Source of the DNA: Myxococcota bacterium
GTDB taxonomy: Bacteria; Myxococcota_A; Bradymonadia; UBA7976; UBA1532
Length of the DNA stretch: 64,000 nt
Assembly (NCBI GenBank): GCA_023150895.1
Contig: JAKLJY010000004.1
Location: 43,605-107,604, forward strand
Reading direction: 5' to 3'
Part shown: positions 1 to 64,000 of the stretch, piece after piece
Position numbering within the stretch: the stretch's first letter is position 1
Layout of the letters: each line of letters starts with the position of its first letter
The notes under the pieces: generated by a model
What the model saw: only the letters and a program-made list of their open reading frames with translations
What the model was told of the DNA's origin: nothing
The model's database searches: none
Program-made: the position numbers and the translations under genes

Positions 1-31
1 GGCCGGCCGTGAGGAGCTGCGGACGCCGGCC

Positions 32-790
32 GTGCCGTGGACACTGACCATCGCCCCCGACACGCAGCACGTCCTCATCGACGTCCGCCCCGGCTTCACC
101 GAGGGCCTCGCGCTCTTCGGCCTCGCCGCCGCGGAGACCCGCATTGTCGAGCGGATCGTGCAGGTGTGTGCCCGGGACTTCGCCGGCCTCCGCGTCCACT
201 GCGGGACGACCCCGCCCCCGAACGTCCTGGAGTTCGTGACGGTCGAGCTCGGCGGTCAGGACCCCAACGGGCTCGGCCTCTTCGGGCTCGAGGCGTCGCC
301 CCGCAAGGACTCGGGGAACCGTCGCCTGGACGAGCGGATCGGCGGACACGACCCGGAAACCGACGCGCACGGCGGCGTGTTCGTCTCGTCGTTCCTCGCC
401 CTTTCGCCGGGTGCGAGCGCTCCGTCGACGCTCGCCGACCCCGCGTTCGACGACGTGTTCGCACCGTTCTCCCCCGCCCTGTCCGAAGACGCGCAGCCGT
501 ACGACCCCGAAACGGACCCGCCCGGCACGGAACGCGCAACCCGGGCGGACGGCGCCGTGCGAGCGCTCGGCGCCCTGGTCGGCAGTACCGTGACGCATGA
601 GCTCGGGCACGCCTTGGGGCTATCGGCGGCGTCGGACGCCGTGCACAATCCGGGGGACTGGCCGCTGGACCTGATGGATGCCGGCGAGCACCGGCCCTTC
701 GCCGAGCGTGCCGAACTCGGGGACCATCCCCCGGCCCGCTTCACCGGGCCCAACGCCGTCGCCCTCGCCCGCCTGCTCGGAGACCCGTGA
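32..790 (+). CDS. HExxH zinc-metallopeptidase-like protein; reading frame is open to the window start, so it may be 5'-partial
   Basis: The ORF has no in-frame stop back to position 2 and contains the motif HELGHALGL (HExxH). It is GC3-rich on this strand and is followed closely by the next gene (overlap 787-790). Confidence 0.5.
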   Translation: MPWTLTIAPDTQHVLIDVRPGFTEGLALFGLAAAETRIVERIVQVCARDFAGLRVHCGTTPPPNVLEFVTVELGGQDPNGLGLFGLEASPRKDSGNRRLDERIGGHDPETDAHGGVFVSSFLALSPGASAPSTLADPAFDDVFAPFSPALSEDAQPYDPETDPPGTERATRADGAVRALGALVGSTVTHELGHALGLSAASDAVHNPGDWPLDLMDAGEHRPFAERAELGDHPPARFTGPNAVALARLLGDP

Positions 791-1452
791 TGTCCGTCGT
801 GCCCCGCTGCCCGCCCGCCGCTCGTTTGGCCCTGGTCGTCGCCTGGGCCGTCCCCGGGCTCGCGGCTTGCGACGAGCCGACACGCGCCGGGCCGGTCGCA
901 CCGGTGACCGCCCCGGCCACCACGGCCCCGAGCGCCGCCTCGCGGCCCTGTGGGGACGACGCCGACTGCACCCGCCCGTGGCACCCTTCGATGGAAGGCT
1001 GCGGCAGCCTCGACCGCTGTTTCGATGGCACTTGTCTGCCGCCACCGGCCGCGACGGGCATTCCCAACGCCCAGACGGGCTCGCTGACCATCGAAACCCC
1101 CGCCGGTGAGCGCCGATATGCGGTGGAGGTTGCGGACGCACACTTCGAGACCCAACGCGGACTGATGTGCCGGACAAAGATGCGGCCGGACTGGGGCATG
1201 GTCTTCCTGCTCGACGAGACGCGGATCCAGTCCTTCTGGATGAAGAACACGCTGATCCCCCTCGACATGGTCTTCCTCACGGAGGACTGGACCATCGCGG
1301 GGGTCGTATCCGACGTGCCCCCGCGGACGCTCGAGCCGCGAGGCGTCCACACGCCGTCGCGATACGTACTCGAGCTCGTCGCAGGCGAAGCGCGTCGAGC
1401 GGGCCTGGCGGCCGGCCAACGCGCTCGTTTCTATCGGCCACGCGGCGAGTGA
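787..1452 (+). CDS. DUF192-family (COG1430-like) lipoprotein
   Basis: N-terminal lipoprotein signal (LAAC lipobox). The C-terminal region (AVEVADAHFETQRGLMCRTKMRPDWGMVFL...LDMVFL) matches the DUF192 pattern. GTG/ATG start overlaps the upstream stop. Confidence 0.55.
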   Translation: MMSVVPRCPPAARLALVVAWAVPGLAACDEPTRAGPVAPVTAPATTAPSAASRPCGDDADCTRPWHPSMEGCGSLDRCFDGTCLPPPAATGIPNAQTGSLTIETPAGERRYAVEVADAHFETQRGLMCRTKMRPDWGMVFLLDETRIQSFWMKNTLIPLDMVFLTEDWTIAGVVSDVPPRTLEPRGVHTPSRYVLELVAGEARRAGLAAGQRARFYRPRGE

Positions 1453-1484
1453 GCGCCGCTTCGACGCGCGCAGCCGACGACGGC

Positions 1485-1895
1485 TCAGCCGGCTTCGGAC
1501 GCCTTGCTCGACTCGACGAGTCGGCGAAACAGCGCCTCGCCGAGGTGCTCGACCATCAGCGCGTCGACGACGCGCTTGAGCGCGATCCGCTCCTGGTCGT
1601 CCTGAAACAGAAGTTCGACGCCCATCCCGGCTTCGACGCCGGGCGCCCCCGGGGAGACGACCCGCCGGACGACCCCCTTCAACGTGATCGGGGTCTCGAG
1701 CCGGGGGATGCTCAGCGTGAAGAGCGCCTCCGTGCCCGCCGGCAGGGGTTGGTCCGTTCGGACGAACAGACCGCCGCTGCTGATGTCCCGCGTGAAATCC
1801 GCGATGAACGCGTTGATGCGTTTGTATTCGACCTTGATCTCGATGGGCACGCGCGCCGACCGCCGTTGGTGAATGCCAGACATGCAACGGATCAT
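1485..1895 (-). CDS. PilZ-domain protein (putative c-di-GMP receptor)
   Basis: RxxxR motif (RRSAR) followed by DxSxxG (DISSGGLFV), diagnostic of PilZ. About 130 aa. Alternative start at the internal Met (about 1883). Confidence 0.6.
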   Translation of the reverse strand: MIRCMSGIHQRRSARVPIEIKVEYKRINAFIADFTRDISSGGLFVRTDQPLPAGTEALFTLSIPRLETPITLKGVVRRVVSPGAPGVEAGMGVELLFQDDQERIALKRVVDALMVEHLGEALFRRLVESSKASEAG

Positions 1896-1948
1896 GGCAC
1901 GTCACGTCCGATCGCGCCAAGGAATGCCGCGACGGCGCCGCGCGGGGC

Positions 1949-4177
1949 ATGCCGGTGAAGCGGATTCCCATCGCCCCGCTGCTGCTGCTCACCTGGAGCA
2001 CGGCGCTTTGTTTCATTCCCCTTCTGAACCTGCTCGCCTTCGAGTTCGCCGTCTTCACGACGCTCCCCGTGATGCTCGTCTCGGCGGGCCGCGGCATGCG
2101 GGCAGCGTCGGCGCACGGCTTCGTGCCCCATGCACGCGCGCTGCTCGGGACCCTCGGCCTGACGTTGCTGCCGCTCGGCCCCATCACCCTGAACGCACTC
2201 CGGGTCCAGAACTGCAACTTCACCGAGGGGCTGCTGTTCTATCTGCTTCTGCCCGGGGTGACGGCGCCGGTGGCGTACCTTTGGGGCTTCGCATGCGCGC
2301 GCCTGTCGCCGAACCGCCCACGCCTGGCTTTCGGCGCGGTCTTTGTGTTCTCCCTGCTCGCACCGCTGGGTTTCTTTGCTCTCGCGCCCCCGGTCGATGC
2401 GTTTCACTGGTTCGTGGGGTACTACCCGGGCTCGCTCTACGACGAGGTCATCCCACTCACGGGTCGACTGGTCGGCGCCCGCCTCGTCGACCTGAGCCTC
2501 GCGCTGGCGGCCGCGCTCGCTGCGGCGGGCCGGGGACGCGCTCGCCTCGTGGCGAGCGGGCTCGTCGCGGCAGGGCTCGCGGTCGGCGAACCCCTCGATC
2601 TGTATCGAACCTCGACCCATGTCCAGGCCGAGCTCGGTGGCCTCGCCGAGGCGCCGGGCTTCCGGATGCACTACCCCCGGGCGCTGCCCGCCGAGCGGGT
2701 GGCCGGGCTGATGACGGAACTGGCGTTCCGCCATGAAGAGCTCACGCAGTTCTTCGGGCGGGCGCCTGCGCTGCCCATCGAGGTCTGGTTCTACGCGGAC
2801 GTCCGCCAGAAGAAGCGCCTGATGGGGGCGGGCGCCGTGCGCATTGCCAAGCCGTGGCAGCGCGCGGTCCACCTTCAGGTGCCCGACATCGGTGACGGCA
2901 TCCTGGCGCACGAGCTCGCCCATGCGTTCTCCGCCGAGATCAGCGCCGCGCCGCACCATCTGAGCCTGACCCCCTGGGGGTTGCCGAACATGGGGCTGAT
3001 CGAGGGGGTCGCGGTCGCTGCGGCCTGGGATGACAGCCCGCTCGACGCGCATCAATGGACGATGGCCATGCGGCAGCTCGGCGTGGGCAAGGACCTACGC
3101 ACGCTCCTGAGCCCCCAGGGCTTCCTCACGGCCAACTCCCGGGCCGCGTACACGCAGTGTGGGTCCTACGTCCGCTGGCTCCGCGACACGGCCGGCACGA
3201 CGGCTGTCGAAGCGCTCTACCGACGAGGGACGCTCGAGGCCGTGTCGGACGAACGGTCCGATTCCGTCGCCGAGTGGCTCCGGTTCCTCGAAACCCGGAC
3301 GGTCGGTGACGCTGCGCTCGCCATTGCCCGGCTGCGGTTCGATCGACCCGCCATCTTCGGCAAGACCTGTGCCCACGAAATCGCCGCGCTCCGGGCGAAG
3401 CTCGACGACGTCTCGGGCGCCGATGTGCGCGAAGGGATCGAGCTCGTCGACGCCATCCTGGGGCACTTGCCGAACGACCCCGACGCGATGTTGACGCGCA
3501 TTGCCCTCCTCGCCCGCCGGGCGGCGGAGGATCCCACCGTAGCCGCGGAGACCCTCGAGGCGGCGGATGCGCTGGCCGCGCGACCGGACATCGGGCTCGT
3601 GCGGCGCGCCCGTGCCCGGGAGTGGCAAGCCGATCTGCGCGCGCGGCGTGGCACCCCCGCAGATGTCGCGCTGGCGCGGACCGTCTACGACGCCCTCGCC
3701 GGCGCACACTTCGACCGGGCCTGGACGCGACGCATCGCGGTCAAGCGCGCCGCGCTCGACGGTGGCTCATGGGGCCGCGCGGTGCTGGCTTTGCTCCTCG
3801 CGCCGGAGGATGCCGCCCCTTCGAGCGGCGACGCACGCCTCGACGAGGTGGTCGCCGCGGCGCCAGACCACCCGATCACCCACTATCTTCGAGGCCGACA
3901 GGCCGCACGCCGGGGCGAAACCGAAGCCGCGGTGGACCACAGCGTCGCGGCACTCGCCGCCGGGCTCCCGCACCCCGCGCTGACGTTCGAAGCGATGCGG
4001 CTGGTGGCGGCGACCCGCTTCCAGGCGGGGGACTACCGCGCCGCCGCCACCGCGTACGGCGACCTCGCCGCCCGCACCGATCTCGCCATCGAGGACGGCG
4101 AGCGTGCCGTGCTGGAGACCTGGGCGCGGCGTGCCCGCTTTTTCGCCGAGCACCCACCGGTCACGCCGGCAGATTGA
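1949..4177 (+). CDS. polytopic membrane protein with HExxH (MA-clan-like) metallopeptidase module and C-terminal TPR-like helical region
   Basis: About 7 predicted hydrophobic helices in the first 200 aa. Motif ILAHELAHAF with a downstream EGVA. C-terminal half is helical-repeat rich (TPR-like). ATG at 1949. Confidence 0.6.
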   Translation: MPVKRIPIAPLLLLTWSTALCFIPLLNLLAFEFAVFTTLPVMLVSAGRGMRAASAHGFVPHARALLGTLGLTLLPLGPITLNALRVQNCNFTEGLLFYLLLPGVTAPVAYLWGFACARLSPNRPRLAFGAVFVFSLLAPLGFFALAPPVDAFHWFVGYYPGSLYDEVIPLTGRLVGARLVDLSLALAAALAAAGRGRARLVASGLVAAGLAVGEPLDLYRTSTHVQAELGGLAEAPGFRMHYPRALPAERVAGLMTELAFRHEELTQFFGRAPALPIEVWFYADVRQKKRLMGAGAVRIAKPWQRAVHLQVPDIGDGILAHELAHAFSAEISAAPHHLSLTPWGLPNMGLIEGVAVAAAWDDSPLDAHQWTMAMRQLGVGKDLRTLLSPQGFLTANSRAAYTQCGSYVRWLRDTAGTTAVEALYRRGTLEAVSDERSDSVAEWLRFLETRTVGDAALAIARLRFDRPAIFGKTCAHEIAALRAKLDDVSGADVREGIELVDAILGHLPNDPDAMLTRIALLARRAAEDPTVAAETLEAADALAARPDIGLVRRARAREWQADLRARRGTPADVALARTVYDALAGAHFDRAWTRRIAVKRAALDGGSWGRAVLALLLAPEDAAPSSGDARLDEVVAAAPDHPITHYLRGRQAARRGETEAAVDHSVAALAAGLPHPALTFEAMRLVAATRFQAGDYRAAATAYGDLAARTDLAIEDGERAVLETWARRARFFAEHPPVTPAD

Positions 4178-4254
4178 CAGGGGGCAGGCGGTTGGGGAAT
4201 GCTCCCGCGTTCTCCGCCGGTTCGGCGGAGCAGAACGACCGCCCGGAGCCTCGG

Positions 4255-4743
4255 ATGCGCCTTCGCCGACTGATCCCCCTGTTCGCCGTTCCCCTGCTGT
4301 TCAGTCTCGCCGGCGCCGCCTGCGGCCCCCGCTACGTCACGGGCACGCAGGTCGAGTACTCCGACGAGCGCGAGGCGGTCGCCGCCGTCGTCGAGCGCTA
4401 TCGGGTGGCCCTGGAGCAGCGGGACGCCGATACCATCCGCAAGCTGACGAGCAAGTCGTACTACGAGAACGGCAGCACGACGGACGATCCCAACGACGAC
4501 TACGATGCGGCCGGGCTCGAAAAGGTCCTCGGCGCCCTCAAGGCCAACGTCAAGACGGTTCGCTACGCCATCGAGATCACGGCGATCGAGGTCGTCGAGA
4601 GCCTCGCCTCCGTCGACTACGACTACAAGGCCGAGTTCATGTACACGGTCGGCGAGCAGGACCGCTGGGGCACGACCAACGACAAGAACCGCATGACGCT
4701 TCGACTCGAAGACGGCCACTGGCGCATCTCGAGCGGCATGTGA
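4255..4743 (+). CDS. lipoprotein, SnoaL/DUF4440-like fold (hypothetical)
   Basis: Start chosen at MRLRRLIPLFAVPLLFSLAGAAC (lipobox). The longer upstream extension in the ORF track is an Arg/Pro-rich frame shadow. Ends with ...LEDGHWRISSG, typical of SnoaL-like proteins. Confidence 0.5.
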   Translation: MRLRRLIPLFAVPLLFSLAGAACGPRYVTGTQVEYSDEREAVAAVVERYRVALEQRDADTIRKLTSKSYYENGSTTDDPNDDYDAAGLEKVLGALKANVKTVRYAIEITAIEVVESLASVDYDYKAEFMYTVGEQDRWGTTNDKNRMTLRLEDGHWRISSGM

Positions 4744-4750
4744 GTCCCTG

Positions 4751-4763
4751 CCCGGTCGCCGGG
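4751..4763. terminator. candidate bidirectional hairpin between convergent genes
   Basis: cccgg-tcg-ccggg inverted repeat in the 28-nt gap between the stop at 4743 (+) and the stop at 4772 (-). No T-tract is expected in a high-GC genome. Confidence 0.25.
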
Positions 4764-4771
4764 CAACGGGG

Positions 4772-7700
4772 CTAACGCAGGGCGCCGAGCAGCGCGTGGA
4801 AGCGGGTCCCGAACGCGTATCGATACACGTCCGCGACCTCTGCGTTGGCCTCCATGAGCGCGACGAACCCGTCGGCGCCTTTGACGCGGAGGGTCCGGAC
4901 GGCTTCGTCCTCGCGCTGGAGCAGCGCAACGGCGCGCCCGAGGTCACCCGTCAGGACGAAGGCCGTCCGGTTCGCGAGCTTCCGGGTGGCCTGCGCCCAG
5001 AGTTCGAACGCGCGGGGACCGAGAGCCGAGACGGGGCCCGCACAGGCCGACAGCGCCTCGATCACCGACGCGTCGAGGTTCTCGACGAGAAAGTCTGCCC
5101 AGAACTCGATCCGCTCCGCCTCGGCGCCCGTCCGGATCGCGTACTCGGGACCGTCCTCGCCGAGGGCGACGGCCATCGCGGCGGCAAAGAGCGCACGCGC
5201 GTCCTCCCAGCCGAGGCCGTTGAGCAGCAGGTGATGGTCGCGCATGCCCTCGAGTGCCCTCGCGAACTGAAATCGGAGGTCCCGCGGGTTCGTGCCCTGC
5301 AGAAGCCCGGCGTCGACGACGAGCTCGAGCGGGAAGAGCTGCATGGCCTCGACACGTTGCGTCGGGGCGGCCCGCACCCACAGCGGGCAGCGGGGCATCT
5401 CGAGGGCATCGCAGAGTCCGACGACGAGTTCGACGACGTGGGGCGCCTGAACCTGCGCCGGCTCGACGGGCTCGACCTGCCCCGAGAGCAACGCGTCGAG
5501 GGGCTCCCCGACCGCGGCCCAGAGCGTCCGGAGGAAGACGGCCGTCGCATTCTTCCACTCCGGCTCGGCGATCAGTTCGCCGCGCGTCACGGCGTCGAGG
5601 ACGAGGCCTTGCCGATCATCGAGGGGCCCGCCCAACGACCGGGCGAGCTCAGCCTCTTCGCGCGTCGCCTCGCGAATCAGGTTCAGCAGGCGGAGCGGGG
5701 TCACCGCCCAGTGGCTGCGGCCCGCGCCCCGATAGAGCGCCACCAGATCGCGCAACGACCCCGGCTCGGCCGGGACGGCGCGCAGGTACGCGGTGCGGTG
5801 CCTGATCGCGCGCTCGAAGTGGCGCGAATCGTCCGGATCCGCCACGGCCTGCGTGGCGAGCCGCCCGTAGAGTTCCGCGAGCTGCCGCTGGGCACCGAGG
5901 TGATCCGGCAGGATGGCGTGCAGCTCCTCGAAGACCTCGAGCGCACCGGCCGTGTCTCCCCGCGAGACGAGCGCGGCGCCGAGGGCTTCCAGCGCCGGCC
6001 CGCGCTCGCGGCCACCGACCCCGGTGATGCCTTGCCAGAGCGACCGAAGCACGACCGCCGCCGTGTCGGCCTCGTCCGGTGCAGGCGGGGCGGCCGCAAG
6101 CGTCGCCAACGCGCCACGCACCGCCAGGGCGTGCAAGGGCGAGAGTTCGACGGCCGACCGGAACGCGAGGTGGGCCTCGTCCGCGCGTCCCGCGCGCTGT
6201 TTCAAGTCCCCGACCGCACAGAAGAGGTCCGCCCGGGCGTTCGGATCGGTCTCACGGACCAGGAGCCGTTGGGCAATGCCGAGCGCCTGTTCCGACCGCT
6301 GCTGCTCTCGGAAGATCGGGAGCAGCCGGGTCAGGAGCGCGTGGTCGTCGAGACCCTCCTGCAGCGCCCGCTCATAGAAGCCGACCGCACGCGCCGGCTT
6401 GCCCAGGCGAGATTCGGCGACGATCCCGGCGGCCAGCCAGGCCATCGCTCGGATCCGGGGGTCGTCGGCGTCGGCGGCGATGCGCTCGCGCAGGCGGATG
6501 GAGGCCTCCCAGTGCCCGGCCCGCTCCTGGAGGTTCGCCAGGGCCTCGAGTGCGTCGATGCGGGTCGACGGCTCCTGCGCCGCGGCCTCGAAGGCGCGAA
6601 TCGCCCGCTCGACGTCGCCCGCCGCCGAGAAGCACCGGGCGCGTCGCATGGACTCGCGAGCCTTGTGAAGACCCGGATCGACACCGTCGGGTACCGGCGG
6701 CAGGCCGGCGAGTCTCGCGTAGACGGTCGCAGCCTCGCTGAGTTCGGCCTCGCGATAGAGCGTTTCGGCGAGCAGATGCCCGACGTCTTCGCGGTCGGGC
6801 AGCCGTCGCCACGCATCCCGCAACAGGGTCAGCGCAGACGTCTCATCCCCGCCTTCGAGGGACTGACGGGCCCGAAAGAGCTGGAGCTGCACCAGCAGCG
6901 GCGTTGCCCGGGCCACGACGGGATCCGGCCCGCCTCCGGGAATCGGCGGGGGCCGGTGATCGAGTCGCCCCTGCAGGCGGTCTGCCAGCGCCGCGATCGC
7001 CGACGCGTCCCCACGCGCGAGGGCCAGCGCCGCAAGCCCCTCCGTCGCCTCGAGTGATTTGGGATCCGCGACCAGCGCCTCGGCGAATCGGTTCTCGGCC
7101 GCCTGTGGATCCTGTCGTTTGTCCCGGTGGAGGACCGCCAGTTCACACAGCAGTGCCCCGCGCTCCACGGGCGACACCGTCGCCTGGATGCGCTGTACGA
7201 GCTGACTCGCCAGGAGATCCCAATCGCGTCGACGCGCCGCATACTCGCGGACCGCGGCCTCGGCCGAGTCGTCGTGGGGGTCGAGCGCGAGGAGCTGCTG
7301 CCAGAGGCCGATGGCGAGTTCGGGTGCGTTGAGCGTCTCGAGCGCTCGGGCCCCCTTGCCGAGCAGCCCGAGCACCTGCATGGGCGTCGCGGCAGACCGG
7401 ACCTGTGCCTGAATCGCCGCCAGGAGCGACTCCGGCGCCTGCGCCCGGATCGCAACGGACTCGAGGCGGCTGAGGACGGCGGCGTCCCCGGGACAGGACT
7501 CGATGGCCGTTCGAAGCGTCTCCATCGCGGCCGCCAGGTCGCCTTGCCGCTCGGCCTGGACGTCGGACAACCGAAGCGCCCAGGCGGACGCGGCGGCTGC
7601 ATCGGTCATGTCCGGACCAGCCTCGATCGGCGGCCCGTGGCGCACGAGCAAGGCGACGACGTCCGTCCAGCGCTTCTCCGCGGCCGCCAGTTCGAGGACC

Positions 7701-10700
7701 TCCCGGGCGACGGCGACGTCCCCCGGACGGAGTTCCAGGGCGCGGGCCAACCAGCCACGCGCCTTCTTCCGGTTCTGAAAGCGGTCGCGGGCCACGCGAC
7801 CGGCGAGCAGCAGGAGCTCGAGTTCGCTCTCCCCCGCAGCGGCCCCGAGCGCGCGCTCGGCCGCGACCAGGAGTTCTTCGTGCTCGGCGTTGCCGTCCGC
7901 GAGCGCGGCCATCTCGCGGACGATGTCGATGGCTTCGTCCGGCGGAACGTCCAGCGCGAGCCGCGACAGCACGCGAAACGCTTCGCGGGGCTGATCGCGT
8001 CGGGTCCGCAACAGTTCGGCCTTGCGCCGGAGCACCGCGCCCCGTGCTTCGATGGGGAGGACACGGGCTCGTGCATCGAGCGCCTCGATGATCCCGGCGA
8101 CGTCATCTCTGGCCTCGAGGAGCTCGACGAGGAGTTCGTGCGCAGTGGCGTCCGATGGCCGCAGGGTCAGGATGCGGGCGCAGACCTGCTCGGCCTTTCG
8201 GGGGGCCGCCATCGGCGTGCGGTAGACCACGGCGAGCTCATGCATCACTGCGATGCGGGCGTCTTCGAGCCCGCGAACGGCGCGCAGCTCGAGGTGCGCG
8301 GCGAGCGCCTCCCAGTCCTCCGTCTGCCGCAGGAGCCGGGCGAGCGAGGTGGACGCGAGCTCGTCGTTGGGCTCGAGCTCGACGACATGGCGAAGGATCC
8401 GGGCCGCCCCCGCGTGATCACCGTTTTCCCCCAGGAGCGTCGACGCTTCGCGATAGAGCCTCAGGCGGGCATGGGGATCGTCCGACCACCCCGCCTCCTC
8501 TTCGAAAGCGGCGGCGAGTTCCTGCCAGCGACCGAGTTCACCGGCCAGGCGCCGCATGGCCGCGTGCGTCGTCTCGTTCCAGGTCTCGAGCGAAAACGCT
8601 CGGCGCAGGGTCTCCATCGCCTTCTCGGGCTGGCCGAGTTTCCGCTCCTGAATGCGGGCGACGTCGTGCAGCAGACTGATCTTGAGCCAGGTCTCCTCTG
8701 CGTCCCGGACCTTGAGTTCGAAGACCCGGATGATGAGGGCCCATGCCCCGTGGGCCTCGGCCAGGCGCCACGCCTCGGCGCGCGTGGTCTCGTCCTCCGG
8801 ATCGAGCTGAAGCGCGATGACGTACTGCTCGAAGGCACGTTCCCAATCACCGCAGCGCGTCTCGAGCAGCCGCGCGAGCTCGTGGATCGTCGCGAGGCGC
8901 GCCGTGAGCTGCGTCTGCTTCTGCCATCGCTCGCGGTACTGCTCCGTCAGCGCGTCCCAGTAGCCGTGCGTCTCGGCCATCCGCACCAGCTCGGGCAGCA
9001 CCGCGCCTTCGGACGCGCCGGACTTCAACGCCGCGGCATAGGTCTCGAATGCGCGCTCGGGGTCGGCGAGGTGACGCTCCAGGATGGCGGCGGACCGCAG
9101 CAGCAGCGCCGCCCGCACCTCGCGATCAATCACCCCGCGCATGAGCAGCGCGCACGCATCGAGGACTTCGGACCACGCGCCGCCTGCCTCACAGACGCGC
9201 ACGTACTCGTCGAAGACCCGTCCCTCGCGGGGCGCGATTTCGAACGCGGCCTTGAGCAGCTCGCGGGCCTTCTCGGGCGATCGCAGGCGCTCTTCGGCCA
9301 CGCGGCTCTGCTGAACGAGAACTTCGATCTGCTCCTCGCGGGTCGTCGCCCGTTGCCGCGCGACCTCGAGGACGCGGATGTAGCGATCCCAGAGCCCGGC
9401 GGCTTCGGCGAGCCGGCCCATTTCGCGCACCATCTCGGGATCGGCGTCGCCCGTCAGCTTGAAGGCCCGCCACCAGCACTCGAACGCCTCGGCGAGGTCG
9501 CGTCGATGCGTCTCGATGAGACGCGCGGCGTCGACGAGGCGCTCGATCCGTTCGTCGTCGTCCTCCGCGCGATCGAGCAGCGCGCGCAGGATCCGCACCA
9601 GATCCGCCGGTCGGTCGAGATCGGCATAAAGCGTCCGCAAAGCCATGAGCGCGTCGAGATCGGCCGGGGCGGCCGCGACGACCCGCTCCCAGACCACTGC
9701 GGCGTTGGCCTGCTCCCCGAGGCCCTCGTCGAGCCGGCGCGCGAGCGTCTTCTCGAGGTCGATGCGCTCCGGGCCGGGGGACACGAGCTGAAGCTCCGCC
9801 TCCAGGACACGGCACAGCGTCCAGTCGTCCTGGCGCAGACCGGCGAGGCGCCGCATCTCCTCCAGCGTCTCGCGGTCGTTCGGGAAGTCCTGATTGACCA
9901 GCCGCAGGGCGTCGAGCGCCGCCGACAGCTCACCGGCCGCCTCGTAGGCCCGGGCCTGCCGCTCGCGAAGGCTGCGGGCCTCGATGGGGTTGCGGGCGAG
10001 CGAGGCGAGGATCCCGAGCTGCGTCGCCGCGACCATGCGGTCTTGCAGCCGCTCCGCCTGACGCACCGCCCCGGTCGCCGCCTCCACGTCCGTCGGGGCG
10101 AAACGCTGAACCCGAAGCCACGCCTCGAGCGCGATCGCGGCGTCGCCGCCGTCCACCAGACGGGCCACCTGCTGTGCCAGCCCGAACGCCTCTCCCGCCT
10201 CCATGCCCGGCAGGCGACGCTCGGCGAGCGGGACGAACTCGGTCCACCGCTCGTCGGTCTCGTAGAGCCGCAACCGCTCGTCCATGACCTCCGGGTCGTC
10301 CGGAAGCACCTCGGCGATGCGTTCCCAGCACGTCGTGGCCCGCTGCGTATCGCCGAGCCGCAGCTCGATCTGCACGGCGGCTTCTCGCAGCAATGCGACG
10401 CGAACCTCCGGTGCGGTCGCGGCCGCGACGCGCCGCTCGATGACGGCGATCTGCGCTTCGTGCTCCTGCCGACTCGCGTAGATGCCCTGAAGGTACCGCA
10501 GCGCCTCGTCGTCGTCCGGGACCCGTTCGAGGACGGCATCCCAGTCGGCGATGGCAGCATCGAGATCGGCGCCGGCCCGCGTCCGCTCGAGGGCCCGCTC
10601 GCGGAGGAAAGGAACGGCCTCGAGCGCACCGGAGCGCGCGGCCCGGACCCCGAGCGCCTCGATGAGGTCCGCCGAACGAGCCTGCGCACGCAGCAGTACG

Positions 10701-13306
10701 AGGAGCGCATCGATCGGCGCCGGCTCCGTCGGGCGAAGCCTTGCAAGCCGGCGCAGCGCCACTTCCTCCAGATCGGATGCCGCCGGCGGCTCCGACGCGA
10801 CCGCCAGGAGCTCTTCGGCCCGCCGCGCTGCGTCCGGGTGCCCGTCGTCGACGTCTGCGAGTTCCTGCGCCAGGAGCGCCCGCTCGCCGGCGCGGTCGCC
10901 CGCGGTCCGGTACATACGCCGCAGCGCGTCCCGGGCATCGGGGTTGCGCGTCGCCGACCAGAGGCGATGCACGTAGGCCGCGGCCCCCACCACGTCGCCG
11001 AGTCGAGCCTCGGTCAGGGCGGCGAGGTCGACCCAGAGCTCGTGGAGGCGGTCGGTCTCGACTTCCCGCTCGCAGGCGGCGGCCGCGGCGTCGAGGACTG
11101 CCCTGAGCTCTCCCCATGCCTCGGCCCGCGTCAGCCGGTCCCGCATCCACGGCAGCGACACCGGATCGGCGGGTCGGTCGGCGAGCAGCGTCCGGTGGCA
11201 GTCCGCGGCCGATTCGACGTCGCCGAGGGCCCGCTCGTAAAGAAGCGCGAGTTCGCGCAGCGCCGCGTCGTGGTCGAGCTCCGGCAGGGGGGCCATCTGA
11301 CCCGCGGCAATCCGCGCGAGCACTTCGGCGAGCGGGAGCGGGTCGTGGGCAGCGCGGGCGGCGAGGACGAGCGCGCGGCAGACCTCCGCGTCCTGGGGGG
11401 CGAGGGCGGCCGCCGTGCGCAGGAGGTCGCGGGCACGGACGGGCCGCGCAAGAACGCCCGCTTCGAGGGCCGCGGCCCGTCGCAGCGCCGCGACTCGGAC
11501 CGGCGCAGAAAACGGACGGGTCGCCGCGCCGGCCAGCCACGCGGCCAAGTGTTCCGTCGCGCCGGGACCGGCTTCGGCTTCCAGCCGTTCGGTGACCCGG
11601 ACGAACAGCGCCTCGTCGTCCGGGGCGAGCTCGGACGCTTCCCGAAGAAGCGACAGACCCGCTTCCGTCTCGCCCCGAAGCTCCATGAGCAGCGCCGCGA
11701 GCTCCGTCAGCAGCCGCGCGGCCTCGGTCGCGCCTTCGCCCGCGGCGCGGGTTCGAAGACGGTCCGCGATCTCGGCGAAGCTGGTATCGTCACGAACGAG
11801 ATCCCTCAGGAGAGCCATCGCCGCGTCCGCCCCTCCCTCGGCGAGCGCGGCGCGCACGGACTCGTAGGCGCCGCAGGCATCACCGAGGTTGCGGTGTCGC
11901 ACTCGGCCCTGCTCGATCAGGAGCCGTCTCCGGATGGCGGCCTCGTCGGCGACCCGCACCTGCAGACCGAGGAGGCGGTCGACCATGGGCCAGTCTTCGC
12001 GGCGACGGTAGAGACGCTCGCCGGCCGCCATGTAGCGCATCTCGCGGGGCTGCAGCTTGAAAGCCTGCAGGAAGCGCTGCATCGCCCCCTCGAGGTCGTC
12101 GAGGTGCGTTTCGAGAATCTCCCCGGCGCGGAAGAGGTGCTCCGCACGGGGCGCGTCATCGACCGCCAGCGCGGCCTCGCCGTCGTGGACGTTGACGAGC
12201 GCCCGCCACAAGCCGAGGCGGCCGAAGTCGTCGATCATCGCCTCGGCGGCGCCCGCCACGCCCTCGGCGCCGACCCGGCGCATCCCCGCTGCGAACGCCG
12301 TCGGATCGCCCCCCTGCTCCTGCAGGCCGCGCCGGTAGAGTTCGAAGGCCCGCGCCGGATCCAGCAGTCGATACTCGGCCTGCTCCGCGAGGCGCAGCAG
12401 AAGCCCTGGTCGCTCACGCGCCGCGGCGACGTCGAGGCGAACGATCAAGACCTCGTGGACACGTTCGGGCTGACCGAGACGCTCGAAGATCTGCTCGAGC
12501 GTTGCGGACACGTCCGCGACGTGACCCCAGCGGGCGAGGGTCGCGTCGAGACGCGCCTCCACGGCGGCGGCGAGGCCCGGATCGAGGACGAGCGCCTCGT
12601 AGGCGTGCACCGCGGCTTCGAGCGGCATGCCTGCGCGGTCGCCGCAGAGCGTCGAGGCGTCGAGGAGGAGGCGGGCCTTCGCGCCGAGATCGCGCACGTG
12701 CGCCGCGCCCCGCGTCAACACGTGCACCGCCTCGAGCGGGCGGCCCGCCAGGACCTCCAGCCGGGCGGCCGCGGTGATCGCTTCGACGTCGTCGGGCGCG
12801 TGGGTCAGGTGCAGGTGCAGTTGCTCGAGGACCGCTTCGCACTGCGCCCGCTGCGCGTCGTGTGCCGCCGCGAGCAGGTAGGCGCGGGCGAGCTCGGGAT
12901 CGGCGAGGCGGGTTCGCGTGAGCTCGGCCGCCTCGAGAAAGAGGCCCGTCCGTTCACCGGGATCGGGCATGACCTCGGCCTGCTTCACCAGCACCGTGAC
13001 GACGTCGACCCAGCGCTCGGCCACGGACAGCGCCGCGACGAAGTGGGAGACGATGGTGGCGTCTCCATGTTCGCGCGCCAACGCCGCGAGGCGCGTGAGC
13101 GCCCCCTGGGAGGCCCCCGGTGCCTGACGCGCCGATTCGGCGTAGTGCCGCGACGCGGTCTGGGGATCACCGAGGTGATCCCGAAACACGTCGCCGATCT
13201 CGAGCAGCTTCGCGGCCTTCGCCGCCGGGTCACCGATACGGTCGACCTCGGCGAGCAGCACGCCTGCGACCTGCCGCCAACGCCCGCTCTCGCCGGTGGA
13301 AGCCAT
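4772..13306 (-). CDS. giant cytoplasmic TPR-like repeat protein (2844 aa), paralog of the AgmK/GltI-like gene at 34712..46423
   Basis: Single 8.5-kb ORF with strong GC3 bias on the minus strand. Quasi-periodic helical repeats (..AxxxYxxALxxDPxxxxALxxL..LYxxxxxWxxLxxV..). No signal peptide. Its C-terminal about 250 aa (..ANRTAFVLTGDLGRAVALLQ..YRYAFGTRFHALLGALR) aligns with the C-terminus of the 3903-aa protein. Monocistronic and divergent from 13392(+). Confidence 0.85.
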   Translation of the reverse strand: MASTGESGRWRQVAGVLLAEVDRIGDPAAKAAKLLEIGDVFRDHLGDPQTASRHYAESARQAPGASQGALTRLAALAREHGDATIVSHFVAALSVAERWVDVVTVLVKQAEVMPDPGERTGLFLEAAELTRTRLADPELARAYLLAAAHDAQRAQCEAVLEQLHLHLTHAPDDVEAITAAARLEVLAGRPLEAVHVLTRGAAHVRDLGAKARLLLDASTLCGDRAGMPLEAAVHAYEALVLDPGLAAAVEARLDATLARWGHVADVSATLEQIFERLGQPERVHEVLIVRLDVAAARERPGLLLRLAEQAEYRLLDPARAFELYRRGLQEQGGDPTAFAAGMRRVGAEGVAGAAEAMIDDFGRLGLWRALVNVHDGEAALAVDDAPRAEHLFRAGEILETHLDDLEGAMQRFLQAFKLQPREMRYMAAGERLYRRREDWPMVDRLLGLQVRVADEAAIRRRLLIEQGRVRHRNLGDACGAYESVRAALAEGGADAAMALLRDLVRDDTSFAEIADRLRTRAAGEGATEAARLLTELAALLMELRGETEAGLSLLREASELAPDDEALFVRVTERLEAEAGPGATEHLAAWLAGAATRPFSAPVRVAALRRAAALEAGVLARPVRARDLLRTAAALAPQDAEVCRALVLAARAAHDPLPLAEVLARIAAGQMAPLPELDHDAALRELALLYERALGDVESAADCHRTLLADRPADPVSLPWMRDRLTRAEAWGELRAVLDAAAAACEREVETDRLHELWVDLAALTEARLGDVVGAAAYVHRLWSATRNPDARDALRRMYRTAGDRAGERALLAQELADVDDGHPDAARRAEELLAVASEPPAASDLEEVALRRLARLRPTEPAPIDALLVLLRAQARSADLIEALGVRAARSGALEAVPFLRERALERTRAGADLDAAIADWDAVLERVPDDDEALRYLQGIYASRQEHEAQIAVIERRVAAATAPEVRVALLREAAVQIELRLGDTQRATTCWERIAEVLPDDPEVMDERLRLYETDERWTEFVPLAERRLPGMEAGEAFGLAQQVARLVDGGDAAIALEAWLRVQRFAPTDVEAATGAVRQAERLQDRMVAATQLGILASLARNPIEARSLRERQARAYEAAGELSAALDALRLVNQDFPNDRETLEEMRRLAGLRQDDWTLCRVLEAELQLVSPGPERIDLEKTLARRLDEGLGEQANAAVVWERVVAAAPADLDALMALRTLYADLDRPADLVRILRALLDRAEDDDERIERLVDAARLIETHRRDLAEAFECWWRAFKLTGDADPEMVREMGRLAEAAGLWDRYIRVLEVARQRATTREEQIEVLVQQSRVAEERLRSPEKARELLKAAFEIAPREGRVFDEYVRVCEAGGAWSEVLDACALLMRGVIDREVRAALLLRSAAILERHLADPERAFETYAAALKSGASEGAVLPELVRMAETHGYWDALTEQYRERWQKQTQLTARLATIHELARLLETRCGDWERAFEQYVIALQLDPEDETTRAEAWRLAEAHGAWALIIRVFELKVRDAEETWLKISLLHDVARIQERKLGQPEKAMETLRRAFSLETWNETTHAAMRRLAGELGRWQELAAAFEEEAGWSDDPHARLRLYREASTLLGENGDHAGAARILRHVVELEPNDELASTSLARLLRQTEDWEALAAHLELRAVRGLEDARIAVMHELAVVYRTPMAAPRKAEQVCARILTLRPSDATAHELLVELLEARDDVAGIIEALDARARVLPIEARGAVLRRKAELLRTRRDQPREAFRVLSRLALDVPPDEAIDIVREMAALADGNAEHEELLVAAERALGAAAGESELELLLLAGRVARDRFQNRKKARGWLARALELRPGDVAVAREVLELAAAEKRWTDVVALLVRHGPPIEAGPDMTDAAAASAWALRLSDVQAERQGDLAAAMETLRTAIESCPGDAAVLSRLESVAIRAQAPESLLAAIQAQVRSAATPMQVLGLLGKGARALETLNAPELAIGLWQQLLALDPHDDSAEAAVREYAARRRDWDLLASQLVQRIQATVSPVERGALLCELAVLHRDKRQDPQAAENRFAEALVADPKSLEATEGLAALALARGDASAIAALADRLQGRLDHRPPPIPGGGPDPVVARATPLLVQLQLFRARQSLEGGDETSALTLLRDAWRRLPDREDVGHLLAETLYREAELSEAATVYARLAGLPPVPDGVDPGLHKARESMRRARCFSAAGDVERAIRAFEAAAQEPSTRIDALEALANLQERAGHWEASIRLRERIAADADDPRIRAMAWLAAGIVAESRLGKPARAVGFYERALQEGLDDHALLTRLLPIFREQQRSEQALGIAQRLLVRETDPNARADLFCAVGDLKQRAGRADEAHLAFRSAVELSPLHALAVRGALATLAAAPPAPDEADTAAVVLRSLWQGITGVGGRERGPALEALGAALVSRGDTAGALEVFEELHAILPDHLGAQRQLAELYGRLATQAVADPDDSRHFERAIRHRTAYLRAVPAEPGSLRDLVALYRGAGRSHWAVTPLRLLNLIREATREEAELARSLGGPLDDRQGLVLDAVTRGELIAEPEWKNATAVFLRTLWAAVGEPLDALLSGQVEPVEPAQVQAPHVVELVVGLCDALEMPRCPLWVRAAPTQRVEAMQLFPLELVVDAGLLQGTNPRDLRFQFARALEGMRDHHLLLNGLGWEDARALFAAAMAVALGEDGPEYAIRTGAEAERIEFWADFLVENLDASVIEALSACAGPVSALGPRAFELWAQATRKLANRTAFVLTGDLGRAVALLQREDEAVRTLRVKGADGFVALMEANAEVADVYRYAFGTRFHALLGALR

Positions 13307-13391
13307 GGGGCGGTAATGTAAACGCGGTGCACGCCGGGGGCTGCAAGAAAATGGTGGAAACGCGGGGCCCGCCGGCTACCCTGCGACCCGC

Positions 13392-15839
13392 ATGGTCCGC
13401 CCGCCGCCGCTGCGCCTCGCCGCCCTCCGCCGGCCGCCCGCCCGCGGGTGTGCCGCCCTCGGCCTGTGGTTCTCGGTCGGCCTCGCGGGCTGCGGCGCGG
13501 GCCCGGCCCAATCGGGCGCCGCCGTGCACCCGGAGCCGGCCTCGAGCCCTGCTCGCTCGCGCAGCGTCGCGCACGCGTCCCACCTGGTCGACCTGACGGA
13601 GCGCCCCGGGGCGGCGATGGCGACCGTCCTGGTGGGCCTGCCCACGCGACCGGCGGACCGGGTCGAGGCCCGAGCGCGTCTTTCGGCCCTGCGGCCACGT
13701 CTCGCGAAGGCCCTGGCAGACGCGCGCCCCCGGGTCGAGACCGACAGCATCGGCGGGGTCCCCGTCCTGCGGCTCGAAGTTTCGATGCGGGCCTACGAGG
13801 CGGCCCTGGACGCGCTCGTGGCGACCTTCGACGACGCGACGCCCCCCTCGGCGGACGCGTCCCCGATGGCCACGCTCCCTGGAGACGCGCTCGATGCGCT
13901 GTCGTCCTCCGGCGGTTCGGCCGGCCGCCCGGCCATCGTCATCGTCCGCGGCCCGCTGCCCCCGGATCGGACCGCCCGCGAAGCAAAGGCGCTCGACGCG
14001 CTCGGAGCGCGGTTCGCCGGTGGCGAGCGCACCGCTGCGCCGTCGCCTTCGCCGCCACCCGGACCCGCCGTCCGGGTCCTTCGCCGCGGGGGTGGCGCGG
14101 CCCACCTCGCGCTCGCCGTCCGCCTGCCGGGTGGCGCCCGGACGCCCGACGCCGACCTGCTCGCCGCCCTGCTCTCCGGTGGACCCGAGTCGCGCCTCGA
14201 ACGCGCCGTCACCAGTGCCGGCCTCGAAGGCGCTTTCCCCGCCGCGGGCTTGCGGCCCGGACCCGGAGGGGCCGAACTCATCCTCGGTCTGACGCTGCGA
14301 CCCGACGACACGGAAACGGGCTGGCGCCTGCTGGCGGCCGTGCGGCGCGGACTCGGCGACAGCCCGCCGACGTCGGCGGAAGTCGCCCGAGCCCGCGCGC
14401 ACCTGGCCGACCGGGACGCGTTCGCCCGCGGAACGACGAGCGCGCTCGCGCACCATCGCGCCGCCCGCCTCTTCCGGACCGACGATGCCCTCCCGGACGA
14501 GGCCGAGTTCGCCGTGCAGCTCGATGCGGTCACGACCGGCGCACTCGGCCGCCTCGCCGCCGAAGTCGCCACGGCGGCCGTCCGCGGTGTCCTCGTGACC
14601 CCCGCGGTGGAGGCCTCCGTCGACGACGACCTCTGGGCCGAGTCGCTCGCCCTCGCCGCGCGGGCCGAAGCCCCCGCCGTGCTGTCCGCACCGGAGGTGC
14701 GACCGGGCGTCTTCCGGCTCTCCGAGGGTCTGTCGGCCGTCGTCCTCGTGCGCCCCGGCGACACCCTCGTCGCTTTTGCCGTGCGACTCGAAGGTGGCGC
14801 GAGCGTCGAGCCACCGGAGTTTCCCGGCGTCGGAGTGCTGTCGGCGGCGGTCGCCGGCCGTGCCGCCGAGCACGGCGCCTTCGAAATCGACGGTCGTTAC
14901 GAGCGCGACGCCGTCGTTCTGACGGTCACGGCGCCCGCCGAGCGCGTCTCCGAAGCCATCGAGCTGCTCGCCCGTCGCCTCTCCCGTTTTCCGCAGCGTG
15001 CGGATGTCCTGGAGTCTGCGCGCACCCGGCTCATCGCCAGGCGGGCCAACCGCCAGTCCGACCCCCTCGCGCTCGCCTTCGCACTCGCCGAACAGGGTTT
15101 CTCCGATCCACGGCTCGGCCGGGACCTGCTCGGCACGCCGGACGGACTCGCCGACCGGACCCCGATCGAGGTCCGCAGCTTCCTCGAGGCGCGGGTGGCC
15201 GGGCGACCGGCGACCGTGACCGTCGTCGGTCCCGTCGACCCGGCGCGCGTGCTGCCCATGATTCGCTCCGCGTTCAGCCCGCTCGCCGCCGAGGCGCCCG
15301 TGAGCGATGCCCCGTCCTCGGTCCCCGCACCGGCGCGGCTCGAGCGCCGTGTCGAGGCTGACCGGACCTGCGTCGCGGCGGCCTTCGCGCTCCCGCCGGC
15401 GACGGCCCGTGAAGAGGGTCCGGACGCCGCAGCCGAGGTGCTCGCGACCCTGCTCGCGCCCGCCCGACGCCTCTTCGGCCCCTCGGGCCCTGCCCTCGCC
15501 GTGGCCCGGTGTGCGGACGACGTTGCCGCCGCGCGGATTGCCCTGGCGACGGACGTCGGGCGCCTCGCGACGTCGGGTCCGACGCCGCCCGCCCTCGCCG
15601 CGGCACGCGAGACCGCCGCCGCGGAGTTCGCCCGGGTCGCAGACCCCCCCGCAGGCCTCGCGGTGCGCATTTCCGAGGCCGTTGCACGGGGACGCTCGGC
15701 GGCCGATCACGACCCCGTGGCACGGGCGGCCGATCGCCTCGAGGCCGTCACACCGACCGAAGTGCGTGCGCTCGCCAGCGCGCTGCCCCCCCTCGATGCG
15801 GCCGTCACGGGCGTCGCGGGACCAACCCCTTCGCCCTGA
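13392..15839 (+). CDS. lipoprotein with M16 (pitrilysin)-like two-domain architecture lacking the HxxEH motif (probable non-catalytic M16 homolog)
   Basis: Lipobox (LAGCGAG). Ala/Arg-rich two-lobed sequence resembling M16 inactive domains. No HxxEH zinc motif seen. Confidence 0.5.
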   Translation: MVRPPPLRLAALRRPPARGCAALGLWFSVGLAGCGAGPAQSGAAVHPEPASSPARSRSVAHASHLVDLTERPGAAMATVLVGLPTRPADRVEARARLSALRPRLAKALADARPRVETDSIGGVPVLRLEVSMRAYEAALDALVATFDDATPPSADASPMATLPGDALDALSSSGGSAGRPAIVIVRGPLPPDRTAREAKALDALGARFAGGERTAAPSPSPPPGPAVRVLRRGGGAAHLALAVRLPGGARTPDADLLAALLSGGPESRLERAVTSAGLEGAFPAAGLRPGPGGAELILGLTLRPDDTETGWRLLAAVRRGLGDSPPTSAEVARARAHLADRDAFARGTTSALAHHRAARLFRTDDALPDEAEFAVQLDAVTTGALGRLAAEVATAAVRGVLVTPAVEASVDDDLWAESLALAARAEAPAVLSAPEVRPGVFRLSEGLSAVVLVRPGDTLVAFAVRLEGGASVEPPEFPGVGVLSAAVAGRAAEHGAFEIDGRYERDAVVLTVTAPAERVSEAIELLARRLSRFPQRADVLESARTRLIARRANRQSDPLALAFALAEQGFSDPRLGRDLLGTPDGLADRTPIEVRSFLEARVAGRPATVTVVGPVDPARVLPMIRSAFSPLAAEAPVSDAPSSVPAPARLERRVEADRTCVAAAFALPPATAREEGPDAAAEVLATLLAPARRLFGPSGPALAVARCADDVAAARIALATDVGRLATSGPTPPALAAARETAAAEFARVADPPAGLAVRISEAVARGRSAADHDPVARAADRLEAVTPTEVRALASALPPLDAAVTGVAGPTPSP

Positions 15840-15898
15840 CGCCGAGCCTCCTCAAGACCGCCCGCGCCGCGGGCAATGACCCCCCGAAAAGAGATCCC

Positions 15899-16765
15899 AT
15901 GGTGTGGTGGCAAGTCCGGATTGATCTCCCCCAGGCCCTCGCTGAACCCGTGTCGTGGTTGATCGTCGAGGAGACGGGCGCCCCCGTCGAAGTGCAGGAC
16001 CACCAGACGATCACGCGCAGTGACGATCAGGCGAAGCTCCTGATCGGCCTGTCGGAGCCCCCGGCCGCGGACTTCCTGGGGACGATCGAGGACATCCTCT
16101 CCCGCTTCGATCTCCCCGCAGACGTCGTGACCGTGACCCGAAGCGAAGACGACTCGTGGCGCGAGAGCTGGAAACAGTTCCTCCGCGGCGGGCGCGTCTC
16201 CGACCGCGTCTGGGTCCGACCCCCGTGGGAGGCCCCCGATCCGGCCGCGTCCGTCACGGTGGTCATCGATCCCGGGATGGCGTTCGGAACTGGGCAACAT
16301 CAGACGACGCGGGGGTGCATCCGGATGCTGGACACCGTCCTCGCGGCGTCACCGGGCGCGCCGGTCCTGGACGTCGGGTGCGGGTCCGGCATTCTGTCCA
16401 TCGTCGCCGCATTGCTCGGGAGCGACGCCATCGGCGTCGAAATCGACCTGGAGTCCTTCGCAAACGCGCGCGAGAACGTCGCCGTCAACGCGGTCGAGCA
16501 CCGGGTCCGCCTGGTGGAAGGTTCCGCCGACGTCATCGAGGGGCGTTTTCCGGTGGTGGTGGCCAACATCCTGGCCGTGACCCTCATCGAGATTGCGGAT
16601 CAGATCCGCGCGCGTGCCGCCGGGGAGCTCGTGCTCGCGGGCCTGATGCTGCCGGACGTGGACCGCGTGGTGGCGGCCTATCCCGACTACACGCTCGTCG
16701 ATCGCCTCGACGACGGCGAGTGGGCCATTCTCCGGCTGCGCCGCCAGGCGAGCAGCACCCCGTGA
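15899..16765 (+). CDS. prmA: ribosomal protein L11 methyltransferase
   Basis: Class I SAM methyltransferase motifs (VLDVGCGSGILSIVAA, DIDL) and a PrmA-type N-terminal domain. ATG at 15899. Confidence 0.85.
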   Translation: MVWWQVRIDLPQALAEPVSWLIVEETGAPVEVQDHQTITRSDDQAKLLIGLSEPPAADFLGTIEDILSRFDLPADVVTVTRSEDDSWRESWKQFLRGGRVSDRVWVRPPWEAPDPAASVTVVIDPGMAFGTGQHQTTRGCIRMLDTVLAASPGAPVLDVGCGSGILSIVAALLGSDAIGVEIDLESFANARENVAVNAVEHRVRLVEGSADVIEGRFPVVVANILAVTLIEIADQIRARAAGELVLAGLMLPDVDRVVAAYPDYTLVDRLDDGEWAILRLRRQASSTP

Positions 16766-16806
16766 AGTCGCGGGGCGCGCCCTCCGGGGCAGGCGGACCG
16801 CCCGGA

Positions 16807-17541
16807 ATGCGGAGCGCACCGCTGCGCCTCCCCTGGCCCGGCCTGGACTGGACCGTTCCGCTCCACCCGCTCTCCGGGCCGGCCGCCCACTATCTGATCG
16901 CCGTGCGCCGGGTTTCGCCGGGCTCGACGATCATCGTCTTCGATGGTCAGGGTCGCGAGGGCCCGGCCACTCTGGAGTCGATGGCCGACGGCACGCCGGC
17001 CCTTCGAATCGCGGCCCCCCCGTCCCTCGGGCGCCGGGGCGCGGCGGCCCGGCTGGCGTACGGGCTGCCGAAGGGCGACAAGCTCGATGACGTTCTGCGG
17101 CAGGCGACCGAGCTGGGCATCGGCGGGCTCGTCCTCTTCGTGGGCGAGCGCAGCGTTTCCCGCCCGGACGATACGGACCGTGTCGGGCGCAAGCGAGAAC
17201 GCTGGCAACGCATCATCGAGGAGGCCGCCCGACAGTCCGGTCGGGCCGATCTGCCGAGCCTCGTGGGTCCGGTCTCGCTCGCCGAAGCGATCGCCGAGAC
17301 GACGATGGACGCCACGCGCGTGCTCTTGCATCCGGAAGCGACACGGCGCTTCGACGCGGTCGTCTTCGAGGCGCCGGCGACCGTTTTCGTGGGACCCGAG
17401 GGGGGCTTTTCGCCGGGCGAGGTGGCCGCGTGCACGGAGGCCGGGGTCGTCGCCGCCCGCCTGGAGACGCCCGTCCTGCGCACGGAGACGGCCGCGGTCG
17501 TCGGCGCCGCGCTCGCGCTCTTTCGGCTGGGCGCCGCATGA
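16807..17541 (+). CDS. rsmE: 16S rRNA (uracil1498-N3)-methyltransferase
   Basis: RsmE/SPOUT-like sequence (..LAYGLPKGDKLDDVLRQATELGI..RWQRIIEEAARQSGR..VFVGPEGGFSPGEV..). Alternative GTG start at 16762 immediately after the prmA stop. Confidence 0.8.
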   Translation: MRSAPLRLPWPGLDWTVPLHPLSGPAAHYLIAVRRVSPGSTIIVFDGQGREGPATLESMADGTPALRIAAPPSLGRRGAAARLAYGLPKGDKLDDVLRQATELGIGGLVLFVGERSVSRPDDTDRVGRKRERWQRIIEEAARQSGRADLPSLVGPVSLAEAIAETTMDATRVLLHPEATRRFDAVVFEAPATVFVGPEGGFSPGEVAACTEAGVVAARLETPVLRTETAAVVGAALALFRLGAA

Positions 17542-18068
17542 GGGGCGCCCCCCCGAGCCGGCGCTGGGCCATCGCCGCAGCGTCGTTCCGTCGACGATTG
17601 CTGGCCGATCTCCTCGACGGGCTGCTCTGGGTGAGCTTCGTCGTCGTGACCTGGCGTTCGGGCCTCGTCTCCGAGCCCATGCCGTCGACCCGGGGCGACC
17701 TTCTCGACCGGCTCGCAGATCTCGCCGCGACCGATCTGGTCGTTCTCACCCCGGCCGTGACCGCCGCCCTGACGGCCGCCCTTTGCTATGCGGTCGCGAC
17801 GCGGGCCTGGCTCGGGGGCACCTTCGGCGAGCGGGCCCTGGGGCTGCGCCTCATCGGACCCGACGGGGGGCCCTGCGGGCCGTTCCGGGCGCTCGTGCAC
17901 GCCCTGTGCGCGCTCCTCGGCTGCGCCGTGTTCGGCATCGGCTACACCTGGGCGCTCGTGGACCGGGAGCGACGCACGCTCGCCGAGCATCTCAGCGGCG
18001 CGCGGCTGATTCGCGGGCGTCCCCGACCGGCCGCGTCCCCGCGCGCCGCCGCCCCCGGCGCCCCATGA
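17538..18068 (+). CDS. RDD-family membrane protein
   Basis: ATG overlaps the rsmE stop (ATGA). Two or three TM helices with an RDD-like pattern (..RRLLADLLDGLL.. ..RAWLGGTFGERALGLRLI..). Confidence 0.5.
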   Translation: MRGAPPSRRWAIAAASFRRRLLADLLDGLLWVSFVVVTWRSGLVSEPMPSTRGDLLDRLADLAATDLVVLTPAVTAALTAALCYAVATRAWLGGTFGERALGLRLIGPDGGPCGPFRALVHALCALLGCAVFGIGYTWALVDRERRTLAEHLSGARLIRGRPRPAASPRAAAPGAP

Positions 18069-18082
18069 TCCCGGCCCACGGG

Positions 18083-18487
18083 TTACGCCGGTGGTCGCGG
18101 GATCTGGAAGAGCCCCCAGCCTGTGCCGGCCAGCGCCGCCACCAGCCCCAGCTGCGCGACGGCACCGAGCCACAAGGCGCCCCGGGGGATCGTCTCGCAG
18201 CGGCCGAGCGCCCGCGCGACGCGCCAGAACCCCACGAGGCTCAGGAGCGCGCACGGCACGGCGAGCCATCCGAAATAGGCCGGCGTACGCAGCAGCGCCG
18301 TGAAGAGCCAGTTCGACGACGCCTGCGCCACCAGCGCCGGCAGCATCTGCACGCCCACCCCGGCAACGGCGACCCACGCGAGGCGAACGTCTCGCGCCCG
18401 CAGACCGGCGGCGATTGCCCAGGTCGGGAACGCGAGGAGCAGCGCCAGCCCCGCCACGCCGACGACGACCCACGCCTGGAAACTCAT
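18083..18487 (-). CDS. small integral membrane protein (hypothetical)
   Basis: Start placed at MSFQAWVVVGVAGLALLLAF.. (4 predicted TM helices). The upstream part of the ORF is Arg/Pro-rich and unlikely to be coding. Confidence 0.4.
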   Translation of the reverse strand: MSFQAWVVVGVAGLALLLAFPTWAIAAGLRARDVRLAWVAVAGVGVQMLPALVAQASSNWLFTALLRTPAYFGWLAVPCALLSLVGFWRVARALGRCETIPRGALWLGAVAQLGLVAALAGTGWGLFQIPRPPA

Positions 18488-18745
18488 GTCCGCCCGGGCC
18501 TCTCCCCGGAGAGCGGGGTCCGCGTCTTCGTTCTGCGCATGAGGCGATCGTCGCATGTCCCCCGTCGGCGGTAAAGCCGCGGCGGCACGGAGCGGGGCGC
18601 CCTGTGCGACGAAGACTGCGGGGCGGGTTCCCGGCGGTGATGATCTTCCGGGGCTCCGCACGCGGTGTTAGATTCCCGAGGCTGGAGTCGGGGAGGTCCG
18701 GGGGGCCGCCCCTCCGGCGAACCCGCCCGCTCCGCCCGAGGGTCG

Positions 18746-21700
18746 ATGGAAGATCAGCTCTGGCACCGCCTTGAAACCGACGGACTGCTGACCCGAGGCG
18801 AGATTGGTCTCGCCCGTGCCCGCCATGCGGCGGCGGGGGGCGCGCCGGACACGGCCATCATCGAGGTGCGGCCGCTTTCGAGCGAGGAGCGCGCGCACCT
18901 GCGTCGACTGCTCGCGCGGGTCATCGACCAGCCAGTCGCGCCGCCCGCTTTCCTCGACGCGCCGGAGGCCGACGCGCTCGCATTCGTCCCGCGGGAGCTC
19001 GCCGACCGCTTCTCCGTGCTCGCCGTGCGCCTGACGCCTCAACTGCTGACGGTCGTCGCCCCGGCCGTCCCCTCGCGCGTGCTCGCCGAGCTCTCCTTCG
19101 TGGCGGGCCGCAAGGTCCAGCCTTACGTGGCGCTCGAGAGCGACATCCGGCATGCCCTTGCTCGCCACCTCGGTCTGCCGATGCCCCCCCGCTTTCAGGC
19201 CCTCGGTGCGCCGCAGCCGACGCCGCCGCCGCAGTCCCCGGCCGCGAAGCCCGCGCCCGAGGCGCTGCGCGAAGTCGACCGGGGCTGGGGCCAGAACACG
19301 CCCGTCCCGGGCGCCGTGCAGCTCAAGGCCTTGCGCGGCCCGGAGGGCGCCACGCCCCTCCCCGGACTCGGACAGCGCGACTGGGTGGCCCGCGCCCTCG
19401 AGACGCTTCGGGCGGCGCCGGATACGACGGCGCTCAACGCCGAACTCGGACACCTGGCCATCCCCGGCATGCACCTCGCGGTGTTCCTGCGTGTCGTCGG
19501 AGACCGACTCGAGTGCGTCGCCGCAGCCAAGGGGGCCTCGCCGGTGTCCGACGCGACCTCGGTGTGGCTCGAACCCGAAGTCGACTCGATCATCGGGCGG
19601 GCGATTCACCGCTCCGCCACCCGCTGCGGCCCATATCGGGAGGATCCGGCCTTTGCCCGCCTGTATCGGGGCCTGAGCCTGCCGGATCCCGGCGATGTGC
19701 TCGTCGTGCCGCTGAAGCGGGGTGACCGCGTCCTCGGCGTCTTCATCGGCGACAACGGGGCCCAGACGATCGCGCCCCTCACCGCCAGCGCCGTGCGTCG
19801 ACTCCTGGGCGGACTCGTCGAGTTCTGGCCGGTCGACGGCCCGGCGACCGTCGCGGTGCCCGTGGTCGAACCGGGGGCGGCTGCCCCGACCCCGGCGGCC
19901 GCGACGCCCGGCCCGGACGCACCGAGCGCACCCAACGCACCGACCCCCGGGACGCTCCTCGGTCACCCGGCATTGCGGCCGGAGGTGAGTGTTCCGCTCG
20001 GGACCCCGTCCGCACCGCCAGCGGAGGCCGCCGCCGTCGCCCCCGCCGCGAGGGTCGTTCACCGACCGACGGCCGAGCTCGTGTCACTGCCACCACACGA
20101 GACGCCGCCCGTCGAATTCGAGAGCGAGCCCGACGCCGGCCTCCCGGAGTGGGAACTCCCGGGCGAACCGACGGCGACGGCACCGCCGAGGGTGGCCGAG
20201 GGCCCCGAGGAGCCCGCCCTGGTCGACCTTTTCACCTCCGCCGACGTCGCGGAGCTCGCGCTCCTCGACGACCCCCCGCCGGCGGAGTCCGCGACGGCGA
20301 CTCGTCCGGGCGTTCCAGTGCTCGAGACCCGCCCCCTGCTCCCCGCGATCACGACGACGACGGCGGGCACCCCGTCCATCGCCGACACCGTCGTCGAGAT
20401 GCGCCCGATGGCGCTCGCCGAGCTCGTCGACGCGATGGTCGCCGAGACACGGCCGACGCAGACGCTCGCGGCCGTCTCCGCGCTCAAAGAGCCCGCCCCG
20501 ACCGCGCCGCGCCCTCAGCTCCTCGACCTCGATGACATGGCCACGGTGCCGGCGATGGCCCGGTTGCGACCGCGCGCTGCTCCCGACGAGCCGCCGCCTC
20601 CCCCGGCCTCCCCCCCATCCGTCCAGGCCGACGCACCTCCGTCCGCGTCCGCCGACCCGGAGCCGGAACCGGCCCCCCGGGGCTTGCCCTTTCCGACGCC
20701 GGGCTGGACCGACGAACTGCCCGTGCCCGTCGTGACGGCCATTCGCTCCGTACGGGCCGACGCAGAGCCGTCGACGGAGGTCGAAGCGCCGGCGGTGCGC
20801 TTCCAGGCCATCGCCGCGGGCCCTTCGCCCACGGGCGAGACGCCCCGTCCGACGGGATTCCGACCGGGTTTCGCGCCGACGCCGTTCGATCCGCCCTCCG
20901 GGCCGATGCCCCGCGTGACCGTGACGCTCACGCCGCGGCCGGTCGATCCCGAGGCCACGCCCCCACCGGCGCCGGCAGCCGCGCCCGTGCCCGCCGCGCC
21001 CGAGGGGCCCACGACGGCCGAACTCGCGACGGCGCTGCTCGAAGCCTTCGCGCCGGCGCCCGCCCGGGTCGAGGATCCGGGTCGCCCGCAACCGCCCGAG
21101 GCACCGCAGCCGGCGGCCCTCCCGACCGACGCCCCGCGCCGGCGTGTGACGGACGCGGACGTCCGGGTCGCGATCCAGGACCTGAGCCGGCCGGACGCGT
21201 CGGTCCGTCAACAGGCCGAGGATCTGCTCCTCTCGGTGGGCGAACCTGCGCTCGGGCCGATCTTCGACGCCTTCCCCGGCCACCTCGTCGTCGACCGGTT
21301 CGCGCAGCCGGCCGGAGCCATCGCGGTCGAGCAGCACAGCGCCCTCCTCCGGGTCATCGTTCGCCTCGGGCCGCTGGCGACGGGGGCCCTCGAGGGGCTC
21401 TGCGCCCACCTGTCGCCCGAGATCCGGTATTATGCCGTTTACGCGTTCAGCACCCTGCGCAGCCAGGCATCCCTGCCCGTCATCGCCACGCGGCTGACGG
21501 ACAGCGACGCGAGCGTACGAGACGTCGCCGTCCACGTCCTCGAGCAGTATCGCGGCCAGACCGCGTTCAAGCAGTTCGTCGCGCAGGTGCGCGAAGAGCT
21601 CAAGGCCGCGCCGGCCCGCCGGCGACGCGCGCTCGTCGAGGCCGCCGGCCGTTTGCACCTGGCGGAGACCATCCCCGAGCTGGTCCTGCTGCTCGGCGAC

Positions 21701-22018
21701 CTCGGCAGCGGTCTTCAGGAGCCGGCCCACCGCGCCCTTCAGGAGATCGCGCGTGCCGATTTCGGCCTCGACGCCTGGAAGTGGCAGAAGTGGCTCGAGC
21801 GCAACGGACATCGGCCGCGGGTCGAGTGGCTGCTCGACGGCCTCCTGAGCGACCACCGAGCCATCCGGGCCGGCGCGTTTCAGGAGCTCCGCCGCCTGAC
21901 GCACCAGAACTACGGCTATCTGGTCGATGCGCCGCCCGCCGAACGACGCAGCGGGCACGAGCGCTGGCTCAAGTGGTGGCGTGACGTGGGCATGACCCGC
22001 TTCGCCGGATACCGCTGA
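18746..22018 (+). CDS. multidomain protein: T2SSE_N (MshEN-like) domain, GAF-like domain, about 600-aa Pro/Ala-rich disordered linker, C-terminal HEAT (PBS-lyase-like) repeats
   Basis: N-terminus (..LLTRGEIGLARARHA...FVPRELADRFSVLAVRL..LLTVVAPAV..RVLAELSFVAGRKVQPYVALESDIRHAL) fits the T2SS-E N-terminal fold. GAF-like block (..VLVVPLKRGDRVLGVFIGDN..). C-terminus has HEAT-like repeats (..IRYYAVYAFSTLR..ASVRDVAVHVLE..). Start at ATG 18746 (MEDQLWHRL). Confidence 0.7.
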   Translation: MEDQLWHRLETDGLLTRGEIGLARARHAAAGGAPDTAIIEVRPLSSEERAHLRRLLARVIDQPVAPPAFLDAPEADALAFVPRELADRFSVLAVRLTPQLLTVVAPAVPSRVLAELSFVAGRKVQPYVALESDIRHALARHLGLPMPPRFQALGAPQPTPPPQSPAAKPAPEALREVDRGWGQNTPVPGAVQLKALRGPEGATPLPGLGQRDWVARALETLRAAPDTTALNAELGHLAIPGMHLAVFLRVVGDRLECVAAAKGASPVSDATSVWLEPEVDSIIGRAIHRSATRCGPYREDPAFARLYRGLSLPDPGDVLVVPLKRGDRVLGVFIGDNGAQTIAPLTASAVRRLLGGLVEFWPVDGPATVAVPVVEPGAAAPTPAAATPGPDAPSAPNAPTPGTLLGHPALRPEVSVPLGTPSAPPAEAAAVAPAARVVHRPTAELVSLPPHETPPVEFESEPDAGLPEWELPGEPTATAPPRVAEGPEEPALVDLFTSADVAELALLDDPPPAESATATRPGVPVLETRPLLPAITTTTAGTPSIADTVVEMRPMALAELVDAMVAETRPTQTLAAVSALKEPAPTAPRPQLLDLDDMATVPAMARLRPRAAPDEPPPPPASPPSVQADAPPSASADPEPEPAPRGLPFPTPGWTDELPVPVVTAIRSVRADAEPSTEVEAPAVRFQAIAAGPSPTGETPRPTGFRPGFAPTPFDPPSGPMPRVTVTLTPRPVDPEATPPPAPAAAPVPAAPEGPTTAELATALLEAFAPAPARVEDPGRPQPPEAPQPAALPTDAPRRRVTDADVRVAIQDLSRPDASVRQQAEDLLLSVGEPALGPIFDAFPGHLVVDRFAQPAGAIAVEQHSALLRVIVRLGPLATGALEGLCAHLSPEIRYYAVYAFSTLRSQASLPVIATRLTDSDASVRDVAVHVLEQYRGQTAFKQFVAQVREELKAAPARRRRALVEAAGRLHLAETIPELVLLLGDLGSGLQEPAHRALQEIARADFGLDAWKWQKWLERNGHRPRVEWLLDGLLSDHRAIRAGAFQELRRLTHQNYGYLVDAPPAERRSGHERWLKWWRDVGMTRFAGYR

Positions 22019-22071
22019 GGCCCCGGGGCGCCTTGACGCGGAGGGCGGGCCAAGGCTAGAACGCCGGCCCG

Positions 22072-22962
22072 ATGTCCAAGAACCTGCCCGGGCCCCTGCG
22101 GTACCTTCCGGAACTGGTGGCGCTGGCCAAACCCGGCGTGACGCTCCTCGTGATCATCACGACGGTCGGCGGTCTTTGGCTCGCCCCCGGGCAGCTCTCC
22201 CTGACCACGTTGGCGGCTGCGCTGGTGGGGACGGTGCTCGTGGTCGCCTCGGCGAACACGTTCAACTGCTACCTCGAACGCGAGTCCGACAAGTACATGC
22301 AGCGGACCCGGAACCGGCCGCTGCCCGCGGGGCGCATTCCGCCGCACATCGCCCTCATTCATGGCTTCGTGCTGGCTGCCATCTCGTTGCCGGCGCTGTT
22401 CGTCGGGGTCAACGTTACGACAGGTCTCCTGGCGCTGCTCGCGCTCGTCTCCTATGTGGCCGTCTACACCCCGTTGAAACGAATCGGCCCCGTCGCCCTG
22501 CTCGTCGGCTCGGTGCCCGGGGCCATGCCACCCCTGATGGGGTGGTCGGCGGTCACGGGTGGCCTGGAACTGCCCGGGCTGGTGCTCTTCGGCATCCTCT
22601 ACGTCTGGCAGATTCCGCACTTCCTCGCGATCAGCATCTATCGCGCGACGGAGTACCAGCGCGCCGGCCTGCGCACCCTGCCCCTCGTCCGAGGCGTCCG
22701 CGTCGCCAAATGGCACGCCCTCTTCTGGTCACTCGTGCTCCTGCCGGTCACGTTGGCCCTCTTTCCGCTCGGGCTCGCCGGGCCCATCTACCTGACCGTC
22801 TCCGCCGCGCTCGGGCTCGGATTCGTCATCTACGCCCTCGCTGGCCTGCGGAGCACGGCCGACGAGGTCTGGGCCCGGAAGTACTTTCTCTACACGCTGG
22901 TGTACCTGATGACGCTGTTCGCCGCCCTGGTGGTCGACGCGGGCCCCGCCCATGCCCACTGA
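22072..22962 (+). CDS. ctaB: protoheme IX farnesyltransferase (heme O synthase)
   Basis: UbiA-superfamily polytopic protein with a CyoE/CtaB signature (..NCYLERESDKYMQRTRNRPLPAGRI..). Confidence 0.9.
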   Translation: MSKNLPGPLRYLPELVALAKPGVTLLVIITTVGGLWLAPGQLSLTTLAAALVGTVLVVASANTFNCYLERESDKYMQRTRNRPLPAGRIPPHIALIHGFVLAAISLPALFVGVNVTTGLLALLALVSYVAVYTPLKRIGPVALLVGSVPGAMPPLMGWSAVTGGLELPGLVLFGILYVWQIPHFLAISIYRATEYQRAGLRTLPLVRGVRVAKWHALFWSLVLLPVTLALFPLGLAGPIYLTVSAALGLGFVIYALAGLRSTADEVWARKYFLYTLVYLMTLFAALVVDAGPAHAH

Positions 22963-23905
22963 AACGACGCCGCTGCTCGAGGTCCGGCACCTCTCCGTGA
23001 ACTTCAAGACCCGGAGCGTCCTCGACGACGTTTCGTTTTCGGTCGCGCGCGGGGAGATCTTCGGGCTGCTCGGACCCAACGGCTCGGGCAAGAGCACGAC
23101 GTTTCACGTGCTCACGGGGGTCCTCCGACCGCGGGCCGGCGAACTCGTCTTCCGCGGCACACGCATCGACCCCGGCGAACGGGACATGCGACGCCGAATG
23201 GGGGTCGTCTTTCAGGCGCCCTCCGTCGACATCAATCTCAGTTGCCGGGAGAACCTGCTCCTGGCCGCCCGCCTTCATCGAGTCCCGCGCTCGGCGCGCG
23301 ACGCGCGAGTGCGTGATCTTCTCGGCCTCGCCGATCTCACCGACCGTGCGGACGACCGCGTCAAGACGCTCTCGGGCGGGATGAAACGACGTCTCGAGCT
23401 GGCGCGCAGCCTCGTCCACGAACCGGAGTTCCTGATCCTCGACGAGCCGACGGTCGGTCTCGACGAGGCCAGCTTCGAGCGCACCTGGCAGCGCCTCACG
23501 CGGCTCCGGGCCGAACGAGGGCTGACGCTTCTGCTCTCGACCCACCGACCGGAAGAGGCCGCACGCTGTGACCGCCTCGCCGTCCTCGACGGCGGCCGAG
23601 TGGTGACCGTGGACACGCCGGCGGCACTCCAGGCGCGCGTCTCCGGCGACGTCGTTCGCCTGATGGGTCCCGATCCGGAAGAGATCGCCGCGACGCTCGC
23701 GGCGCGGTTCCCCCACGCGGTGACGGTCGAGGCGCAGGGCGTCGCGCTCGTCGTCGAGCGGGGTCACGAGTGGATCCCACGGTTCGTCGAGGCGTTTCCC
23801 GCGGGGCGCCTGAGCGCCGTGGAGATGCACCGGCCCTCCCTCGCCGACGTGTTCCTTTCGTTGACGGGCCACGCGCTCTCGGATGCTGGAGGTCTTGCCC
23901 CGTGA
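22952..23905 (+). CDS. ABC transporter ATP-binding protein (ABC-2 type)
   Basis: Walker A (GPNGSGKST), ABC signature (LSGGMKRRLELA) and Walker B (ILDEPT). Overlaps the ctaB end by 11 nt. Confidence 0.85.
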   Translation: MPTETTPLLEVRHLSVNFKTRSVLDDVSFSVARGEIFGLLGPNGSGKSTTFHVLTGVLRPRAGELVFRGTRIDPGERDMRRRMGVVFQAPSVDINLSCRENLLLAARLHRVPRSARDARVRDLLGLADLTDRADDRVKTLSGGMKRRLELARSLVHEPEFLILDEPTVGLDEASFERTWQRLTRLRAERGLTLLLSTHRPEEAARCDRLAVLDGGRVVTVDTPAALQARVSGDVVRLMGPDPEEIAATLAARFPHAVTVEAQGVALVVERGHEWIPRFVEAFPAGRLSAVEMHRPSLADVFLSLTGHALSDAGGLAP

Positions 23906-24726
23906 CACCCGGCTCGAATCAGCCCTCCGCCGTCGCCGGCGCGTCGGCGCTCCGCGACGATCTCGCCACGATCGGGGTGCTCTGGTCCCGCGATCTCGTC
24001 CGATTTCTTCGCCAGCCGACCCGCATCATCGGCGCGCTCGCCCAGCCCATCGTGTTCTGGCTGCTCATCGGGGGCGGCATGGCCTCGACGTTCCGGTACG
24101 GGGCCGCGCCCGAGGTCGGGTACATGCAGTATTTCTACCCCGGCATCCTCGTCATGATGGTCCTGTTCGCCAGCATCTTCGGCACCATCACCGTGATCGA
24201 AGATCGCCACGCGGGCTTCCTGCAAAGCGTCCTGGTGGGACCGGGGTCGCGCGCGGCCGTCGTCATCGGCAAGTCCATCGGCGTCGGCAGCGTCGGCCTC
24301 GTCCAGGCGGCCGTCTTCCTTTGCCTCGCCCCGGCGGCAGGCTTCGGTCTCGGCGACATCGACTGGCTCACGCTCGTCTACGCGCTCGGCGTCGGTGCCT
24401 TGGGGCTCTCGGCGTTCGGCTTCTCGCTGGCCTGGCTTACGGACTCGACCCAGGCCTACCACGCCGTCATGAGCATCGTGCTGCTCCCCGCGTGGGTCCT
24501 GAGCGGCGCCATGTTTCCCCCTTCGGACGATCACGCGGTCCTCGCCGCCCTCATGCGCGCCAATCCGATGAGCTACCTCGTGGCCGGCGTTCGGCACGCG
24601 CTGCACGTCACCGGCGAAACACCGGCCGCGGCCGGGGCATCTCTGGGCACGAGCCTGGCCGTCCTGACGGCGTTCGCCGCGGCTTCCGTCGCGCTCGCCA
24701 CCTTCGCCATCTACCGGAAGCGTTGA
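23902..24726 (+). CDS. ABC-2 family transporter permease
   Basis: 6-TM ABC-2 permease pattern. GTG start overlapping the ATPase stop (GTGA). The longer upstream extension is less likely. Confidence 0.65.
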   Translation: MTPGSNQPSAVAGASALRDDLATIGVLWSRDLVRFLRQPTRIIGALAQPIVFWLLIGGGMASTFRYGAAPEVGYMQYFYPGILVMMVLFASIFGTITVIEDRHAGFLQSVLVGPGSRAAVVIGKSIGVGSVGLVQAAVFLCLAPAAGFGLGDIDWLTLVYALGVGALGLSAFGFSLAWLTDSTQAYHAVMSIVLLPAWVLSGAMFPPSDDHAVLAALMRANPMSYLVAGVRHALHVTGETPAAAGASLGTSLAVLTAFAAASVALATFAIYRKR

Positions 24727-24734
24727 GGTTCAAC

Positions 24735-25154
24735 GTGAGTGACGCCACCCTTGCAGCCGTCAGCGCCTGCCTCAACGTCGCCGCCACGGTCGGACTCCTG
24801 GCCGGCCGGGCGGCTGCTCGCGCCGGCCGCGTCGACCGCCACCGGGTCCTCATGGTCGCGACGATCGCCCTCAGCGGGCTCTTTCTGCTCGCGTACGGGA
24901 GCCGCTGGGTCCTCTACGAGCCCCGTCGCTTCGGCGGCGAAGGGATCGCACGCGCCGTGTATCTGGCCATCCTCTTTCCCCACATGATCCTGGCGATGAC
25001 GGTCCCATACATCGCCCTCCGCGCGGCCTTCCTCGGCCGCGCAGGTCGCATCGACGCACACCGCGCGCTCGTCCGCTGGGGCTGGCCCGTGTGGCTCTTC
25101 GTCTCGATCACCGGTGTCGTCGTGTACGCGATGCTCTATCACTGGCCCGCGTGA
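24735..25154 (+). CDS. DUF420-family membrane protein
   Basis: About 139 aa with 4 TM helices and a DUF420-like sequence (..YLAILFPHMILAMTVPYIALRAAFL..). This family is often found with heme-copper oxidase biogenesis genes. GTG start. Confidence 0.5.
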   Translation: MSDATLAAVSACLNVAATVGLLAGRAAARAGRVDRHRVLMVATIALSGLFLLAYGSRWVLYEPRRFGGEGIARAVYLAILFPHMILAMTVPYIALRAAFLGRAGRIDAHRALVRWGWPVWLFVSITGVVVYAMLYHWPA

Positions 25155-25170
25155 CACGCCGCCGGCGTGC
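25155..25170. terminator. candidate bidirectional hairpin
   Basis: Palindrome cacgccg/cggcgtg between the convergent DUF420 gene (+) and the OMP gene (-). Confidence 0.25.
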
Positions 25171-25184
25171 CGGTCATCGCCGAC

Positions 25185-26564
25185 TCAGAACTGCCCGCCG
25201 AGCCCGAGCGCGAGCGTGAAGACGGTCGTCTCCTCGAAGCGCAGTCGGCGCCCCGCCGCGTCAATCGCGGCGACATAGGTCGGATTCTGCTCGTCGGCGT
25301 TGAAACTGGGGTCATCCCGATTCTCGACGAGACCGGTGCCGTCGAGGTCCTTGCCGACGTCTGCGCTGCTCGCAAAGTGCTCCGTCTCGTGGGCAAGCGA
25401 CAGGTCGACCATGAACTTCACGTACTGGCTGAAATACGCTCCGAGACCGAGGTGCCCGCGGACGACACCGAACTGCTCGACGGTCGTGATGCCGTCGAAC
25501 GCCTGCCCGTGGAGCTCCGAGTTGCTATCGGGATTGTAACAGCCGACGTTGCGCGGGGCCGCGGCGCCGAGGGCGCAGGTGCGACCCCCGAAGGCGAAGG
25601 CATCGAACAGGTCCGTATAGTCCCGCCCTTCGCCGTGATACTCCGCGCCGAGCCCGAGATCGATGAACACCTTCACGTATCGCCGTCCGACCTGTTCGAA
25701 CGGCACGATCTCGGCGCCGACGTCGAACTTGGCGACGCCGCCGGGGCCAATCTCCTCCTGAGCGAACTTGTAGTCCTTGAACATCGAGCTCGACGACGGC
25801 ACGAAAAGCGAGCCGCTGACGGAGAAGTAGGGGTCCACATGCTCGAAGCGGCGCGACATCGCCGTGCCGAGGGTCAGCGCGTGAACGCCGCGCCCGACGC
25901 CGTCGTTGCCGGGGCGCATGATCTTGCCGGTCGGCAAACCCCAGGTGAAAAAGAGCGTCCACGTCGCACGAGCCTCGTCTCGCTCCTGATTGAACGGGGA
26001 CCAGCGCAGCGACAGCGACATGTCCCCGAAACCGGCCCGGGTCGGCAGCTTCGGGGGAACCGGGAAGAGGTCCGGCGGATCCTCCGTTTCGCCCGGTGCG
26101 GCATCGGGTGCGATCGTGCTGATCTGCCCGTCGACCGCGACGCCATCCGGATCGCCGCCGTCGCCGGCAAAGCGCACTTCCTGCGTATCGTCGAGGACGA
26201 TGGGCATCTCGATCTGCAGCGCGAGGTCATGCCACAGGCCGAGCTGCGCCCGGGGCGTGAGGCTGTGCGTCCAGCGCTGCACCCGGAGCTCTTTCGCGTA
26301 AACCAGCTCGCCGATGCCGTTCGGGGCCGACGGGCAGGTGTCGGGGGAGGCCTCCTGGGTGCAGTTGAACTCCCGCGTGACCTTCGCGCGGCGCAGCGTC
26401 CGGCTGTAGGTCAGCTCGATGGTCGCGTCGTACGGATCGTCTCCGTCCGCGGCGTCCGCGACGGAGGTGATCTCCGCGCCGTTTACCGAGGCCGCGGGGC
26501 ACAGTACGAGAAGCAGGGCGGCACCCCGGAGGCGGGGCGAGATTCGACGGGCGAAGGTCGGCAT
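25185..26564 (-). CDS. outer-membrane beta-barrel protein (MetA/'transporter'-family-like)
   Basis: Start at MPTFARRISPRLRGAALLLVLCPAASVNG (Sec signal). Alternating amphipathic beta-strand pattern. C-terminal ..TLALGLGGQF with terminal Phe, typical of OM barrels. The upstream extension is a frame shadow. Confidence 0.6.
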   Translation of the reverse strand: MPTFARRISPRLRGAALLLVLCPAASVNGAEITSVADAADGDDPYDATIELTYSRTLRRAKVTREFNCTQEASPDTCPSAPNGIGELVYAKELRVQRWTHSLTPRAQLGLWHDLALQIEMPIVLDDTQEVRFAGDGGDPDGVAVDGQISTIAPDAAPGETEDPPDLFPVPPKLPTRAGFGDMSLSLRWSPFNQERDEARATWTLFFTWGLPTGKIMRPGNDGVGRGVHALTLGTAMSRRFEHVDPYFSVSGSLFVPSSSSMFKDYKFAQEEIGPGGVAKFDVGAEIVPFEQVGRRYVKVFIDLGLGAEYHGEGRDYTDLFDAFAFGGRTCALGAAAPRNVGCYNPDSNSELHGQAFDGITTVEQFGVVRGHLGLGAYFSQYVKFMVDLSLAHETEHFASSADVGKDLDGTGLVENRDDPSFNADEQNPTYVAAIDAAGRRLRFEETTVFTLALGLGGQF

Positions 26565-26620
26565 CGGGCGTACGGGCTCCCCGGTGGGCTGCGGGCGACG
26601 ACGAATCGGCAGATTACCGT

Positions 26621-28006
26621 TCAAGTCTCGCGCAACCCAAGTTCCTTCATCTTGATCTGCAGGCTCTTGCGCGAGATTTCGAGTCGGCGGGCGGCCTGCG
26701 TCACATTGCCCCGCGTCTCGGCGAGGGCGCGTTCGATCATCTCCCGCTCGACGGCCTGCGTCGTCAGGCGCACGGCGTCCTTCAGCCCGACCCCGGCGGG
26801 CGGAATCGGGGCCAGCGGCGTCGCCGCTCCGATGCGCCCGGTGAGTTCCGCCGGAAGGTCCGCGACCCGCACGACCGGACCGTCGCAGAACAGCAGCGTT
26901 CGCTCGACGACGTTCTCGAGCTCGCGGATGTTGCCGGGCCACGGGTAGCGCGAGAGAAGCTCGAGGGCCTCGTCTGCGACGCGCTCGATCCCGGCCTTGC
27001 CGAGGCGGACCATGTACTTCTGAAGCATGTGCCCGACGAGGGCCGGGATGTCCTGCGTGCGCTCGCGCAGCGGCGGCAGCGGGATGGGGACGACGTTGAG
27101 CCGATAATAGAGGTCGTCCCGGAACTTGCCGTCGGCGACGTCGCGCGCGAGGTCGCGGTTCGTGGCGGTGATCAGGCGAACGTCGACGCGGCGCGTCGTC
27201 ACGCCGCCGACGCGCTCGAACTCGCTCTCCTGAATGGCCCGCAGCAGTTTCACCTGCATTTCGGTCGAGATCTCACCGATCTCGTCGAGGAAGAGCGTCC
27301 CGGTGTGCGCGAGCTCGAAGCGCCCCGGCTTGCTCGTGACGGCGCCGGTGAAGGCGCCCTTCTCGTACCCGAAGAGTTCCGACTCGATCAGCGTATCGGG
27401 GATCGCTGCGCAGTTGACCCGGATGAAGGGCTTGCTCGCACGCGGGGAGTGTTCGTGGACGGCCTTGGCGATGAGCTCCTTGCCCGTCCCGCTCTCGCCC
27501 GTAATCAGGAGGGTGGACGGCGTCGCGGCGACCTTCTCGACGATCTCGAACACCCGCTGCATGGCCGGGCTCTGCCCGATGATGCCGAACCGCCCCTGCC
27601 CTTCCCGGGCGGGCAACGACGTCGTCTCGCGCGCGTTCAGGCGGCTGGTGCTGACGGCCTTGGCGACGACCTTCGCGAGTTCCTGCAGATCGAACGGTTT
27701 GGTGATGAAGTCGAAGGCACCGAGCTTGACCGCCTCGACGGCAGCGTCGATCGTCCCGTGCGCCGTCACGACGATGACGGGCAGGTCGGGCGCGCGGGCC
27801 GCGACGCGCTTCAGCAGTGCCATGCCATCGAGATTCGGCATCCGGAGATCCGTCAGGATGGACGCGTAATCCTCCTCCTGAACCATCTCCCAGGCCTCGG
27901 CGCCGTCCTCCGCCGTGTCGACCTCGTAGCCCTCCCGGCGGAGCAGGCCCGCGAGGACTTTGCGCAGATTGCTCTCGTCGTCGACGACCAGGATCCGGTC
28001 GCTCAT
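26621..28006 (-). CDS. sigma54-dependent response regulator (NtrC family)
   Basis: Receiver domain (ILVVDDE..LTDLRMPNLDG), AAA+ sigma54-activator domain with GESGTGKE and a GAFTGA motif (EKGAFTGA), and a C-terminal HTH. Start at MSDRILVVDD (ATG 28006). Confidence 0.85.
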   Translation of the reverse strand: MSDRILVVDDESNLRKVLAGLLRREGYEVDTAEDGAEAWEMVQEEDYASILTDLRMPNLDGMALLKRVAARAPDLPVIVVTAHGTIDAAVEAVKLGAFDFITKPFDLQELAKVVAKAVSTSRLNARETTSLPAREGQGRFGIIGQSPAMQRVFEIVEKVAATPSTLLITGESGTGKELIAKAVHEHSPRASKPFIRVNCAAIPDTLIESELFGYEKGAFTGAVTSKPGRFELAHTGTLFLDEIGEISTEMQVKLLRAIQESEFERVGGVTTRRVDVRLITATNRDLARDVADGKFRDDLYYRLNVVPIPLPPLRERTQDIPALVGHMLQKYMVRLGKAGIERVADEALELLSRYPWPGNIRELENVVERTLLFCDGPVVRVADLPAELTGRIGAATPLAPIPPAGVGLKDAVRLTTQAVEREMIERALAETRGNVTQAARRLEISRKSLQIKMKELGLRET

Positions 28007-28100
28007 GGACGCCTCCACGGCATGGCGCCGCGGGCGGCATCGTAGCAGGGCGACGCGGCGCTGGGAACCGACCGGGGCATCCTGTGTTAGAGTCCGCCCC

Positions 28101-31031
28101 ATGCGAGCGACGGCCGCGGGCCTCCGGACGATGGTGTTGTGGGCCGTGTGTGCGCTGGCGCTCGGCGGACTCGCCGGCCTCGTTTTGCCTGGAGTCGCCT
28201 GCGCGGGCGTCCCGTTGCCGGAGTGGCGCACCCTCGAGACACCCCATTTCCGGGTCAACTACCCGAGGGGTCTCGAGGCCGTCGCTTTCCGGGCGGCTCG
28301 CATCTGCGAGGAGGCGCATTCGGCGCTCGTGCCCATGCTGCACCACCGACCGACGGAGCGGACCGAGGTCTCCATCTCCGACTTCGGCGACGCGGCGAAC
28401 GGCTCGGCGACGGCGCTGCCGTCGAACCGCATGAACCTCCTCGCCGCCCCCCCGGGGCCCGACGGCAACCTGGGGGACTTCGACGACTGGCTGCGCCAGC
28501 TCATCTACCACGAGTACACGCACATCCTTCACCTGGACACCATTCATGGCGTCCCGAGGGCGCTCAATCACTTCTTCGGGAAGCGGTTCGCCCCCAATCA
28601 GAACATGCCGTCGTTTCTGATCGAAGGGGTCGCGGTCTACGTCGAGAGCCGAACCTCCGGTCGCGGGCGCGTCCGGTCGGCGATGTTCCGCGGCTGGCTG
28701 CGGACGGCCGCCCTCGAAGGCGCGCTCCACGACCTCGATGCCGCGACGCATTTCCCGCAGACGTTCCCCGGACCCAACGTCTGGTACATGTACGGCGGGC
28801 ATTTCATGGACTGGGTCGCCTCGCGCCATGGCGCCGACGCCCTCGCGCGCATGTTCGCCGTCTACGGCCACGACGTCGTTCCGTTCGCCGTGAATCGAGC
28901 GGCCGTCGCGGCGACGGGAGAGACCGTGACCGCGCTCTGGGCGGCCTGGCAGGCCGACGTCCGGGCGGAGGCCGAGTCCTGGCGGGACTACCGGGGCGTC
29001 TCGCCCGCCGAGGTCGGCAAGACGGCCCCCGCGCTGGTGACGACCTCCGGCGAGCGTCACGAGAACCCCCGTTTCCTGCCCGATGGCACGCTGCTCTCCA
29101 TCGAAGGCGACCCGGAAACGGAGACCGATGTCTACGATCGCGGCCCCGACGGGCGCCGCGCGCCGCGGGTCCGCCTTCATCTCGAGGCGACGGAGCGCTT
29201 CGACGTCTGCCGGCGGTCCGGCGTCCTGGTCTTCGATCAGGTCAACACGCACGCGGGCGGCTACTCGTTCACGGACCTCTTCGTGCTCGAGGGCGACCGG
29301 GTCCGCCGCCTGACCCGTGGCGCCCGCATCCGGGACCCCGCCTGCGACCCTGCGGGGCGCTTTGCGATCGGGGTGCAGATCGTCGCCGGTCGGACCCGCC
29401 TCGTGCGCGTCGAAATCGACACGGGAGAGGTCAGCGTCCTGTACGACCCAGGGCGCCTCGACCTCGTCGCGCACCCTGCCGTCTCGCCGGACGGGCGACG
29501 CGTCGCCTTCATCCGCATCGAAGCCGGCCGACGCGACGTGGGGCTGCTCGAGCTTGCAGGCGCCGGCGCCGCACCGACGTGGTTGACGCGGGACGATGCA
29601 TTGGAGCTGCGCCCCCGGTTCACGCCGGACGGTGCGGACCTTCTGTACGCCAGTGACCGGACGGGGACGTTCGAGCTCTATCTGCACCGCCTCGCCGGGG
29701 GCCCGCCGCGGCGGCTGACCAACACCGTCGGCGGGGTCGTGGAGGGCGAGATCTCGCCCGACGGACGACAGATGGCGACCATCTCCGTCACGGCGGGCGG
29801 GCTCGATCTCGGCATGCTGGCGTTCCACCCCGAGACCGACCTCGGTCACGCGCTCGACCTGCCGGCGGGCCGTACGCCGAGGCCGGATCCGGGAGACGCG
29901 CCGCTGCCGAATCGCCCGTACGAACCCACGGAGACGCTGTGGCCGACCGTCTGGGCACCCAAGATCGCGCTCTCGAGCCCGGAGTCGAACACGCAGCAGG
30001 TCGGGTTGCTGCTCGAATCGACCGACGCGCTGGCCCACCATGCGCTGCTCGGCGACTTCACGACCCAACCGGACGCCGGCGGATACGCGGCGCGGCTGGC
30101 ATGGGGCTATCGGCGGCACGTCCCCAACTTCGCGTTCTCGGCATCACACGAGACCCGGGTGCGCGACGGCGGGCAGTTCTATGCCAACGAACGGCACCCG
30201 CTGCGAGAGGACGTCTCGACGCTGGCAGGCAGCGTCGGGCTCTTCGTCAGTCGCAGCGGCCACGCCGGCAGTCTCTCGGCACGTCTGACCGGCGCGTGGT
30301 TTCGCCCCGTGGAAAACGTCACGCCCGAGTTCGACCCGCTCGACCCTGTTCCCGTGCTACCCGAGGCCTCGCGGACGACGGATCTCTCCATCGGCCTGTC
30401 CTATCGGCACACCGGCCGGACGCTCCGGGCCATCAGTGACGAATCCGGGCTCGCACTCTCGACCTCCCTGCGACTCCGGGACGACCTCATCGGGAGCGAC
30501 AGCCAGACGGCCGAGGTCTTCTTCGACTACCGACACTACCTCGACCTCTGGTTTCGCCACGTGCTCGCGTTCCGGCTGAGCAGCGCGTTCGGCGCCGGAG
30601 ACGACCGCCGAGGCATCAACTACGCGCTCGGACCCGCACCGGAGCGCAACCTCCTGCTCGATGCCCTCGACCAGATCATCTACGGGTCGACGTTCTTCCG
30701 GGGTTTTCCGTCCGGGACGGCGACGGGCAGCCGATATGCCCTCGTGACGGCGGAGTACCGCCTGCCACTCTTCGAACTGTACCGCGGCTTTTCGATGGTG
30801 CCGGCGTTCTTCCGGCATGTGAAGCTCGCGGTCTTCACGGACTGGGCGCAAGCCCGCCGTGATCAGCTCCGCGTCTATCCGAGCTCGTTTCGCAAGTCGG
30901 CCGGGGCCGAGCTCTCGGCGCACGCCCTGCTCGGGTGGCGGCTGCCGCTGGACGGCCGCATCGGCTACGCGCGGGGGTTCGGGGCTGATGGGGAACACCA
31001 GACCTACTTCTTCCTGGGCAACTGGTTCTGA
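28101..31031 (+). CDS. secreted tripartite protein: MA-clan-like HExxH module, TolB-like beta-propeller repeats, C-terminal OM beta-barrel-like domain
   Basis: Sec signal (MRATAAGLRTMVLWAVCALALGGLAGLVLPGVACA). HEYTHILH motif. Repeated PDG..(S/T)PDG.. blades (..FLPDGTLLS.., ..VSPDGRRVAFIR.., ..FTPDGADLLYASDRTGTFELY.., ..ISPDGRQMA..). C-terminal 350 aa has an alternating-strand pattern ending ..YFFLGNWF. Confidence 0.7.
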   Translation: MRATAAGLRTMVLWAVCALALGGLAGLVLPGVACAGVPLPEWRTLETPHFRVNYPRGLEAVAFRAARICEEAHSALVPMLHHRPTERTEVSISDFGDAANGSATALPSNRMNLLAAPPGPDGNLGDFDDWLRQLIYHEYTHILHLDTIHGVPRALNHFFGKRFAPNQNMPSFLIEGVAVYVESRTSGRGRVRSAMFRGWLRTAALEGALHDLDAATHFPQTFPGPNVWYMYGGHFMDWVASRHGADALARMFAVYGHDVVPFAVNRAAVAATGETVTALWAAWQADVRAEAESWRDYRGVSPAEVGKTAPALVTTSGERHENPRFLPDGTLLSIEGDPETETDVYDRGPDGRRAPRVRLHLEATERFDVCRRSGVLVFDQVNTHAGGYSFTDLFVLEGDRVRRLTRGARIRDPACDPAGRFAIGVQIVAGRTRLVRVEIDTGEVSVLYDPGRLDLVAHPAVSPDGRRVAFIRIEAGRRDVGLLELAGAGAAPTWLTRDDALELRPRFTPDGADLLYASDRTGTFELYLHRLAGGPPRRLTNTVGGVVEGEISPDGRQMATISVTAGGLDLGMLAFHPETDLGHALDLPAGRTPRPDPGDAPLPNRPYEPTETLWPTVWAPKIALSSPESNTQQVGLLLESTDALAHHALLGDFTTQPDAGGYAARLAWGYRRHVPNFAFSASHETRVRDGGQFYANERHPLREDVSTLAGSVGLFVSRSGHAGSLSARLTGAWFRPVENVTPEFDPLDPVPVLPEASRTTDLSIGLSYRHTGRTLRAISDESGLALSTSLRLRDDLIGSDSQTAEVFFDYRHYLDLWFRHVLAFRLSSAFGAGDDRRGINYALGPAPERNLLLDALDQIIYGSTFFRGFPSGTATGSRYALVTAEYRLPLFELYRGFSMVPAFFRHVKLAVFTDWAQARRDQLRVYPSSFRKSAGAELSAHALLGWRLPLDGRIGYARGFGADGEHQTYFFLGNWF

Positions 31032-31033
31032 GC

Positions 31034-31651
31034 ATGAACATGGAGACCGCGCCGCCCTCGCCCTCCGCACGCGCGACGCTGTTCTGGTCGCTGGCGCCCT
31101 TGGCGGTCTTCTACCTCGTCGAGAACGCGTATGGACTGACCGCCGCACTGATCGCGTCGATGGCCTTCACGCTCGGTGACCTGGCGTTCACCTGGTGGCG
31201 TCAACGCACACTGGACCGCGTCGCGCTCCTGACCGGCGGCCTCGTGCTGCTGCTCGGCGGACTCTCGCTCATCTCGGACGACGAGCGGTTCATGCTGTAC
31301 ACACCGGTCGTCGGCGATGCCCTCTTCTCCGGTCTCCTGGCCGGAAGCGTCATGCGTGGCCGACCGGTCCTGGTGGTGCTCGCCCTGAAGCAGGACCCGA
31401 CGCTCGTCGACGACGGGCCCCGCCGCGCATTTCTCGGCGGCATGACGCTGCGCCTCGCCGTCAACCTGGCGCTTCACGGCGTGGCGACGGCCCTCGCGGC
31501 GGGTGCGAGCCGCGAGACGTGGCTGTTCGTCTCCGGCCCGCTCCAGTACATCCAACTGGGGCTTCAGTTCGTCGTCGAGATCGTGTGGGGCCGGTACACG
31601 CTGCCGCCCGAGGAGCCGCCGCCCCCGGGCGATTCTCGCGACGATCGGTGA
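31034..31651 (+). CDS. inner-membrane protein, YciB/intracellular-septation-protein-A-like
   Basis: 5 TM helices. Pattern ..LAPLAVFYLVENAYG..FTWWRQRTLDRVALLTGGLVLLLGGLSLISDDERFM.. resembles the YciB family. Confidence 0.45.
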   Translation: MNMETAPPSPSARATLFWSLAPLAVFYLVENAYGLTAALIASMAFTLGDLAFTWWRQRTLDRVALLTGGLVLLLGGLSLISDDERFMLYTPVVGDALFSGLLAGSVMRGRPVLVVLALKQDPTLVDDGPRRAFLGGMTLRLAVNLALHGVATALAAGASRETWLFVSGPLQYIQLGLQFVVEIVWGRYTLPPEEPPPPGDSRDDR

Positions 31652-31749
31652 TCCGCCCCCCCTCGCCCGCCGGTGCGCGAGTGTGCGTTGCCGCAAACCG
31701 TTCCGCGTGGGCATACTGCGCCCGATCCTGCGAGGGGAGATCGCATCCG

Positions 31750-33819
31750 ATGAACGTCTCGAAGGGCCGGCTGCTCGCCGGCGTCTGGTTGGTCACGTCG
31801 ACCCTCGCCGCCTGCGGCGGTGAAGGCGTCACCCGAGCTGTCGTGGCCGATGCCGGCGGGGGCGACGCCGCACGCCCGGTCTCCGACGCCACACCGATTC
31901 TGCCCGACGCCGATCCGGACGCGACCCCGGCCGAGATCGGACTCACGATTGAGGCCCCGCTCGAGGGTCAATGGGTGAACACACGTCGATTCGAGGTCCG
32001 CGGCCGCTTCACGGGCCCGGCCAACGCGGTCGACGTCAACGGCGTCGCGGCCGTCCTCGACGCGGACACCTTCCGCGCGTTCGTCACGCTGGCACCAGGA
32101 CCGGGCGTCATCACCGTGACGGCCGGGGCGACTACGGCCACCGTCAACGTCACAGTCGATCCGGCGCCTCCGCGGATCGACATCACCGCACCGCTCCGCG
32201 GAACGTGGGTGGAAGACCTCACCGCCCCGCTGGCCTTCCGGGTGGCGGACGACAACGGCTTGACCGGGGTGTATCTGAATGAGCGCCGCCTGCCGGGGGC
32301 CGGCCCGGAGTTCTCCCTCGACGCCCCGCTCGCGCGCGGGTTGAACGTCCTCACGGCACGGGCCGACGACGTCGCCGGCAACATCTCGCGCGAGTCGGTG
32401 GCAATCCTCGCCGGTCCGACCCGCGATCCCGCATTGCCCATCGGCGGCGCCTTTCGCGTGCATCTCGGCCCCCGCGGCCTGCAGGGTGTCGGCGCCGAAG
32501 CCGCCCGTTACCTCGACGACCTGGACCTGCGCGGTTTTCTGCCGGCCGAACCGTTCGACGTCGGCGGCGTCCTCATCGAGGTGGCCGACGTCCGACACGC
32601 CCACCGCAGTACGGTTTCGCTCATTCCCGACGCGTTCGAGCTCGCCGTCGACGTTCACGTCGAGGCCGTGGAGATCGACGTCGAAATCACCATCAACGAA
32701 ACGCCCTACGGCGCGACCATTTCGGCAGCCGGGCTCGACCTGACGGGCATCCTGGCGCCCAACGTCGTCGAGGGCGAGATCCAGACCGGCGTGCGCGATC
32801 TCGCCTTGGACCTCGTGGACTTCGGCGTCGACCTCTCGGGCATTCCGGCGTTCGGCAACGACCCGGCCGGCGAGGAGAACCTGCTCGAACAGCTCGTCGA
32901 GGAGTTGGCGCGCTCGCTGGCGAACGAACGCGTCCCCGGCCTGCTGGATCAGGCCCTTGCCGACTTCGACCGGGTCTTCGATACGACGGTCCTCGGCGTC
33001 CCGCTCCGCGTGACGGTGGTCCCCGAGGAGCTTCTCGTCCGCGGCGATGGCCTCGCGCTCAAGGCCGGTGCCGGGGTGGAGCTCATCAGCCCGCCCGTCA
33101 ACGCGCCCGCCGCCCCCGGCTACCCGGGGCGCGTCTCCGGCTGGGACGGGGTCCCCGAAGGCGACGACCTCTCCGTCGCCGTCGACGACGACCTCATCAA
33201 TCTCGTGCTCTTCCAGTTCTGGCGCGCGGGCATCGCCTTGCCCGTCATCGATCGGGCTTTCCTCGCGGCGAACCCGGGTGCGGCCGAGCAGGTCCAGAGC
33301 GTGCTGGCCGTGTTGCTGTCGAGCGCCTACCCCGAGTTGGGTCCCAACGCGCCCGTCCGCCTGTCGACCGCCTTCACGCTCCCGCCGGTCGTCCATGTCG
33401 TCGGGTCGGACGGGGGGGCCGGCCTCACCATCGGCCTGGGCGACCTTGGCGTCAACGTCGACTCCGACGACGGTCAGCGCCGCCGCCTGATCGACGGCGT
33501 CGCTTCGATCGTCCTGGAGGGCGCGCTCTCCGTCGACACACCCGCCGGAGGCGCCCCGGCGCTGTCGGCGCGTGTCACGCGAACGACCGCCGTCTTCGAC
33601 GTCCTGACCGAGGCCCTGCGAGGCGAGGTCGAGGCGGGCATCGAGGGCCCGATGAACGTCCTCCTCGGCAGTCTCGGCGGCATCGTGACGGACCTTCTGA
33701 GCGGCCTGCCCCTCCCCTCGCTCGGCAGCCTCCCCGTCTCCGGACTGCAAGTCCGGGTCGAACCGAACTCGAGCGATTTCCTGCGGATCGACGCGGAGAT
33801 CACCCGTCGGGCGGACTGA
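31750..33819 (+). CDS. large lipoprotein with Ig-like/beta-sandwich repeats (hypothetical)
   Basis: Start at MNVSKGRLLAGVWLVTSTLAACGG (lipobox). The 31195 extension in the ORF track overlaps the previous gene and is Arg/Pro-rich. Asp/Val/Gly-rich beta-rich extracellular-type sequence. Confidence 0.6.
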   Translation: MNVSKGRLLAGVWLVTSTLAACGGEGVTRAVVADAGGGDAARPVSDATPILPDADPDATPAEIGLTIEAPLEGQWVNTRRFEVRGRFTGPANAVDVNGVAAVLDADTFRAFVTLAPGPGVITVTAGATTATVNVTVDPAPPRIDITAPLRGTWVEDLTAPLAFRVADDNGLTGVYLNERRLPGAGPEFSLDAPLARGLNVLTARADDVAGNISRESVAILAGPTRDPALPIGGAFRVHLGPRGLQGVGAEAARYLDDLDLRGFLPAEPFDVGGVLIEVADVRHAHRSTVSLIPDAFELAVDVHVEAVEIDVEITINETPYGATISAAGLDLTGILAPNVVEGEIQTGVRDLALDLVDFGVDLSGIPAFGNDPAGEENLLEQLVEELARSLANERVPGLLDQALADFDRVFDTTVLGVPLRVTVVPEELLVRGDGLALKAGAGVELISPPVNAPAAPGYPGRVSGWDGVPEGDDLSVAVDDDLINLVLFQFWRAGIALPVIDRAFLAANPGAAEQVQSVLAVLLSSAYPELGPNAPVRLSTAFTLPPVVHVVGSDGGAGLTIGLGDLGVNVDSDDGQRRRLIDGVASIVLEGALSVDTPAGGAPALSARVTRTTAVFDVLTEALRGEVEAGIEGPMNVLLGSLGGIVTDLLSGLPLPSLGSLPVSGLQVRVEPNSSDFLRIDAEITRRAD

Positions 33820-33821
33820 AA

Positions 33822-33836
33822 CGGGCGCGGGCCGTC
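33822..33836. terminator. candidate hairpin between convergent genes
   Basis: acggg-cgcgg-cccgt inverted repeat in the 15-nt gap between the lipoprotein stop (33819) and the rsmI stop (33835). Confidence 0.2.
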
Positions 33837-34710
33837 AGTCGTCCGAAGGCTCGCCAGCCTCCGGTGACGCACCGTGCCGCGCCGACAGGATGGCGCGATA
33901 GGCCGTGTCGCGGTCGACCCCGGTGCGCCGCACCAGCTCCTTCGCCGCGCGGGCGCCAGTGAACCCTTCCGCAAGGACCGCGCGGGCCGCGGATTCGACC
34001 GCCCCATCGTCGGGTGCCCCCTCCGGCGCAGCCCCCCCGACCAGGACGACCACCTCGCCGCGCACGACGCCGGGCGTTTTGGCCAGGTGCCCCAGCGTGC
34101 CGCGCTCGAAGGTCTCGTACATCTTGGTCAGCTCGCGGGCGATCACGGCCGGCCTCTCCGATCCGAGTACCGCCGCGGCCTCCTCGAGGAACGTCTCGAG
34201 ATCGTGGGGCGGCACGTAGAAGACCAACGTGTCCGGCGCGCCCGCGAAGGTCTCGAGCCAGGCCCTTCGGGCGTCTCGGCGAGCAGGCGGGAATCCGACG
34301 AATCGGAAACGATCCGTCGCGAGACCGGAAGCGCAGAGCGCGGCGATGGCGGCGCACGGGCCGGGGATGGGAACGACCGCCAGTCCCGCCTCGGCGACGG
34401 CCTTGACGACGGGGTAGCCGGGATCGCTGATGGCCGGGGTCCCGGCGTCCGAGACCAGGACGACCCGGCGCCCGGCCTGCACCCACTCGAGCACGCGCGC
34501 CGCAGTGCGGTCCTCGTTGTGGTCGTGCACCGCCACGAGAGTTGGACGGGGCAGGCCGAGCAGCTCGAGCAGCTGCGACGTCCGACGCGTGTCCTCGCAG
34601 GCGATGATCTCCGCCTCCCGCAGGCTGCGGAGCGCACGGAGGGTGATGTCCTCCAGGTTGCCGATGGGGACGGCGACGACGGACAGGCGGCCGCCCGTCG
34701 CCGCGTTCAC
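33835..34710 (-). CDS. rsmI: 16S rRNA (cytidine1402-2'-O)-methyltransferase
   Basis: RsmI signature (..LSVVAVPIGNLEDITLRALRSLREAEIIACEDTRRT..), tetrapyrrole-methylase fold. GTG start lies 1 nt after the stop of the giant gene (34712-34714), so it is probably co-transcribed. Confidence 0.85.
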   Translation of the reverse strand: MNAATGGRLSVVAVPIGNLEDITLRALRSLREAEIIACEDTRRTSQLLELLGLPRPTLVAVHDHNEDRTAARVLEWVQAGRRVVLVSDAGTPAISDPGYPVVKAVAEAGLAVVPIPGPCAAIAALCASGLATDRFRFVGFPPARRDARRAWLETFAGAPDTLVFYVPPHDLETFLEEAAAVLGSERPAVIARELTKMYETFERGTLGHLAKTPGVVRGEVVVLVGGAAPEGAPDDGAVESAARAVLAEGFTGARAAKELVRRTGVDRDTAYRAILSARHGASPEAGEPSDD

Positions 34711-34711
34711 C

Positions 34712-37700
34712 TCAGCCAATCGCGAGCCCGAGGGCCTTGCGGAGCTTGAAGTAGTTCTCCGAGAGCCCGTACAGGACGAGTTCGCGGACGCGATCCTGCA
34801 CCGGTGCCTTGCTGAACTGACCGGGCTCATTCTTGATGCAACGAACGGCCGCGCCGAGGTCGTTGCTCAGGACGAATCCGAGTCGATTCGACGAGTGCTC
34901 GATCATCTCGAGCCACTTCGACAGGTTCAGGTGCTGCTGCTGGTTCTCGCTCATCTTGGCGATCAGCTTGCTGATCTCCTGGAGGTCCGCCGCCGGAATG
35001 CCGCGGAAGCTCTCGAGCAGGTCGTCGTCCTTGAACGGAACCTCGGCCGCCGGGTTCACGAGCTTCATCACCGTGTAGACGATGGTGAAGAGGCGTGCCT
35101 TGCGACGCTCGTACGTCGGATCGATGGTGGCCGTGTAGAAGTGCTGGCCCATCATCATCAGCTGTTTCGAGCAGATGAACGCCAGTTCCTGCATGGATCG
35201 ACCGCTGAGCACGTCGCCCCCGACCATCATCGCGGGCGGGTTGAGGTTCGCGGACAGAATCCCATTCCCCGCGTCGGGGATGCGGAAGACCTCGACGCGA
35301 TGCAGACGGGTGACCTGAGTGACGTAGTTCAGCACGTTGTTGAAGGGGGTCTGCTCGGTCGGTTCGACCACGTCCTTCTTCTTGTGCAGCTTGAGGTCCT
35401 TGTGCTGCTGCGCCATCAGCGGGACGGTGTACTGATACAGCCGCTGGAAGAACTGCGCGAGCAGCAGGCTGAGCTCGGGGTGGTAGATCAGGCCCCACTG
35501 CTCGTTGTCGAGGGGCTTGCGGGCCTGCGCCAGCGTCTTGGACCGGTACTTCTCGAAGAAGGCGCGCTCGTCGGCGTTGGCATGACCGAGGTACGAGAGG
35601 ACCTGGCAAACGCACCAAGCCTCATCGTAACGGCCGCTCTCCATGAAGAGGCGTCGGACCTGCTGGTAGCTCTCCACGTTGCGCGGGTTGAGCTCGATCA
35701 TCTTGTAGTGCTCGGCGATCGCCTTGTCGGGCTGCTCGTTGAGTTCGAACAGCTCTGCGACGATCGTGTGCACCTGCAGGTCTTCCGGCGACTTCGTCAG
35801 CGCGATCTTGTAGGCCTTGATGGCCTCATCGTACTTCTTCAGTCGCGTCCGGTTGATCTCGCCGAGACCCTTCGCCAGCGTGATGACCAGCTTGTCGTCG
35901 AGCTTGGACTCCATCGCCCGCTTGAGCATCTTGCGGTAGTAGCGGTCCTGCCGCTCGTAGTCCCGCTCGTTGGTCAGGATCTGGTCGATGGCCTGGAACG
36001 CCTTGAGCATCGCGGCGTCGGCGTCGAGCGCCTTGTCGAGCGTGCGGACGGCCAGGAAGTTGTCCTTCAGCTCGTCTCGCTGAATGACACCGATGGTGTA
36101 GTAGTACTTCGACTGCCGCGCGGGATCCCGCTCGAGCTCCGCGAGGCGCGTGAGGATCTCGACGGCTTCGTTCCACTGTCGGGCCTCCTGGTAGAGGTCG
36201 AGCAGCTTGCTCAGCACGAGGCGGCTGTCCGACTGGACCGTGAGGGCCTCTTTGTAGGCGTCGACGGCCTTCGGCACGTTGCGCAGGTGCTCGCGCAGGA
36301 TGTCGCCGATCGTCACGAGCGACTGGAATCGATCGTTGGCGTCGAGGTCCAGCGCCAGCAACTGCCGGCGGTGATGGATGACGTCCTCCCAGTCGCCCTG
36401 CTTCTCGTGGAGATCCACGACGGCGCGCAGCACGCCCTCGTTGCGGGGCTCGAGGTCCAGCGCCTTCTTGAAGAAGTCGAGCGCCTTGCGCCGTTCGCCG
36501 ACCTTCAGCTTGATCTGACCCTGTCGATAGAAGATCTCGACGACGTCCGCCTCGCTGAGGTTCTCGCGATGGTGGACGAGGATCGTCTGGTAGATCTTGA
36601 AGGCGCGGTCCCAGTCTTCGCGACGGAACAGCAGGTTGCCCATGCCCTGCAGGGTGGGCAGGTGGGTGCTGTCGAGCTCGTACGCGGCCTTGTAATGGGT
36701 CAGGGCCTTCTCGTCCTTGTGGAGCTGCTCCGCGACGAAACCGACCCGGTAGTTGAGCGTCTGCAGCTCTCGAACGTCGGCGCTGGTGTTCGTCTTGTGC
36801 TGGACGATCAGGTCGAGCAGAGGCTCAGCGCGCTCCCACCGACGATCCTCCCAGTACACCTCGACGAGCGGCACCGCCGCCTCGACGTTGTCGTGCATGT
36901 CCCGCGACTGCTCGTAGTAGTCGATGGCCGCGCCCCGATCGCCGAGGAACTTCTCGTAGACCTGACCAATCTCGAAGAGGCACTTCGCCTTCTCCGGGAA
37001 GCTCTTCGTCGCCGCCTCGATCATCTTGAGGGTCCGGACGACGTCGCCCCACTCCGCGCGCTGCTCGTGGACACCCTTGAGGGCCTGCAGGGCGGGGAGG
37101 TAGGCCGGATCGTGTTCGAGCGCGCTCTTGTACCAGCGCTCGGCCTGGTCCAGGTCGCCGACCTTCTCCTCGTAGACCTTGCCGACCCGGTACTGCCGAT
37201 CGAGGACCAGGGGGCGCTCGTTGAGCAGATGCGCTTCGCGGCTCAGCGCGTCGATGCAGTTGGGCCAGTCCTCGACCTGAGCGTAGAGCTCGCCGAGGGC
37301 GGTCAGCGTCGCGAGGTGGCGAGAATCGATCTCGAGGACGGGCGTGAGCGTCTCGATGGCCGCATAGGCATCCGCCAGCGGACCCCGGTAGAGCGCTGCA
37401 AGCTGCGTGTACGTCGCCACGCGCGCCCGATCGTCCGTCAGGGCCTCGAGGTGGAGCCGGTACACGTCCGCGAGGTCGTGCCAGAGGCCCGCATCGCGAT
37501 ACAAACGTTCCAGGGCCCGGACGGCCTGGACGTTGGCGGCGTCGACCATGAGCATCTTGCGATACGTGTCGATCGTCGACGTCCGGTCACCGAGCTCTTC
37601 CTCCTGGATGAGCGCGATGCGTGCATAGATCGCGAGCTGCTGGGTCGGCTCCGTCTTGACGTTGAGCATCATCTCGAAGACGTCGAGGAGATCGCGCCAA

Positions 37701-40700
37701 CGGTCCTGTCCCGTGTACAGCTTCTCGAGCGCGGTCATCGCGTCGAGGCAACGGTCGTCGACGGAGAGCGCCTGCCGGTATGCGTCGATGGCGCGCTCCG
37801 GATTCCCGAGGCGGCCTTCGTAGAGTTCACCGATGCGGAGGTGGTTTTCGACGATCTGTGCCGCGTCGTAGATCACCTGCGTCTGGCGAACCAGGACGTT
37901 GATGAGGTCCTGCCAGCGTTCGCGGACGGCATACAGGCGTTCGAGCGCCTGCAGCGTACCGAGTTCGGTGTCGTCAATCGCCTGAACCTGCCGCCAGGCG
38001 TCGATGGCGGCGTCGGGACGCTCGAGGCGCTCTTCGAGGATCCGGGCCATCCGCTCGAGCGCGGCCTTGCGCTCGTCGGGCTCCGTGGAGAGCTCGGCGC
38101 GACGCTGCAGCACCGTCACGACCTCGGGCCACTTGTTGTAGCGCTCGAGGAGATTCTGGAGCGCATCGAGGGCCTTGAGATTGTCGGGCTCGATGGCCAG
38201 AACGTACTGATAGTGCGTCCCGGCGTGCTCCGGCGTCTTCAGGTAGCGATCGTAGATGCCCGCGACCCGCAGATGCAGACCGACCGAGGCCGGGACGTGC
38301 CCCATCCCGTGCAGGACGTTCTCGTAGAGGTGGACGAGGTCGGACCACTTGTCCCCGAGCCCCGCAAGCCGCTCGAGATCCCCACCGAGACGTTCATCGT
38401 CCTTGATCTCTTCGAACGCGTTGGAAAGCACGAGGAACGCGTTGTCGACGCTGTCGAGACGGGTCTCGAAGACACCCGCCGTCCGCCGGTAGAGCTCCTC
38501 GCGGTCGAACGGATCCGTCGTCGTCTCGAGGCGCTGCAGCAGCAGGCCGACGAGCTCCTCCCACTGCATGTCGGCGGCGTACAACCGCTCGAGTTCCTGG
38601 GACGCGTCGAGGTTGGTCGGCTGCAGCTCGAGGATCTGAGCGTAGGCCCGCTTCGCGCCATCGGCCTCACCGATGCGCTTCTCCCACATCTCGGCGACGC
38701 TGAAGAGGATGCTGACCTTGTCGAACGCGTCGACGGTGATGTCGGCCTTGCGATCGAGGACCTCGACACACGCGCGCCAGTTCTCCGAAGCAGTGTGAAG
38801 CGCCTCGAGCGCATCGATGGCGTCTGCATCCTGGGGGGCGAGAGAGAGCACGCTCGACCACGCGCGGACGGCGTCCTCCGGGCTCTCGAGCGCGGTCTGG
38901 TAGAGTTCGCCGAGCTGACGGTAGAGGTCGACGCGCCGCGCGTCGCTCCCCGGCAGCAGGTCGAGCAGTCGGTGATCGGCGCGCGCGAGGTCGGCAAACT
39001 CCGCCGTGCGCTCGTGCAGGCCCCGAATGGCCCACAGGGCCGCTTCATGACCGGCGTCGCGGTCGAGGACCTTGTTCCAGTTCTCCAGGGCGTTGCGCTC
39101 GCGATCGAGGTAGTCGCCCCACACGCGACCGAGCTTCGAGAACAGCTCGATCTCGCGCTCGACACCGTTGTCCGGGAGGTTGACCTGACGGTCGCAGACG
39201 TCGACGAGCTCGCGCCAGCGCTCCTGCCCCTCGTAGAGGCCCTCGAGCGCGCGCAGTGCGGTCGGGTCCTCCCCTTCCAGATCGAGGACCTTGCTCCACA
39301 GATCGATGGCGTCGTCGGGACGCTGCAGCATCTGAGACGCGATGTCGGCCATCCGGGCGAAGAGGCGCGCCTTCTCCGCGTCGCGCTCGGCGACCTCGGA
39401 CTGCCGGTTCAGAACGTCGAAGAGCGGCTCCCACTCTTCCCGTGCCTGGTAGATCTGCTCGAGGCGGGCCAACGCACCGGCATGGTGCGGTTCCTGCTCC
39501 AGGATGCCCCGGTACTGTTCGACCGCGAGGTCGAGCTCGGTCAGCCACGTCTCGTAGACCTGTCCGAGCCGGTACATGAACGCGAGCAGCAGCGGCTCGT
39601 CGTAGGTGGCACCGATCTCCCGGCGCAGAACCTCGACGAGTTCCGCCCAGCGGTGCTGCTGCACGTACAGTTCGTCGAGACCGGTGAGCGCGGCGGCATC
39701 GACCGGGTCGATCTCCAGAATGTACCGGTACATCCGCTCGGCCGACTCGTCGTCCGAGAGCCGCGTGCGGTAAAGCACGGCCATCTCGTGCGCGAGGGAC
39801 TTCAGCAGCTCCGCGTCCTGCGTCCGGTGCATGCCCTCGGTGAACGTCCGGACGAGATCGCCGTAGCGTTCCGTCGCGGCCGCAAGCCGAGAGAGTTCCT
39901 TGCGGCCCGTCTCGTCCTCCGGCGTTTCCTTGAACGAGATCGCGTACCAGTCGAAGGCGCGCTCCGGCTCGGCGAGATGCTCGATGCAGAGTTCGGCGAG
40001 ACGGTGCAGGTGCCGCGTGCGGTCATCGCCCGGCTCTTTGAACGGAAGAAGCGCCTCGAGCACGCCGTGCAGGCGGATCCAGTCCTGGCGCTCCAGGTAC
40101 AGGGGCTCGAGGATCTCGCCGATCTGCGGGCGCTCGTGTCCCGCGTCGAAGAGGCGCACCAACGCGCCGACCGCGTCCGGTTGCTCCGCCTGCTCGACCA
40201 GCACGTCCTTGAACGTATTGATCGCCGTCGGGACGTCGTCGAGCGCCGTCTCGTAGAGGCTCCCCAGGCGGAGCAGCAGCGCGATCCGCTGCGGCACCTC
40301 CGTCGCCCCCTCGACCTCGACCCGGAGGATGTCGGCCAGATCGGCCCACATGCCCTCCTTCTGATAGAGGCGGTCGAGGGCGAGGATCGCCCCCTGATGG
40401 TCGGGCTCGACCTCGCGGACGCGGCGATAGCGCTCCACGGCATCGACGTTCGACCCGAGCTCTTCCTCGTAGATCCGGGCCACCCGGAGATACAGGTCGC
40501 GAGCAATGGCGTCCGTCTGCACGTGGCCGAGGAGCTGCTCGATCAGACCGGCGAGCCGGTCGAAAGCCCCGGAGGTCCGTGCGACGCGCTCGAGCGCGGC
40601 AAAGGCCTCGAGGTGAGCGCCATCCTCTTTCACCGCTTCCGCATAGGCATCGAACGCCTGATCGGAGTCGGCGAGCATGTCCTCGAACGCTGCGCCCACC

Positions 40701-43700
40701 TGCAGATGGAGCGCGGTCCGGGCGTCCACCTCCGAGGTGACCTCGAGCAGTGAGCGCCAGCCGGCGATCAGGCGATCCCAGGCCCCGGCCTTCTCCAGAA
40801 CGGGCTGGAGGACCGCCATCGCGGCCACCGACTCGCGGTCCGTGCGAATGAGTCCTTCGAGCGCCTGCAGGCTCGGCTCGTGCCCCGGCCACTGGGCCAG
40901 AATGTCGCGATACCCTTCGATGGCGGTCGGGACCTGCTCGAGCGCCGTCTCGTACAGGTTCGCGATCCGGAAGTGCAGCGCGACCTGCGCTTCGGGCTCG
41001 CTGACCACGGCGACTTCGCGAACGAGAATGCCGCGCAGCTCTTCCCACTTCTCGAGGCGGTGATAGAGGCTGTCGAGGCACTGCAGGGCCGTGAGGTCCT
41101 GCGCGTCCCAGCCGAGGACCGTCTGGTACGTCTCGACGGCCCGGGTCAGGTCGTCGAGTTCGCGGTCGTACGCCGCGCCGATGACGTAGTAGATGTCCTT
41201 CCGGGCTGCCAGGTCCTCGGTGAGTTCGGCCTTGCGGTGCAGGATCTCGAGCAGGTCCTCCCAGCGCGCGAGCGACAGGAAGATGCGCTCCAGAGCATCG
41301 AGCGCTTTGGCATCGACCGCATCGACCTCCAGGACGGCCCGGTAGATCTCCACCGCGCGGTGCGGATCGCTGAGCATCTCCTCGAAGATGGCGCTGACCC
41401 GGAAGAGGAGATCCTTCTTCGGGAACGCCTCCTCCGTCAGCTCGGCCTTCCGCAACAGGACAGCGACGAGTTCGTTCCACTGTTCCGTCTGGAAGTAGAT
41501 GTCCTCGAGGGCGGCAATGCACTCGAGGTCGGTGTCTTCCGCGGCGTAGGCGGCCTCGTAGTGGCGCCGTGCGCCGGCAAGGTCCCGCAGGTTCCCCAGT
41601 TGTACACGCGCAACACGCTTGTGAATATCGGTCGCGACCGCCGGCTCGGAGATGTCGTCGACGAGCCCTTCGTAGACCGCGACGAGCTCGCCCCAGATCT
41701 CCAGCGCCTCCGCAATCCGGGTCAGCTCCGCCAGCGTCCGGCCGTTGCCGGGCTCGACCGCGAAGGCCCGGGCATAGCTGCGGAACGCCTCGTCCGGTGC
41801 GCCGCCCCGGTTCTGATGGAGCTCGGCGATCCGATGGAGCAACTCCACCTGCCGCTCGGCGGTGTCGGCGTGCTCACGCTGGATCTCGTAGACACCGACC
41901 AGCTTCTCCCAATCGTCGCGGCCCCGGTAGATGGGCTCGAGAATGTCGGCGATCGTCGCCTGATACTCGGGCTCTCCCAGCAGCCGTTCGAGCGCCCCGA
42001 GGGCATCGGCGTTGTCCGGCGTCTGCGTCACCACCGTCCGATAGGTCTCGATGGCCTGCGCCGCGTTCCCGAGTTCGCCCTCCTGCAAGGCACCGAGGCG
42101 GACCTGCAGGCTGATCTTCTCGGCGTCGTCGGTCGCGAGGGCCAGCTGGCGTTCGATGACCTCGCCGAGCTCGGTGAACTGGCCGAGTGCCCCGTACAGA
42201 CGATCGAGTGCTCGGAGGGCCCGGACGTTGTGCTCGTCGGCCTCGAGGATCTCGCGGTACGTAACGATGGCCTCGTTCGGATCCTCGAGCATCTCCTCGA
42301 GGAGTTGACCGATCTGGAACTGCAGCGCTTCGCGGACGTCCGGGAGCTCCGTCAGCTCGAGCTTGCGCCGATAGATCGCGAGCAGCTCCGGCCACATCTG
42401 GGCCCGGGCGTACAGGCGTTCGAGGCTCTCGATCGACGTTCGGTTGTCCGCCTCGAGATTGAGCACCCGGGTGTGCGCATCGATGGCTCGGGGCACGTCG
42501 CCGAGCCGCTCCTCGTAGACGACGGCCAGGCGGGCGAGCAGTGCCCGGGCGAGCGCGTCGTCCTTCGCGTCGGGAGTGACCTCTTCGAGCAGCGCGGCGA
42601 AATCCTGGAACTTCTGACCGACCTCGGCGAGCTCCGAGAGCCGGCCCACCGCGACGTGACTCGACGGCACCTCGCGAAGAGCGCGAGCGAATGCGTCGAA
42701 CGCTCGGTCCACGTCCGCCGTCCGCGCGGTGTGCAAGGCACCAATCCGCTCGAGGAGCTCGAAGCGCTTGACGGTCTCCGCCGTGTCCTCGAGCTCGATT
42801 TCGAGCACTCGGACGAGGGCCTCCCATTCACCCTGATCGTGGTAGATCGGCTCGAGGATCTTGGCGACCGGACCGCGGAACTCGGGGTCGATCAACAAGC
42901 CTTCGAGGGCGCTGCGCGCCTCGGCGTGTGTCGGGTTGGCCTCGAGAATGTCCCGGAACGCACCGATGGCATCGGCCGTGCGACCGAGCGCGTGCAGCTC
43001 GATGAACCCGAGCTGAAGCTTGAGGGGCAGCGGGTCCCCTTCACCGGTCACGGCGATGAGCTGCAGTTCCCGCTGCAGGACGTCATGGAGTTCCTCGAAA
43101 CGCTCGCCCTGCTGGAAGAGGCGGTGCAGCGCCGCAAGGGCGTCACGGTCGCCCTCGTCCTCGGCGACGATCGCTCGGTACTTCTCGACGGCAGAGTCCG
43201 CGTCGTCGAGTTGCTCTTCGAAGATGACCCCCTGCTTTCGCAGCAGGGCCTTGCGCGCCTCGATCCCATCCGCGAGAGCGAGCTTGCGATCGATGACGCC
43301 GAGCAGGTCATGCCAGCTCGCGAGCCGGGTATACAGGCCCTCGACCGCGTCGAGCGCCACGAGATTCTCGGGTTCGATCGAAAGGGCGTCGTGGTAGCGG
43401 GCGAGCGCGTCGTGCGTCTGCCCCATGTTCTGATCGAGAATCCGGGCCAACGCCAGCGTGATGTGCAGCTGAGCGGCGGTATCACCGGCGGCGTTCGCGA
43501 GCGCCGAGACGAGGTCGTCGTGGACGGTGGACCACTGGTGCGTCAGTCCGCCGAGGCGTTCGAGCTCGCCCTGCACCTCGACGTCCGTCGGGTGTTCCTG
43601 GAGGGCGCGTCGAACCCACTCGAACGCGGAATCGGGATTGCGAAGGTGCTGCTCGTAGATGCGCGCGCTGCGCATCATCAGCTGGCGTCGCTCCGTCGGG

Positions 43701-46423
43701 TCGGTCTCGTGCTCGAGCAGCACGTCGAGCACCGTGGCGAGTTTGCGGTACTCGTGGGCGGCTTCGTAGATGGGCTCGAGCGCGCGTGCGCCGACGACGT
43801 TCCGCGGTTCGATCTGCAGAATGCGTTCCAGCGCACGGACGGCGCGGTCCTTCTGCTCGAGCCGGGCTTCGAAGATGGTCGCCGTCCGGAAAAGGAGGTC
43901 GATCTTCGTCGCATCGTCCTTCTGAACGCCGACCTGCCCGTCGAGGAGCCGGACGAGCTCGTCCCACTTCTCCCGGACGCCGAAGTATTCGGTCAGGGCG
44001 TCCCAATCGCCGAGCTCGATGAGCGCCTTCTTGAGGCTCTCGCCGGCGCGCCGGTGCTCGGGTTCGATCGAGATGAGCTTCTGCCAGACGGCCACGCATC
44101 CTTCGCGATCGGCGAGGCGATCCTGGAGGACCATGCCGGCTTTCTGCAGCAGGTCGACACGCTCGGCCACGTCGGACACGTTGTCGACGAGGGCACCGGC
44201 GGTCTCGACCATCTTCTCCCAGTGCTTCTCCGACTCGTAGAGCCCGACGAGGGCGCGAAGGGCGTCGATGTCGCCGGGTTGAATCGCGAGAACCTGCTCC
44301 CACAGTTCGAGCGAGATCGAGGGCCGCCGGATCTTCTTGGTGGCGTTGTCCGCAATCTCCTTGTACTTGGCGGCTCGCGCCGAAGGCTCCGTTTCCGTGT
44401 CGGCCAGCTGCCGCTGCACCGCGACGAGCTTCTCCCACTCGCGGCGCTTCTCATACATGTCCTGCAGGTTCTCGATCGCCGTCCGATTGCCGGGGTCGTC
44501 GCCGAGCACCGCTTCGTACGCCTTGATCGCCTCCGCCTGGTTCCGGAACTTGTCGAGATACAGGTGGGCGATCCGGAGGTTGAGTCCGATCCGCTCGTCC
44601 GTCTCGACGGCCCCATCGACCTGCTTCTGCAAGAGCGCGACGAGATCCGGCCAGCGGCGCATCGCCTCGTACTTGTCCGCGAGGACACGAACCGCCTCGC
44701 CGTCCGACGGATCGAGCTGGAGCACCTGCCCGTACAGGTTGACGACCATCGCGTCGAGATTGAGATGCTGCGTGTAGACCGCGATCAGGGTCTTGAGCGC
44801 CTCCACCTTGCGGGCCCGATCCGAGTCGGGAATCTCCTCGACCTCGAGCTTGAGGATCTCCACATAGGCGTTCCACTTCTCGCCGGCCCGGTAGAGGCGC
44901 GCGAGCGCCTGCCGCGCGTCGCGGTCGGTCTTGTCCGCGAGGTGGACCTGGCGCCAGAACTCCGTCGCCTTGTCGGGCTCACCCGCGCGCTCCTCGGCAA
45001 GGACCGCCATTCGACGGAGGGCGTCGGTGCGGTTCGCCGGCGTATCGCCGCCGGCGGCGTCCGTGAACATCTGCTGGATGTTGCGCCACTTGCCCGTCTC
45101 GATGAGCCGCTGGATCTGCCACTCGCGGGCGCCGTGGTCGTCGCCGGCGACCTTGGCGAGTTCGCGGAGCTTCAGATCGACGAGCTTCCCTTCGTCGAGG
45201 TGAAGGCCTCCGAAGAGAATGCGTTCGCCCTGCAGCGCGTGGGCCGCAGCCGGGAACTCGGCCGCGAGCGCCTCGAGCCCTTGGGCGATGGCCGCGGCCA
45301 CCTCCCTCGGCGCCTTGAGCTTTCGGGCAACGCGCGCGTAGACCCGAACGTCCCCGGGCTGCTCGCGTACCGCCGCCAGGTAGTTCGCGGCAAACTCCGG
45401 AAATGCCCCCGCCTCGGGGGCCATGACTTCGAGCGTCGCGACCGGATCACGACCGTCCGCGGCCCGAAGGCGTGCTGTGAGGGCTGCCACATCGACGGCC
45501 GGCGTGGGGGCTGCGGGCTGCGCCGCTTCGACCGCCGGCTCGGCCGCAGGCTCGCTCGCCGCTTCGACCACCGGCTCGGCCGCAGGCTCGCTCGCCGCTT
45601 CGACCACCGGCTCGGCCGCAGCCTCGCTCGCCGCTTCGACCACCGGCTCGGCCGCAGGCTCGCTCGCCGCTTCGCCTGCTGCGGGCCCTCCGAGTTCCTC
45701 GAGCTGTTGACGCATTTCAGCGTCATCGGGACGCAGGGCGAGGTAGCGCTCGAAACACTGCCGCGCCATGTCCGTCTGGTCGAGGTCGTACAGGAGCACG
45801 TTGCCGAGTTCCTGGAAGATCTCCGCCTGACGATCGGCGTCCTCCACCGACTGGAGTTCCAGGTCGAGGAGTTGTGCGACCATCTCCCAGTTGCCGACCT
45901 GCCGGTAGATTCGACGGGCCGCATACAGGGCGCGCAGGCACCGGTGGTCGGCCTGGAACGCCGCCTGGTAACAGACCATGGCGCGTTCCTGGTCGCCGAT
46001 CTTCTCCTCGAGCACCTCTCCGAGTTCGTAGATGAGTTCCGCCCGCGCACCGACATCTTCGGTGCGCTCGACCTCGGCCTCGCCGACCTGAACCCACCCT
46101 TCCCAGTCCTCGAGCTGCCGCAGAAGGACGCGCATGCGACCGAGCACGATGAGCGGCTCGGGATCGGCACCGAGCCCCGCGTTGTAGATCTCGATCGCTC
46201 GTCGGGCGTCGCCCAGATTGCGCTCGGCGACCTCGCCGGCACGGCGCAGGAAACCCGCAGCCCGACTCGGCTCTGCCGTGTTCTGGGCGAGGTGGACATA
46301 AAGATCCACCAGCGGGGCCCACTGCTCCTCGGACGTCAGCAACGCCTCGAGCTCACGGGCCGCCGCCTCGTTTCCCGGATCCTGGACCACCACATCGAAG
46401 AGCTCGCGAACACGCTCGTTCAT
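34712..46423 (-). CDS. agmK: giant cytoplasmic TPR-repeat protein, 3903 aa (AgmK/GltI-like, gliding-motility cluster)
   Basis: Uninterrupted 11.7-kb ORF, start at MNERVRELFD (ATG 46423, preceded by a GGAAAAAGG RBS-like stretch). No signal peptide. About 45 copies of a roughly 73-aa TPR-like double repeat. In-frame 36-bp x4 tandem repeat near the N-terminus. Non-TPR C-terminal about 330 aa (K/N/Y-rich). Sits at the gltI position of a G1-like gene order. The symbol is assigned by architecture and synteny only. Confidence 0.8.
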   Translation of the reverse strand: MNERVRELFDVVVQDPGNEAAARELEALLTSEEQWAPLVDLYVHLAQNTAEPSRAAGFLRRAGEVAERNLGDARRAIEIYNAGLGADPEPLIVLGRMRVLLRQLEDWEGWVQVGEAEVERTEDVGARAELIYELGEVLEEKIGDQERAMVCYQAAFQADHRCLRALYAARRIYRQVGNWEMVAQLLDLELQSVEDADRQAEIFQELGNVLLYDLDQTDMARQCFERYLALRPDDAEMRQQLEELGGPAAGEAASEPAAEPVVEAASEAAAEPVVEAASEPAAEPVVEAASEPAAEPAVEAAQPAAPTPAVDVAALTARLRAADGRDPVATLEVMAPEAGAFPEFAANYLAAVREQPGDVRVYARVARKLKAPREVAAAIAQGLEALAAEFPAAAHALQGERILFGGLHLDEGKLVDLKLRELAKVAGDDHGAREWQIQRLIETGKWRNIQQMFTDAAGGDTPANRTDALRRMAVLAEERAGEPDKATEFWRQVHLADKTDRDARQALARLYRAGEKWNAYVEILKLEVEEIPDSDRARKVEALKTLIAVYTQHLNLDAMVVNLYGQVLQLDPSDGEAVRVLADKYEAMRRWPDLVALLQKQVDGAVETDERIGLNLRIAHLYLDKFRNQAEAIKAYEAVLGDDPGNRTAIENLQDMYEKRREWEKLVAVQRQLADTETEPSARAAKYKEIADNATKKIRRPSISLELWEQVLAIQPGDIDALRALVGLYESEKHWEKMVETAGALVDNVSDVAERVDLLQKAGMVLQDRLADREGCVAVWQKLISIEPEHRRAGESLKKALIELGDWDALTEYFGVREKWDELVRLLDGQVGVQKDDATKIDLLFRTATIFEARLEQKDRAVRALERILQIEPRNVVGARALEPIYEAAHEYRKLATVLDVLLEHETDPTERRQLMMRSARIYEQHLRNPDSAFEWVRRALQEHPTDVEVQGELERLGGLTHQWSTVHDDLVSALANAAGDTAAQLHITLALARILDQNMGQTHDALARYHDALSIEPENLVALDAVEGLYTRLASWHDLLGVIDRKLALADGIEARKALLRKQGVIFEEQLDDADSAVEKYRAIVAEDEGDRDALAALHRLFQQGERFEELHDVLQRELQLIAVTGEGDPLPLKLQLGFIELHALGRTADAIGAFRDILEANPTHAEARSALEGLLIDPEFRGPVAKILEPIYHDQGEWEALVRVLEIELEDTAETVKRFELLERIGALHTARTADVDRAFDAFARALREVPSSHVAVGRLSELAEVGQKFQDFAALLEEVTPDAKDDALARALLARLAVVYEERLGDVPRAIDAHTRVLNLEADNRTSIESLERLYARAQMWPELLAIYRRKLELTELPDVREALQFQIGQLLEEMLEDPNEAIVTYREILEADEHNVRALRALDRLYGALGQFTELGEVIERQLALATDDAEKISLQVRLGALQEGELGNAAQAIETYRTVVTQTPDNADALGALERLLGEPEYQATIADILEPIYRGRDDWEKLVGVYEIQREHADTAERQVELLHRIAELHQNRGGAPDEAFRSYARAFAVEPGNGRTLAELTRIAEALEIWGELVAVYEGLVDDISEPAVATDIHKRVARVQLGNLRDLAGARRHYEAAYAAEDTDLECIAALEDIYFQTEQWNELVAVLLRKAELTEEAFPKKDLLFRVSAIFEEMLSDPHRAVEIYRAVLEVDAVDAKALDALERIFLSLARWEDLLEILHRKAELTEDLAARKDIYYVIGAAYDRELDDLTRAVETYQTVLGWDAQDLTALQCLDSLYHRLEKWEELRGILVREVAVVSEPEAQVALHFRIANLYETALEQVPTAIEGYRDILAQWPGHEPSLQALEGLIRTDRESVAAMAVLQPVLEKAGAWDRLIAGWRSLLEVTSEVDARTALHLQVGAAFEDMLADSDQAFDAYAEAVKEDGAHLEAFAALERVARTSGAFDRLAGLIEQLLGHVQTDAIARDLYLRVARIYEEELGSNVDAVERYRRVREVEPDHQGAILALDRLYQKEGMWADLADILRVEVEGATEVPQRIALLLRLGSLYETALDDVPTAINTFKDVLVEQAEQPDAVGALVRLFDAGHERPQIGEILEPLYLERQDWIRLHGVLEALLPFKEPGDDRTRHLHRLAELCIEHLAEPERAFDWYAISFKETPEDETGRKELSRLAAATERYGDLVRTFTEGMHRTQDAELLKSLAHEMAVLYRTRLSDDESAERMYRYILEIDPVDAAALTGLDELYVQQHRWAELVEVLRREIGATYDEPLLLAFMYRLGQVYETWLTELDLAVEQYRGILEQEPHHAGALARLEQIYQAREEWEPLFDVLNRQSEVAERDAEKARLFARMADIASQMLQRPDDAIDLWSKVLDLEGEDPTALRALEGLYEGQERWRELVDVCDRQVNLPDNGVEREIELFSKLGRVWGDYLDRERNALENWNKVLDRDAGHEAALWAIRGLHERTAEFADLARADHRLLDLLPGSDARRVDLYRQLGELYQTALESPEDAVRAWSSVLSLAPQDADAIDALEALHTASENWRACVEVLDRKADITVDAFDKVSILFSVAEMWEKRIGEADGAKRAYAQILELQPTNLDASQELERLYAADMQWEELVGLLLQRLETTTDPFDREELYRRTAGVFETRLDSVDNAFLVLSNAFEEIKDDERLGGDLERLAGLGDKWSDLVHLYENVLHGMGHVPASVGLHLRVAGIYDRYLKTPEHAGTHYQYVLAIEPDNLKALDALQNLLERYNKWPEVVTVLQRRAELSTEPDERKAALERMARILEERLERPDAAIDAWRQVQAIDDTELGTLQALERLYAVRERWQDLINVLVRQTQVIYDAAQIVENHLRIGELYEGRLGNPERAIDAYRQALSVDDRCLDAMTALEKLYTGQDRWRDLLDVFEMMLNVKTEPTQQLAIYARIALIQEEELGDRTSTIDTYRKMLMVDAANVQAVRALERLYRDAGLWHDLADVYRLHLEALTDDRARVATYTQLAALYRGPLADAYAAIETLTPVLEIDSRHLATLTALGELYAQVEDWPNCIDALSREAHLLNERPLVLDRQYRVGKVYEEKVGDLDQAERWYKSALEHDPAYLPALQALKGVHEQRAEWGDVVRTLKMIEAATKSFPEKAKCLFEIGQVYEKFLGDRGAAIDYYEQSRDMHDNVEAAVPLVEVYWEDRRWERAEPLLDLIVQHKTNTSADVRELQTLNYRVGFVAEQLHKDEKALTHYKAAYELDSTHLPTLQGMGNLLFRREDWDRAFKIYQTILVHHRENLSEADVVEIFYRQGQIKLKVGERRKALDFFKKALDLEPRNEGVLRAVVDLHEKQGDWEDVIHHRRQLLALDLDANDRFQSLVTIGDILREHLRNVPKAVDAYKEALTVQSDSRLVLSKLLDLYQEARQWNEAVEILTRLAELERDPARQSKYYYTIGVIQRDELKDNFLAVRTLDKALDADAAMLKAFQAIDQILTNERDYERQDRYYRKMLKRAMESKLDDKLVITLAKGLGEINRTRLKKYDEAIKAYKIALTKSPEDLQVHTIVAELFELNEQPDKAIAEHYKMIELNPRNVESYQQVRRLFMESGRYDEAWCVCQVLSYLGHANADERAFFEKYRSKTLAQARKPLDNEQWGLIYHPELSLLLAQFFQRLYQYTVPLMAQQHKDLKLHKKKDVVEPTEQTPFNNVLNYVTQVTRLHRVEVFRIPDAGNGILSANLNPPAMMVGGDVLSGRSMQELAFICSKQLMMMGQHFYTATIDPTYERRKARLFTIVYTVMKLVNPAAEVPFKDDDLLESFRGIPAADLQEISKLIAKMSENQQQHLNLSKWLEMIEHSSNRLGFVLSNDLGAAVRCIKNEPGQFSKAPVQDRVRELVLYGLSENYFKLRKALGLAIG
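45521..45676 (-). repeat. perfect 36-bp tandem repeat x4.3 (unit cgccgcttcgaccaccggctcggccgcaggctcgct on + strand), in-frame within the giant gene
   Basis: Four near-identical copies (one with a G to C variant, first copy cac to cgc) plus a partial fifth. They encode (AASEPAAEPVVE)n in the N-terminal region of the 3903-aa protein. Confidence 0.9.
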
Positions 46424-46579
46424 CAAAGTCGCCTTTTTCCGGACGTCGCTGGATGGTCGTGGCGCTGCCACGATGATCGAATGAACCTGCACCGTTCGCC
46501 CGCCCCCGGGGGCCGAGCGCGACTCTTATAGCATCGGGCGCCCGGGCCGACAACGACCACGGGCCGGCCGGCGCGGGAC

Positions 46580-47452
46580 TCAGGGCGCCGACGGAGGCGT
46601 CGGGTTCTCTGCCCTGTATTCCAGCTTGGCGATCGTCTCTTCGGCCGTGCGAACCCGGAGGGGTTCCTCGTCGTTGGCACGTCGGGCCAGGAAGAGACGG
46701 AGGTGGTGGATCGCCTGCTCCGCGTTGTCGTTCTCGAAGTAGGCGATGCCGAGGTTGAACAGCGCGTTCGTGAACGTGGGCTTCAGCTTGATGGCCGCCT
46801 GGAACGCTGCAATCGCGTCGTCGTAGCGTTGCTGGTTCTTGTAGATGACGGCCAGGTCGTGATGAAGCTCCGGAAACTCCGGATTGTTCTCAATGCCGTT
46901 CTTGAAGACCTGAATCGCCTGCGCGTACTTCTCGAACCGCGCGTACAGGTTGCCGAGCGCCTGGTACGGCTGGCCGAAGCGGGGCTTCAGCTTGATGGCC
47001 TGGATGAACTCCTCCTGGGCCCGGTCGAACTGCGCCTGGTTCTGAAGCGCGACGCCGAGTTCGAAGTGGCTCTCTCCCATGGCCGGGTTCTTCTCGATGG
47101 CCTTGCTGAACGCGTTGATGGCCTGCGGCCAGCGCTTGAGACGACCGTGAACCTTCCCGAGGTGGTAGTGGTACTGGGCCACTTCGGGATTCAGCTCGAT
47201 CGCTTTCTCGAAGTCGCGAACCGCCTCTTCGGGCTGGGAGGCCCGTTCAGCCCGGAGCAACCCGCGCTGGTAGAATGCGGCGTCGTTCGTCGGGTCGATC
47301 GTGACCGCCTCGTTGAACTGCACGATGGCGCCGGCAGTGTCACCCGCCTTGAAAGTCCGAACCGCCTCGTTCACCAGCTTGTCGGACTTGTTGCGCTCCA
47401 GATTGCAGCCGAGCGCAACGACCGCGCACGTGGCGATCCACCATCGCTTCAT
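46580..47452 (-). CDS. TPR-repeat lipoprotein (occupies the gltH position of a G1-like cluster)
   Basis: Start at MKRWWIATCAVVALGCN (lipobox). About 7 canonical TPRs (..AFYQRGLLRAERASQPEEAVRDFEKAIELNP..). Confidence 0.7.
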   Translation of the reverse strand: MKRWWIATCAVVALGCNLERNKSDKLVNEAVRTFKAGDTAGAIVQFNEAVTIDPTNDAAFYQRGLLRAERASQPEEAVRDFEKAIELNPEVAQYHYHLGKVHGRLKRWPQAINAFSKAIEKNPAMGESHFELGVALQNQAQFDRAQEEFIQAIKLKPRFGQPYQALGNLYARFEKYAQAIQVFKNGIENNPEFPELHHDLAVIYKNQQRYDDAIAAFQAAIKLKPTFTNALFNLGIAYFENDNAEQAIHHLRLFLARRANDEEPLRVRTAEETIAKLEYRAENPTPPSAP

Positions 47453-47925
47453 CGACGACCTCCGACCTTCGGGCATTCGCCGGTTCTGGTAACAGAGGGG
47501 ATCGCTCAGGTCAAGCGAGGGGTGCGGGCGACCGGCGTTTCGAGTCGGAAGCCCCGCTTCCATGTTCTGCAAGGTGACTGGCGACCGAATCGTCTACCGA
47601 CGCTCGCGCCGGAAACCTGTCGCCCCGGCGGCCGCCAGCGCTTGCCGCGCGCATCGGACGCGCGCATCCGGTCGGTCGTCCCCCCCTCCGTCGCGCGCCG
47701 TTGCGAACGGAATGACGCTCGCTCGACCGTTGCAGGCGCACCGCCGTCGTCTCGACGCCAGTTGGGCGGCGGTTGTGGCGAAACGCCCCGCGCGGCGGGC
47801 CGCGGCCGGGGCGAAACAGCCACTGGACTGAAGACGGGAGCGCGAAACCGGTGGGATCGAGGGAACGACCGTGCGCCAGAAACAGGCGCGACGTCAGCCT
47901 GTGAAGGGAGCGGGAGACCGGAGGA

Positions 47926-49746
47926 CTAGTTCGAGGCCTTGAACACGAACGGGTATTTGACGGTCACGATGCCGCCGCCCTTCGGCTCCGGAAAGACCCA
48001 GCGCTTGATCTTGTCGACGAGGCAGCTCTCGACGTCGCGGTCTCCCATGGTCGACTCTTCGATGACGGCCGCAATCACGCTGCCATTGCCCGAAATGGTG
48101 AACTTGACCGTGACCTTGCCGGCAAGGTCGCGCTTCACGTTGAGCTGCTTCTCGTAGCAGTACTTGTACTCCGCCGCATGCTGACGAATGATCCGACGGA
48201 TGGTCTCCATGTCGAGCGCGCCGCTGACGATGGGCTTGCCGGGGATGACCTGCGGGATCTTGCCGGAGCGTTCCCCGTAGCGCGACACTCCGCGGCCGTA
48301 ACCCGAGCCGCCTTCGCCACCCCCGCGTCCCATCGTGCCGATGTTCCCGACACCGATGGAGGAATCGCTGAAGCCGCCGCCGCCACGACCGGCACCGGCA
48401 ACGCCGAGTCCGCCGTAACCAGCCGCTTCACCCGTACGGTCGCCGAACATGTTGCCGAGCGCGCTGACGGCGTCCTCGCCGAGCGCCCGCTCCTGCGTGC
48501 CCCACACCGCGCTCAGCTCGCCCTCGAGCTGGTTGAAGGCAGCATTGGCCGTGTTGAGGGCCTCCATCTTGGCGCGTTCCTTGGCAAGCTGGATCTTCTC
48601 GGTGTCGGGCGGACCTTTGATCGCGAACCGCTGGTTCTTCTGATCGGAGTCCTTCTTGCCCATCTTGCCTTCTTCGTCACGCGCCTTGGCGGCTGCCTCG
48701 CCCTCATCCTCCTTGAGGCCCTTGAAGAGGTCCTCGATCTTGTCTTCTTTCTCGGTCTCCGGCTTGAGCATGAACTCGACGTAGCGCTCCTGCACGTCGA
48801 AGGCGTCGAGTTCGAGCCGCTCTGCGTCTTCCGGGACGGAAAGGATGATGGCTGCGAAGAGCGCATGAAGCGCCGCCGCCGCAAGGAAGTAGCGGCCGAA
48901 GTGTCCGTCGAACGAGGAGAAGATGCCGACCGGCGGCAGCGGACGGACCGCCGCGACATGATTCACGAGGAACGTGGCGCCACCGAAGTGGAGGCGCGCG
49001 CGGGCCTTCGGCGGGAGTCGCAGCGCGTGGCTCCGGGTCACGCTGCTGCTCTTCCCCAGCTTGCCGGCGGCCTTCAACTCGTCGAGCGAGTACACCTGCC
49101 CGTCGAGCATGACGTCGCCCTGCACGCTTTCGGGCACGTTCACGACCATGTCCGCGCCGTTGGTCGAAGCGAGGGGGTACGGGTCTTCCGGTACGAGGTC
49201 ACCCCGGACGAAGTGATTCACCTCGTTCGCCTGACCGATCGTATAGGTGCCCTGCTCACGCAGATGGCTGATGTCGACCACGGCGTCGCCGAACATCGCG
49301 ACGACCTCGAGTGCGCGGCCGCCGTCCGAATCCGACTCGTCTTCCTCGAACGTCGGCGCGCGGCGCGCGACCTCCTGGGGACGAACGATGGCCGTCGCCA
49401 TCGCATTGACGTCCGGTCGTGCCGAGGCAGCGCTCTGGCCCGAGATCGTCACGACGATGCGGTGTCGGCCGAGCGTCAACGCGTCTCCGCTCCGGAGCCG
49501 CTGCTTGGTCACCGGTTGCCCGTTGACCAGCGTGCCTTTGGTGCTCCCGAGGTCGAGCACGACAACGTCGTCCGCACTGCCGACCTCGATGACGGCGTGC
49601 ATGCGCGAGACGTCGTCATCGTCGATCCGAAGGTGCGACGACGAGAGCTTTCCGATCTTGATCGTCGGCTCGGCGAGCACCTCGGTTCGCACGAGGCGAT
49701 CACCGTCGTAGATCTCGAACTGAATGGGAACTTTGGGCGTGTCCAT
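47926..49746 (-). CDS. FHA-domain / single-TM / Gly-rich / TonB-C-like protein (GltG/PglI(AgmV)-like)
   Basis: N-terminal FHA (..IGKLSSSHLRIDDDDVSRMHAVIEV...LDLGSTKGTLVNGQPV..). TM helix (YFLAAAALHALFAAIILSV). Gly-rich linker. C-terminal TonB_C-like fold (..GKVTVKFTISGNGSVIAAVIEEST..VKYPFVFK). Confidence 0.8.
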   Translation of the reverse strand: MDTPKVPIQFEIYDGDRLVRTEVLAEPTIKIGKLSSSHLRIDDDDVSRMHAVIEVGSADDVVVLDLGSTKGTLVNGQPVTKQRLRSGDALTLGRHRIVVTISGQSAASARPDVNAMATAIVRPQEVARRAPTFEEDESDSDGGRALEVVAMFGDAVVDISHLREQGTYTIGQANEVNHFVRGDLVPEDPYPLASTNGADMVVNVPESVQGDVMLDGQVYSLDELKAAGKLGKSSSVTRSHALRLPPKARARLHFGGATFLVNHVAAVRPLPPVGIFSSFDGHFGRYFLAAAALHALFAAIILSVPEDAERLELDAFDVQERYVEFMLKPETEKEDKIEDLFKGLKEDEGEAAAKARDEEGKMGKKDSDQKNQRFAIKGPPDTEKIQLAKERAKMEALNTANAAFNQLEGELSAVWGTQERALGEDAVSALGNMFGDRTGEAAGYGGLGVAGAGRGGGGFSDSSIGVGNIGTMGRGGGEGGSGYGRGVSRYGERSGKIPQVIPGKPIVSGALDMETIRRIIRQHAAEYKYCYEKQLNVKRDLAGKVTVKFTISGNGSVIAAVIEESTMGDRDVESCLVDKIKRWVFPEPKGGGIVTVKYPFVFKASN

Positions 49747-49754
49747 GGGCTCTC

Positions 49755-50039
49755 TCAGATGTCCTCGGCCGACTTGAGCATCTCCGGCACGAAAGATTCG
49801 CGAATGCGAATCAAACTGCTGTGCCGGGCCGCGCGGCGCGCGTCCAGGTATTCACCTTCAGGGCGGATGAACGAACCTTCCACCACGTCGTCCTCGAAGT
49901 CGTAGACGGTCTCCTTCTTGTAGACGACACCGGGATCATTCGGATCCTGGACCACGTCGTCTCCGGCCGCCTGGGCCATTGCCGAGGCCGGCGCGACGGC
50001 GACGATGGAGAGAAGAAGGACCACGAACTTCGAGCGCAT
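49755..50039 (-). CDS. small secreted protein, 94 aa (GltF-like position)
   Basis: Start at MRSKFVVLLLSIVAVAPASAMA with a strong SD (AAGGAG 6 nt upstream). Begins 8 nt upstream of the FHA gene start. Confidence 0.5.
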   Translation of the reverse strand: MRSKFVVLLLSIVAVAPASAMAQAAGDDVVQDPNDPGVVYKKETVYDFEDDVVEGSFIRPEGEYLDARRAARHSSLIRIRESFVPEMLKSAEDI

Positions 50040-50155
50040 GCAGAACTCCTTTCGGACGGCGGACACGCCGGCCGAGATGATAGCCGCGTTTGACGGAGGT
50101 GGAAAGCTCGCTCAACGGGTGAGACACGGGCCCGAGAGCGAAGTTCCCGAGAAAA

Positions 50156-51418
50156 TCACGGCTGGACGTTTTCCGGGGGCGCCGCGGAGGGAGGCGCGGC
50201 TGCGGCATCCCGCTTCTCCTGCTCGGCCTGCTGCCGCATCATCTCCTCCGCCTCCTTGAGGTTCTGGAGTTGAATCTGCGCCTGCTTGATGCGCTCGGAA
50301 GCGTCCTTGCGGAGTTCGGCGTTGCTCCCCTCGTACCGCAGCGCGTTCTCGTAGGACTTCATGGCATCGGGGAGCTTCTGCTGAAACTCCTGCTGCAGAA
50401 CACCGAGATTGAACCACGCAGCACCGTTCTTCTCGTCGGCGGCGATGACGGCCCGGTAGCCGCGCTCGGCCTCTTCGTAGTTCCCCATGCCGCGCGCGGC
50501 GACGGCTCGAGAGAGAAGCGCCTGCGTATTCTTCGGTTCGACCTGCGTCACCGTGTCGAAAGAACGGAAGCTCCGTTCGTAGTCCTTGTAGCTGAACGTA
50601 ATGGACCCGATGTTCATCAGGCTCGGCACATACTTGGGATCGGCTTCCACGGCCTTTTCGAACGAGGCCATCGCCTTCGTCACATCGGCCATGCGCAGGT
50701 GAACGAGGCCGAGGAGATTGTGCACCGCCGCGTTCTTCTCGGAGATGTTCAGCGCCTGAACGCAAACGAGTTTCGCGAGCTCGTACTTGCCCATGTCGAA
50801 ATAGGTCCACGCGAGAACGACATAGGCGTCGACGTTCTGGCTGTCTTCCTTCAAGGCCGTCCGCACGCGCTTGACCGCATCCGGATAGTCCCGACGGTTC
50901 TTCGACGACATCGCGAGATTCAGGTGTGCGTACCCGTTCAGAGGTTCGACCTGAATGGCCTGTTGGTAGGCCGCCTCGGCCTCCCCTCGCCGGCCCTCGG
51001 CCTGATACATCGCGGCCAGATTGACCAGGCCGTCCCCATTCTTGGGGTCCTTCTCCTGGACCTTCTTGTACCAGTCGCGAGCCTCGTCCTTCTTCCCCTG
51101 CGCCTCGGCGACGACGCCGAGGTTGAAGTAGCCGGCCCCGAACTTCTCATCCTCGCCGACGGCGTCCTTCAGCGCATTCTCGGCTGCCGCGAGGTTGCCG
51201 CTCCGGTAGGCATTGGACGCGTCGCGGAAGTTCTCCACGGCGGCTCGTTTGACCTTGGGCTTGGGTGCCGACTCCTCGGTGCCGTCGGCGTTGGGGCCAC
51301 CCGGTGCCTCCTCATCGGAGGGCGCGGTCGGTTTGGGAGCGCTGCCGCCGCAAGCGGAGAGCAGAAGAGTGGCGAACGCCGGCATCCAAGCGGCGCGCAA
51401 TGACCGGCGGACCATCAC
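50156..51418 (-). CDS. TPR-repeat lipoprotein (GltE/AglT-like)
   Basis: GTG-ATG start overlapping the upstream stop (GTGATG). Lipobox LLSAC. About 8 TPRs. Lys/Asn-rich. Confidence 0.75.
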   Translation of the reverse strand: MMVRRSLRAAWMPAFATLLLSACGGSAPKPTAPSDEEAPGGPNADGTEESAPKPKVKRAAVENFRDASNAYRSGNLAAAENALKDAVGEDEKFGAGYFNLGVVAEAQGKKDEARDWYKKVQEKDPKNGDGLVNLAAMYQAEGRRGEAEAAYQQAIQVEPLNGYAHLNLAMSSKNRRDYPDAVKRVRTALKEDSQNVDAYVVLAWTYFDMGKYELAKLVCVQALNISEKNAAVHNLLGLVHLRMADVTKAMASFEKAVEADPKYVPSLMNIGSITFSYKDYERSFRSFDTVTQVEPKNTQALLSRAVAARGMGNYEEAERGYRAVIAADEKNGAAWFNLGVLQQEFQQKLPDAMKSYENALRYEGSNAELRKDASERIKQAQIQLQNLKEAEEMMRQQAEQEKRDAAAAPPSAAPPENVQP

Positions 51419-54400
51419 TGCTCCTCCTGAACGTGCAGATCGGTGATGTACGGCTGTCGGAACGTGGCGTCACCGAAGTGCTCGGGCTTCGCGCGGACCT
51501 CACCGTCGTAGCGGTACTCCTTGGGACTCAGGCGAGCGAGCTCTTTCGCCGCCTTGTCCGAGTACTCGTTGAACCAGCGCAGCTCCTGTGCCTTCTTGAC
51601 TGCCGTGACGTAGGCTTCGATGGCCTTGGCCTCGACCGGCTGCGCACGCTCTGCCATCGACCCCTTATAGGTCTCCACCTGCTCCTCGTTGAAGGAGCCC
51701 GGCGCCGGCGCGTCGTAGATGTCGTTGGCGAGCTGCTGGAACATCTCGCCGATGCGAGTCAGCGCAGCGATCGCCCAGTTGGCGGAGCGGAACTCGATGA
51801 CCTCGAGGTAGACCGCGCGAGCGGAGGCGATCAGCTCCGACTTCTTGACGATGACCTTGGTCATCTCCTCGATGAACTTCTTCACGTTCTGGTACGGGTG
51901 AATCTTCAGTTTCACCGCGTCGAACTCCCGTCGGATGGCTTCGCCCATCTGGAATCGGGCTTCCGCGACCGCCGTCAGTCCGGTCGTCAGGTCCTTCTTC
52001 TCGGCATCGCCGAGCTTCGTGAAGGCGGCGTACGAGGTTGCGTAGGCCTTCTGCGCGTTCGTGACGTCCTTCTTCTTCTCGTAGGCGTTTCCGATGTGGA
52101 CGTAGGCCTCGAGGGTGAGGTCGATCTTGCCGGCCTTCCCGTGCTTGCGCAGGTACTCATTGAAGTGGCGAATCACGTCGTCCCACTTCTCCTGCTTCTT
52201 GTACGTGAGACCCATCGAGAAGAAGACCTCTGCCGCCTCGTCGGGCTTCGACCCGATGAGCTTCATGTACGCGACGGAGTCGGCGAGCGCCTGATCGTAG
52301 TCTCCGAGGCCCTGTCGGAAGACGGCGGCGTTGCGCAGCGCGTCGCGGGCGTTCTCCTCCTTCGGGAACTTCTCGGCGTAGGCCTCGTAGATCTTCGCCG
52401 CCTGGCTGTAGATCGCAAGTGCGTGCAGGTTGCCCGCGATCTGGAAGAGCGCCTTCGGGACGAGTTCGCTCTGCGGCACCTCGTTGACGATCTTGAGCTT
52501 CATCTCGATCGACTGCTCGAGCATCTTCTCGCGCTCGTAGTTCAGAGCAGCGTTGTAGAACGCCTTGTCGACGAACTCCGAGGTCGGGTAGTTGGCGGCG
52601 TACTGCTTGAAGCACGTTGCGGCCTTCACGTACTCCTTCGTTCGCTCGATGCCCTGGCACTTCTTGAAGGAGCTCTGCTGCTTGAGCTTCAGGAGCAGCG
52701 CGTAGAACTCCGGGTCCCGTTGCGCGGTGTAGATCTTCAGGAAGATGTCCACCTGCTTCTCGAGGGTGACCATGTCGCCCGTGATGTTGTAGGCGTCGAG
52801 GAGCAGATTGGCGGCAAAGACCGCGAGTCGGTGCTCGGGGTGCTTCTCGGAGATGCTCTTGAAGCGAGGCATGGCCTCGTTGAATTGATTGAAGTCGTAG
52901 TAGATGCGGGCCGCGTCGTACTCGATGTCGACGAGGTATTCGCTCTCTTTCACGAACTTCGAGTAGATGTCGCACGCCTTGATGAACTTGACGTGGCTCT
53001 CGGGCAGGGGCTTCGGGGGCGGCACGCCGCCGTCACCCTTCGACTCGACGTTGGCGACATCGCCCGTGCCCTGGTCCTGCTTGATGTCGATGAGCTTCTT
53101 GTACGAGAGGACCTGCCCCTGGGCGGCATCGGGGGTGAACTCGCCATCCGCCTTGATGTTCAGCGTCGCTTCGTAGGCCTTGGCGGCCTCGAGCCACTTC
53201 TGGCCAGCGTAGGCCAGTTCGGCGAAGTAGAACTGGATCGTGTAGATGTTCGGCCCTTGGGGGAACACCTCGATGTAGTCCTTATAGAGTTCGTACGAGA
53301 TCGCGTAGTCGTCGTTGTTCTTGGTCTTCGTCCACTGGATGTGCATCTGGACCGAGAGCGACCGGACGAGCTCTTCAATCTTCTCGCCGTCGGCGGCGAC
53401 CTTCTTCGGGTCGGCGTCTTTGGCTTCACGGACCTTGCGCCACAGGTCGACGAGGCGCTTGACCTCGCGCACGATCTCGGTCGCGTCGCGGCTCATGTTC
53501 CGCGTGTTGAAGGCGACCTGCATCTCGTAGTGCACGACCTTGTAGCTGTTGGGAGACTGTGCGATCAGGTCGCGATAGAGCCGGTTCGACTTCTCGAACT
53601 GACCGGTCAGCGAGTAGAGGTCGGCGAGGTTCTCGGCGAGGGTCAGGTAGTCGTCCGGGGCCGCTTTGCGGAAAAACGGGATGGCCTGATTCGGGTTGGC
53701 GTCCTCGATGTTGACGTAGGCGCGGACGAGGTCGCGGAGTGCTTCCTTCTTGAGCGAGAGCCGGTTCGGGGACGGCCGGCCGGTTTGCTCGTTGGTGAAC
53801 TTGACCACCATCAGGAACTGCGCGAGCGCCTGCTTGTAGTCGGCGATGTTCATGAAACACCAGCCGAGCTTGTAGAGCGCGTAGCCGTAGGTCTGAGCGT
53901 CTTTGTAGTTGGTGACGACCTTCTGGTAGGCCTTGAGCGCCTGCTCGACCTCGCCCGCGTCGAAATAGATCTCACCGATGTTCGTCAACGTGTCCGCGAC
54001 GTGCGGGGACTTCGGGTAGCGCTTGATGAGCTCGATGTAGATCTTCTTGGCCTTCTCGGGCTCCTGCTTCTGCTGGTAGTTGTAGCCGAGGGCGAAGAGC
54101 ACACCGTCGAGGCGGGGGTACTGCGGGAAGTTCTTGACGATGTCGACGTAGACCTTGATCGCGTCGTCCCGGTACTTCTGAGAAGACTGCAGGAGCTTGT
54201 CCCGCTCGACCTCGCAACCCTTCTCGGCGCCCTTGTTGCCGCCCGCCTTCTTCAGGCACTCCCCTTCGCGGTCATACGCCCGGATGAAGAGGTCCGAGGA
54301 CCGCTGCCAGTACATCTCGGAAAGGCGGTCATAGAGGTCGGGCTTCGCCGGGTCGTTGTCGGGCGTCGAGGCGATGAGCTTCCGCAGCAGTTCGAGCGCC

Positions 54401-54651
54401 TCGCGGAACTTGTCCTCCGACTGAGCCTCGGCGGACTTCCGGCTCCGGGCCTGCTCCATGTTCATGCGGGGGCCCTTCTTCTCGGCCTCCGCTTTCTTCT
54501 TCGGGTCGACCTGACCGAGGTCGGCCTGACCCTGGGCCTTGATCTCCACCTGGCGCTTGCTGCCCTGGGCCCAGGCGCTCGAAGCGCCGCACAGGAGGGA
54601 CAGGGCCAGGGCGCCGCGCAGCGCGAGGCTCTTGCACGTCATCGACCGCAC
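51415..54651 (-). CDS. large secreted TPR-repeat protein, about 1075 aa (GltD/AgmU-like)
   Basis: Sec signal (..LSLLCGASSAWA/QG). TPR and helical repeats throughout. Lys/Tyr-rich. Likely ATG at 54642 overlapping the upstream stop (ATGA); the track start is GTG 54651. Confidence 0.8.
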   Translation of the reverse strand: MRSMTCKSLALRGALALSLLCGASSAWAQGSKRQVEIKAQGQADLGQVDPKKKAEAEKKGPRMNMEQARSRKSAEAQSEDKFREALELLRKLIASTPDNDPAKPDLYDRLSEMYWQRSSDLFIRAYDREGECLKKAGGNKGAEKGCEVERDKLLQSSQKYRDDAIKVYVDIVKNFPQYPRLDGVLFALGYNYQQKQEPEKAKKIYIELIKRYPKSPHVADTLTNIGEIYFDAGEVEQALKAYQKVVTNYKDAQTYGYALYKLGWCFMNIADYKQALAQFLMVVKFTNEQTGRPSPNRLSLKKEALRDLVRAYVNIEDANPNQAIPFFRKAAPDDYLTLAENLADLYSLTGQFEKSNRLYRDLIAQSPNSYKVVHYEMQVAFNTRNMSRDATEIVREVKRLVDLWRKVREAKDADPKKVAADGEKIEELVRSLSVQMHIQWTKTKNNDDYAISYELYKDYIEVFPQGPNIYTIQFYFAELAYAGQKWLEAAKAYEATLNIKADGEFTPDAAQGQVLSYKKLIDIKQDQGTGDVANVESKGDGGVPPPKPLPESHVKFIKACDIYSKFVKESEYLVDIEYDAARIYYDFNQFNEAMPRFKSISEKHPEHRLAVFAANLLLDAYNITGDMVTLEKQVDIFLKIYTAQRDPEFYALLLKLKQQSSFKKCQGIERTKEYVKAATCFKQYAANYPTSEFVDKAFYNAALNYEREKMLEQSIEMKLKIVNEVPQSELVPKALFQIAGNLHALAIYSQAAKIYEAYAEKFPKEENARDALRNAAVFRQGLGDYDQALADSVAYMKLIGSKPDEAAEVFFSMGLTYKKQEKWDDVIRHFNEYLRKHGKAGKIDLTLEAYVHIGNAYEKKKDVTNAQKAYATSYAAFTKLGDAEKKDLTTGLTAVAEARFQMGEAIRREFDAVKLKIHPYQNVKKFIEEMTKVIVKKSELIASARAVYLEVIEFRSANWAIAALTRIGEMFQQLANDIYDAPAPGSFNEEQVETYKGSMAERAQPVEAKAIEAYVTAVKKAQELRWFNEYSDKAAKELARLSPKEYRYDGEVRAKPEHFGDATFRQPYITDLHVQEEQ

Positions 54652-56204
54652 TCCGACTTGATGGTGTACAGGTAGTAGCCGAGTTCGTCGCGCCAGTACT
54701 CACCCGTGAAGGGCCAGTAGATGTGCTCGTCGTCCGTCGCGTAGAGCGGCCCCTTCTGGGTCGAGCGATTCTCGAATCCGGCGCCTTGCAGGCGGTTCTC
54801 GAGGACGCCCTTCTCGGCCGACGCCACCTCGAACTCGATCTTCAACGACTGGCTGATGAGGTCCCCGAGTTCGTCGACGACGCGCTTGAGGCGCGACTTG
54901 GCGAGCGCCCCGGCCTCGTGCTCGGCGAGCGACTTGATGACCTCGATCTCCTGGATGATGAGCTTCGCGAGCTCGCTCTGCGCCCAGCTGGACTTCGAAC
55001 GACGAATGAGATCCACCTCGCGATCGAGCTCCCGGACATAAGCGGCGATTCGCTTCAACTGCTGGTCCTGGAAGGCCGCGTTCAGGATCTGCTGTACGCG
55101 GGCGGACATGGACTTCCCCTCGGACTGCAAACGGCTGAGGAAGCCGTAGAGCTCCGCCGGGTCCGAGTAGTTCTCGAGGTAACCCTTGATCTCGTCGCGC
55201 AGCGGCTCGTAGGTCAGCCGGAACTCGTTGATGGCGTCCCGCGTCTTCGAATAGTTGCAGTTCGAGTAGAAGATCACGGACGTCAGAATCCCTGCCTCCG
55301 GGTAGTACTCGTCACCGAAGAACGGGGAGTTCAGGGTGTGGAGATTGCCGAGGGCCTTCTCGTGGTTGTTGAGCCGGAAGAACGCCCAGCTCGCCTCGAA
55401 GAGCCCGTCGAGCCAGAGGACGCTGTCGAGGGGCACCTGGTCGTAGTACTTCACGGCCTGGCGGAACTGCCCCGTGCTGTAGAACACGCGCGCCATGCTC
55501 AGGATGGCGAGCTGATTGAAGTACTTGAGGTCTTCGCTGGGGTTGTCGCTGCTCGCCGTCGCCTTGAGGAGGTCCTTGAAGGCCTCGACGGCCGGTTTCG
55601 GCTGCTCGAGCCGGACATACGCGATGCCCTGGAGAAACTTCGCTTTCGGGAAGTAGCGGCTCTCCGGGGTCACCAGGGTCAGCGCCTGGAGCGCCTGTTC
55701 CATCGCGCCCTTCTTGTAATGGAACTGACCGAGCAGGTAGGCCATCTCGGCCCGGAACTCGGTCGGGCAGTCTTCCGCCTTGTATTTGGCGATCTTCTCG
55801 AGCAGCCCGGGGTCACCGGAGAGTTTGCGCGAGAGGTAGTAGAGCCACTTGCACGTCGCCTTGAAGTAGCGGTGTTCCGGTCCCGCCTGGACGACGTGGT
55901 CGAAGAAATTGAGCGAGGCCTGATAGAGGCCGAGCCGGTAGAGCGTCTTGCCGAGCGTGTACTCGGCCTTCTGCTCGACCGGCGTCACGGCGACCTCGTT
56001 GCGCGCAACGATGCGATGGAGGATCAGGCTCGCCCGAAGCCAATCCCGCTTCTTGTAAGCGGCGAGGGCTTCATCGAGTTCGCCGGCGGACTCCTTGTCG
56101 CCCTCCACGCTGACCGGCGCGAAGTCCATGTCGTCGGCGCCGAAGGCCGGCAGCGAAGAAAGGAGCACCAGTGAGAAGGCCAGCAAAGGCAAACGCACGC
56201 GCAT
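54639..56204 (-). CDS. secreted TPR-like protein, 521 aa, first gene of the operon
   Basis: ATG 56204 preceded by GGAGGA. Sec signal (..LPAFG/ADD). TPR-like helical repeats and a C-terminal coiled-coil-like region. Confidence 0.7.
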   Translation of the reverse strand: MRVRLPLLAFSLVLLSSLPAFGADDMDFAPVSVEGDKESAGELDEALAAYKKRDWLRASLILHRIVARNEVAVTPVEQKAEYTLGKTLYRLGLYQASLNFFDHVVQAGPEHRYFKATCKWLYYLSRKLSGDPGLLEKIAKYKAEDCPTEFRAEMAYLLGQFHYKKGAMEQALQALTLVTPESRYFPKAKFLQGIAYVRLEQPKPAVEAFKDLLKATASSDNPSEDLKYFNQLAILSMARVFYSTGQFRQAVKYYDQVPLDSVLWLDGLFEASWAFFRLNNHEKALGNLHTLNSPFFGDEYYPEAGILTSVIFYSNCNYSKTRDAINEFRLTYEPLRDEIKGYLENYSDPAELYGFLSRLQSEGKSMSARVQQILNAAFQDQQLKRIAAYVRELDREVDLIRRSKSSWAQSELAKLIIQEIEVIKSLAEHEAGALAKSRLKRVVDELGDLISQSLKIEFEVASAEKGVLENRLQGAGFENRSTQKGPLYATDDEHIYWPFTGEYWRDELGYYLYTIKSECGR

Positions 56205-56476
56205 GCAGTTCCTCCGAATCCCGTTCCGCAGACGCCGGGCGCACCACCGCGGGCGGGCGGCGACCGGGCGTCGATCATCGACGGGTTATAAAGGCGGCCC
56301 CAAGCGAAAGCAAAGGAAATCCCGGACGGTGGACGGGCCCCGGCCCCCCCGCGACCCGTCGGCGTCACGGGCGGAAATGCGGTACCGCTGGACTCAACGT
56401 GATTGACTTCGGGAGAATGGCCAATACGATTGCCGTGCTCTCGAACAGAACCATCCGCGACTTTCCCCGAGGCGAC

Positions 56477-56983
56477 ATGCGTTCCACTCTCACGCGCTTG
56501 CCCACCCTTCTGCTCATCGGCGCCGTCGCCGTCGGCACGCTCGCTTGCGAGACGGGCTTTGGCAAACCGTGCAAACTCCCCAAGAGCCCGGCGTTCCGCG
56601 AAGCCTGCGAGCAATCCGCGGCCAATGCGGATCCGGCCGCCGAGGGCGACGGCGAAGGCGAAATCACCCAGGAGTCCGCGTCCTCGTGTGCCGTGAAGGA
56701 CTACGCGGGTTGCGAGACGCGCGTCTGCCTCGTCTACCAGGGCTCGAGCCCGTTCTGCAGCGAGACCTGCCAGGAAGACGACGATTGCGAAGGCAGCGCG
56801 AAGTGCCGATCGCTGACCGGCGGGTCGGGCGCAGACTGCCAAATCGTTCCGGGTGCTCCAATCCCCGAGTGCTACTGCGTTCGCAAGGGGGACGTTGCCG
56901 AGGAGATTCAGCCCCCGACACAGGCGACGCCGACCCCGTCCGCCGGCGGTTCGAGCGGCGCCGGGGGCGCGGCCGCGCCCTGA
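56477..56983 (+). CDS. Cys-rich secreted lipoprotein (hypothetical)
   Basis: Start at MRSTLTRLPTLLLIGAVAVGTLAC (lipobox), alternative ATG at 56417. 12 Cys in about 110 residues. Gly/Ser-rich tail. Confidence 0.5.
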   Translation: MRSTLTRLPTLLLIGAVAVGTLACETGFGKPCKLPKSPAFREACEQSAANADPAAEGDGEGEITQESASSCAVKDYAGCETRVCLVYQGSSPFCSETCQEDDDCEGSAKCRSLTGGSGADCQIVPGAPIPECYCVRKGDVAEEIQPPTQATPTPSAGGSSGAGGAAAP

Positions 56984-56991
56984 GGGTCGCG

Positions 56992-57375
56992 TCAGAAGGC
57001 CGATCGAGGAACGAACGCGTTTTCATAGTAGTCGATGTTCGCTCGCCCATCGGGCCAGGTCACCGCGGCCACGTCGAAGCGGATGCGAGCGGGCACCGTG
57101 CCTCGCGCCCGGAGATAAGCGTCGGCGGCTCGAGCAACCCTGACCTGCTTCATCGTGAGGACGGTGTTCGCAGGGCTCTCCAGGAAGTCCGTCGTCGCAC
57201 TCCGCACCTCGACGAAGGCGATGAGGTCATCACGCACCGCCACGATGTCGAGTTCGCCGGTGGCACATCGCCAGTTGCGTGCCTCGATTGTGTACCCGTC
57301 CGCCGCGAGCCGCTCCGCGACGGCCGCCTCGGCAGCCGCGCCCGTCTCGCGCCGGCGGTCGTGCGCGGTCGTCAT
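56992..57375 (-). CDS. yraN: YraN-family (UPF0102) endonuclease-like protein
   Basis: ..GELDIVAVRDDLIAFVEVRS.. PD-(D/E)xK-like YraN signature. ATG overlaps the upstream stop (ATGA). Confidence 0.75.
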   Translation of the reverse strand: MTTAHDRRRETGAAAEAAVAERLAADGYTIEARNWRCATGELDIVAVRDDLIAFVEVRSATTDFLESPANTVLTMKQVRVARAADAYLRARGTVPARIRFDVAAVTWPDGRANIDYYENAFVPRSAF

Positions 57376-58574
57376 GTCTCGACGCCGGTATCGGGACCGG
57401 GTTCGAGCGCAGCGGTGTGCATGCCCTCACCCGCCGTCCGCCGGAAGACCACGAGCGGGATGACATTGCCGGCGAACTCAAACACCCGGCGCCAGGTGAT
57501 GCCCGTGTCCCCTGCCCCGTCGGCCACCCAGAACAAGGGGGCGGGGCGCGGACCGCGCGCAGCCATCGCCGCCAGGACGAGGCCCGCCGAGGCAGTCGCC
57601 ACGCAGTCGACGCCGAACGCCGCAACGGCGGCTTCGACCTTGTGTGCCTCCGGAAGGCCTCCGGCGTAGACGTCCACGTGATCCACGACCTCCGAATGGG
57701 GTCGTTTGGCGCCGAGGTCGCGGAGCGCGGCCTCGATGGCCTCCGGGCGCCTCGAGCCGGTCAATCGCTCGAGCGACGCCATGAACCCTTCGAGCTCGTC
57801 GAGTTGCCGAGAGCGCGCCCGGAGCGCGGCCTCGGCCTCGTCCAGTGCGCGTAGGCGTTCACTGCGGCGTTCGGCGTCATCGACCCAGCCCAGTGCACGC
57901 CAGGCGGCGAGGCCGAACAGCGGCGGGCCGGCGAGTCCGGTGAAACGAATCCCGCTGTCGCTCGCCCACCCGACACAGAGAGCGAGGAGACCCGCGGAGA
58001 AACCTCCGACCGCGACGGGGTCACGCCACGGCGTCGTGCCGCCCGAGGATGCCCCTGCTCGACGCGCGGCTTCGACCCGTTGACGCGCGGCCGCGACCTC
58101 GGCTGGAAGGACCGTCGGCTCCGTGGCGTGCGCCAGCAGCGCACGACGGATTCCGTCCTGGATCTGCGGTTCCGCCTGAGTCGGAAAATCGACGGACGAG
58201 AGCGTGAGAGAACGAAAGACCAACGCGCTCGGGAGATTGAGCAAAGCCGTCGTCATCTGATTGACCGCACCCGGAGAGTCCGCGACGGGCTCGGCCCGCG
58301 ATCCCTGGAGGTGCAAGAGGGCGCGGCGCCCGGTGGTCAGGTCGATCTCGACGCGATACCGGAGGCCGTTGACCTCAAAAGTCAACCCTGCTCCCCGAAG
58401 CCCGCCACGGGCGCCACCCGGAAAGAACTCGGCGCCATAAAGCGCCGCACAGAGTGCATCCCGGAGCGGACGCAGGGGCAATTCGGCCGGGGCAACGACC
58501 ACCGTCGCCGTGCCCTTCAGCGTGGCCCGGTACGTGTTGGGGCCCCAACGGAAGTCGAGTCGGTGGAGCATCAC
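57372..58574 (-). CDS. hypothetical protein (400 aa, central coiled-coil), between rplS and yraN
   Basis: Coherent GC3 bias. No recognisable motifs. Coiled-coil segment (..RSERLRALDEAEAALRARSRQLDELEGFMASLERL..). Confidence 0.5.
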   Translation of the reverse strand: MMLHRLDFRWGPNTYRATLKGTATVVVAPAELPLRPLRDALCAALYGAEFFPGGARGGLRGAGLTFEVNGLRYRVEIDLTTGRRALLHLQGSRAEPVADSPGAVNQMTTALLNLPSALVFRSLTLSSVDFPTQAEPQIQDGIRRALLAHATEPTVLPAEVAAARQRVEAARRAGASSGGTTPWRDPVAVGGFSAGLLALCVGWASDSGIRFTGLAGPPLFGLAAWRALGWVDDAERRSERLRALDEAEAALRARSRQLDELEGFMASLERLTGSRRPEAIEAALRDLGAKRPHSEVVDHVDVYAGGLPEAHKVEAAVAAFGVDCVATASAGLVLAAMAARGPRPAPLFWVADGAGDTGITWRRVFEFAGNVIPLVVFRRTAGEGMHTAALEPGPDTGVET

Positions 58575-58671
58575 GGCAGGCGCAAGAAAACGACGCCACC
58601 GGGCTCATGTCCAGCGGAGACGGTTCTCGGCAGTAATTGTGGGTCGAGAGAACGCCAACCGACGCCCGGGC

Positions 58672-59013
58672 TCACGTCCGCGGGCGGATGCGGGCGGCCT
58701 TGCCGGCCAGGTCGCGCAGGTAGTAGATGCGCGCCTGACGGACACGCCCGGCCTGGATGACCTCGATCTTGTCGATGGTCGGGCTGTTGAGCGCGAAGAT
58801 GCGCTCGACCCCGATGCCGAAGCTGACCTTCCGCACGGTGAACGAGGCCCGGGTGCCGTCCCCGTGGCGGCGGATGCAGACGCCCTCGAACGCCTGGACG
58901 CGCTCCTTCTCGCCTTCTTTGATCTTCACATGCACCCGCACGGTGTCCCCCGTCCGGAACTCGGGAAGGTCACTCCGCAACAGGCGGTTCTCCACCATGC
59001 TCAACGCGTTCAT
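58672..59013 (-). CDS. rplS: 50S ribosomal protein L19
   Basis: ..[57 protein letters not shown].. Confidence 0.9.
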
Positions 59014-59744
59014 TTTTCGCTCTCCTCATGGACCATCAGCGCGTCGACGAATCGGCGCTCTTCGGGTGTCATCTCGACGGTCTGCAACATCTCAGGGCGT
59101 CGGAGCGCAGTCCTGCGCAAGGACTCGCGCCGTCGCCAACGATCGATCTCGGCATGGTGGCCGCTGAGCAGGACCTCGGGCACCGCCACGCCCCGCCAGG
59201 TTGCGGGGCGCGTGTAGTGCGGATGTTCGAGAAGGCCCTGGCTGAAGGACTCGTGCGCCGCGGACTCGGCATTGCCGAGGGCGCCGGGGATGAGCCGGAC
59301 GACCGCATCGATCACGCAGAGCGCTGCCAGTTCCCCCCCGCTCAGCACGAAGTCTCCCAATGAGAGTTCTTCGTCGACGAACTCGGAAAGGACACGCTCG
59401 TCGATGCCTTCGTACCGGCCACAGAGCAGGAGCACCGAGTCCAGGCCGGCGAGTGAAGTCGCGTCCCGCTGCGTGAACGTCCGCCCGCCGGGGGTCAACA
59501 TGACCCGGCGCCCGACGGGACCTGCCGACTCGATCGCAAGCGCGACGGGCTCGGCCTTCATCACCATGCCCGCGCCGCCACCGAACGGCACATCGTCCAC
59601 CGTGCGGTGGCGGTCCGTCGTGAAGGACCGGGGGTCGATGCACGCCGCCTCGAAGAGGCCGCGCGCCCGTGCGCGCCCGACGATCCCCTCGTTCAGATAG
59701 GCGTCGACGATGCCCGGGAAGAGGGTGACGACCGAGAAGCGCAC
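59010..59744 (-). CDS. trmD: tRNA (guanine37-N1)-methyltransferase
   Basis: [13 protein letters not shown]... TrmD/SPOUT signature. Overlaps the rplS start (ATGA). Confidence 0.9.
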
Positions 59745-59751
59745 GTTCGAA

Positions 59752-60282
59752 TCACCGCGCGCCCGAATCGGAATCCGGAGGGAGAAGGCCCGCCGTGTTC
59801 GTCAGGTGGACCACGCGTGCCTCGGGGTCGACCCTGGCCACGTAGGTCTCGACGAACGGGACCAGAATCTCTCCTGCACCGCGGATGACCAAGACGTCTG
59901 AGGCGGGCATGGACCAGACATCGGCGACGCGTCCCAAGGCGTCGCCGTTTTCGGTTTGCGCAAGCATCCCGATGAGGTCGACGTGGTAGTACTCGCCGTC
60001 GCTGGTCGCTGGAAAGTTCTCCCGCGCCTCGAACCACACCATACCGTTCAAAGAACTGGCCACCTCTCGGGTCGCCACGCCTTTCAGGCGAACGACGAAC
60101 CCGCTCGGTTCGCGCCGGACCTCTTCGACTTCGTAGGCCCGGGTTTCCTCCGGCCCCACCCCCACCTGAAGGACCCGGCCGGGCTTCAGAAGGTCGCTGG
60201 ACTCATTGTGCGGCCAGAACCACACCGCGCCCCGTACCCCGTGGGGTCGACCGAAGCGGCCGAGCGCGATGCTCGAACTCAC
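59752..60282 (-). CDS. rimM: ribosome maturation factor RimM
   Basis: ..GRFGRPHGVRGAV.. RimM N-terminal motif plus PRC barrel. GTG start. Confidence 0.85.
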   Translation of the reverse strand: MSSSIALGRFGRPHGVRGAVWFWPHNESSDLLKPGRVLQVGVGPEETRAYEVEEVRREPSGFVVRLKGVATREVASSLNGMVWFEARENFPATSDGEYYHVDLIGMLAQTENGDALGRVADVWSMPASDVLVIRGAGEILVPFVETYVARVDPEARVVHLTNTAGLLPPDSDSGAR

Positions 60283-60536
60283 CCGTCCGCCACTTCGAGG
60301 ACGGGGACCGGACCGCCACCGGCCGCGGCGCGGACGACAGCCTCGATGGCTTTGATCGTCCGACCCTGACGGCCGATGACCGCGCCCCGATCTTCGTCTT
60401 CGACCTCGATCACGATGACGGGCTGACCTTCGTCTTCCGTCTGAGTCACCGTCACGGCCTCGGGCTCATCGACGAGGTGCTCGACGATGTACCGCGTCAG
60501 GTCGACGAGCGGCTCGTCGCTCGAAGTGCGCCGCAT
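60279..60536 (-). CDS. KH-domain RNA-binding protein (YlqC/UPF0109)
   Basis: 85 aa. ..VIGRQGRTIKAIEAVV.. is the KH GxxG loop. The long N-terminal extension in the ORF track is rejected. Confidence 0.75.
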   Translation of the reverse strand: MRRTSSDEPLVDLTRYIVEHLVDEPEAVTVTQTEDEGQPVIVIEVEDEDRGAVIGRQGRTIKAIEAVVRAAAGGGPVPVLEVADG

Positions 60537-60541
60537 GGTGC

Positions 60542-60802
60542 TCAGGCCTGGACGGCCGGCTGCTCGCGCCGGAAGCGGCGGATCAGGCTGGCGGTCGTGT
60601 CGGTGGCCTTGGCGCCATTCTTGACCCAGTGATCGACCCGCGCGAGGTCGAGTTTGATCGACCCGGGATCGCTCATCGGGTCGTACGTGCCCACCTGCTC
60701 GAGGAAGGCGCCATCGCGCTTGGAGCGCGAGTCGGCGACGACGATGCGGTAGAAAGGATTCTTCTTGGCGCCGAAACGCTGGAGGCGAATGTGAACGGCC
60801 AT
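60542..60802 (-). CDS. rpsP: 30S ribosomal protein S16
   Basis: [42 protein letters not shown]... Start at the internal Met of the ORF. Confidence 0.9.
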
Positions 60803-60836
60803 TTCCGGAGCTACCCCTCGGTTTGCGAGACGCCGC

Positions 60837-60865
60837 ACGGTAGAGATGTCGATCGACGATGTCAA
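60837..60865 (-). promoter_or_regulatory. candidate sigma70-type promoter of the rpsP operon
   Basis: On the minus strand: TTGACA-17 nt-TACCGT, located about 35-60 nt upstream of the rpsP ATG. Confidence 0.3.
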
Positions 60866-60886
60866 GAGGTCTCGTTTCGACCGACG

Positions 60887-63187
60887 TCACGGGGCCCGCG
60901 GACGAACGTCGCGCTCGGGCGGTGGAGCGAGGCGCCCTTCGTCCTGCATCGCGTCCCGAATGAGGCGCAAGGCGATCGGACGCACGGCCGACAGGTCCAC
61001 TCGCGCCATCGGATCCTCGGCGAGATTCCAGAGCTGAAGTCCCCGGGCGGCGCTCCCGCGCAGCCACCAGTCGCCGAGGCGTGCGGCGACCTGTCCTCCG
61101 ACGGCCGCGGCGTCCGCCCTCGGCGGGAGCGCTGCACCGAAGAGCAATGCGGCCGTCAGTCCCCGCCCGCGCCACGACGTCGGGCGCTCTACGGCCGCGA
61201 GTTCGAGCACCGTGGCGGCCGCGTCGCCGAGGTCCCCGCCACGCATCAGGTCATGGGGCCGTTCTCCCAACATGCTCGGGTGCCAGACGACGAGCGGCAC
61301 CCGAAGGACGTCGGGTGTCAACGACGGGCCGTCTGACCGCCCGAGCCTCAGGACCTGTCCGGTCGTCCCGACGATCACGACCGCGGTGTCCCGAAGCACG
61401 CCGTGGCTCTGAAGCAGCGCGAAGAGCTGCCCGATCCAGAAGTCGGCGGCGCTGACCTGCGCGTCGTAGCGGGCAGTGAGCGCCGCCAGCGCTGCACGCG
61501 TTTCTTCGGCTTCGAGTTCGGCGCGCGAAGGGGCCGGCGCGGCCTCGTCGCCCGGACCCGGGGTCTCGTCCGGTTCGGCGTCCGCACGGTGCCGGTGGGC
61601 GTAGAGGCGCACGTACCCGGGCGCATCTTCTCCCGCCTGGCGCGGCTCCGTCGTCGTGACGTACGCAAAAAAGGGTGTTCGCTTGCGGACGTCGATCCAC
61701 TCGCCGAGTTCGCGAAGGAGGACCCTCGTCTCCGGCGCTTCCGCCGTCCGCCTCAGGTCGAACTGCGTCGTGAACTCGGCGACGAGTGCAGGGTCGATCT
61801 CGGCCGACGCGCCGAAATAGCCCGAGAAGCGCCCCGAGCCCGTCATCAGGGCCGGGAGCGACGGCGCGGTCGGATCGGGCCGGAGCAGGCGCCTGTGACC
61901 CTCGTCGGCGGTCGCGGCGCCGGACCAGACGTCGTCGCCCGCGCCTCCGGCTCTGAAGAGAAGATCGAGGTTGGGCGTCGCGGCCCGCTCCCCGCCGCGA
62001 CCGAGGGCAACGCGATCGGCGCGGAGGCCGTCGATGGCCCAGACGACGACGTTGCGCGCGCCGGGGACGTGGACGTCCGGCAACGGAGGCATACGCAGGG
62101 CCGGGTTGACCCAGCCGGCCGCGTTGAAGGCGCTCGCCGTGCCGGCCGCCGTCGCGCGGGTTTCGAGGACGAGGCGAACGGGCTGCCGTGCGAACCGCGA
62201 GAGGTCGAGATCCACCGTCCGCCGCGTCCGGGGCTCGACTCGCAAGCGCCCGACGTCGACCGGGTCGGAGGCGTCCCCCTGCAAGACGACGCGAAACTCG
62301 ACCGCCGTCTCTCCGGCGACCGCCTCGGCCGTGAAGTGTGCCTGCTCCGGAAGCCACACGTAGAACGTCCACGCGCTCGGCGGCCCCGCGAAAAGGGCCG
62401 GCATGGGCTGCCCGTCGACGGCGAGTGTTCCCGTCCAGGCCTTCGGCGCCTCACCCGGTCGCGCATCGGCGCTGAGGACCACCGGTCCGAGCCCGCCGGG
62501 CGTCCGCTGCTTTCCCACGAAACGTGTGAACCGGAACCAGAGCCGCAGTCGGTGCTCACCCGGCGAGAGACCCCCCTCGGGCAGGCTGAACGTGACGCTG
62601 CGCCCCTGCGTCGGCACGGCCACCGTGCCGAGGCTGGCGTCGTCGAGGAAGAGCGTGACCCGCTGATTCGGCGCGATCGCCTTCAAGTAGATCGATCCCG
62701 TGCGCAATGCCGGCCCTTCGGGTCCGACGGGGAACGCGAGCGTCGTCCCGATCCCTTCGGGCCAAGCAAGACGTCCCGTCTCCCCGCGCGGTGGGGCGAG
62801 CCAGCTCTTCCGATCGCCGAGCTGAGCGACCCGCTCCCACCCGGGGCCCGCCGGGTCGAGGACCGGACCGTCCCGGCGAACGTGGGCCCGGCGCGCCTGC
62901 TGAACGAGGTCGACGAAAGTGCGGGCGTCGTCCGGCGTCGGGACGCCGGCTTCGAGGGGCAACTCGTCTTCCTGCGGGACGGCACTCGGCGCCGCGCTCG
63001 GCGTCGGTGGGACCCCCGTCTCGAGGGCCGACCGGGCGGGCGGTCGCCCCCCGGCGTCTGCGATCGTGGGTTCGACGGAAGGCGGCGCCTCGCAGGCCGT
63101 CAGACCCGCCCCCGCGACGAGGCACATCCGAAGCCAGTGGCTGAAATGTGCGCGTGCGCGCGCTCGGGGATCGGGTGGGGGCAGCAT
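60887..63187 (-). CDS. alkaline-phosphatase-superfamily (sulfatase/phosphodiesterase-like) lipoprotein
   Basis: Start at MLPPPDPRARARAHFSHWLRMCLVAGAGLTAC (lipobox). ..NVVVWAIDGLRADRV.. is a metal-binding motif typical of the AP/sulfatase superfamily. No CxPxR sulfatase motif seen. Confidence 0.5.
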   Translation of the reverse strand: MLPPPDPRARARAHFSHWLRMCLVAGAGLTACEAPPSVEPTIADAGGRPPARSALETGVPPTPSAAPSAVPQEDELPLEAGVPTPDDARTFVDLVQQARRAHVRRDGPVLDPAGPGWERVAQLGDRKSWLAPPRGETGRLAWPEGIGTTLAFPVGPEGPALRTGSIYLKAIAPNQRVTLFLDDASLGTVAVPTQGRSVTFSLPEGGLSPGEHRLRLWFRFTRFVGKQRTPGGLGPVVLSADARPGEAPKAWTGTLAVDGQPMPALFAGPPSAWTFYVWLPEQAHFTAEAVAGETAVEFRVVLQGDASDPVDVGRLRVEPRTRRTVDLDLSRFARQPVRLVLETRATAAGTASAFNAAGWVNPALRMPPLPDVHVPGARNVVVWAIDGLRADRVALGRGGERAATPNLDLLFRAGGAGDDVWSGAATADEGHRRLLRPDPTAPSLPALMTGSGRFSGYFGASAEIDPALVAEFTTQFDLRRTAEAPETRVLLRELGEWIDVRKRTPFFAYVTTTEPRQAGEDAPGYVRLYAHRHRADAEPDETPGPGDEAAPAPSRAELEAEETRAALAALTARYDAQVSAADFWIGQLFALLQSHGVLRDTAVVIVGTTGQVLRLGRSDGPSLTPDVLRVPLVVWHPSMLGERPHDLMRGGDLGDAAATVLELAAVERPTSWRGRGLTAALLFGAALPPRADAAAVGGQVAARLGDWWLRGSAARGLQLWNLAEDPMARVDLSAVRPIALRLIRDAMQDEGRLAPPPERDVRPRAP

Positions 63188-63335
63188 GGGCGCCGCATGG
63201 TGCCCGGGCCCGCGTCGCGGTTCAAGCGCGTCCCCGGGGTTGCCGCCCGCGGAACCGGGGCGCACGCATCGCCGGGCCCCACCCGCGTCGACACGCGTTG
63301 ACAGCGCCGGCGAGCGTCTCTAGAAACGGCGCCCC

Positions 63336-64000
63336 ATGGCCGACCCCACTCGAATCGAGGCGTCCGACGCCCCCGCTCCCCTTCGTCGCCGCACCATCGC
63401 GGCTCTCGCCGCGACCGGCTTTCTGCTGCTCGGGATCGTGGAGGGCGTCGCGTTGCCCGGCAACGACCGCGCGGCGCTCGTCTTTGCAGCCGGCGGGATG
63501 ACGGGGCTCGCCGGCCTGCTCGTCGGAGCCGTCGCCGCCTTGCTCCTTCCGGCCTGGCTCCACCGCTGGCGTGCCGGCGGCAGGCACCTGTTTCTGCCGG
63601 GCGCACCGCCGGATGTTGCGAGTGAGGCGCGGCTCGGGGTCGCCGCCGACCTGATTGCCTTCGCAATCGGCCTTCTGCCGCTCGTCCTCGCGACGGGAGC
63701 CGCCGGGCGGGTCGCGCACGGATTCGTCCAGGGCGGGTTCGCAGGGCCCTTCGTCGCGATTGGAGCGCTCGGCGGGGTGAGCGTCGGCGTGCTCGCCTTC
63801 CCCGCCGTCCGCGACGCCGCCCGGGTCGTGTTGCGTCGCCTCGTCCCCGCCGCACACGTCGGCGGCCTGCCGCTGCCCGGGCTCATGGTCGCGCTGGCCG
63901 TGCTCGCCGGAACGCTCGGCGGTGCGTGGCTCCTCTCGCGGATCGACGTAGGCGCGTGGCGCCTCGGATGGCTGGGCGCCGTTGCGCTGACGGCGGCGGC
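63336..64000 (+). CDS. integral membrane protein (3'-partial, runs off the window)
   Basis: ATG 63336. GC3-rich open frame to the window end. Multiple hydrophobic helices. Not in the supplied ORF track because it has no stop in the window. Confidence 0.45.
   Translation, partial: MADPTRIEASDAPAPLRRRTIAALAATGFLLLGIVEGVALPGNDRAALVFAAGGMTGLAGLLVGAVAALLLPAWLHRWRAGGRHLFLPGAPPDVASEARLGVAADLIAFAIGLLPLVLATGAAGRVAHGFVQGGFAGPFVAIGALGGVSVGVLAFPAVRDAARVVLRRLVPAAHVGGLPLPGLMVALAVLAGTLGGAWLLSRIDVGAWRLGWLGAVALTAA

Follow-up and report, generated by a model that had tools for sequence, protein, structure and literature searches.

Does a run of near-identical 36-bp units inside a gene of otherwise diverged repeats represent a young and still changing stretch of coding sequence, and what would it do in a protein of 3,903 residues? 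The question arises for an array in the 64,000-nt DNA stretch analysed here (the window). Most probably, we argue, it is an in-frame coding minisatellite of recent origin, set in a disordered acidic linker, which would tether a TPR module to the solenoid of a GltI/AgmK-like giant protein. Such variation is of an ordinary and well-understood kind; the interest lies in the protein that carries it.

The array and its reading frame

The array and its gene comprise the following features:

34712..46423, minus strand: giant TPR protein gene, 3,903 aa, GltI/AgmK-like (translation, Pfam, GC-frame test)
45521..45676, minus strand: whole tandem array, 4.3 copies of a 36-bp unit (Tandem Repeats Finder and lag-36 self-identity)
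45527..45670, minus strand: four full in-frame units of 12 codons each (unit table, consensus comparison)
45534, minus strand: last-unit variant base, reading G on the + strand where the other units have A (Val to Ala)
45622, minus strand: variant base in the second unit, C on the + strand against G in the others (Pro to Ala)

Tandem Repeats Finder reports a period of 36 over 45521-45674 (score 294 for 4.3 copies, with 97% matches and no indels). No other array of the window comes close: the next one, which is unrelated, scores 60. When all in-frame lags from 3 to 120 were scanned, lag 36 at this site gave the sole self-identity of at least 93%. In coding order the full units occupy 45635-45670, 45599-45634, 45563-45598 and 45527-45562 and encode AASEPAAEPVVE, AASEAAAEPVVE, AASEPAAEPVVE and AASEPAAEPAVE, an A-B-A-C order in which only units 1 and 3 are identical. 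Each end of the array holds a partial copy of 6 nt, and degenerate copies flank the full units on both sides (PAAGE upstream, AAQPAAPTPAVD downstream). The first-pass annotation had described a perfect in-frame array of four 36-bp units near the N-terminus. Four units, minus-strand frame and coordinates are real, and the full units cover residues 252-299 of 3,903, numbered from the conserved ATG at 46423. The copies are not perfect, however: their pairwise identity is 97.2%, with 2 of 144 bases deviating from the consensus (both non-synonymous) and no synonymous difference. Near-identical copies are indeed rare in this gene, whose remaining direct repeats (TPR units) are only 60-90% identical.

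A 1,883-aa open reading frame on the + strand (40880-46531) also overlaps the array, and the repeat might be assigned to it or to a non-coding element. We give this next to no credence. The + strand frame fails the codon-position GC test, whereas the minus-strand frame of 34712-46423 passes it with values (0.74/0.38/0.87) that mark a coding frame. Moreover, relatives conserve the minus-strand protein over its whole length, and gene calls on public contigs follow its frame.

The acidic linker and its turnover

Two further features set the array in its protein context:

45494..45685, minus strand: complete acidic linker, residues 247-310, 64 aa (composition, AlphaFold2, ortholog alignment)
45686..46423, minus strand: N-terminal TPR-like module, residues 1-246 (AlphaFold2 helices, ortholog alignment)

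Most of the 64-residue linker, which lies between the 246-residue N-terminal module and a TPR body of about 3,600 residues, is encoded by the array. The acidic Pro/Ala/Glu character noticed earlier is evident from its composition (25 Ala, 13 Glu, 11 Pro, 8 Val, 0 Lys/Arg/Asp, net charge -13), and it includes the degenerate edge copies PAAGE and AAQPAAPTPAV. Composition and AlphaFold2 coil together predict an intrinsically disordered segment: in a single-sequence model residues 244-311 have no secondary structure (pLDDT about 40), with helical parts on either side. Uversky charge-hydropathy places the linker just inside the 'folded' region (H 0.513 and net charge 0.203, with the boundary at 0.279). 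For the N-terminal module the single-sequence model predicts 14 helices within residues 3-243, with a block-mean pLDDT of about 85-96 for residues 1-150 and 59-92 beyond. This module is 92% identical in amino acids to relative L001 and 68% to L003, and all orthologs share the start MNER[VI]RELF, whereas the linker forms a gapped, hypervariable block of the ortholog alignment.

Five relatives (L001 to L005) carry an acidic repeat at the same site, with units of 24, 30, 24, 24 and 21 bp respectively; the arrays of the first three measure 24 bp x11.5, 30 bp x12.3 and 24 bp x11.5. In every one of the five relatives the array contains blocks of neighbouring units that are identical in DNA. The nearest relative shows 84-87% nucleotide identity to the window over 22 kb, and between L004 and L005 the repeat periods differ despite 96% amino acid and 90% nucleotide identity in the next domain. 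Linkers of the orthologs span 110-149 aa against 64 in the window, the shortest, and of the 56, 79 and 88 residues by which orthologs differ in length the linker contributes 56, 78 and 85, in line with the earlier expectation that unit gain or loss keeps the frame and alters linker length. At four-fold degenerate sites the giant gene is only 38-56% identical to its orthologs, which is near saturation, whereas the units share all synonymous sites. Judged by these sites the amplification is recent, as had been suspected.

Copy-number change had been suspected as well, and sequences from five other lineages of the family show it at strain level in the homologous acidic region. Proteins with 99.7-100% identity (93.7% for one pair) are distinguished solely by linker indels that match one or two repeat units in length (7, 14, 10 and 7 aa; 3-11 aa in the P0096 cluster), although these length differences were read from metagenome assemblies and some may be errors of assembly. 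No indel was found outside the acidic region in about 3,770-4,065 aligned columns of near-identical protein pairs.

It might still be argued that the array is old and fixed, homogenised by gene conversion or by selection for the exact sequence at a constant copy number. Consistent with this, the two inter-unit differences both change the amino acid, and the flanks do not differ between the samples found. We regard it as very improbable, since unit length and number differ in every relative examined, even at 90% nucleotide identity. The degenerate edges around a homogeneous centre are as expected of active turnover, and the unit indels of the five sister lineages argue likewise.

For a young minisatellite the course of events may be pictured as follows. 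Near-identical 36-bp units would misalign in replication or recombination (by slippage or unequal recombination), so that whole units would be gained or lost with the reading frame intact. A hairpin is not needed for this; folding of the array is worse than that of every shuffle (z=+3.1). Selection would retain the frame and an acidic, Pro/Ala/Val-rich composition without basic residues and, in the window's lineage, Glu at every fourth position, but would not hold unit length, copy number or sequence. The linker would thus act as a flexible, extended, negatively charged spacer of loosely constrained length (64 to about 150 residues among orthologs).

A different role for the units is that of a multivalent docking motif, in which a partner domain would bind short acidic peptides that contain proline, with copy number setting valency; candidate partners are a GYF- or FHA-type Glt domain or TPR modules, in cis or in trans, through their concave face. 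GYF domains and TPR grooves bind extended peptides, proline-rich or acidic, and a PE/PV/VE-type motif recurs in the closest relatives. In addition, GltI is predicted to have multiple GltG-FHA sites and possible GltJ-GYF sites (PMC11761067). We nonetheless consider docking improbable. Among about 140 full-length representatives of the family (3,100-7,700 aa, mostly 3,300-4,200), about three quarters lack a low-complexity acidic stretch of 40 aa or more in their first 1,000 residues. Several of the 36 that have one contain tandem units of their own. Across the family the units differ in sequence (AATDEAP, EPEAT, APEQAAE, and 16-17-aa Ser/Asp/Glu units), and the composition alone is kept. The distant homolog L006 lacks both the N-terminal module and the linker.

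Assembly breaks and the count of four

The array had also been flagged as a likely hotspot for assembly error, and public contigs break there. Of the Logan contigs of the same strain, four independent ones terminate at 45645 and another three begin at 45564, the exact k=31 limits of the array. The contigs on the exit side (L018-L020) start 31 nt from the variant base at 45534, which makes the exit unique. By construction Logan keeps each 31-mer once (PMC12424806). Among public contigs none was found that crosses the array in another sample, and for one relative a JGI contig likewise stops within that relative's array. Because the k=31 assemblies of the same strain break at both edges, the four copies may represent a lower bound.

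One may go further and take the count of four for an artefact: the real array would be longer, or would vary within the population, and a short-read assembler would have reduced it to the shortest path. The window linker is the shortest of all orthologs, and A-B-A-C would be the minimal path through every junction k-mer. The longest exact internal repeats reach 51-52 nt, so the array is unresolvable for assemblers with k up to about 51; the seven Logan contigs and the JGI contig just mentioned fit this too. We consider such a collapse unlikely, albeit well worth reckoning with. At just 156 nt the array could be covered by one 150-250 nt read or by a read pair, and its two variant units provide anchors for a k of 55 or more. 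Independent contigs match both flanks at 100% identity, and the longer arrays of relatives were assembled through. The issue bears on the count of four and not on the existence of the repeat.

The glt neighbourhood and known systems

Upstream of the giant gene lie the following genes:

46580..47572, minus strand: 330-aa TPR protein gene (Pfam TPR matches)
47926..49746, minus strand: GltG-like gene, FHA plus TonB_C / AgmX-PglI C-terminal domain (NCBIfam, Pfam)
49755-50066, minus strand: CglF/GltF-like gene (NF033764, 89.5 bits)
50156-51418, minus strand: GltE-like gene (NF033758, 157 bits)
51415-54651, minus strand: 1,078-aa TPR protein gene in the GltD position
54639-56204, minus strand: GltC-like gene (NF033756, 418.5 bits)

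Pfam matches of the giant protein are to TPR families only, and its architecture is that of a TPR solenoid with a conserved, mainly helical C-terminal domain; the C-terminal 420 aa are modelled as TPR helices followed by this domain (pLDDT 92.5). The GltG-like gene has Pfam FHA and TonB_C matches and hits NF033760 (gliding_GltG) with E=1.9e-120. All glt neighbours score under the curated NCBIfam cut-offs (GltC 418.5/450, GltE 157/225, CglF 89.5/90, GltG 403/650 bits). Gene order in the cluster is the same in L001-L003, and the 330-aa TPR gene, located between the gltG-like and giant genes, is conserved at this position in L001-L004 and also in L006 (its length is 290 aa in Logan gene calls). 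Within the window gltH, gltJ, gltA/B/K and aglRQS were not seen. Gene order and domain matches suggest that the giant gene sits in a gltC-D-E-F-G gliding-motility cluster, and its product would be the positional and architectural counterpart of GltI/AgmK.

GltI (AgmK, MXAN_4863 of Myxococcus xanthus) is a giant cytoplasmic TPR protein of 3,822 residues with a large helical C-terminal domain, encoded next to gltG (PMC11761067; PMC3169522), and has been proposed as the scaffold, in the cytoplasm, of the Agl-Glt machinery for gliding (bacterial focal adhesions). The protein described here resembles it in size (3,903 aa), in having TPRs throughout plus a non-TPR, mainly helical C-terminal domain (a likeness known from comparison of descriptions), in the absence of a signal peptide, and in the location of its gene just downstream of gltD-E-F-G homologs (PMC11761067; PMC3169522). 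No mention of an acidic repeat linker in GltI was found in these two papers. Differences are that the host is a Bradymonadia-like freshwater organism outside the Myxococcales in the strict sense, that the 330-aa TPR gene takes the place of gltH between gltG and the giant gene, that gltJ is absent after the latter, and that the neighbours stay under the equivalog cut-offs.

At the DNA level the array compares with bacterial coding VNTRs such as the 24-bp Xr repeats of Staphylococcus aureus spa and the Ser-Asp repeats of clfA. These likewise consist of near-identical, in-frame, head-to-tail units with a length that is a multiple of 3 nt and encode a spacer region; their copy number changes by slippage or unequal recombination, and short-read assemblies break in them. 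They mostly belong, however, to proteins that are secreted or exposed at the surface and face immune or phage pressure, whereas the present array would belong to a cytoplasmic scaffold, and not even the unit length is kept here from one close relative to another.

At the protein level the C-terminal linker of FtsZ, for which length dependence has been tested experimentally, is likewise a disordered tether; it joins a folded module to a binding element and varies widely in sequence and length from species to species, while composition and disorder are kept. Unlike the linker described here, it is usually not a tandem DNA repeat and is less uniformly acidic. The Ala/Pro-rich linkers between the domains of 2-oxo-acid dehydrogenase E2 chains and TonB's (Glu-Pro)n/(Lys-Pro)n spacer resemble it in being rich in Ala, Pro and Glu, extended and semi-flexible, and in allowing a small module to contact partners far away. 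Those segments are short, fairly constant in length and not recent DNA-level arrays, and the TonB spacer has a basic half, whereas the present linker contains no basic residue.

The array, its frame and the encoded linker

Window 45521-45676, read directly, is built of head-to-tail 36-bp units. Tandem Repeats Finder (TRF) reports a period of 36, 4.3 copies, 97% matches, 0 indels and a score of 294; the runner-up in the 64-kb window, an unrelated array, scores 60. A scan over every in-frame lag between 3 and 120 bp finds self-identity of at least 93% at lag 36 alone (45518-45572), which puts the array far outside what chance would give. It holds four full units in the order A-B-A-C, with degenerate edge copies upstream (PAAGE) and downstream (AAQPAAPTPAVD).

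Full units of the array
45635-45670, minus strand, full unit 1, 12 codons, encoding AASEPAAEPVVE
45599-45634, minus strand, full unit 2, 12 codons, encoding AASEAAAEPVVE
45563-45598, minus strand, full unit 3, 12 codons, encoding AASEPAAEPVVE
45527-45562, minus strand, full unit 4, 12 codons, encoding AASEPAAEPAVE

Two bases depart from the unit consensus, 45622 (Pro to Ala) and 45534 (Val to Ala), and both change the amino acid. The first-pass annotation had described a perfect 36-bp repeat in four copies: the four in-frame units stand, the perfection does not. Pairwise DNA identity between the units is 97.2%, with zero synonymous differences. The TPR repeats elsewhere in the gene reach just 60-90% DNA identity, in agreement with the earlier remark that near-identical copies are rare in it. 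The array is an in-frame coding tandem repeat (VNTR or minisatellite): its unit is a multiple of three, lies within an ORF and in frame, and the DNA identity between units exceeds what the protein sequence requires.

The ORF that bears the array runs over 34712-46492 on the minus strand (3,926 codons), and the true start of the giant gene is the ATG at 46423 (MNERVRELF...), which is common to all orthologs and public gene calls. Codon-position GC values of 0.74/0.38/0.87 mark this minus-strand frame as coding. Reading the array as a plus-strand or non-coding feature was rejected; the overlapping plus-strand ORF fails the codon-position GC filter.

The linker that contains the array (residues 247-310, 64 aa) has 25 Ala, 13 Glu, 11 Pro and 8 Val and a net charge of -13. 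These four amino acids make up 89% of it; basic and aromatic residues are absent. Every fourth position is Glu, which agrees with a 12-bp sub-period also given by TRF. Low complexity, few order-promoting residues and a composition that is kept where the sequence is not are traits of a disordered linker, and this segment shows them. A single-sequence AlphaFold2 model places 14 helices in residues 3-243 (block-mean pLDDT about 85-96 up to residue 150 and lower, 59-92, beyond it) and gives residues 244-311 no secondary structure at a pLDDT of 38-44; after residue 311 helices resume at lower confidence. The charge-hydropathy test puts the linker marginally on the folded side (H 0.513, absolute net charge 0.203, boundary 0.279) because of its high Ala/Val content. 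Ala/Pro-rich E2 linkers show similar behaviour from the same cause. As modelled, the segment reads as an extended, flexible, acidic tether joining the conserved N-terminal TPR module to the solenoid.

The giant gene and its neighbours

The Pfam matches of the 3,903-aa product are to TPR-type families only and lie in residues about 470-3,600. Its last 420 aa, modelled with AlphaFold2 on a 13-sequence alignment (pLDDT 92.5), comprise TPR helices to about residue 130 of this stretch, followed by a mostly helical domain that includes a single small sheet of three strands. This C-terminal domain (the last ~290 residues, window 34715-35600, minus strand; modelled pLDDT about 90) gave no informative match to solved structures. 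The polar N-terminus, MNERVRELFDVVVQDPGNE, is helical from residue 3 onward in the model, and the protein is predicted to be cytoplasmic, with neither signal peptide nor membrane segment.

Genes upstream of the giant gene
54639-56204, minus strand, GltC-like gene, best NCBIfam model GltC (418.5 bits, cut-off 450)
51415-54651, minus strand, 1,078-aa TPR protein gene in the GltD position, matching no gliding model (NCBIfam)
50156-51418, minus strand, GltE-like gene, best NCBIfam model GltE (157 bits, cut-off 225)
49755-50066, minus strand, CglF/GltF-like gene, best NCBIfam model CglF/GltF (89.5 bits, cut-off 90)
47926-49746, minus strand, GltG-like gene with FHA and TonB_C domains, best NCBIfam model GltG (403 bits, cut-off 650, E=1.9e-120)
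46580-47572, minus strand, 330-aa TPR protein gene between the GltG-like and giant genes, in place of gltH

Gliding models are thus the best NCBIfam matches of the GltC-, GltE-, CglF- and GltG-like genes, all under the curated equivalog cut-offs; in the same search of the giant protein no model identifies GltI. The cluster is bordered by yraN, rplS and trmD on one side and by rsmI on the other. Upstream of the gltC-like gene gltK/B/A were not found, and yraN, rplS and trmD are found there instead. None of gltJ, gltH, gltA/B/K and aglRQS is adjacent to the gltC-G-like cluster (46580-56204).

Three further genes were seen in the window. A second very large ORF (4772-13306, minus strand, 2,844 aa) passes the coding-frame GC test, its TPR matches being weak and scattered; together with the giant protein it makes two giant repeat proteins inside 64 kb. 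The product of 18665-22018 (plus strand) measures 1,117 aa and combines HEAT repeats with an MshEN domain, of a type that is known to bind c-di-GMP. Nearby, 26621-28258 (minus strand) encodes a sigma-54 activator/response regulator.

The linker in relatives and other lineages

One scan each of species-representative genomes and JGI metagenomes supplied six loci with homologs of the giant protein (L001-L006). The nearest relative is L001, a Lake Mendota Bradymonadia MAG with 84-87% DNA identity over 22 kb; the gene order from gltC to rsmI is kept in L001-L003. All five close relatives carry an acidic repeat at the identical place, after ...LRPDD.EM...L.ELGG, with a unit that differs from the window's.

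Repeat units at the linker site of the close relatives
L001, unit AAPEPVVE, 24 bp x11.5, 80% matches
L002, unit AAPEPE[IP][AV]VE, 30 bp x12.3
L003, unit AAPEPVVE, 24 bp x11.5
L004, unit AVEEPVAE / AFEAPVAE, 24 bp
L005 (JGI contig Ga0114972_10000246, 39.7 kb), unit VEEPVAA, 21 bp, at least 9 near-identical copies, positions 1-217

L004 and L005 share 96% amino acid and 90% nucleotide identity in the next domain, yet their periods differ; the L005 contig terminates within its own linker array. The acidic P/A/V/E make-up is retained in the relatives despite the different units. The repeats might alternatively be a multivalent docking motif, but this is quite unlikely, given that the unit sequence is not conserved across the family. 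The distant homolog L006 (2950-5445; 37% identity) begins directly past the linker position, without N-terminal module or linker. Just upstream of it (1948-2910) lies a TPR lipoprotein gene whose product is 31% identical to the 330-aa TPR protein of the window.

That a change in units would alter linker length and keep the frame had been proposed beforehand, and the orthologs bear this out. They measure 3,903 (window), 3,959, 3,982 and 3,991 aa, with linkers of 64, 120, 142 and 149 aa respectively; the linker explains 56/56, 78/79 and 85/88 residues of the length differences.

In the arrays of the relatives, DNA-identical neighbouring units occur in runs, with genome-specific codon choices. 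The most homogeneous array is that of the window (97.2% pairwise identity vs 79-91%). Four-fold sites between orthologs are 38-56% identical and hence near saturation; set beside the zero synonymous differences among the units, this makes the 36-bp amplification much younger than the divergence from L001, in line with the recent expansion suspected earlier. An array that is old and fixed, which we regard as very improbable, is contradicted by the relatives. The EPVVE core of the window unit has the same codons as in L001, and the unit looks like two ancestral 8-codon units less four codons (AASEP + AAEPVVE).

Protein identity between the window and L001 is very uneven although nucleotide identity is uniform at 84-87%: it is high for GltC (99.4%), GltG (98%), the GltD-like protein (97.5%) and the C-terminus of the giant protein (97.6%), and low for the GltE-like (90%) and GltF-like (83%) proteins.

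An exhaustive HMMER search returned 1,542 family representatives at E<=1e-30, and nearly all of the best 150 of these are 3,300-4,200 aa long. Among at most 8,000 scored candidates, the N-terminal 600 aa and the two flanks joined without the linker each gave 2-3 distant matches and no conspecific N-terminal fragment. Named homologs belong to Bradymonadia, Lujinxingia litoralis, Polyangia, Polyangiaceae, Myxococcales, Kofleriaceae and Anaeromyxobacter. Sources call the named members just 'tetratricopeptide repeat protein', bar one mis-named JGI cluster, and no such name points to AgmK of M. xanthus. The members of that cluster (P0105, P0186 and P0188) are labelled 'golgin subfamily B member 1', an annotation error for which the acidic low-complexity region is probably responsible. 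A crude composition filter picks out 36 full-length representatives, of 140, whose first 1,000 residues contain an acidic stretch of 40 aa or more; several of these have tandem units of their own. A cultured relative, Lujinxingia litoralis (WP_111729458.1), has such a linker too.

On present copy-number change the family supplies indirect evidence: in five clusters at 90% identity, full-length members from independent assemblies (the alleles come from assemblies, not reads) differ in length solely inside the acidic repeat region. No indel lies outside it in about 3,770-4,065 aligned columns.

Length alleles in five clusters of the giant TPR protein family
P0065: 4,044 / 4,058 / 4,065 aa, 99.8-99.9% identity, 7-aa insertion and 14-aa deletion
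P0105 / P0186: 4,026 / 4,033 aa, 99.98% identity, one 7-aa unit
P0125 / P0189: 4,042 / 4,052 aa, 100% identity, two 5-aa units
P0025 / P0190: 3,932 / 3,939 aa, 93.7% identity, one 7-aa unit
P0096: four length alleles among eight proteins, 99.7-99.8% identity, all indels in the repeat region

In the P0096 lineage the acidic repeat, with EASSAEAV-type units, occupies the extreme N-terminus (residues about 20-120) and does not lie between two TPR parts.

Copy number, explanation and comparison

Exact look-up of the GltG-like protein reached 12 Logan contigs that match the window at 99.3-100% identity and come from at least 10 sequencing runs. Of these, four (SRR17665588, SRR17665568, SRR17665567 and SRR26977155) end at 45645, 26 nt into unit 1. 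A restart was predicted at 45564, 31 nt from the variant base 45534, and three contigs, found by look-up of a 3,616-residue partial product, begin exactly there (100% identical over 11.1-12.9 kb). Look-up of the complete 3,903-aa protein gave no exact match. Both flanks are covered, the span 45565-45644 being left between them, and all conspecific contigs that were reached stop at the array edges. By design, a given 31-mer occurs only once in Logan contigs (PMC12424806), and these breaks therefore prove an assembly problem and confirm both edges of the array. The suspicion of an assembly-error hotspot was therefore justified: in the same strain, assembly at k=31 breaks off at 45645 and resumes at 45564, and the four-copy count should not be trusted without spanning reads. 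A-B-A-C is the shortest path through all junction k-mers, and four copies would be a lower bound if the window came from short reads. That the count reflects an assembly collapse is plausible, if on balance unlikely, and is compatible with a young minisatellite.

Most probably the array is a young coding minisatellite that changes through misalignment of its direct repeats. A DNA hairpin that might drive slippage was looked for and rejected, since every one of 200 shuffles folds better than the array (z=+3.1). The array lies in an acidic tether, predicted to be disordered, in which selection would retain frame and composition, not length.

The G1 cluster of M. xanthus reads gltD-E-F-G-H-I-J. 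Its GltI (AgmK), a giant cytoplasmic TPR protein of 3,822 residues, has a C-terminal domain that is large and helical, and has been proposed to act as a scaffold for several motor units via multiple GltG-FHA sites (PMC3169522; PMC11761067). Our protein resembles it in giant size (3,903 vs about 3,800 aa), in its TPR repeats and in the helical C-terminal domain after the TPR array, and its gene sits with counterparts of gltC, gltD, gltE, gltF and gltG, these neighbours scoring below equivalog cut-offs. Given the G1 gene order and the architecture of GltI, we therefore call it GltI-like by position and architecture.

The hypervariable linker might further be a tuning element of the cytoplasmic platform of the gliding motor, with strain-level gain and loss of units adaptive rather than neutral drift; we consider this speculative and distinctly unlikely. 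If true, linker length or valency would set the reach of the N-terminal TPR module or the number of its engagements with the GltI solenoid, the engaging partner could be GltG-FHA, a GYF-type domain, AglZ or MglA, and rapid unit change would adaptively vary how motors cluster or how cells behave on surfaces.

Database length differences between 'identical' giant TPR proteins are mostly differences in linker repeats. The gene gains a name and a context, as a GltI-like scaffold within a gltC-G cluster. For motility research the orthologs offer a natural series of linker lengths, from 64 to about 150 residues and more, and the linker is an obvious construct to delete, lengthen or scramble.

In-frame VNTRs in disordered linkers are familiar, and so is their part in assembly breaks and database length heterogeneity. 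What we consider new is where the repeat occurs, namely in a GltI-like scaffold of a gliding motor from a Bradymonadia-like freshwater lineage, together with the linker as the sole length-variable part of a protein of ~3,900 residues and the N-terminal 246 residues as a separately tethered, conserved TPR module.
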